Positions 1 through 39,302 of a stretch of DNA of 39,302 nucleotides are shown piece by piece. Within the stretch, counting starts at the first letter, position 1, and each line of letters begins with the position of its first letter. The stretch is from Nemertoderma westbladi (lineage: Eukaryota > Animalia > Xenacoelomorpha): assembly GCA_032718475.1 (NCBI GenBank), contig JAUCBJ010008489.1:1-39302 (forward strand), read 5' to 3'. The position numbers were made by a program, and so were the translations under genes. Below the pieces are notes generated by a model. It saw only the letters and a list, made by a program, of their open reading frames with translations, did no database searches and was not told the origin of the DNA.

Positions 1-329
1 GATATCATAGAGCCAGCGTATCGGAACACGCAAGTCAAGGCCCTTTGTTAATAAAGCAAATACACTGAAGTATAAAATAACATACACATAACTAACAACC
101 AATACACATAGTTAAGATAAGATACAGTACGATAAAAAAACAAAAAATAATACAAATACATAGTATACTACTATAAAATATGTATTTAAAGGGGGTTAGG
201 GATTATATAGGTTCTAGAATTATTGATCAGCACCATATCACAGGCCGTTCGTTTAGAACAGCTGTTATAAATTAGCATCATATCACTAATAATTAGGATA
301 TCACAGTACGTACGTATCGTATCAAGCTG

Positions 330-881
330 TTAGCGCATATTCAAATAGTGGTTTTTGATACCATGATTAAATGACTCCAGGGATATTTTATTTTTTAGTT
401 TATTGGGCAGGGAGTTTCATAGACTCGGGCCTAAGAATGACAGCGTTTCACAACCAACAGCTGTTCTGCGTGAGGGGATTACGGCTCGGTTCTCGCTCCT
501 ACGAAGGTTAATTCCAGTTGAGTCGAAAATAACTAAATTCTGGAGATATGGTTGGGATAGGGAGGCCACGACTAATACGATACATGTGACATAATGTGCT
601 TTGTTCAACACGAGTGTCAATAGCTAGCCATGACATTTTAATTATCTTGCGTTATGTGTGTCCGGTGGTGCAGTCCCAGGCAGAATCGAATGCACTTCCG
701 TTGGAGTTACTGTAGTTGGTTCTGTAGACCTTTGCTTGTGCTATAGTACCAGCAGGATGATACAAAGTCCAAGTGAGGTTGAATTAGAGCATTACAAACG
801 AACCTTTTGGTGTAATAATCAAGTATAGACCCATGTTTGTAAAGGAATCGTAGAGTTGAGTTGCATTTCTTTATAACCTTT
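330..881 (-). pseudogene. Degenerate L2/CR1-group LINE ORF2, C-terminal part
   Basis: Minus strand reads KKCNSTLRFLYKHGSILDYYTKRFVCNALIQPHLDFVSSCWY...LQRKCIRFCLGL...LSFLGPSL*NSLPNKLK, the typical post-RT region and C-terminus of L2/CR1-type LINEs; contains stops and frameshifts. Confidence 0.8.
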
Positions 882-1092
882 TGTGTGATATGGGTCAGTC
901 ATGTGTCTGACATATTGGATATAACACATAGGCCTGGGATTTACCTACTTCAGTACTTTCGTAGTTAGCAGTAGGCCTAGTACATTTAGGTATATTGTAC
1001 CGGTTTGTGGTTTGCCGGCCTTTATGTGTTATGTTATATATCAGTATTTGATATCCTCAAATATATACCTATACATTGGAAGTTATATTACA
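882..1092 (+). repeat. 5' LTR (211 bp) of Gypsy element
   Basis: Starts TGTGTG and ends TTACA; 912-1092 matches 5083-5255 with 2 substitutions and one 8-bp indel. Confidence 0.92.
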
Positions 1093-1111
1093 TGGCGCTG
1101 CGAGTAGGGTT
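1093..1111 (+). promoter_or_regulatory. Primer-binding site, probably tRNA-Ser-type
   Basis: TGGCGCTGCGAGTAGGGTT directly follows the LTR; its reverse complement AACCCTACTCGCAGCG-CCA resembles a tRNA-Ser 3' end (isoacceptor is inferred). Confidence 0.75.
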
Positions 1112-1401
1112 TTACTACAGAACTCTCCTAATGGATACACTATTGATTATTAACGGCAACAGCCCCCAGTAGCCTGGCAACTCGGGCAGGGTGGCTCTGT
1201 AGAATCCTGGCAGGTGGATTCTAGTATATACTCTCAGGCCGGCAATCACAAACAGTAACCACGCGGTCGTCTTCCCGCCTCGCTGGCAGGACGCCATCCC
1301 CTCCGCCTACGCCGCTGCAATCTGGACGTCTTCCGCCCCGGCACCCCATTACACGCATCGCACCATTCCTCCATTCACCCAACCACTGCAGCCTACAGGT
1401 T

Positions 1402-1880
1402 TTGCACGACGACCCAACCATTGAAGGAGAAAACAGCGAAGAGGAAGGTAACACCGTTGCCATGGAAGAGATAATCCCATCCAAGTTTGACCCGCGCATG
1501 TTCATGGTTAAACGCCCATGTGAGAAATTCTATATTGAAACAGAGGCTGACCAATGGCGGACATGGAAACGGCAATGGGAAAACTTCCTCGGGACGTCCG
1601 GTATCGACCGACTACTTGAAGTCGATCCACGTACTGGTGAACATTTTCCCAGCGATGAAATGACAGCAACACTAAGGGCTGCAAAGCAGAAAATTACAAG
1701 GAATGAGCTCCTTGCATCACTCTCCAGGAACACAGTAGAGACTCTAGATGGGCTAGGTATGACAGATGCTGACTGGAACTCCCCAGATGCCATTATTGCT
1801 GCATTGGATAAATTTATTCTAGGTGGGCGGAATGTTTGGAAATACCGAGATGAATTCGGTATAAGAGGGAAACAGGACAC
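1402..1880 (+). pseudogene. Gypsy gag, N-terminal (capsid-like) part
   Basis: WRTWKRQWENF...KYRDEFGIRGKQ, a Mag-type gag pattern; the ORF tail to 1965 is read-through into the insertion. Confidence 0.75.
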
Positions 1881-3419
1881 GTTCGTGGGGACTTCGCGCA
1901 GCACGAGGCCTAGTTATTATATACAAATTAAAATGCAGCGACTGTATCACAAAATCAGGTTTTGAGAAATTTACCCACACCACCAATCAATCAAAGAAAG
2001 GTGGACAGTACGTGTTCACCCCTTTTAATCTCCCCCCACCCTTCCCAACCACCAATACATAACCGCGACATCTACCACCCACGGAAGGGTAGCACGAACT
2101 TATTTCCAATCGCACGTTAAATATGCAAAGCCAGGTGGTTTATAGGAATATAATAAACGCAGTACTCGTTTTCATTATAAGCCTCTTTGCGTTCGTCCTG
2201 TTTTGTATTTAAATATATTTCTTAAACGCAAGCTAGGACGATCTTTATAATAATAATAACTAGGGATGCGATCAATATGTGAAGCCAGGTGGTTTATATA
2301 ATAATTTTAGTCAACGCAGTACTCGTCTTCATTATATGCCTCGTTGCGCTCGTCGCTTGTCCTGTTTTGTCATAAAATATTTTTCCTAAACGCAGACTGA
2401 CGATCTTTATACAGTTATAACTATGCGAAGTTTCGAAACTGTGCGAGTAACTGTTGATACATCTATGTGGAGATGTGTGATATGTGGAGATGTGTGATAC
2501 AACGCCAACGCATCTTATGCCGATGTAGTAATATGGGTATTGAAATAATATTAAATCAATGTACACTCTTAAAGCTGCAGCGAAAAAATGTAGCTAATTT
2601 CCTAGGTTACATATAAAATAATAATATTATTTTTAAGAACATTAATTTTACTACTTTGCAAAAATTCAATTAAAAAATAACCAGACATATACATTGTGGA
2701 ATAAACTATTTCAGAAGCCTACAACAGCCATGCCATGGATTGTATTTATGTTATTATATCTGTCATTTAACTGAGATAGCAATAGTAGTAATAGTCGAAC
2801 GGTTATGCGGCCCGTCCAGCCTATAATAAACACAATTCAGTGATTGGGCTGGAATAGCAATACTGGTTGCCTCTATTACAATTCCTCTCAGGTTAGTCTA
2901 CAGCCACAACTCACAGCAGCTAGCTCCACACCAGCAGAGACTTGACCAATAATGGGAAGGATAAAATTTGTACTCAATAATTGTGCGGTTTAATTACGTT
3001 TAGATCAATTAAAGACACATTTATTAAAGCAAATCACTTAAACTAATTAAAAACTATAATAGAATGGCGTATGGGGATTATATCTGTATAATTTTTAAGT
3101 ATAATTATTTAAATCTTATACTGTAAAACAATTAATTTCCTTTAAAAGGCAGGTTGAAAATGGCGTTTTCACCGCAATCAACTTAATTAACTAATTAACT
3201 GCTATTATCTTAGCTTCTCGAAGGCCACACGGAAATTCTACTTGGAAAATTTCTAAACTTTTGCCAAACAACATGTGTACCAAGTTTGGATAGATTTCAT
3301 CAAAGATTGGCCGAGTTATTAACGTTTAAAATTGAACACGACAGAACGACAGAACGACAGAACGACAGGTTGATTAATGGTACCACTACGCTAAGGCTCA
3401 CTCACTTCGTGGCTCGCCC
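1880..3419. mobile_element. ~1.5 kb AT-rich non-coding insertion in gag, possibly Helitron/Helentron-derived
   Basis: Separates gag ...RGKQ from HNETFAEFVVALRK...; left end has GC-rich GTGGGGACTTCGCGCAGCACG..CTAG (core also at 38069-38089); right end has (ACAGAACG)n microsatellite and GCTCACTCAC..GCTCGCCCC; internal diverged ~125-bp direct repeat (2128-2250 / 2282-2410). Confidence 0.55.
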
Positions 3420-4052
3420 CACAATGAGACTTTTGCAGAGTTTGTTGTGGCCCTACGTAAAATTGGAACCAAGTGTGACTTTCCATTTACTGCCAGAAAT
3501 GCCACAGATGCAATGAATGACAACCTTCTTAAGCAACTTATTCTCATGCCGGGTAATGATAAAGAGATTGCAGACCACCTCCTGGAACTTCCTGAAACAG
3601 TCACTTTCACTGAAGCACTAAAGGTAGCTGAGTCAATGGAGGCTGCTCGAAAGACACGCTCAGACATTAGCACTGCAAGGTCAACTAGTATGACTAGTGG
3701 AAGTGGTGATACAAACAGACTTGTGGCCAAGTCCAAGACAAAGAAATGCTTTTATTGTGGCCATGAACTCCCACATGGCCCGGGCCAGAAATTTCGCACC
3801 TGCTCTGCAATTGGTGAGATATGTACACATTGCAGCAAATGTGGCCACTATAATCGATGCTGCCCATCCCACACCAATGGTGCTAGGAACAATACACGTA
3901 GTAGACAAATTGGCCGTGGTGGATACATTGGCCATGGTGGATACATTGGCCGTGGTGGATACATGGGCCACGGCACATATACTGGCGGCAATGATCGGTA
4001 CAATAGGGGCCAAATGACAACCACAGACCTACAACACCGTATGGTCCCCTAA
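3420..4052 (+). pseudogene. Gypsy gag, C-terminal part with two zinc knuckles
   Basis: NETFAEFVVALRKIGTKCDF...CFYCGHELPH...C-SAIGEI-CTHCSKCGHYNRCC, followed by an 18-bp repeat encoding GGYIG(R/H). Confidence 0.85.
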
Positions 4053-4270
4053 TAACACCAATATAAATAACGAAGATCAATATCTATACGAGGACCAGTA
4101 TCCAACAGTGACAATGCACCAAATCTATCTAGTCTCCAGGGGGACCCAACACTACTCACGTGTTTGGCCCTAGTACCCAGTCCTGATTCTACTAAAGCTC
4201 TGGCCCATATTGCTGCTGCAGATGGCACAGCACGACAGCTGGATGAACTACAGCCACTAGAACTCACTCA

Positions 4271-4600
4271 ATGGCAAGTGCCGATCACCCATTACGGTTC
4301 AAGACAAATGTCTCAATTTTAGCTGATGGTGGGGCCAATCTTATGGCAGTGAGTCCTAATGTACCCAAGGCCATGGGTATTAAATGGCACCAATTGAGCA
4401 ACACAACCAACCCACCCCCAGCCCCAAAATGCGCTGATGGGTCAAATAAAGGACTCAAGCTCCTTGGTACATTCAGGGCACATGTATCATTTAAGGGCCT
4501 CAGTACTGATGTAGATGCATATGTGGTGCAATGGTGCATGGCCTAGCTAAGCCACTACTGTCTCGGACTGCATGCTTTGCCCTCACTATCCTAGCCAGTG
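4271..4600 (+). pseudogene. Retroviral-type aspartic protease remnant
   Basis: SILADGGANLMAVS at the D[ST]G position, then frameshifted GLAKPLLSRTACFAL. Confidence 0.7.
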
Positions 4601-4784
4601 AACATATTAATGGGGGACTCTCAGGATATAGTGATAATGCTGATAAATTCCATACACAAATTGGAAACTTCAATCAAGCTAATTGCCATATGATGACACC
4701 ACCATTCACCAATCCGCACCAATGCAATAGTAGTACATCAAATGGTGCTCAACAGTTGACCTCATAGAAGAATTTCCCAATGTA

Positions 4785-5082
4785 TTGTCTGGAATTTGCC
4801 GCATAATGAAGGGTCCACCAGTGGTGATTAGAATTCACACAGATGCAGTACCTGTTGCAGTGCACCACACACGTCAGATCCCTATTAACCTGGTTGAACC
4901 ATTTAAGCGTGAAATACGAGCACAAATTGATATGAGCATCATCGAGAAGGCTACAGATGATGCCAATCCTTCAGAATGGTGTAGTCCTATGGTTGTAACA
5001 AAGAAGAAGGACCCTTCTACATGCCGGGTCACTATAGATATGCGCGCTATAAATGATGCTACAATCCGTCCCACCTTCCCGT
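4785..5082 (+). pseudogene. Gypsy reverse transcriptase N-terminus, truncated by deletion
   Basis: RQIPINL...IIEK...SEWCSPMVVTKKKD...RVTIDMRAIN...RPTFP, then runs directly into 3' LTR sequence. Confidence 0.88.
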
Positions 5083-5255
5083 ATATTGGATATAACACAT
5101 AGGCCTGGGATTTACCTACTTTCGTAGTTAGCAGTAGGCCTAGTACATTTAGGTATATTGTACCGGTTTGTGGTTTGCCGGCCTTTATGTGTTATGTTAT
5201 ATATCAGTATTTGATATCCTCAAATATATACCGATACATTGGAAGTTATGTTACA
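5083..5255 (+). repeat. 3' LTR of Gypsy element, missing its first ~30 bp
   Basis: Near-identical to 912-1092, ends TTACA and is followed by TSD CCTTT. Confidence 0.92.
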
Positions 5256-5308
5256 CCTTTGCTGCCATTGAATCGCCTGACATATTGTTTTATTGGCATC
5301 CAATTAGT
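5256..5308 (-). pseudogene. Continuation of the interrupted L2/CR1 LINE
   Basis: Removing the LTR element and one TSD restores NMSGDSMAAK-VIKKCNSTLRFLY in frame. Confidence 0.8.
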
Positions 5309-6275
5309 GGAGGTCCACTAAAGGTCCATATCTTAGGATCATATCATAGTACAGTAATATCTTTTCAATATCATTATTCCATCATGTGCCCTTAGCATAC
5401 TCATTAATACCGGAAACCCATATGCGGAATGTCATGACTGTTACATGGAATGGCTGTGTAGGGTATATTAAGCGGGGTGACGGTGAAACTACTCTGGTTG
5501 ATTTTTTAGTGAAATTTAACACCCCTCAGTGTATTCTTACCCCCATGGTATTTTAAATTTCAATATAATTTAAATTCGATGTAAGACCAAAGACTACAGT
5601 TTGAGAACAGACGACCACAGATACCTCTAGTACTGTAGTACTGCAGTACACAGACAAACACACTCTGGATATTTGTATATGGCTGTATGGTAGAAAGTAG
5701 GCCTACTGCTGTACTGCAGTAGGCCTATTGCAGTATTGTAGAAGATACAAAAAAACACACCGGGCGGGACTGAGAATACACTTGGGAAATTTAACCAGGG
5801 ATAGATTTGCATAGGCCTAGAGGCTAGAGCTGTAGCTGTGTAGAGTAAGACACTGGCTGACTGGAGCTGGAGGGGGTTGAAAGTGAAATACACTTGGGAA
5901 AATACACCCTGGACCCTGGGAATAGGCCTACACTAGGGAATTTTAACTGGGGAGTGATTTTGCATGGGGAGTGAAAATTCACTGTTACATCGGTATTGGC
6001 GGTACCAGTATTTAGTTATTTATTTTGTTACCGGTACCGGTAGTTGTTAGCTATTTCTGTAGGCCTGTTTAATTTAAATTTTGTTCTAATATATTTTCTA
6101 TCAATATTCAAAAAACAGAGTAACAAAACAAGGAAACTAATATTTGGAGAGGGCAGGAGGGTGTGCACAAAACCAAAAACACTAGTAGTTTTAGTACCAG
6201 AGTAAATACCTAGCTAAACCTACCGCTACCAGGCAGCCAGGCCACCGGTACTGTAATACGGAATAAACCGTAACA

Positions 6276-7517
6276 ATGACCTCGAAGGAGGCCGTTACGA
6301 TCGCGACGACGAACTTCCCAGCATACGGCGTCGTCCCGCTCAACTCCAACCACGTTCTGATCTCGGGAGGGGGCGGGCCGGCGAAAACCGGCGTCGGTAA
6401 CGGATTCGAGATATACGAAATAACCCGCGACGACGGAGGAATCCTTTCCGGGGAATCCCGACTAAACTACAACACGGACGAAGTAAACGACTCCCACGCG
6501 GCGGTCATGGGAACCGCGGTTTATTCCGACGGCAGAACTACCGCGGTCGCGCTAGCTATGGACAACGTCTGCCAAACGATGACTCTGAGAAAGTGCAGAA
6601 TAAAACGACGAATAAGCGAATCCAGCGACACAGTGGACGATGGATCCTCTACGATAAGGAACCGTCGTACATCCTCGGTGTCTAAACGCGAAGGTTTACC
6701 GGGGTACCGCGCGATCCCAGGGCCTCAGATTGCTGCAACCGAGTCAACGAACTTCATTAAATCGATTAGTTTCAGTCCGGACGGCTCGTTCATCGCTACG
6801 GCTGATTCCGTGGGATGGACCTCGTTGTGGGACTTCCCGAGCGGCACTTCCCGGGGGAGTTACTCCCTCACTCCTCCAGCATCCACTCCTCCCGACACCT
6901 CCGGCGTAGACATCGCCTCATCCGGGATGTGCGCATCCGCGCTCTCCACCGGCGAGGTCCTCCTCTACGACCCGCGGCTCCGGACCACCGAATCCCTCAG
7001 TTGGACTCGCGACGCCGCTCTCGCATCCCGCTACCGCTGCCGCGCATGCCGTTTCGCCCCGGGGGAGGGCGGCGTCCGACTCTATACCGCGCATATCGGA
7101 CGACGACGTGGCGTTCTTGCGTACCTCGTCGGCTGGGACGTCGGGGAAACGACGAGTCCTCGACAACGCTCCCAAATCGGCGAGACGCCTTCCGCTCTCG
7201 CGGCGAACCCGAGGTTCGTCGCGCTCGGAACCATCGAAGGTTCCGTCTTCCTCCACATCGCCTTCAACCTCCAACGACTCCGCCACTTCCGCAACGTCCA
7301 CTACTCCTTCGTGACGTCATTGTGCTTCCTACCCCCTGGGGAACCATCCCCCTTTTCCCCCGGCACCGAGGTCGCGGTGCTCAGCGTCTCCGTAGACAAG
7401 CACTGTCGCCTCCTAACGGTGCGACAGCGCACTATGTGGTCAGCGTGGTGGCCTTTGATTGGCGCCGCTCTGCTTATCTGTCTGTGTATGTGGGGACTGG
7501 CTAGGGTCGGCCTCTAG
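6276..7517 (+). CDS. PREB: Prolactin regulatory element-binding protein / SEC12 homologue (Sar1 GEF, WD40 beta-propeller with C-terminal membrane anchor), single exon
   Basis: N-terminal FPAYG...GGGGPAKTGVGN K-loop signature; WD-like repeats (SISFSPDGSFIAT, FVALGTIEGSV, VHYSFVTSLCFLP, VLSVSVDKHC); hydrophobic C-terminal helix WWPLIGAALLICLCMWGL; intact 413 aa. Confidence 0.92.
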   Translation: MTSKEAVTIATTNFPAYGVVPLNSNHVLISGGGGPAKTGVGNGFEIYEITRDDGGILSGESRLNYNTDEVNDSHAAVMGTAVYSDGRTTAVALAMDNVCQTMTLRKCRIKRRISESSDTVDDGSSTIRNRRTSSVSKREGLPGYRAIPGPQIAATESTNFIKSISFSPDGSFIATADSVGWTSLWDFPSGTSRGSYSLTPPASTPPDTSGVDIASSGMCASALSTGEVLLYDPRLRTTESLSWTRDAALASRYRCRACRFAPGEGGVRLYTAHIGRRRGVLAYLVGWDVGETTSPRQRSQIGETPSALAANPRFVALGTIEGSVFLHIAFNLQRLRHFRNVHYSFVTSLCFLPPGEPSPFSPGTEVAVLSVSVDKHCRLLTVRQRTMWSAWWPLIGAALLICLCMWGLARVGL

Positions 7518-7590
7518 ATGGTAGACCATAGTCCCTACTTACGGTACTACACTTTATCCTTAAAGATGTTTTATTTAAAGATGTTCCTGA

Positions 7591-7596
7591 AATAAA
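7591..7596 (+). terminator. Putative polyadenylation signal of PREB
   Basis: AATAAA ~75 bp after the stop codon, followed by T-rich sequence. Confidence 0.5.
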
Positions 7597-9599
7597 TTAA
7601 ATTGTGATTTATTTACAACTGAAATACAAATTTTTCTAAGTTATATTACAATTAAGTTTTGATTAAATAACCTTAACCTATTAATAATTGAACTCAAAAT
7701 ATAAAAATATGTAGATAATTACGGTTTGGTACTTTGGTAGTTTATTTAGTAATTAGTAGAACAACTCGGGTAACTGCGATTCAAATTATTTTACTCTTCA
7801 ACTCCTGATTCTGCCTTACTATTTTCTACTTCGTTGGTCTTTCAACACATGCATTAAAATTTAAGAAATTCCACCAAAAATGATTTAATTTACTTTTTCT
7901 CGCTGGGAAAAAAGTAAAACTTTAAGAATAAAATAGATTAAATCTCGTTACTAGTTAGGTTAATGTACAATAGTTTAATGAGTAAATTTAATCAAAGAGC
8001 CAAAGCGAATTAGTTTGTGTTCCGAAACTCAGGGAGAAAAGAACAGGGTGCGGCGTCCCTGGGAGGAAATGTTTAAGGATTTACTTTGAGGGAAGTTGTA
8101 CTACATTGAACGCCATTGCTTTTTAGTATTGCAGTAGTTAACTATCCTCGCATACTAACGGATGGTAAACCGCTTTAATCGTTAAACAATTAGTTATAAA
8201 GATTTTAGTCAAACAATTATAATAATAATAATTTATTTTTTTGAATATACTTTTTCATATGAAGTTCGTAGATTCTATATTGTCGCGTCGCTATTTATTT
8301 AAATAAATAACTCTATTTCTTTGTGCATGAGTTGTTGTGCTGTTTAGTGGTTTAGTGTTGTATTAGTTTTAGTTCGAACTTTAGTATAATTAATTGATTG
8401 GGTTATTGTTGTTAATATGAATATTTATTTTTAAATCAAATGACGATGGGTGGATATTGGATACCAAGTCACCGGTATCTATGTACTTGTTGTTTTGGTT
8501 GCTGTGTAGTGGTTGGTAGTATTTATTTAGTTTCTAAATTTGTAATTCATATTTGAGCTTATAATAATTATTTAATATACCTGTGTGGTGTCGCATAATA
8601 GATAAAGAGCTATTATTTTGATATACTCTTATTAAACAATGTCTATCACCCCCGCTATAGCAATGGAGAATACCAAAGATGAGTTCCAGCTGTTTATTGT
8701 TTCTATGTTATATTATTTTACCATGTAGTGTAGAGCTTTCACTTTTTCATAAAGTTGACAAAATGCAGCAAAGCAATTAACAATAAATAAACTAGAACGC
8801 CATTAAGATGTCTGTAAACGAACCAGTCTTACACAGACTCTAAGAAACAGATGGGATTGGAAGATGCAAACCAAGAATGACTTACATCAACCAAATAAAC
8901 TGCCTCCCATCTAATGTAATACACATTCGCCTAGGCAAACAAATAATAATAATCACAAATAGTGCGATGTGTGAACTGGTATCCCTATCGGCAACCTGAG
9001 AAACGGCCCCAAAGATCTGTTTATTCTGCGGAGGGATCTTTCTGTATTAGATAAATAAAAGAAAGTACACTAATAAATTCTACCTAATACATTCTCAGTT
9101 AGCTTAATAAAAAACATCGGAGCAACCAATATAATGTACATGTACAAGCCTTCTATAAAAGTTTGTGAAATGTTCCATTAAGTCTACCCAACAGCCGTTT
9201 GTACCCGGCTGGCATCCTGGTTCATGTTTCTGGTTTTGTTAGTTTAATCGACAGCTGTTGTAAACATCCCAGATATACAAAACCTACTAAGCCTTTACAT
9301 TACAATTGAGCTTAGCCTAAGTTGATGACAGTATTATAACGATGACAATTATGCACTATAGATACATACGATATATAAATGATGTACTGCTTGTTACACT
9401 AACTGACTGAATAGAGATAGAACAATAATAATATAATCAATGTACGTAACTCAAAATGACATAAGTAGTGAAATGTTGATCAGCTGTAAAAGTGTAGTTG
9501 TGGCTTGTGGGTATTTAATTTCGCGTTCCATAATGTTGACAATATGCTAATACTTAGAATATCGCACATTATGCCCCCCCCCCCCCCCCCACAATTCCG

Positions 9600-9990
9600 C
9601 ATCACGCAGAAATTATCCGCATCTTCAAGTCCAGAGTATCTTTAAAGTTTTAAGAGGAATCTCAAGAAAGACAATGGCAGACCAGTGACCACCATGCTTA
9701 TTCTCTCCATGATTGCAATCGTACACTAGGTTGTACGCATGGATAAAGCAATGTCCTGTAAAGCGGAGGCGGCTCCTTTCACATGTTAAGCTGGGGGGTG
9801 GGTCTAATGAGTCACCCCCAATGCTGTATGAACGAACACATCTGGTTAGATATGTGTTCATTGTACTTGACACAATGAACCCGGCGCAGCATTCTTTTGA
9901 AATTGCCTCCCAGAGAATTGGTATCCTCTGCAGTTGGAGCCCGGCATGGACTCCCATAAAAAGTACTGCGAACTGGTTCTACTGCTGCCT
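9600..9990 (-). pseudogene. Old RTE-clade LINE 3' remnant
   Basis: PSLTCERSRLRFTGHCF...NKHGG matches the C-terminus of the 28178-30379 ORF (PSLTLEQNRLRFAGHCF...NKHGG); heavily mutated. Confidence 0.8.
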
Positions 9991-10519
9991 TAATTAATAA
10001 ATTAATAATAGAACCTTCATTTTCCGACGTATTATATGGGACTTCAAAATCCTGGGAAGACTATTTAGTGCTACAAAATCATAAAATCGTAATCATGATA
10101 AAAATTAGATGAATATGAAGATACAGGCAGACCGACGAGAGGTTTCGTTGGCCTACCCCTACACTATACCTAGCAGGTCGCCTCATTCACTATCTTGTAT
10201 TTCATTATTATATATTCTTAAATTAAATAAAAATTTTATCCCTTGACAAATATTGATCAACACTCTCCGCAGCACTAAAACCATTTCTTCCGCAGCACTA
10301 AAACCATTTCTCTCACATCTATGCCGCTGAGACACCAAAATGTAAATTTTATTTTGGCGGTTTACATCACACGCCACCGCCCACCTCCTTTAAAAGGATA
10401 ACGTAACTATTACATTAACACATTCTTTTCGGATTTTCTCCCATTTTGTGACCGCTAAATGTATAATATGAACTTCAAAACATTTACCACACAACTACTG
10501 TAATTGACTTATATTTACT

Positions 10520-10705
10520 GTATACACCATGACCCGTAATAATGATGGTGTCACTTTTTGATGACACCCCCCCCCCCCCCCCTCTCCCAAATTGGTCTAC
10601 AAATCTTTATCATATTGCTTGAAATATATTTGGGGGGGGGGGGGGGGGGGGGGTCCGTGTCATAAGAAAATGACACTACATTACGGTACGGGACATACTG
10701 AATAC
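10520..10705. mobile_element. MITE-like foldback element
   Basis: Imperfect ~70-bp inverted arms (GACCCGT..GTGTCACTTTTTGATGACAC-polyC-CCAAAT / ATTTGG-polyG-GTGTCATAAGAAAATGACAC..ACGGGAC) around a short spacer. Confidence 0.6.
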
Positions 10706-10837
10706 GTTTACCGATTCTAAAAGAATATTAACGAACCGAATAATCGTCGGCGGGAAACTGGAGGAGTTCCTTCATCGAATCGTTCTGGATGTGGATTTTC
10801 TTCTGGACTACGAAAGTTTCATAATCGAGCGGCTCAA

Positions 10838-12411
10838 CAGTGCGAACTCGAGTCTATAAGAAATATAAAGTAATGAAATAAAGTAACCAGCTCGAGTCTA
10901 TAAGAAATATAAAGTAATGAAATAAAGTAACCAGCTCGAGTCTATAAGAAGTATAAAGTAATGAAATAAAGTAACCAACTCGAGTCTATAAGAAATATAA
11001 AGTAATGAAATAAAGTAACCAGCTCGAGTCTATAAGAAATATAAAGTAATGAAATAAAGTAACCAGCTCGAGTCTATAAGAAATATAAAGTAATGAAATA
11101 AAGTAACCAGCTCGAGTCTATAAGAAATATAAAGTAATGAAATAAAGTAACCAGCTCGGGCAGTGCGAACTCGAGTCTATAAGAAATATAAAGTAATGAA
11201 ATAAAGTAACCAACTCGAGTCTATAAGAAATATAAAGTAATGAAATAAAGTAACCAACTCGAGTCTATAAGAAATATAAAGTAATGAAATAAAGTAACCA
11301 GCTCGAGTCTATAAGAAATATAAAGTAATGAAATAAAGTAACCAGCTCGGGCAGTGCGAACTCGAGTCTATAAGAAATATAAAGTAATGAAATAAAGTAA
11401 CCAACTCGAGTCTATAAGAAATATAAAGTAATGAAATAAAGTAACCAGCTCGAGTCTATAAGAAATATAAAGTAATGAAATAAAGTAACCAGCTCGAGTC
11501 TATAAGAAATATAAAGTAATGAAATAAAGTAACCGGCTCGGGCAGTGCGAACTCGAGTCTATAAGAAATATAAAGTAATGAAATAAAGTAACCAGCTCGA
11601 GTCTATAAGAAATATAAAGTAATGAAATAAAGTAACCAGCTCGGGCAGTGCGAACTCGAGTCTATAAGAAATATAAAGTAATGAAATAAAGTAACCAGCT
11701 CGAGTCTATAAGAAATATAAAGTAATGAAATAAAGTAACCAGCTCGGGCAGTGCGAACTCGAGTCTATAAGAAATATAAAGTAATGAAATAAAGTAACCA
11801 GCTCGAGTCTATAAGAAATATAAAGTAATGAAATAAAGTAACCAGCTCGGGCAGTGCGAACTCGAGTCTATAAGAAATATAAAGTAATGAAATAAAGTAA
11901 CCAGCTCGAGTCTATAAGAAATATAAAGTAATGAAATAAAGTAACCGGCTCGGGCAGTGCGAACTCGAGTCTATAAGAAATATAAAGTAATGAAATAAAG
12001 TAACCAACTCGAGTCTATAAGAAATATAAAGTAATGAAATAAAGTAACCAGCTCGAGTCTATAAGAAATATAAAGTAATGAAATAAAGTAACCAGCTCGG
12101 GCAGTGCGAACTCGAGTCTATAAGAAATATAAAGTTATGAAATAAAGTAACCAGCTCGAGTCTATAAGAAATATAAAGTAATGAAATAAAGTAACCAGCT
12201 CGGGCAGTGCGAACTCGAGTCTATAAGAAATATAAAGTAATGAAATAAAGTAACCAGCTCGAGTCTATAAGAAATATAAAGTAATGAAATAAAGTAACCG
12301 GCTCGGGCAGTGCGAACTCGAGTCTATAAGAAATATAAAGTAATGAAATAAAGTAACCAACTCGAGTCTATAAGAAATATAAAGTAATGAAATAAAGCAA
12401 CCAGCTCGGGC
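10838..12411. repeat. 44-bp minisatellite with interspersed 15-bp module
   Basis: Unit CTCGAGTCTATAAGAAATATAAAGTAATGAAATAAAGTAACCAG, about 30 near-identical copies; CTCGGGCAGTGCGAA inserted every 2-3 units from ~11155. Confidence 0.97.
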
Positions 12412-12865
12412 ATGTAAAGAATGAGAAAAATATTGCATGAATAACACAGTATATACAGTAATACACGGCTTTCGCACAATCATCTTATGTAGGCCTATCA
12501 TATCATATCATCTTGTGTCCAGATGAGCCTTTGCGTAAGTCCGTGCTCCACTGGCAACACATGGGTCGTACAGTATAATATAAGTCGTTTACAGATTTTC
12601 TCTGAGTCCGTATGTCAAAAGTATAGCTCCCTTGCTCCACTGGTAAGTCATATGTCTTTTCTTAAAAAATATAAGCTGCGTCTCGCATTCAATGGAACAC
12701 TTGAACATTTAATTGCTTGCTGCTACCCAAAGTAACCAATCACAGGCCTCTTGCCAGAAAGAACACATGGGTCGTATGTCAAAAATGGAACATGGGACAT
12801 AATCACTTCCAACTCATCGGTCGTAACAAACGACTTATATAACATTGGAGACGCTCCCATTGAAT

Positions 12866-13085
12866 ATATTGATATTATATTGTATTGATATTATATTGTA
12901 TTGATATTATATTGTATTGATATTATATTGTATTGATATTATTATATTGTATTGATATTATATTGTATTGATATTATATTGTATTGATATTATATTGTAT
13001 TGATATTATATTGTATTGATATTATATTGTATTGATATTATATTGTATTGATATTATATTGTATTGATATTATATTGATATTATT
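12866..13085. repeat. 16-bp AT-rich minisatellite
   Basis: (GATATTATATTGTATT)n, about 13 copies. Confidence 0.95.
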
Positions 13086-15164
13086 GCATCTAATTAATAT
13101 GATTTTGAGTCGTGAACCCCATTTCAAGTAATAAAAAATAAATAAACAAAAAATAATAAAATTAAGTTAAGGGGGGATACCACCAACCCCTAGGAAGGTT
13201 TCTTGTACATCGCTATAATTTCGGATTGTGGGTAATAATGAATAAAAATTTTGGCATATTTTATGAGTTCGAGTGGTCATAAACCAAATTTTGGGGAAAA
13301 ATACCAAGTTTGAAAATGTGTCGCCCTCTAGCGGCCACCAGCGCAAATACAGTATAAATTTCACTTTATGCAAAATCTTATGCGAGTTTTTCTGAATCAG
13401 TATGATCAGTTAACAAAAATAACCGGTGATAAGTTTTATTTTTTATCTAAAATAATTTTAAATAATATTACTGTAACTTATTAATCATTATTTATTAAAT
13501 ATATATCAACTAATTTAATTATAAAAATAAGAAATAATTCAAAATTATAACCGAAAACTTTTTGATCAAAAAACAAAATCAAAACAAACAAATTATCGAA
13601 AATTGGTTAAGAAATTGCAGAGCAGTTGTAATTTGAAAATTAAATATCATTCTGAGTAAACTGTCTATAAAAACTGTCTGTCTGGGATGTTGGTTAGTTA
13701 ATAATGTATTGGACGAAGGAAGCACAGCACCGATCTATAATAATATTTACGGGGGTTTTCTGGGTCGCTGATTCCATTTCCGAAGACACTTTCAATATTT
13801 GATCGAACCTAGTCTGTCGGAACGTTTGCCTCATATTTCGACGTACAGACCGGCTGACAATGAGACTAATATTAACTCGAAAACTAAAAGAGATGTCGCT
13901 AAGCCGTTTTCAGATTTCAAACCCTAATTAAATTATACTCTAGAAGAAAGACAATATCAAAATTCTGACATTTTGACCCAGGAGGGAAAGTCCCCCCCCC
14001 CCCCCCCCCCCCCCCAGTTATTATACAGTATAACCAACCTGCTCGGACGTTTCTTTAACTATAGCCGACACCGATTCACGTAAAGCCGCCGCACTACCTG
14101 GCCGTTTGATGTTCCTAAGAAACTTTCGTTCAGACATTCTCAGTCTACCACCAATGAATTAATGAATTAATTATGTTTAAATTCCAATCTTATTCAGCAT
14201 TAACGTAACCATTCTTCTACGCATTTGAATGTGGTTGGAGTTGTTCACATACAGTAGTTTTTAATTATCATACAGTAGTAGTTCATATTTGCAAACACGA
14301 TGCAGTTCTTATAATGAAAATTCATTAATAAATTGGTAAATACATTTGGAGCACTCGACAGTAACTAAAAGCCCGCTAGAGGTGCACTGTGAGTATAGGC
14401 ATATGGGCACAATAACTGTACGTAAAGTGCCTCTCAATTGTACGTACAGGCCCATAGCCTAATCAGCTTGGGCAAACTTACTGTAGGTAAAAATTGTGTT
14501 TTATTTGTTGATATTGATAATAATAGTGGTTAGATTTTCGAATATTGATTTATGGTAAGCCTACCCACCTGCTTAATTGATAGGGGCCTACTTACAGACT
14601 TACAGTACCTATAATACCGGTACCTAGATGGACTACGGTAAGCCGTGAATCCTAAGTAATCAGTTCTGGGATATGTGGGATGTACCGGTAGACACTAACA
14701 AAAGTCTGAAATGCTGAAAGAAATCTCAACCCGGAAACAAGTCAGTAATGTAAATTTAAAATTCCCGCCCCAATCATCACAACACTATAAAACCTAGGTA
14801 ATGAGATACTGTAGAATATAATATTGGCATTGATTTTTTATGTCCTTTTATTTGACTTTTTTGTCATTTTTTTTACGAATTATGCATAATGACTTTTGTT
14901 GTCCTTTTAATGACTTTATTGTCCTTTTAATGACTTTTTATGTATGTATTTCTTCAAACTGTCAGACTGCTGATTTCTAGACTGTCAGACAGTTGATTTC
15001 ACTATGCCTGTGCCAAAACATTCCATGATTTATAGACTATATGAGATAGATTTCCATATGCGCCTGTGGTAAATATTTAATAGTTTGTGGTTGTTGTCGA
15101 TAATCGATTACCACATGACGTAGCAAAACACTCATTTTATAGCCAAAAACAATTACCAATTGAT

Positions 15165-15855
15165 GGAAAGGAGCAGGTTAAGGCCGAGTTTTCTAACCAA
15201 AACAATAAACAGTCACTTTACCAAATCAGGGAAAGGAGCAGGTTACAGAGACGGGATTTTCTAACCAAAACAATAAACGATCACTTAACTAATTGAGGGA
15301 AAGGAGCAGGTTACAGAGGCGGGATTTTCTAACCAAAACAATAAACGATCACTTAACTTATTGAGGGAAAGGAGCAGGTTACAGAGGCGGGATTTTCTAA
15401 CCAAAACAATAAACGATCATTTAACTAATTGAGGGAAAGGGACAGGTTACAGAGGAGGAATTTTCTAACCAAAACAATAAACGATCACTTAACTAATTGA
15501 GGGAAAGGAGCAGGTTACAGAGGCGGGATTTTCTAACCAAAACAATAAACGATCATTTAACTAATTGAGGGAAAGGGGCAGGTTACAGAGGCGGGCCTTT
15601 CTAACCAAACCAATAGGTCACTTTACCAATTCAGGGAAAGGAGCAGGTTACAGAGGCGGGATTTTCAAACCAAAACAATAAACGATCATTTAACTAATTG
15701 AGGGAAAGGGGCAGGTTACAGAGACGGGATTTTCTAACCAAAACAATAAACGATCATTTAACTAATTGAGGGAAAGGAGCAGGTTACAGAGACGGGATTT
15801 TCTAACCAAAACAATAAACAGTCACTTTACCAAATCAGGGAAAGGAGCAGGTTAT
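15165..15855. repeat. 68-bp minisatellite
   Basis: GGGAAAGGAGCAGGTTACAGAGGCGGGATTTTCTAACCAAAACAATAAACGATCACTTAACTAATTGA, about 10 copies. Confidence 0.95.
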
Positions 15856-16330
15856 CCGTAACACTACTCAGACAGTAGTCATGATCCATTATTGATTATA
15901 AAACTAATACAGTACAGTAATAGGCCTAAATTATGTGAAAGGTATATCCACATTTTCCACAATCCTGCAATCCAGTTTGGCCTATCAATTATTTAAAATT
16001 TATTAGCACAACCGGTAGGCCTACCATTACCGTATTTAAATGGTAGGCTACGCAGTAGGCCTATAGCAGTACCGGTGCCGGTACCGGTACTAAAATACAG
16101 AAATACCTGCTTTATACCTACATCTGTACATACAATACAGCAAAATAGTGCTATATATACTAATACCGGTACTGATACAGTAGCCTGAGAGAACAGCAGT
16201 AGAGAAACCGGTAGCATGGAACCTAACATTAGACTTTTGGAGGACATAAAAAATAAAAAAAAAGGACAAAAAAAGGATTTAAACGGACAATAAAAATTAT
16301 GTGGTGTGTTTGGAGTGGTGTGTTTTCAGA

Positions 16331-16935
16331 AGGCTGCTGCAAACAGCACTAAGACCAATCGTGCCAGTGGAGTAGATGGTGTTCCCCCTGAGGTCTTTAA
16401 AATACCTGAGTGTTTAAAGCTCATCTATCCCATCATAGTAGACATGTACCGAACAACAAGAGTCCCACAAGAAATGAAAACAAATAAGTTGGTGCCAGTT
16501 CCCAAGAAGGGCAACCTAACACTCTATGGTTCTTTTCGGGGAATCTCATTGTTCTCGATTGCTGCAAAGCTATACAATATAATTATATTAAATCGCATCA
16601 GGGATCCCATTGAGAGACTGCTCCGAGGAAATCAGAATGGGTTCCATAAAGGTCTTAGGACCATTGGCATTGAGCCCATTTTGGCACATAGAAAGGATAA
16701 TTGAAGAGTTATCAAAAAAAAAGAAAGACAGGCATCTATCTGGCTATTATCTTTGTTGACTTATTCAAGGTCTCTGGCTCACGTATGTTCAGCATACTTT
16801 CATTATATGGGGTTTCTGAAGAAATTATTGCAGCAATCAGATCAGTATACGATGGTTCGACAACATTTGTGTCTACTGTTGATGGTGACACAGAACCATT
16901 TGAAGTGTTATGGGGAGTCCACCAGGGAGACACAC
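16331..16935 (+). pseudogene. Degenerate RTE LINE RT fragment
   Basis: High nucleotide identity to 28854-29456 with frameshifts; ends at GGAGACACAC where an LTR begins. Confidence 0.92.
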
Positions 16936-17186
16936 TGTTAGCGAATTCAATTCCGCTAACCACCCCATAAAGTTGGGAAAGCGGTGCCTTTAAGCAATAT
17001 TGGGGAGTACGAGGTTGATTGCCAATCAACCTCGTGTCACCCCCAATAAACGGGGACGACAACATCAGAACTCTCAATCCAACAACAAACTCTTTTCACA
17101 CACGGCGGGGACGCGTAAATAAAACAACCGGTCGGGATTCTCGGATCCCGTCACAGTCCTAACTCTAGGCCTGCCGAACTGTAACA
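16936..17186 (+). repeat. LTR copy 1 (251 bp, lacks central ~340 bp)
   Basis: TGTTAGC...CTGTAACA; both ends align to 22888-23484. Confidence 0.8.
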
Positions 17187-17200
17187 GACCAAAGATAAAG

Positions 17201-20200
17201 ATGAGTCGAGAGAAAGGAACGACACCGCCGCGGACCCCGGACGACGATCTAACGATCCGCGAGGCCACGGCGAGACGATACGAACCCACGACGCCGGTCG
17301 ATGCTACGCCGACCACGTCGACGCACGTTGACGCCACGTCGAAACGAGCAACACGGCGAACCAAGGTGTGGGGGGTCGTCTACCAGGAGAGAGCGAGTCG
17401 AGTAGAGGAGACGAGTCGGGAGGAGAAGAGAAAGACGAGTCGACGCGGAGCGAGGGTCGACGATACCGATGTCGCCGGCCAGCCACAGGCCGAGGACGAC
17501 GAACGGTCCACCGGAACGGCGACGGTGGGGCCGTCGGTACGACGTCGAACCCGGAGAGACGGAGGAGAGGTCGGCGACGAGGACGTCGGGGTTTCTGATC
17601 GACTTCGACGGGCCTACAACGCGACCCGGGAACTACTGAGAGGAGGCCAAGGAGGGGGCGAGAGATAGACGAGGTCAGGACTGAGCAAACGGACTAGGTG
17701 AGTCGAATAGACACTTTGATTACCTAGTGTGTTTTGGGCAGAGAGAACTAGCCGAGGAGAGGGCGAGGGGAGTTGCCAACGAACTGATTGAACTATGGGA
17801 GTGTGGGGTATGGAACCTAGCGTGCTCCAGTGTACATAGGGCCATACTTAGTCGATGCCCGGGGAGTTAAGTTAGTGGGTTGGAAGAGACCTGAGGAGGG
17901 CGAATCCGAGGTTAACTCCGAGGATTCGGTCTCGTCGGTCGGAGGAAGTTCCGGGAGGCGGGGGAAAGTTAGTAGGACGGAGGGGCGACGGGAGTCCGTC
18001 GCAACCGATAAGTCTGCTACATCCTCCGCGAAAGAAAGAAGGGTGCTGAAAATAAATCTGACGCATGAATTAGCGATGGTGGCGACAGAGCAGAATGAGT
18101 TAGAGAGACGATTGAGAGAGGAAACCGCATGGTTGGAGAGAGAAAGAGAGTGGGCAAGGGAGGATAGAGAGAGAGTCAAGGAGTGTAGAGAGCGGGAGAT
18201 GAGAGTAGGGGACGAGCCGGCGACGTGGCTTGAGATGGTTGCGAGAGATACCGAGTTGGCCGAGCAAAGTTTACGAGAGTGCATAGAGAGAGAGATAGAG
18301 GCAGAGCGTGAGCGGGATGATTTGCGTGCCCAGCTAAGGGGGCTTGCGCAATATCAAGCCAAACTAGACCAGCGCCGACTAGAACTGGCGCGGTTGGAAC
18401 TGTCAGAGAGTGAGACCCCACTTACAGAGCACCGGGCGAGAGAACCAGAGCTGGTGTAGCCGTACGGGCGGGGGGGGGGGGTAATAATAGTACGTTAGAA
18501 GCAGTTAATATTAATAGTACCGTAGTAAATAACCCTAATCCCTTTATTACAGGAAATAATATTTTACCGGGTAGTAGTAATTTAAATTTAAATACAAATA
18601 TTCTAAATAATAATTTCAATTCAAACCCGCAAAATAATTCGAATAATAATTTAAGTTTAGAGAATAGTAGTGATCTAAGTAATTTAAATAATTTAAATAA
18701 TAATCCCGTTTCAAATTCTAATAATTTAATTGATTTAACAAATAATATTGGGAATGGTGCTATTAATATGAGCGTGTCGGACGTACATAACCCGGCAGAC
18801 GGTGGCCTGGTAGGCCACGTAGTTAGTAGGCAGGAGGTGGCAGGGTTGAGCCAACCCGACGGCGGCCTGGTAGGCCACGCAGTTAGTAGGCAGGAGGTAG
18901 CGGGGTTGAGCCAACCCGAAGTAGGCCTGATGGGCCACGCAGTAGTAGAGAGAGAGGCGGGGGTGAATAGACCCAGCCGTAGTAGAGACAGTGCGTCGAC
19001 TAGAGAGGGGTGTAGAGACGAAGTAAGAGATATTGAAGTTAGATGTGGCGGGTGGGGGGGGGGCTACCGGCGCCCCACCACATAAGATTAGTGGCGAGAG
19101 AGGGGGGGCAGAGAATGCCCCACAAGAGGGACGCAGAAGTGTAGTAAGAGATAGTGAAGTTAGAAGTGGCGGGTGGGGGGGGGCTACGGGCACCCCACCG
19201 CGAGAGTTAGTAGAGAGAGAGGGGGGGCAGAGAGTGTCCCACAGCCGTCAGCGGATAATGCGCGGGCCGAGCTAGGTAAACCGCAACACCCGGCGACGGA
19301 GAGTAATAGGGGGATTGCGAGTATCCCCAGCGGCGTGCGATCGAGCAGAGAGAGGCAGGTTGACGTCGCGAGAGGGCAGGCGAAGCGTCGAGCCCGACCA
19401 GAAGAGAGAAGAAGAACAGTGGAGTTTAACCGGGAGGTCGACGAGAGACCTCACGAGCCGGAATACTACACAGAAAAGAGAAGAAGAGAAGATAGTAGAA
19501 GAAGTGTCGCCACGAACGATAGCAGTGCGAGGACGGATAACGGACCGTCGACAGTAGAGATGGAGTCAGGGAGCCAGTGGGGTCGAACTTCGGGAGATTG
19601 CCGTCGCCCCGGAGAAACGCACCGCACGCCAAGAGAGGGGTACAAGACGTACCAATACAGAGTCGAGAACAGGAGAGGGGATCGGAGAGAAGCTTCCCGA
19701 CGGGATATAGCTGCCGATCGAGAGTGCAGTAGTCGCGGGGAGATTCGAGATTCGCGAAGAATAAACGTCGGTTCGGAAGGGCACATGCAGACTGCAGGAC
19801 ATACTGTAGGCCTTACTGCACATACTATTATAGGCCATGCTGGGAGAGATAGAGTAGGCGATGGGGTAGCGCGAACGACGGGATTAATCCCGGAAGTCGC
19901 GGAGTACATACCGGTAGGTAGGCGAGAGGTAGGTAGGCCTATATCGGTACAGCAGCATGACTATAATAATACACAGGGACATAACATATATCCAGGGGAG
20001 GGGGGAGTTATTGGAGATAGACGTATGGGCCCCAATATATTAACATCAACCCCAGTACCAAACATACCGGCTGGGGGGGGACAGGGTGACATTCCCCCAT
20101 CACAATATCGACAATGTACCCCGATAGGAGCGAGAACATCGAACTCCCTGGACGAGAACAGGTCGTGCGGACAGTTACCACCACACGCGGCCGTGCAGGG

Positions 20201-20939
20201 GACTGCTAGTCCACAGTTAGGTGGTAGCAGGGCCACACCGTGGCAGGGACAGAAAGAAAATAACACCGTAAATAAAAACAATCCCAATATACCCAGTAGG
20301 CCGAGTCTAGACAATCGAAACATTAAATCGGTACATATAAACCTAAGCGCGATACGTGAAGGACTATACAGGAAACGCTATAATCCGGGATTCCAATGTC
20401 AATTACATCGGGACGGAACCCATAAGACCAGGAGTTGCAAGTACTGGCAAGCGTTGCCCAAACGAGATCGTGTAGCCTACACAGACGCAAACGGACTATG
20501 TCATCGATGTGTGGTAAAAGGACACAGATCCGGAGAGTGTTGGAAAGGGAGAGGATATGAAAGGACTAAACCAGGGGCAGAGAAGCCCATTAGCAAACAT
20601 AAGGGAGTCGGGAAAGTAGAAGGAGGAGTGTTGCATACACACGCAGGACGGACACAGTGCGAGGGGGCATTACATGGGCAGACACCGCGTGTACCAAGGA
20701 ACGAGCGGGGGTCGTCGAGGGCTCTAATGCCAGCGCACATACGAAGGGGGAGGCCAGCAAAGGTGGCACCGAAGAGAGTGTGGCGAAGAGTTAGAGGACG
20801 TATAGGAGGGCAGCGGGAGAGTGCCTACCGGAAGAAGGGGCACGTGAGAGTTTTTAGTCGTCCAAAGTTTTGGACTGAGGGGGGTGGGAATGAGGGCGAG
20901 ACGCCCTTCCCACGCACAAAATATAAAATAATTATTTAA
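17201..20939 (+). pseudogene. Long frameshifted gag-like ORF (coiled coil, Asn-rich tract, repeats, zinc knuckles)
   Basis: Successive + strand ORFs at 17201, 17830 (E/R coiled coil), Asn-rich 18480-18770, 18768 (60-bp repeat x3), 19033 and 19173; CQLHRDGTHKTRSC...NGLCHRCVVKGHRSGEC has BEL/Pao gag knuckle spacing. Confidence 0.7.
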
Positions 20940-20974
20940 TTAAAAATAAGAAAATAATTAAATAATAGAGTAGG

Positions 20975-22470
20975 TAGAAGTTAGGTAGTTAGTTAGTTAG
21001 TTAAAGAAGGGTACGTAGTACCGCTAGTTAGAGTTAGAGTTAGTAGGTACGTAGTACCGTTAGTAGAAGAGAGTTAGAGGGTACGTAAGTACCGCTAGTT
21101 AGTTAGAGTTAGAGGGTACGTAAGTACCGCTAGTTAGTTAGAGTTAGAGGGTACGTAAGTACCGCTAGTTAGAGTAAGAGTTAGAGGGTACGTAAGTACC
21201 GCTAGGTAGTTAGAGTTAGAGGGTACGTAAGTACCACTAGTTAGAGTAAGAGTTAGAGGGTACGTAGTACCGTCAGTTAGTGGAGTTAGAGTAAGAGTTA
21301 GAGGGTACGCAGTACCGTTAGAGAGTAGGAGTTAAGGGGTACGTAGTACCGTTAGAGAGTTAGTAAGAGTAAGAGGGTACGTAGTACCGCTAGCTAGTAG
21401 AGAGAGCTAGAGTAGTAAGAGGGTACGTAGTACCGCTAGTTAGGGGTGTTAGTAGTAGCAGTAGAGGGTTGTGGGCACCGCAAGCGCGACGTAGTTAGAG
21501 TTAGTAGGGAATGCGCTGAACTTAGTGGGGCACGGGCGTGATGACATGTTTGATGTAAGAGCAGGGTATGTTGATTAGGGTGGGTGCCGGGCACAAGAGG
21601 TGCCGGGCACAAAAAGAGTTAGTAGTAGAGTTAGTTGAGTTAGTAGAGAGTTAGTAGAGTTAGAAGGTGCCGGGCACAAGAGGTGCCGGGCACAAAAAGA
21701 GTTAGTAGAGTTAGAAGGTGCCGGGCACAAGAGGTGCCGGGCACAAAAGGAGTTAGTAGAGTTAGGAGGTGCCGGGCACAAGAGGTGCCGGGCACAAAAA
21801 GAGTTAGTAGAGTTAGAAGAGAGTTAGTAGAGTTAGTAGAGTCAGTAGTAGTTCACATAATTAACGTACCCACTCTGCCGGCACTCAGAGCGTCACGTGT
21901 AGGCGATGAGACGTAAAGGGGGTGTAGAGGAGTACAGACGGGCACATAGGGTGCCAGGTAGTAGAGTTAGAGAGGTAGTAGTGTAGTAGAGAGGGCACAT
22001 AGGGTGCCAGGTAGTAGAGTTAGAGAGGTAGTAGTGTAGTAGAGAGGGCACATAGGGTGCCAGGTAGTAGAGTAGAGCAGAGAGGGCACATAGGGTGCCA
22101 GGTAGTAGAGTTAGAGAGGTAGTTGAGTAGTAGAGAGGGCACATAGGGTGCCAGATAGTAGAGTGGTTGTGGGCACCGCAAGCGCCACGTAGTTAGAAGA
22201 GTGGAGTAGAGTTAGTAGAGCTAGTTAGTAGAGTTAGCAGAGCTAGTGGAGTAGAGTTAGCAGAGCTAGTGGAGTAGAGTTAGTAGAGCTAGTTAGCAGA
22301 GTTGGTAGACTCAGAGGAGTCAAGTAGAGTTAGTAGAAGTAGAGGGCTAGTAGGAGTTAGTTAGACTTAGTAGAGAGTTAGAGTCAGTAGAAAGTTAGAG
22401 GCTCTCAGTTAGAGCTAGAAGTAGTAAGAGTTAGTAGTTAGCAGAGTTAGTTAGATAGTTAGAGTTAGTA
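20975..22470 (+). repeat. Composite tandem array: C-poor AGTTAG/AGTAG linkers with short palindromic cores
   Basis: Three blocks with cores GGTACGTAAGTACC (~35-bp unit), GTGCCGGGCAC (51-bp unit) and GGCACATAGGGTGCC (~54-bp unit). Confidence 0.9.
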
Positions 22471-22849
22471 AGCAGTAGGTAGATAGTATGATAGCACAGG
22501 GGTAGCATTAGAGATTAAAGCCTTAGGGAGTGACAGAGAGTAGAGAGTAATAGTGCGGAGTGCGAAGAGAGCGTGGGCGCAATTCAAGTGTGGGGGAGGA
22601 GAAGTGAGAGGAAGAGTGTGGGACGAGGAGGTCCGGGGGTATGCGAGAGTTGGAGTAGAATGGTGAGAGTGTTGGGGAAACAAAAATTGTGTGAGAGAAG
22701 CGCACGATCGGCCCGACACGAGACGCCAGAGGGTAGTGACATCATACCCATAGGGAGCGGCCTGGAAAGCCGACTCCGAAAAAAAATAGACCCACCCCAC
22801 ACCCGATAATAGATCGAGTTCCAGCGGAATTGTAGCGCACTTTAGTTGG

Positions 22850-22887
22850 ATGCTATCTTCTTACCGGGAAGATAGCATGGGGGGGAG
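22850..22887 (+). promoter_or_regulatory. Hairpin plus polypurine tract
   Basis: ATGCTATCTTC..GAAGATAGCAT perfect 11-bp inverted repeat, then a G-run plus AG abutting TGTTAG. Confidence 0.75.
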
Positions 22888-23484
22888 TGTTAGCTTATCC
22901 AATTCCGCTAACACAAACCCATAGAGTGAGCCATAAAGCAATATTGGGAGCACGAGGTTGATTACCAATCAACCTCGTGTCAGCCCAGTAAACGGGGACA
23001 ATAGGCCCCAAAGGAGACACACACAATAAGGGTCAGGGGTTACTCCCCTGACAAGAGAGAGAATAGCTGGGGTGAACGGGAAACACACCAGGGAAGGTGA
23101 AGGGGCGAGAAGTGGGATATTAGCCAATGGGGGGGCAAGGCATCGATTAGGTAGTAATATGGCCAACCGTGCAGTATATTACCTGTTGGTGCTCCCCTAT
23201 TCAGTCAGTTATCTCAGTCGGTCAGTACAGTCAGGTAGTACGGTGACAGTTAGGACCGTCACCGCCGTCATCACATTACCGGTACCAGTGCAGCAGTATT
23301 CAGTGCTATCTGCTATTGTACCTATACACTATATGTTATCTCAATTTATATCCTTAACAACAACGTCAGAACAACAACTCTTTTCATCCACACGGCGGGG
23401 ACGCGTACTTAACCAATACCGGATAAACCGGGATCCTCTCGGATCCCGTCACAGTCCTAACTCTAGGCCTGCCGAACTGTAACA
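22888..23484 (+). repeat. LTR copy 2 (597 bp)
   Basis: TGTTAGC...CTGTAACA, preceded by PPT; contains CCAAT-like motif. Confidence 0.82.
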
Positions 23485-23960
23485 GACCAAAGATAAAGAT
23501 GAGTCGAGAGAAAGGAACGACACCGCCGCGGACCCCGGACGACGATCTAACGATCCGCGAGGCCACGGCGAGACGATACGAACCCACGACGCCGGTCGAT
23601 GCTACGCCGACCACGTCGACGCAGGTTGACGCCACGTCGAAAACGAGCAACACGGCGAACCAAGATGTGGGGGGTCGTCTACCAGGAGAGAGCGAGTCGA
23701 GTAGAGGAGACGAGTCGGGAGGAGAAGAGAAAGACGAGTCGACGCGGAGCGAGGGTCGACATACCGATGTCACCGGCCAGCCACAGGCCGAGGACGACGA
23801 ACGGTCCACCGGAACGGCGACGGTGGGGCCGTCGGTACGACGTCGAACCCGGAGAGATGGAGGAGAGGTCGGCGACGAGGACGTCGGGGTTTCTGATCGA
23901 CTTCGACGGGCCTACCTCGCGACCCGAGAGCGACTGAGAGAGGCCAAAGGAGGGGCGAAG
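23485..23960 (+). mobile_element. Truncated second (tandem) copy of the element's internal 5' region
   Basis: Near-identical to 17187-17665; ORF MSREKGTTPPRTPDDD repeated. Confidence 0.93.
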
Positions 23961-23962
23961 AT

Positions 23963-24190
23963 TGTCATTATTGAGGAGCTTTTCAAAGTGGGCTTTCCAA
24001 CCATTGAGGCGATCGGCTGGTGATTCAGCCTTAACCTTGGTGGTTGGTTGGCTTTTCCGCCCAGTAAGCAGATTGATCGATTTCCATGCCTGGGATGATT
24101 GCCTGCTGTCGTCAGCATCATTGATGGCATCAACCTGTTGGTTTATTAGCTCCTGTAGATTAGCAGAGTACTGCCTGTTCAGGTTCCTAG
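23963..24190 (-). pseudogene. Inverted RTE LINE fragment
   Basis: Reverse complement matches ~28536-28761 at high identity. Confidence 0.92.
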
Positions 24191-24420
24191 GTAGACACCT
24201 CTAGCGTCTGTAAGATAAAGGTTGGTGAATATGAAAAATACTGGTTGCTGAAAAATTGCGATTTGAAAAATAGTAGAAGTTACCTGTAGACACCTCTAGC
24301 GTCTGTAAAATAAAGGTTGGTAAATATGAAAATACTGGTTGCTGAAAAATTGCGATTTGAAAAATAGTAGAAGTTACCTGATGCTAAGTGTAGACACTCG
24401 AACACCTGTAAAATAAAGGC
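24191..24420. repeat. 95-bp tandem duplication plus partial third copy
   Basis: GTAGACACCTCTAGCGTCTGTAA...GTAGAAGTTACCT at 24191 and 24286. Confidence 0.88.
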
Positions 24421-24654
24421 TTATGATTGGACGGATGAGTAGCGTTGGGGGACTAATAACGCCTCTAGCGGAAGATGCGGGAACTTGAGAAGTTGCCATG
24501 GATACGGATTAAATGCTGACATCTGATTGGTTGAAATAATAACGACCACCGCTAAAGGTTGAAATAGTGGCTTCTGATTGGACAGAGTACCAGAAATGGA
24601 CGGTAATGATGGGCTACGGGTGACCATTATCCAGTGTCATAGTATTGTATACTA

Positions 24655-25642
24655 CTGTCCGGTTATATTACAGGCACGAGCGTGCATGAGGAAAATTTGG
24701 TTGTCCGACTTAGAGTGGGACGAACCAATATCTCCTATACATGCAAAGCAGTGGAGGGAGTGGGAAGCCGAGTTGCATCTATTGAAAAATATAGATGTAC
24801 CCCGTTCCTACTTTCCAAATCAGCTGGTATTCCCAGCTGATTTAGAACTGCACCTGTTCAGTGACGCAAGTGACACCGGCTTTGGTATGGTAGCCTACCT
24901 TCGCCGAGAGGTAAGTCAGGACAAGTTTGAGACGGCTTTTGTGACTTCTAGATCAAAGACAATGCCGGTCAAATACATGACTGTCCCTCGTGCAGAGTTA
25001 CAGGCGGCTGTAGTCTCAGTCGAGGTAAGTAAGCAGATAACTGAGGAGTTAGACACGACATTGACCTTATTCTATTGGACGGACGCATCCTTGGTGTTAG
25101 TATACATTGCGGCCGACAATATTGCACTAAAGACATTTGTGGCCAACAGACGCACTCAGATCGTCGACTTTTCGACGAAGGAACAATGGAGACATTGTCC
25201 GGGAGTGTTGAACCCGGCCGACATAACTTCGAGAGGTGCAATGCCGGCGGAATTCTGTCAGGAAGAGTCGCAGGAGTTTTGGTTGCATGGACCTGATTTT
25301 CTAACGAGGACACAGGAACATTGGCCAGAGCGACTAAAGATTGTGACCAATCCGATGCCTGAAGATGCAGAAGTCAAGGTGGAGAAAGTCTCTAAGTCGA
25401 AGTCTAAAGCCAAACTCAAGTCATTGGAGCGGCCTGAAGAGTCATTGGAGCGGCCTGAAGAGTCATTGGAGCGGCCCGGAGACCTGTCAGACCAACAGAC
25501 TTACGTGACTACTAGGTCCGGAAGGGTAAGTTACGACGTAAAACCACCCTTACAGACTAAACCGGAGTCACAATTGGTAAGTGACGGACAGAAAATGACC
25601 GGATGGAGTCTTTGGTTTCCAAACCTGCGGGTTTGGATTTGA
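24655..25642 (+). pseudogene. BEL/Pao pol: RT connection and RNase H, 5'-truncated
   Basis: LEWDEPI, LHLFSDASDTGFGMVAYLR, TVPRAELQAA, FYWTDAS, FVANR, WRHCPGVLNPADITSRG, FWLHGPDFL. Confidence 0.95.
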
Positions 25643-27282
25643 AACTTCCATTAATTAGCGGACAACCGTCGCTGGCATTAGAGCCATGTAGTATTTATGA
25701 CAAATTACTAAATTCGTCTGCCTCTTGGCTGACAATTTGTAAAAGAACTGCGTGGTTAAGCCGATACATTTTGTACCTTTGTTTAAAACATTCGAAACAT
25801 TTGAGAGAACCATTGAGCACCAATAGTGAGCGAAATCGGAAATTGAAACAACCTCTGACAGAGGATGAGATTGATCAAGCGGAATTAAAGCATTTGAAAC
25901 ATTATCAAGTGTGTGCCTTCCCAAAGGAATTCAATCTATTATTGGCTCAACGACCAGTTCTCTATAAACCCCTTAGAAAATGGAGTCCATTAATCCATAA
26001 GGGTTTAATTTGTCATAGATCGAGAATCCAGACTGTCGACATAAACTCACAGTTTCGGTTCCCAGTGATAATCCCTAGTCACCCAATAGAATTGCAAAGA
26101 GCGATTCTATGGGATATACACAAGAGGTTGCATCACGCGGGAAAGTTACACTGTCTGTCGGCAGCGAGACAGCGATTCATTCTATTGCAGCCAAGCAGGG
26201 CAGTCGGCACTATGTATGACGCCTGTCTGGTTTGCAAGAGGGTGAATGCCAGAGTATTGGAACAGGAGATGGCTGAACTCCCGGAAGCGAGAGTGCAGGC
26301 ATATGACCCACCCTTTACGAACACAGGGGTGGATTGTTTTGGTCCGATTGAAGCAAAGAGTGGACGGCTGACCCACAAGCGATGGGGTCTGCTACTGACA
26401 TGCATGGCTAGTAGAGCCATACACATTGAGCGTGTGGCAGACATGTCGACCAAATCTCTGCTCCTGGCCTTAAAGAGATTTATGGCCAGGAGAGGACTAG
26501 TAAAGGCGTTCTACTCCGATAAGGGTACAAACTTTGTCGGAGGGAATAGCGAGTTAAACGCGGCTCATAAAGCGGCACAGAATAAAGAAATTTCTGCAGC
26601 ACTTTTGCCGCAAAGAGTAGAGTGGAGATTCAATACTCCAGAAAGTCCTTGGAGAGGAGGAAGTTGGGAGAGTTTAGTTCGCTCTGTAAAGCAGGCCATT
26701 GCCAAGACGTTGCCTGTAAACAAACAACTTACCGACGACGAACTGGTCACAGCTTTCATTGAAATCGAGCATACCCTAAACTCGAGGCCGATAGCTATGT
26801 TGCCAGACGGTGTTGCATTAACGCCGAATCATTTGCTAATGCAGAGTCCAGCATTTCTTGTGCCGGCATCAGAACCCGTTAGTGCCGACCTATATAGTCG
26901 TAAGAGCTGGAAAATGACTCAATTAGTCGCGTACACATTCTGGGAATATTGGCGGGAATACTATCTTCCCACCATATCCACCAGAACAAAGTGGTACAAA
27001 ACGGTTCAGAGTCTCCAAAGGGGAGATTACGTACTGATAACCGAGCCGATTGTCAAGAGAAAGTATTGGGAGACAGGATTGATCTTGCACACACACCCAG
27101 ACGTGCAAAACATAGTGCGCACAGTCACTGTGAAAATTAGGTGCAAGTGTCCGCACCCAAAAAAGTGTAAAACTAATGGTTTACACACCTTGGACCGACC
27201 GGTCCAAGATATTGTGTTATTAGAGGAGACACGTATCGAGACGGGAGATTATAATTTGTCTCCTGCCTCTAAACTGAATTAG
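25603..27282 (+). CDS. BEL/Pao integrase (HHCC + DDE core + C-terminal domain)
   Basis: H..LHHAG..CLVC, PFTNTGVDCFGP, TCMASRAIHIE, YSDKGTNFVG, SPWRGGSWESLVRSVK, LNSRPI, LTPNHLL, FWEYWREYYL; in the -1 frame relative to the RNase H ORF. Confidence 0.95.
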   Translation: MESLVSKPAGLDLKLPLISGQPSLALEPCSIYDKLLNSSASWLTICKRTAWLSRYILYLCLKHSKHLREPLSTNSERNRKLKQPLTEDEIDQAELKHLKHYQVCAFPKEFNLLLAQRPVLYKPLRKWSPLIHKGLICHRSRIQTVDINSQFRFPVIIPSHPIELQRAILWDIHKRLHHAGKLHCLSAARQRFILLQPSRAVGTMYDACLVCKRVNARVLEQEMAELPEARVQAYDPPFTNTGVDCFGPIEAKSGRLTHKRWGLLLTCMASRAIHIERVADMSTKSLLLALKRFMARRGLVKAFYSDKGTNFVGGNSELNAAHKAAQNKEISAALLPQRVEWRFNTPESPWRGGSWESLVRSVKQAIAKTLPVNKQLTDDELVTAFIEIEHTLNSRPIAMLPDGVALTPNHLLMQSPAFLVPASEPVSADLYSRKSWKMTQLVAYTFWEYWREYYLPTISTRTKWYKTVQSLQRGDYVLITEPIVKRKYWETGLILHTHPDVQNIVRTVTVKIRCKCPHPKKCKTNGLHTLDRPVQDIVLLEETRIETGDYNLSPASKLN

Positions 27283-28049
27283 TGTTGGGCGCAACTCACT
27301 TCGTATGCATTCCTCGTATGCAAATACAAGGAAATGCATAGGAGCGGGGTTGTGGTGATTTGCGTTGAGTTTTGTCTAGTGGGTATCAAAACAAAATTTT
27401 ATTCTCAAAATTTTTGGAAAAAATTAAAATTTTAAAAAATTAGAAGTGAACCCAAGACAATTCCAGACGCTGTGTATAGACGCATTTTGAATTCGTCTAT
27501 AGATAAACAGTAATTTGAAAAGTCGTGAAGCCTGGAAAATAGCATTTAGAAACCATGGTGACGGCTATATTACGTAGGAGTGTAAATTGAGTTTAGCAAC
27601 TTCCACGGATTGGTGCCAACAGTGCAACTAAGGTGCTAAAGGTTAGTAGCACCAGAGGCGTACATGGACCCCACTCAGTAGTTCGCAGGATGTGTGATGT
27701 TCGATTATCACCTGTGGGAACCTGTGGGTTTGGTATAGTCGAGTATTGTGGCTATAGTCCTTTCTAACTACTGTAGTTTAGTACGAGTAATGGGAGTAGT
27801 TTGGGCATCAAAAAGTGAGTTGGTCATGGCCAGTTTATCTCCAAAGTTTTTGCGCTATGCATGGGAATAGGTTAGAGGATAGTTAGTTAGGAAGAGACGG
27901 GATCTAGAGAGTCGAACCTGAACTGTTGGAAGGCGGGGGGGGGGTTCGGGAGGTCTGTCCTTCGGCGACATCTAACTGATTTACCCACAGTGTAATTGGT
28001 TACGTAACGGCACTTATTGGGATATATATATGTATATACGCGAGGCATA

Positions 28050-28163
28050 ATGGAGAGGGATATTAGAGCGCAACCGCACAGAGGATTTACTGCCAGAGAG
28101 GAGGCGGAGCTACCATTCGCGCGACCAGGATGTAAAGACTCTAACGTTTACTACCATGGGCGG
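28050..28163 (+). pseudogene. N-terminus of the BEL accessory ORF, cut off by RTE insertion
   Basis: MERDIRAQPHRGFTAREEAELPFARPGCKDSNVYYHGR joins in frame to SVMELNGKYK at 30431 after removing the RTE and one TSD. Confidence 0.8.
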
Positions 28164-30418
28164 CATACCGCCTTATTGTGGCCAAGGTAAGACTTAGTCT
28201 GCGTGCTAGCAGAACAACGAAATCTGCCTTGCCGCGGCATGACTGGTCCTCTCTGTTGCAACAGCCAAGTGTGAGATCCAGCTTCACACTACAGCTGAGC
28301 AACAGGTATGAGGCTCTTGCCTCTGAGGCGGCAGATCACTGTGAGGGCTATACTGCCTTTACAGAAGCAGTTAAGTTAGCAGCTGCAGAAACAGTTCCTG
28401 TATACCCTCGAAACAGGAAAAGGGCCCCCTGGACTGACAACAAAATTCAGAAGTGCCGAAATGACCTTCATAAGGCGCAGAAAGAGTCCCGACTCAAACA
28501 GACTACAGCGGCCAAGAATGCAGTTAAGGCTGCATCTAGGTCCCTGAACAGGCAGTACTCTGTTAATCTACAGGAGCTAATAAACCAACAGGTTGATGCC
28601 ATCAATGATGCTGACGACAGCAGGCAATCATCCCAGGCATGGAAATCAATCAATCTGCTTACTGGGCGGAAAAGCCAACCAACCACCAAGGTTAAGGCTG
28701 AATCACCAGCCGATCGCCTCAATGGTTGGAAAGCCCACTTTGAAAAGCTCCTCAATAATAACAGGGTATTGCCTGATAACTTTATAGAAGTAAAAGTGTC
28801 TGAGTCTGTACTCCCAGATATTCCTATTGGCGATATCTCCTTTGCAGAAGTGCAGGCTGCTGCAAAGAGCATTAAGACCAATCGTGCCAGTGGAGTAGAT
28901 GGTGTTCCCCCTGAGGTCTTTAAAATACCTGAGTGTTTAAAGCTCATCTATCCCATCATAGTAGACATGTACCGAACAACAAGAGTCCCACAAGAAATGA
29001 AAACAAATAAGTTGGTGCCAGTTCCCAAGAAGGGCAACCTAACACTCTATGGTTCTTTTCGGGGAATCTCATTGATCTCGATTGCTGCAAAGCTATACAA
29101 TAGGATTCTATTAAATCGCATCAGGGATCCCATTGAGAGACTGCTCCGTGGAAATCAGAATGGGTTCCGTAAAGGTCGTGGGACCATGGAGCCCATTTTG
29201 GCACTTAGAAGGATAATTGAAGAATTATCAAAAAAGAAAGACAGGCATCTGGCTGTTATCTTTGTTGACTTCTTCAAGGCCTTTGATTCAGTCTCTCGCT
29301 CACGTATGTTCAGCATACTTTCATTATATGGGATTCCTGATGAAATTATTGCAGCAATCAGATCAGTATACGATGGTTCGACAACATTTGTGTCTACTGT
29401 TGACGGTGACACAGAACCATTTGAAGTGTTATGGGGCGTCCTCCAAGGAGACACACTTGCACCATTCTTGTTCATTATTGTGGTTGACTATGTTCTACGC
29501 ATGTCCTTAGATCATCATAATGATGATGGGGTGATGATAACTCCACCTACTGGCTCCAGAAGTCGAGGAAATCCTGCCAAGTACCTAACTGATCTAGACT
29601 TTGCTGATGACTTAGGAGTACTCTCAGAATCATTAGAGGGAGCCCAACGGCTCCTCAGCTCATTAGAACATGCTGCTTCTAGTGTTGGTCTTTTTATTAA
29701 CTCCAGAAAGACCAAAGTTCTGACCGTTAACTTTGAAAGTCCTCAGCAAGTCTCTGATCGGATGAGCATAAGCTCAAAGGATGGTATGCTTGAGCATGTG
29801 GACGACTTCTGTTACCTGGGATCATGGATCCGGAAGTCAGGTGAGGACCTTCGAATACGTAAGGGAAAGGCATGGGCAGCCTTGAATAGGCTTTCCAGGA
29901 TTTGGAAGTCACCGAGAATTAATCGGAAACTTAAGGTCCGATTATTTAGAGCAGCAGTAGTTCCAGTACTCCTCTATGGGAGTCCATGCTGGGCTCTAAC
30001 TGCTGAGGACACCAAATCTCTGGATGGCACATTCACAAGAATGCTACGCCGGGTTCATTGTGTCAAGTACAATGCACACATCTCCAACCAGACACTATAT
30101 AACATTGGAGGTGTCTCATTGGTTCCCCCAAGCTTGACACTAGAACAAAACCGCCTCCGCTTTGCAGGACATTGCTTTCGCCGTAAGGACCAGCCAGTGC
30201 ATAATCTTGTACTTTGGCAGCCTCATGGAGTGAATAAGCATGGTGGACAGCCCATGACTTTCTTGAGACGCATCTTAAAGGACACTGGCCTTAAAGATGC
30301 GGATGATCTAGCAAATGTCATGGGTGATAGGGAGTTGTGGCGGTGCAATTTTGTTGACAAGCCGGCACAGCATTCTTAAAAATGCAGCTGCAATGCAGCA
30401 TGCCGATCCTAGTAGTAG
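28164..30418 (+). mobile_element. Young 5'-truncated RTE-clade LINE
   Basis: 12-bp TSD TACCATGGGCGG (28152-28163 and 30419-30430), (TAG)n tail, short 3' UTR. Confidence 0.95.
28178..30379 (+). CDS. RTE non-LTR reverse transcriptase ORF (endonuclease lost by 5' truncation)
   Basis: PVPKKG, FRGISLISIAAKLYNRIL, QNGFRKGR, FVDFFKAFDSV, GVLQGDTLAPFLF, DFADD, FCYLGS, RLRFAGHCFR; 733 aa uninterrupted. Confidence 0.95.
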   Translation: MAKVRLSLRASRTTKSALPRHDWSSLLQQPSVRSSFTLQLSNRYEALASEAADHCEGYTAFTEAVKLAAAETVPVYPRNRKRAPWTDNKIQKCRNDLHKAQKESRLKQTTAAKNAVKAASRSLNRQYSVNLQELINQQVDAINDADDSRQSSQAWKSINLLTGRKSQPTTKVKAESPADRLNGWKAHFEKLLNNNRVLPDNFIEVKVSESVLPDIPIGDISFAEVQAAAKSIKTNRASGVDGVPPEVFKIPECLKLIYPIIVDMYRTTRVPQEMKTNKLVPVPKKGNLTLYGSFRGISLISIAAKLYNRILLNRIRDPIERLLRGNQNGFRKGRGTMEPILALRRIIEELSKKKDRHLAVIFVDFFKAFDSVSRSRMFSILSLYGIPDEIIAAIRSVYDGSTTFVSTVDGDTEPFEVLWGVLQGDTLAPFLFIIVVDYVLRMSLDHHNDDGVMITPPTGSRSRGNPAKYLTDLDFADDLGVLSESLEGAQRLLSSLEHAASSVGLFINSRKTKVLTVNFESPQQVSDRMSISSKDGMLEHVDDFCYLGSWIRKSGEDLRIRKGKAWAALNRLSRIWKSPRINRKLKVRLFRAAVVPVLLYGSPCWALTAEDTKSLDGTFTRMLRRVHCVKYNAHISNQTLYNIGGVSLVPPSLTLEQNRLRFAGHCFRRKDQPVHNLVLWQPHGVNKHGGQPMTFLRRILKDTGLKDADDLANVMGDRELWRCNFVDKPAQHS

Positions 30419-30430
30419 TACCATGGGCGG

Positions 30431-33400
30431 TCCGTGATGGAGCTAAATGGAAAATACAAGCTGAGTTATGATAAGGAATTACGGAGGGAAAGAATGAGAG
30501 CGTTGGGGGACCGGATGGAAGTTTTGCGGAGAGAGTATCGCACGCGGTATCCCTACGACTTCGCTTTGGACGTGTGCGACATTAGCGCAGATCCGGACGA
30601 GGAAATCGCACGACTATACCATATGAATATGTATTTACGACACGAGGAGCCTCTACCTGCAGTCCGAGATCAGTTCGACGGAATGCATCTGTACCGGAGG
30701 ACTCGAGGTGAGGATCAGGAGACGCCGAAAGTCTTCAGCGTGTACAAGCTGTTCTACAAGTATGGTCAATGCATGAATAAGCAGGACGTGGCGATTCCCG
30801 ACCGATTAGACGAGCAACATCCAGAACCGATATTAACGCGATGTCCAGCTCACCAATTCCTTAGATACAACGAGGGAGGTTACCCGATGAGCAACCCGAT
30901 GATCAGTATCGACTTCAGCGGAAAGCGACCTCCGAGACCCATTACGCCGACCGTTACGACATTGGATCCGTATACGGAGATTAAACCCTGTTCGACACCC
31001 AGTTTGATAGAGACGGCAGCGGCCATTTCGCTGTACCGAGCCTACAAGGATCTAGAGGCGCGGCGCAAAGCGGCGCGGGACTCGGGTACCAAACCCGCGG
31101 GTTTGGAGCTCTCGAGTCCCTGGACTGCGTTTACTTCACCTCACCGAGTGAGAAGCCTCACGCCTGAGCATCAGGACGACATAGACGCGTTGCGGCAGGA
31201 GGAGCGAGCAGCGAAGGCGAAAGAGTTATTTGAGAACAGGATAGCGGAGTATAATAAGACTGCGGATAGACATCAAGAGGAGACGAGGAGAGTGACCGGA
31301 TTTGTTCCACAGGTCGTATCTCAACCCGGACCGGTGTATTATTCTGACGGCACCGAACCTGCGATATTAGTAGATCATCCGGAGTCGTGAGAACGATACG
31401 ATTCTTGCTGATGGTAAGAATGGCGGACCATTGGAACGTTGACTGTCTACGGGAAGTTTTATGCGCGAAGTTCTTGCGTGATGTCCCAATGCAGATCACA
31501 GATTACGACACGTTGGATAAGATTGGAGCTCCGGGGAAGGAGAGTAAGCTATTCGGATGGTTGGATAAGTACATCAAGGTATGGGTCGTGGTGGCTACAT
31601 TCCCAGATGACGAGGAGGTAGACCAGACGTGGCTGAGGAGGAAGGGTTCTTATACCCGATATGATGACCACAAGGCTATCGAGCGCATGTGGACCCCATC
31701 AGACGAGATTCAGCGTCAGTGGAGGAAAACGGAGGAATCACTGCAGGATTGGAGGGTGATGTTCTACGACAATGAAGGAGGGTCCCATCAGGAATGTTTG
31801 ACCAGCAAGTGTATTCAAATTCGTGCGGCCGATGGTGTGACTCATGTGTTTATGCGTGTGAGGGCGGATCGAGAGAGACCGGAGCCCATCATAACGACAC
31901 AATATCGGAAGGGGAAGGATCCTAGGGAACAGATTTTGGAGGTATGCAGGCGAGGAGGTATGCACGGAGCGGAGCGTATCGACGCCAGGATGTTACCCAA
32001 GAAAGTTAGAGAGGCTATTCTCAACCAAGATTACGTCAAGGTGGGATCGGGAGTCCAGAGCGATTTGGAGAGTGACTTCAACGCCATGACTGATCTGGAA
32101 GATAGATTGCCAAGACCGTTTGTCGACACCAAGCTATTGTTGCTATGGGCACAGGATATTGGAATTTATAGGGAGTATCCCAACTCTGCCAAGACTGGTA
32201 TGGGCTTTATAGCACACTTGTTGTATAATTGGGACTTTAAGTTAAAGACGCAGAAGAAGTACGAGGAGGCGTATGGCGAATACAACACGCCACCGGGAGC
32301 GGAGTTCAAATCCCACTTCAAGCGGCAAGCGTTAGTGTATTGGAACATTTGCGCGCCACCCCGTGCGTCGCTACAATATTATTTGGTGCTTGAGTCGAAC
32401 ACGGTGACTTGTTTATTAGCGGATATCGTTGCGCGAGTTTTGAAGCGTCATCCATTGGTATTCGGAGGAGATCAATACGTTCGCTCGAAAGGGGGAATCC
32501 AATCCGACGTGATGAAGCGTTTCTTAACCCCGTTCTTCAACCAATCGTTAGAGAATACGTCGATGGTTAGGAGGTTTATCGTTAGTAGTACCTGACGTTA
32601 GTAGAGGTGTTTGGAGTAGATCTTCCGGTGGAGAAGACATATCCGAAACGAACGCGGGAGGAAATATTGGAGATAGAGGACAAGGGCGAGGATGTTTACT
32701 TTGTTCCGGATCGACAACCATTGACCGGAGAGGACGACATCGTATTAGACATTGGGAAGGAAGGAAGTGCGAAACCGATTGGAGACTCATATACGAGAGG
32801 GCCTGGTTTCCACAAGCACGTAGGTGCAAATTGTGCGGCAGCACAAGGCACAATTTAAAGTCATGCAACGCGGTAGTAGAGGCGGCGCATAAGGTCTGTC
32901 GTTGGTGTAATGAGACCGACCATTCGTTTCACACGTGCACCGTCTTCATTTCTCAATGTGGATATTGTGGGGTAAAGGGACATCGTAGCGCGAGATGTCA
33001 GCTGCGAGATGATTCCTTTCAAAACCATAGCGCTAACCTACTTCGGGAGATGTTAGATAAGTGGGAGAGTGTGTTTAATATTACCATATTCAAGCGCAGA
33101 TGCGTTGGTTACCATTTAAAGCGGGATATGGGTTTTGGGCGGTAGACCCATCGCATGTTGCGTACGAGCCATATCTACAATCGCTACCACAATATCAGGA
33201 ACTCATCCTAACTGCTCAAGACCTTCCACAGAACACTGGAGTTATCGTAGTCCGAGAATACTTCAGACAATTGAACATGGACAATAAGTACACATGGAAC
33301 TTCGTTGCTATTTGCGATCGCATCACGAAGGGTGTATTTACGGAGACTAGAAAAGTGGTACGCGCGCGAGGTGATTGGAGGATGGCGGCTATACAATACC

Positions 33401-33696
33401 GCAACGAATTCTTGTTGACTCATGTGCCAGTGGGTTCATTGACCGCTGAGAGGATACAAGAACAGAGGATCACAGCGACCACAGCGACGACCACTGGAGC
33501 TCAAGGCTCGCGGAAAGAACCAGGAGGAGAGGTCCAAGACAAGCGTCAAGTCAAGGACGATCACTATCACTCAATTATAGAAGCACAACGGTTGCAGCGC
33601 AAGGCGCAGGGAGCGTCTGAGAAAGCGCGTGTGCAACTGCATAAGGAAGAGTTGGCGGAAGCGACCACGGGAGCACGACAATTGGGACGAGGCTGA
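30431..33696 (+). pseudogene. BEL accessory ORF: unknown N-terminal region, DEDDy-like 3'-5' exonuclease, three CCHC zinc knuckles, charged tail; four -1 frameshifts
   Basis: FYDNEG (Exo I), LPKKVREAILNQDYVKVGSGVQSDLESDF (Exo II), FVDTKLL, GMGFIAHLL, YWN...LQYYLVLE (Exo III-like); CKLCGSTRHNLKSC, CRWCNETDHSFHTC, CGYCGVKGHRSARC. Confidence 0.75.
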
Positions 33697-34355
33697 GGAA
33701 GAAGCACAAGCCGAGAATCTGTCGGGGCTCAGGGAACGTCGTCGCCGGTTCCGGGGAGTGACGCCTCACGGACGCCGTCAACGGAGTCGACTGGAGGTAG
33801 ATTAGTGTATCTGGGAAGAGGGCGAAAGAGAGGAGCGAGCCCAAAGAACCCAGGAGCGGGTCGATAATACATTATAGCACAGGGCAACAGACTCTAGATA
33901 TATACATCATCGTCGCTCTGATGTATATTGTAGCATTTGGAAATCTTCGACTAGACTCATATACACTAGTTGAGTTATTTTGAATTTATATTATGAGAGA
34001 GGCGAAGGAAGTGATTGGGGAGACAAACCTGCGGGTTTGGCTTACTCCTTTCACTTGCCCTAGCAAAATTTTATATTTGATTTTGTATGTAGTAATCATT
34101 ATGTAGTAAGAACGAACGAGAAACAATATTTTGTAAATTTAATTTGTATGTAATAATCGTTAAACAGTGAGAGAGATAATATTTGTAAATTTAATTTGTA
34201 TGTAATTCATTATGCAATATCTATGGCAATATTTGTAAATAGTAGAATTATTGTGTTATTTAGATTATTTGGAAGAAATTTATTTTGTTTTGTATACATC
34301 ACCTTATACTCTTCTACAATTGGAGGGAAACATTGTATGATTTCCCTTGGAGCGG

Positions 34356-36878
34356 TGTTACGGTATATGGCGCTGTATCCACATTATTAGTCATTATGCA
34401 GTATGCAATATTATTCCATTATGCAGTATGCAATATTAGTCCGTTATACTGTACGTAATATTAGTCCATTGTGCAGCATGATATTTTAGATAAGGCATAA
34501 TAACGCAATGATATTTAGATAGGGAAATCGAAACACCCATATATTTGAATCCATCCATTTTGTATAGTATGTAGCCCTACCTACGTAATTTTGTATTAGG
34601 ATATATGTAGATAGTTCCAGGGTAGCAAGTTTATTCGGACCCTGGATTTTGTGCTTGCTGATATTAGCATCGATAGGGCTAGCATATAGGGACGCTGTCC
34701 TGGCCATTCAGCAGCCAGGGACGTGAACCATTACCATATATGGTAATAATTCGAGGTTTGGGCAAGCGATAGGGCTACAATCCGGCCTCCTTATTGGACT
34801 AACTGCTTCCAGGTTGGTCTAATGCTAGCACGGACTGGAGAGCCAATAGGAGAGCGATTGAGTCACCCTATTGCATCACCCCATCCGGATCACCTATAAA
34901 TTGGCGGTGTGCCGGTAGAGCCTCACATGACACCTCACATGATCTGCTATCACCTTGTACTTGCTGAGCTGTCTCTATTCATTTTGACGGATATTTTAGC
35001 GTATTTTCTGCAATTTGCTAATTTTGATTAATTTCTTGGAATGATTTGCTAGTGCGATTACTTTTGATTGTGTTTCTCAATTAATTCCTTCGATTACTGC
35101 TAATTACAACTGAACTATGATTTCTACCTTTTGATTAATGGTTCTATGTGATTCCTTTCTGCGCAATAATCCTAAGGGATTTCTGAGACTGTCAGACTTT
35201 GAGATTTGCATGCGCCGCTACGGTAGCTATTAGCATAATGGAGGGCTAAGGTGCCAGTGGGCGGTGGGCACATCGGGGGGTTGAGCGACTAGGGAGAGCG
35301 GAGGATTCAAAGACGGGCAACGCTGGCGGGGGTCACCGTTGCAGGCGGGCACTTGCACTGTAACACGCAGACCATTCGCCGATACAGTAACTAGGGGGCT
35401 GATGATCCAGGTTTTGTCTCTATTTAGTATTAGGGGGGCAGGAATCGGGTTAGTTAGGAATCCTAGATGTATCCGGGAGAGGCCTGCGCGTATTACAACG
35501 TTGAGTGTGGAGTACGAATAGTGAGTCGCATAATTGTGGGCTATACACAGTAGTTAACTGCATAATTGCGAACTGTGATTGCTGACGCTGATTGGTGTGT
35601 TATTGAAGTGTGCCTATGATTGTGAATGTTTAGGTAGGCGCCCTTTTCTCTTTGATTGATTTCTATTTCTTAGTTACAACAATTAGTTACTGATTAGGTC
35701 AAAGTAATACGGCAATTTAGGCTATTACTAGCGAAACCTGTTGCGTGATAAATTAGAATTACGTATTCTGGAACTCTTAGTAATTAGTACGCTGTTAAAT
35801 ATTTGTGACTGTAACTGATTAGTAAAAATTAAGAATTAGTACGCAGCATAGCGGAGAGTAGCTAAGGTAATAATTAGAGTACTGTAAACTATTCACGCTG
35901 AGCGGTTATTTGCATTAGCGGGCAATCAGCTAGATCGCACTATTCGGTACGCACGATACGCTAGTAATTTGCTGGCCTAAAGCCAGCCGCAGGCAAGTTT
36001 AGACCCAGAGCGGTACTATCCACGTAGAAACGATTACTGTATCATTTTGATTATTTAAATATTCTTGCATTCACACATTACGTTAGAGAACCCCCAGTAT
36101 TCGCGATTAGAAAAGACGTAGGCAATAGCGTGCTTTAATAGTGATAGAATTAGGCGTAAGAATACTCTGAGTGCAAAGCCTCTCGCACTCGTCTTAAGTA
36201 AGCTTAGGGAGCCGACTCGGGTTTATTGTTTTGGTTATTCCCGCGTGGCTCATAGATTCGAACAGTTAGCTCTCTATCGAGCGATCGGTAGAGAAAGGAA
36301 CAAGCGATTTTGCAGGAGTTGTGTAAAATTAGTAAAATATATTAGCGGACGGCAGATTAGCGCCATCCAACGGTAAGTAGCGGTTTTGTATTTAGCCACC
36401 TTTACAATTTAGTAATATCACGCTCCTGATCCCCTTTACTTAACAGTAGAGCATTCTTTGTGTCTTATTGGTTAGGCAAGAGCTCATTAGGTTGACAGAA
36501 GGATATTAACGGGTATTGGTCTGTTCAACAGTGCTGCTGTTAGTATAGAGGTCGCGGTTGTTTATCACAAAGGGTTAAGGAAACATCCAACCCACACTTG
36601 ATGAGGTACAGCTTCCATTCTTTGTCGCCGCAGACGCCTGTTGGATTTACTGCGTTAGGAAAGTAGCTGACTCTGACAGCAGAGAGCTTTATGCAATCAA
36701 TATAGTCTCAAAGGGAATCAAAGGCGGCAAGTATTAAGACCTATTATTGAACAATTATTAGTAACTAACCTTAGTATAGATACCATTGTATGTTAATTTA
36801 TCACTTTAAATTACATTCTTATGATTAACGGTCTCAGACAGACTGCTTGGCGCCTGGCTTCCGCCAATTTTTACAACA
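34356..36878 (+). repeat. Putative 3' LTR of the BEL element (start supported, end tentative)
   Basis: AGGGAAA..TTTCCCT hairpin and GGAGCGG purine-rich tract then TGTTAC; 25-bp tandem repeats (34385-34480), CCAAT (~34844) and TATAAA (~34895); no 5' LTR in the window for comparison. Confidence 0.4.
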
Positions 36879-36990
36879 ACCAACAATGACCAACTACAGA
36901 TACGACCCGCCAAGCTGCTGCAAAGCCCCTATATTTAGTGGGCCAGTTATTTCTCTTACATTAGAATCCCTGAAACCAGTGTCGCAGCCA

Positions 36991-37325
36991 CTACTACAGT
37001 ACTATTACTACTACTACGATCGGCATGCTGCATTGCAGTTGCATTATATATATATTACATACATATTAAGAATCCTATGCCGGCTTGCTGACAAAATTGC
37101 GCCGCCACAACACCCTATCACCCATGACATTCGCTAGATCATCAGCATTTTCAAGACCAGTGTCCTTTAAGATGCGTCTCAACAAAGTCATCGGCTGGCT
37201 GGCACCATGTCTATTCGTTCCATGAGGCCTCCAAAGCATAAGATTATGCACTGGCTGGTCATCACGGCGAAAGCAATGTCCTGCAAAGCGGAAGCGGTTC
37301 CGTTCAATACAATTTTGATGGAATA
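36991..37325 (-). pseudogene. RTE LINE 3' end fragment
   Basis: NRFRFAGHCFRRDDQPVHNLMLW...DDLANVMGDRVLWRRNFVSKPA, same 3' UTR (TGCAATGCAGCATGCCGATC) and (TAG)n tail as 28164-30418. Confidence 0.93.
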
Positions 37326-37329
37326 AGGG

Positions 37330-38090
37330 TTTTCGAGGACGCTGATCACGACAACACTTGATAAAAATATTTTCTGGAAATGCAAACATCATTTATTTGA
37401 ACCCCAGAACGAAAATAAAAAGTAGAAAAAATTTCAAACTGTTAAGTTTTCAAAGCCTCTGATCACGATACATTTCGTTAAAAATCATTCGTGGTAACGC
37501 GACTATAATTTTTGGTTTTTGTCTGGTGGGACAAAAAAACAAGTAGGTTGAAATTTCAAACGGCAAAAATCGAGTTTGGTTGGATAACACAATATTTTTG
37601 AGTGTCTTATTCGTGATCAGAATCTCCGTAAACCCAATGTAATAATAAGGTTGATTTGGAAATGATTGTTATATATTTAAAATTTGTGGGACATGTATTT
37701 TTCGTGCCGCACATTGACACGTATCTAAAAAAGCCGTTATCAACAAGGTAGGTTATTTTTCAGTGCCATGTTCGTGATCAGCATCCCAAAAAACCCATAT
37801 GGTCATAAATTCAATTTGATTTCGCGGTGATTTTCATTATCATATTTCCACTACCTGTACTTGTTTTTTTGTGCTCCAGGGGGTACAAATACCTGAATGA
37901 TAACTACTGTAATATAACAACATGCCTAAGTTGTTACACATTTATTAGCGGGATGATAACTATCCCTAATGCTGGGCTACGGCCAAAAAAGTTATTTTGC
38001 CCTAGGGCAAAATAACCATGTTATTCCCTCTTAGAAGTAGTGAAGTGTTACATACTGACATACACGAAGTGGGGCCTTCGCGCAGCACGT
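37330..38090. mobile_element. Probable old non-autonomous interspersed repeat (Helitron-like)
   Basis: Recurring (C)GTGATCAG motifs, ending in ACATACTGACATACAC plus GTGGGGCCTTCGCGCAGCACG shared with 1885-1905. Confidence 0.3.
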
Positions 38091-39302
38091 GACTTAAATT
38101 TAATTTAAGTACTAATTCGAAAGTATTACTGTATTAGCAAATTTTAAGCAGATTTCGCCTAATCACTTTTTACCTCTTTCATTTCTATTCAGACATTTCT
38201 GACTCTAGCGGTATAGTGAGAACTGAAGATGGATTAGGGTCTCCAGCCCCACAAAGACACAGCCTATGAATGAATAGTACATACGTACATCGGCCAAGTT
38301 TCATCTTGAATAACGGATAACGAAATGAGAGACGGATCTCACTTTCAGAAATTTCGTCGTATAGCGGCAGACCGATTAAATCCCCCCCCCCCCACAAAGA
38401 CGCAGCATGTGGTCCAGAATATATGGCAAGATTCAGCTTAAACTGATTAAAATCAATGAGACGGGAGAATCTATTCACTTTCAGGCATAAAGTAGTCCTA
38501 TAGCGGGTGACTGTTGAACTGATTTTCAACAAAACAAATTTTCAACTTGGCAGCTTTAAATTCGACAAAGTTATAAGCATGTCAATATCATAACGACGAC
38601 AACGATTTCACTTTCAGACATTTGGCCCTCTAGCGGCAGACTGGAGAACTGCAGATGGATTCGCCTCCTTTGAAAGTCACAGCTAATGGTCTAATACATA
38701 TCTGCCAAGTTTCAGCTTAAACGGATTAAAAGCAAAGAAATGGGAGGGTGTTAGGATCTACTATTAACAGGTAAAGCCATGCTACACAGAATATAGGCCA
38801 TGCCAGTTTATGTAGGCCTGTTACCGTGTAACACATGGCTACAGACTACAGTAATTATATACCGGTACCGCATTATACAATAGTTGTGTTGTGTCAGCGC
38901 GTTGCTTGACCTAATGCAGTAATACTGTAGTCAGACTACTTTATTATTATAAGATACTAACCGTGTTGGGAGTAACTCATAACTGATTAGTTTTACATTG
39001 CTACATCGGACAGGGATATCCAACAATTGGCGCTGCGATGGAAAATATTGAACACATACACGCGGTTACACAAGCAGACAGGTTTTGAAGTACCTATGCT
39101 TACCTACAGCTTCATGTAGGCCTACAACGTAGATTACAGCATTCAGTAATTACAGAAGTTCAGCATTAGGCCTACATGCCTACAGCCTACGCCGAACTAC
39201 TAATGCATACAAATGTCTACAACATACCAGTACCGGTATTTCAGAAATTACGTTTAAATTGAACACGTTATACGCCGTTGTTCTATAATTCGGACGCCAA
39301 CC

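Follow-up and report, generated by a model that had tools for sequence, protein, structure and literature searches.

What does a BEL/Pao retrotransposon carry in the long coding region that lies between its integrase and its 3' LTR, and what could such a product do for the element? The window analysed here (the whole stretch of 39,302 nt) contains one dead copy of such an element, and the coding region was examined in this copy and in related copies from public sequencing runs. The main reading, held with a probability of roughly 0.55, is that the family carries a likely DEDD-type 3'-5' exoribonuclease followed by three zinc knuckles, with a predicted mode of action like that of TbRND, the mitochondrial RNase D of Trypanosoma brucei (PMC7797062).

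The element and its accessory coding region

The pol region has the order of domains by which Pao-type elements are recognized, a Peptidase_A17 domain followed by Integrase_H2C2 and DUF5641 (Table 1). The gag-like region has a single exact CCHC knuckle (at 20499) inside a broken ORF and a Pfam match to zf-CCHC_3 at E 0.038. The interval from gag to the RNase H remnant of the window copy lacks a long ORF and is occupied by repeats and rearranged pieces, including a duplicate of the leader and the start of gag (22888-23962) as well as part of an RTE in inverted orientation (23963-24190), so the reverse transcriptase appears to have been lost from this copy. Depth of read contigs is raised over the LTR in other copies and drops after 36582, and the right end of the LTR is most likely the AACA at 36585. 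A second LTR copy or 5' LTR is absent within the 39,302-nt window, where the genes were not observed between paired LTRs; with the 5' LTR junction lost, the two stretches tested for self-priming showed no complement between leader and LTR longer than 10 nt.

The initial annotation, made from the sequence of the window, described a 38-codon head and five same-strand ORF pieces between the integrase and the LTR, broken by an RTE insertion and four -1 shifts, and these pieces and frames were confirmed. The pieces occupy 28050-28163 (frame 3), 30419-31387 (frame 2), 31348-32592 (frame 1), 32589-32855 (frame 3), 32552-33142 (frame 2), and 33079-33693 (frame 1), which in this order amounts to four successive -1 shifts. 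The RTE is flanked by a 12-bp target duplication, at 28152 and at 30419 (second copy, 30419-30430). Depth over the RTE was about 0.4-2.3 million, with loose contig ends at its left and right borders, and the bins on either side were covered at element-like depth; no empty site was found among the 32 pieces and 15 joints listed.

Other copies, seen as contigs from the sequencing runs, carry indels at about 31393, 32573-32594, 32785, and 33074-33078, each of which fits a frame shift of the window copy. Programmed frameshifting and introns were rejected as the origin of the four shifts because other copies carry indels at those sites. The estimated length of ~1,100 aa for the proposed protein is not established: other copies contain a block near 32573-32594 that is missing from the window copy, and most are without the stop at 33694, so that the frame likely continues to 33867 and a single ORF would, by arithmetic, span about 1,200 codons. 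The coding region takes up the place that env has in retroviruses. None of the seven pieces scanned has a transmembrane-like segment (maximum 19-residue Kyte-Doolittle mean, 1.34; the missing block fell outside the scan), and an env function was rejected for this reason.

The upstream piece could form the N-terminal portion of a single long ORF or be an ORF of its own, and a stop at 31388-31390 shared by other copies would mean two ORFs. The odds are only a little short of even that there are two genes, a 358-codon ORF of unassigned family and an exonuclease-knuckle ORF of ~860 codons whose start would be ATG 31411 or 31420, with read-through of the stop possible, and this arrangement would fit any mechanism. 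The indel at about 31393 in other copies is 3' of the stop, no difference occurs at the stop among the rows listed (40 of 307), the homolog P0001 (see below) begins just ~60 residues upstream of Exo I, and one variant, found in four runs, has lost 30459-30792 in frame. All of this speaks for two genes, but both frames are in register in other copies (again 40 of 307 rows listed), a 1-in-3 coincidence if the ORFs were separate.

Table 1. Positions of the features of the element and its accessory region within the window
Feature	Position	Strand	Evidence or remark
Broken gag-like region, 4 ORF pieces	17123..20939	+	Probably same BEL/Pao element
Rearranged stretch at expected place of protease/RT	20990..24190		Simple repeats, duplicated and inverted pieces
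BEL/Pao pol remnant, Pao Peptidase_A17/RNase H region	24578..25642	+	PF05380 E 2.1e-32
Integrase with C-terminal DUF5641	25585..27282	+	PF18701 E 1.7e-17; PF17921 (Integrase_H2C2) E 3.6e-5
Accessory head, 38 codons	28050..28163	+	Frame 3; ends in first copy of target duplication
5'-truncated RTE-type non-LTR retrotransposon inside ORF	28164..30430	+	RVT_1 E 1.8e-28
Upstream accessory piece, 358 codons including head	30431..31390	+	No family match
Piece bearing the putative exonuclease	31394..32573	+	Exo I D31768/E31774, Exo II D32062, Exo III Y32380/E32392
Linker piece	32594..32785	+	Lost block on one side, frame break on the other
Three exact CX2CX4HX4C zinc knuckles	32825..32998	+	Motif scan
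C-terminal piece	33079..33867	+	Frame likely open past stop at 33694
Purine-rich tract preceding LTR	34347..34355	+	Sequence
3' LTR, ~2,230 bp, TGTT...AACA	34356..36585	+	Right end inferred

Copy number and codon-position bias

In run X1, 5,388 contig pieces fall on 30432-34420, with identities from <90% to >99%, and contig cover is unbroken from pol through the spacer and the ORF into the LTR in X1, X2, and X3, in support of the initial annotation's claim of an element-borne gene and against a single-copy host gene. Among other copies, 22 of the 27 variable sites listed are third codon positions (p 3.8e-7), compared with 5/13 for the near-fixed differences of the window copy. The third-position share is 4/6 in the upstream piece, 11/12 in the exonuclease piece, and, in the C-terminal piece, 3/4 before the stop at 33694 and 4/5 after it; these counts come from the 40 rows listed out of 307, and eleven of the sites in the exonuclease piece fall within a stretch covered by a single divergent contig in X5. 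The integrase, used as a codon control, has one third-position site among nine listed, all of them near-fixed differences of the dead copy and uninformative. Bins over pol have about twice the depth of those over the ORF in X1 and X3, and not in X2; summed depth does not equal copy number, and the deeper pol bins mean that the ORF may be missing from some relatives or be diverged in them. A contig spanning integrase to exonuclease was not found among the 32 pieces and 15 joints listed.

Based on the many copies, the unshared breaks, and the third-position bias, the accessory gene appears to be selected cargo of a multi-copy BEL/Pao family, of which the window copy is a dead member. A single-copy host gene or neutral passenger lying by chance between integrase and LTR, which a window without a 5' LTR or a visible two-LTR enclosure would still accommodate, is highly improbable given the thousands of variant contig pieces, the cover continuous with pol and LTR, and the third-position bias.

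A putative DEDDy exonuclease followed by zinc knuckles

The exonuclease-like motifs and the three exact CX2CX4HX4C knuckles were located in the order originally reported, with motif starts at 31762 (FYDNEG), 31993 (LPKKVRE), 32035 (VKVGSGV), 32119 (FVDTKLL), and 32374 (QYYLVLE) and knuckle starts at 32825, 32897, and 32957. In base shuffles of 27283-34355, one knuckle occurred in 10 of 2000 and two or more in none of 2000. The layout of an exonuclease followed by tandem CCHC knuckles holds in other copies, in which the frames are in register. The last acidic residue is E (YxxxE) and not D, which gives Exo III the form YxxxE and the protein a catalytic set of D-E-D-E. There are ~30 additional residues between Exo I and Exo II, and with the E at the last position this insertion indicates that activity may be lost. 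The form of Exo II (KVG-x-G-x3-D) and of Exo III (W..P...Y-x3-acidic), clearer in P0001, resembles that of WRN-exo/EXD1/EXD2/Mut-7 (Nibbler) exonucleases, to which there was no direct sequence match.

Searches with the window protein itself returned no direct domain evidence: the Pfam check proposed in the initial annotation gave no exonuclease or zf-CCHC match on the accessory pieces at E up to 1, NCBIfam and PHROGs likewise had none, and a PDB sequence search with the window piece returned no exonuclease (matches to rotavirus VP4, E 0.012-0.8, were taken as chance). A single match to the accessory protein was found among 1.84 billion proteins (E 1.6e-6). This homolog, P0001, is a single-member ENA record of 648 aa on a 9,449-bp contig, shares 27% identity over 162 aa with the exonuclease piece, and has the same layout, an exonuclease region with the same YxxxE Exo III followed by three knuckle-like motifs. 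The exonuclease regions are homologous, but P0001 has no long N-terminal part. The window knuckles match those of P0001 at E 3e-4 and, weakly, those of Lin-28 (E 0.037-0.25), while P0001 matches HIV-1 NC structures at E 1e-4. A word-index search found no homolog among longer proteins, with P0001 retrieving itself alone and the two-sequence profile none, and scans for the accessory gene in viral, metagenome, and genome contigs were empty, as was one of viral contigs aimed at relatives of RNase D. Matches from tblastn against phages and plasmids all had E >2, and one of them was inspected and dropped.

P0001 scored 21 bits on a profile built from 13 exonucleases of RNase D/PolA type, with the Exo I DxE and the Exo II D aligned; seven window proteins scored below 0 (exonuclease piece, -0.7 bits). 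An alignment of the window protein with P0001 reached 37.8 over Exo II against the same DEDDy profile, the best of 40 column shuffles scoring 18.0, and the window piece by itself did not beat its shuffles (17.95 vs 17.87). In the profile-profile alignment, D32062 aligns with the RNase D Exo II D. For Exo I the correspondence is indirect, D31768/E31774 aligning to the D-V-E of P0001, which is itself aligned to Exo I of the reference profile. The Exo III Y-x3-E is present in the window protein and P0001 in a stretch that fell outside both reference-profile alignments. Further, of 30 ESM Atlas neighbours found for the window piece, 25 are PF01612 (DNA_pol_A_exo1) clusters (0.91). The Atlas hit has 161 features in common with the piece, fewer than the 170 typical of hits within one family, and 4-10% of shuffled proteins also attain 0.9. 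For P0001 the first Atlas neighbour is a mostly Euglenozoan cluster combining PF01612 and zf-CCHC (0.86; a lead only) and the second an EXD1-like cluster (0.77); the Pfam matches of P0001 are sub-threshold (PF01612, E 0.2; PF00098, E 0.046). AlphaFold models have a pLDDT of 34-35, at which level fold searches carry no information on the fold, and the matches listed from them included no nuclease of the DEDDy clan; the predicted order of three strands followed by alternating helices fits a DnaQ-like fold.

By way of P0001 and the embedding neighbours we infer a DnaQ-like fold, and P0001, the profile, and the Atlas make it likely that the accessory protein carries a DEDDy-type exonuclease, as initially annotated. 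A look-alike order of motifs in a domain that is no DnaQ-like exonuclease would account for a window protein without direct family, structure, or fold match; the bridge through P0001 overlapping Exo II, the Atlas neighbours, and the strand and helix order of the low-confidence models make this improbable.

Predicted action on RNA and comparison with known systems

By analogy with TbRND, the knuckles would grip a single-stranded RNA 3' tail and the exonuclease would trim the tail so held. The enzyme would be active despite the E at the last acidic position, its substrate would be RNA, and it would be expressed from a subgenomic message. Tentatively, the target may be host RNA-level defence, either small guide RNAs or U-tails on element RNA, which is rated a little above the replication intermediates of the element itself. 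More specifically, it is possible, with a probability of about one in four, that BEL/Pao elements took up an RNA-tail nuclease of the TbRND kind for counter-defence, with knuckles that read U-rich or otherwise unprotected 3' ends and an exonuclease that erases host uridylation marks on element RNA or destroys silencing guide RNAs.

The same domains could instead serve replication, the exonuclease trimming the 3' end of element RNA, the primer, or cDNA ends inside the particle and the knuckles loading it on element RNA like nucleocapsid fingers. Knuckles of retroviral nucleocapsid type, as indicated by the HIV-1 NC match of P0001, would suit this role, single-stranded DNA is also a substrate of DEDDy enzymes, and a study of bdelloid rotifer elements suggests that the 3' ends of element RNA are processed (PMC5408684). 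Most LTR elements are generally known to replicate without such a gene, however, and the pol depth in X1 and X3, though not X2, suggests that some relatives may lack the ORF; a replication role is a possible but less likely reading. It is less likely still that the protein is a pseudo-nuclease, a DEDD fold with weak or dead catalysis whose role is to bind RNA as an adaptor, much as EXD1 or Maelstrom do in piRNA pathways. The Exo III E in place of D in both proteins, the large insertion after Exo I, and the EXD1-like cluster near P0001 point that way, but the two proteins, though only 27% identical, keep an acidic residue at each of the four positions, consistent with metal binding having been retained, and rotifer ORF3s that likewise have a swap of D for E were judged possibly active.

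In bdelloid rotifers, the LTR elements Juno and Vesta carry a DEDDy-exonuclease ORF3, as do Athena/Terminon elements (PMC5408684, PMC6431247, PMC5718144), in line with the initial annotation's mention of DEDD-type ORFs in rotifer retroelements; for nematodes, no such precedent was found in the literature searched. As described for the rotifers, ORF3 resembles the BEL/Pao ORF in being non-env, after pol, DEDDy-type, without a membrane segment, and with one D-to-E change (PMC5408684). The carrier here is BEL/Pao, the residue set is D-E-D-E and not the DEED of the rotifer paper, and the coding region is, compared by description, several times the size of the exonuclease domain, unlike rotifer ORF3 (PMC5408684). 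Three CCHC knuckles lie 3' of the domain here, whereas the rotifer paper places knuckles in gag and pol only in its description, two of its DEDDy ORFs having a Cys-His-Cys motif (PMC5408684). As reported there, DEDDy ORF3 has no clear link to copy number (PMC5408684); the likely exonuclease cargo described here appears to be under selection in a high-copy family. A second LTR superfamily would thereby join the rotifer elements as a carrier of DEDDy-exonuclease cargo, and the function of exonuclease ORF3s, described as open in the rotifer paper (PMC5408684), becomes testable by simple RNA assays.

TbRND provides a close parallel in layout, with tandem CCHC fingers, four in number, that come after a DEDD exonuclease and are described as binding U-rich RNA tails; small guide RNAs are depleted when TbRND is overexpressed (PMC7797062). 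It is a cellular protein with its fingers close behind the domain and a D at Exo III, whereas the BEL/Pao ORF has three knuckles, a longer linker, and a place in a retrotransposon (PMC7797062). The Euglenozoan cluster near P0001 may be the TbRND family. No TbRND chain was among the PDB sequence matches listed for the window pieces and P0001, and the shared layout may therefore be convergent. Taken with the knuckles, the analogy to TbRND, a solved enzyme, would supply a definite mechanism of tail binding and trimming. Were host small RNAs or U-tails the target, an LTR retrotransposon would here encode an enzyme that suppresses RNA silencing, and, if the counter-defence reading is true, one common to a wider protein family that includes P0001.

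No report of a DEDDy exonuclease, or of an exonuclease with CCHC knuckles, in BEL/Pao was found in a search whose scope excluded most subscription papers, Repbase Reports, and supplements, and the term "exonuclease" has no occurrence in the available text of PMC13524379 and PMC2774666. The suggestion that the combination is undescribed may hold for BEL elements and falls for the architecture as such, which TbRND has (PMC7797062); what appears to be new is the BEL/Pao carrier, as DEDDy ORF3 and the exonuclease-CCHC combination are each known elsewhere, in rotifers and in TbRND. A further parallel is the AlkB RNA demethylase ORF of orchid Gypsy elements, likewise a captured RNA-modifying enzyme kept as an extra ORF across subfamilies, although enzyme and superfamily differ and activity was shown there (PMC9289625), while the BEL/Pao exonuclease is predicted from sequence.

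The element and its accessory gene

The accessory region lies inside a decayed BEL/Pao element. A broken gag-like region carrying one exact knuckle precedes the pol domains, and the expected place of the protease and reverse transcriptase is filled by repeats together with a duplicated leader and an RTE fragment in inverted orientation. Self-comparison found no second LTR copy within the window, and the LTR present has no forward-strand frame over 84 codons. Elsewhere in the window, the 416-codon ORF has an N-terminal glycine motif that presumably recalls SEC12/PREB, and the second set of LTR element-like remnants had no Pfam match at E 0.05.

Features of the window
Feature	Positions	Remarks
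Direct repeat	912-1092 / 5083-5255	At second LTR element-like remnants
Second LTR element-like remnants	1225-5255	Gag-like pieces; knuckle at 3822; RT-like start at 4734
WD40-type host-like ORF	6267-7517 (+)	Uninterrupted, 416 codons; weak WD40 matches
Fragments of the very high-copy RTE family	9612-10065, 16331-16936, 23963-24190, 37006-37305	71-98% identical to the RTE copy in the accessory region
Tandem array	10794-12412	44/59-nt units
Tandem array	12835-13121	16-nt units
Tandem array	15076-15922	68-nt units
Near-palindromic 28-nt stretch	17009-17036, 22951-22978	Duplicated leader upstream of gag; possible RNA hairpin
Pao Peptidase_A17	24578-25642	Pfam E 2.1e-32
Integrase with DUF5641	25585-27282	Pfam E 1.7e-17
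Exonuclease piece	31394-32573	
Knuckles	32825-32998	
Single LTR, 2.2 kb (long)	34356-36585	TGTT start; AACA end (most likely, inferred); TATAAA at 34895

Downstream of the integrase stop, a 38-codon head is followed by an RTE insertion bordered by a 12-bp target duplication (28152, 30419) and by five pieces in frames 2, 1, 3, 2 and 1, an arrangement visible in the sequence as the initial annotation had described it. The three CX2CX4HX4C knuckles it claimed are exact matches, and 0 of 2,000 base-shuffled versions of this stretch contained as many as two. No accessory piece has a membrane-like segment, and the gene is therefore not env.

Contigs aligned to the window show that other copies carry indels at about 31393, 32785 and 33074-33078, and a block of roughly 150 bases at 32573-32594 that the window copy lacks. 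Each fits the corresponding frame shift (the block by frame arithmetic), so the shifts represent decay of the window copy rather than programmed recoding. The stop at 33694 is not common to most other copies, and the stop at 31388-31390, just upstream of the first indel, shows no copy difference among the best 40 of 307 rows. The family may have one ORF of ~1,200 codons; alternatively, a 358-codon ORF may precede an in-frame exonuclease-knuckle ORF of roughly 860 codons. The ~1,200 and ~860 are arithmetic from the pieces; the single ORF of ~1,100 aa annotated initially would be longer by this count and is one of two possible forms. A frame-keeping deletion variant of 30459-30792 in four public sequencing runs (X1, X2, X3, X5) points to a subfamily with a shorter upstream ORF.

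Copies and selection

The stretch occurs, whole or in part, in four studies (six of the seven runs listed), and the best match may be the window's own source. Contigs from X1, X2 and X3 cover 30/30 bins of 24200-36990, and 5,388 contig pieces fall on 4 kb with identities from <90% to >99%, which does not fit a single-copy gene. Summed depth in X1, which is not copy number, stands at about 0.8-2.3 million on the RTE, against 63-104 thousand on pol, 60-166 thousand on the LTR and 25-44 thousand on the accessory region; the last bin has 12 thousand. None of the contigs listed spans integrase to exonuclease; linkage to the element in other copies is drawn from the continuous cover and from a contig of X4, a run guessed to be RNA, that crosses the integrase stop (27093-27410). 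The variant pieces and the continuous pol-to-LTR cover bear out the element cargo originally proposed, in a multi-copy family. Other elements seem to have the same 3' end and LTR as this one, with different upstream sequence. Depth climbs over 33890-34355, ahead of the purine tract, and loose contig ends cluster at 33594, 33721, 33874 and 33994.

Codon positions were scored at 40 sites from the best-supported subset of rows (37 of the best 40 of 307 rows of the 30432-34420 alignment, without two rows that fall on a break and one on the stop, plus three from a wider alignment). Third positions account for 22 of the 27 sites varying among other copies (p 3.8e-7) and for 11 of 12 in the exonuclease piece, where a single divergent X5 contig provides the cover for the stretch that contains 11 of the sites. 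Near-fixed differences of the window copy are third-position at 5/13 sites, matching the neutral-decay expectation; the nine integrase sites listed (one third-position) are all near-fixed differences and so provide no positive control for variable sites. The accessory gene is real and multi-copy and, judged by these codon patterns, apparently under selection.

Identity of the probable exonuclease

The exonuclease piece very probably adopts a DEDDy-type fold (probability about 0.9). Searches of Pfam, NCBIfam, PHROGs and PDB sequences gave no exonuclease match for the accessory pieces, and both AlphaFold models have pLDDT 34-35, so that fold searches from them carry no information. The sole match among 1.84 billion proteins (E 1.6e-6) was P0001, a 648-aa protein from an ENA record, with 27% identity across the 162 residues that run from Exo II past Exo III. 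Its motifs (D-V-E, KVGSNIKAD and W..PL..Q.YY..CE) precede three knuckle-like motifs; this singleton and the window protein agree in their layout of exonuclease, YxxxE and three knuckles.

A reference profile was built on E. coli RNase D and PolA and on 11 diverse picks from 46 listed matches, 13 RNase D/PolA-type domains in all. Against it, P0001 reaches 21 bits in an alignment that takes in Exo I and Exo II, and 7/7 window proteins, exonuclease piece included, score <0. The window sequence alone did not beat its own shuffles; its alignment with P0001 hits the profile, at 70% probability, in a 45-column stretch around Exo II (score 37.8; shuffle maximum 18.0, n = 40). In the ESM Atlas, 25 of 30 neighbours of the piece are PF01612 clusters (0.91; 161 shared features, which is middling), and the top neighbour of P0001, a lead only, is a PF01612 + zf-CCHC cluster (0.86). 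The initial call of a DEDDy exonuclease is thus likely to hold, on the indirect evidence of P0001 and the Atlas neighbours. Its WRN/EXD/Mut-7 placement, from motif likeness, is putative.

Predicted function and known systems

In TbRND, the mitochondrial RNase D of Trypanosoma brucei, CCHC fingers behind a DEDD domain grip single-stranded RNA by its U-rich tail and pass it to a two-metal site, and overexpression depletes small guide RNAs (PMC7797062). This is the nearest worked-out architecture to the window protein, likewise a probable DEDD exonuclease followed by CCHC fingers. By analogy, the window protein is predicted to trim RNA 3' tails; the first, tentative choice of putative target is host defence, i.e., small guide RNAs or U-tails. 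U-tails reportedly restrict LINE-1. The boldest reading, an element-encoded enzyme against RNA silencing, is conceivable, if doubtful. A speculative alternative would be action on RNA, primer or cDNA ends that belong to the element itself, with other RNAs next. The acidic set is D-E-D-E. A catalytically dead RNA adaptor is unlikely; a fold other than DEDDy-type, set against P0001 and the Atlas neighbours, is very unlikely.

The literature searched, mostly open-access main text, yielded neither a BEL/Pao element with an exonuclease ORF nor a retroelement ORF3 with exonuclease and knuckles. The initial annotation had mentioned DEDD extra ORFs in rotifer and nematode retroelements; no nematode precedent was found in the same literature, and the rotifer part stands, with DEDDy ORF3s described in the rotifer elements Juno and Vesta (PMC5408684) and in Terminons (PMC6431247, PMC5718144). 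Exonuclease capture has precedents and so does the exonuclease-knuckle layout; a BEL/Pao element that combines the two appears undescribed. The rotifer DEDDy ORF3s, whose function is putative, have a DEED set (PMC5408684), whereas that of the window exonuclease is D-E-D-E.
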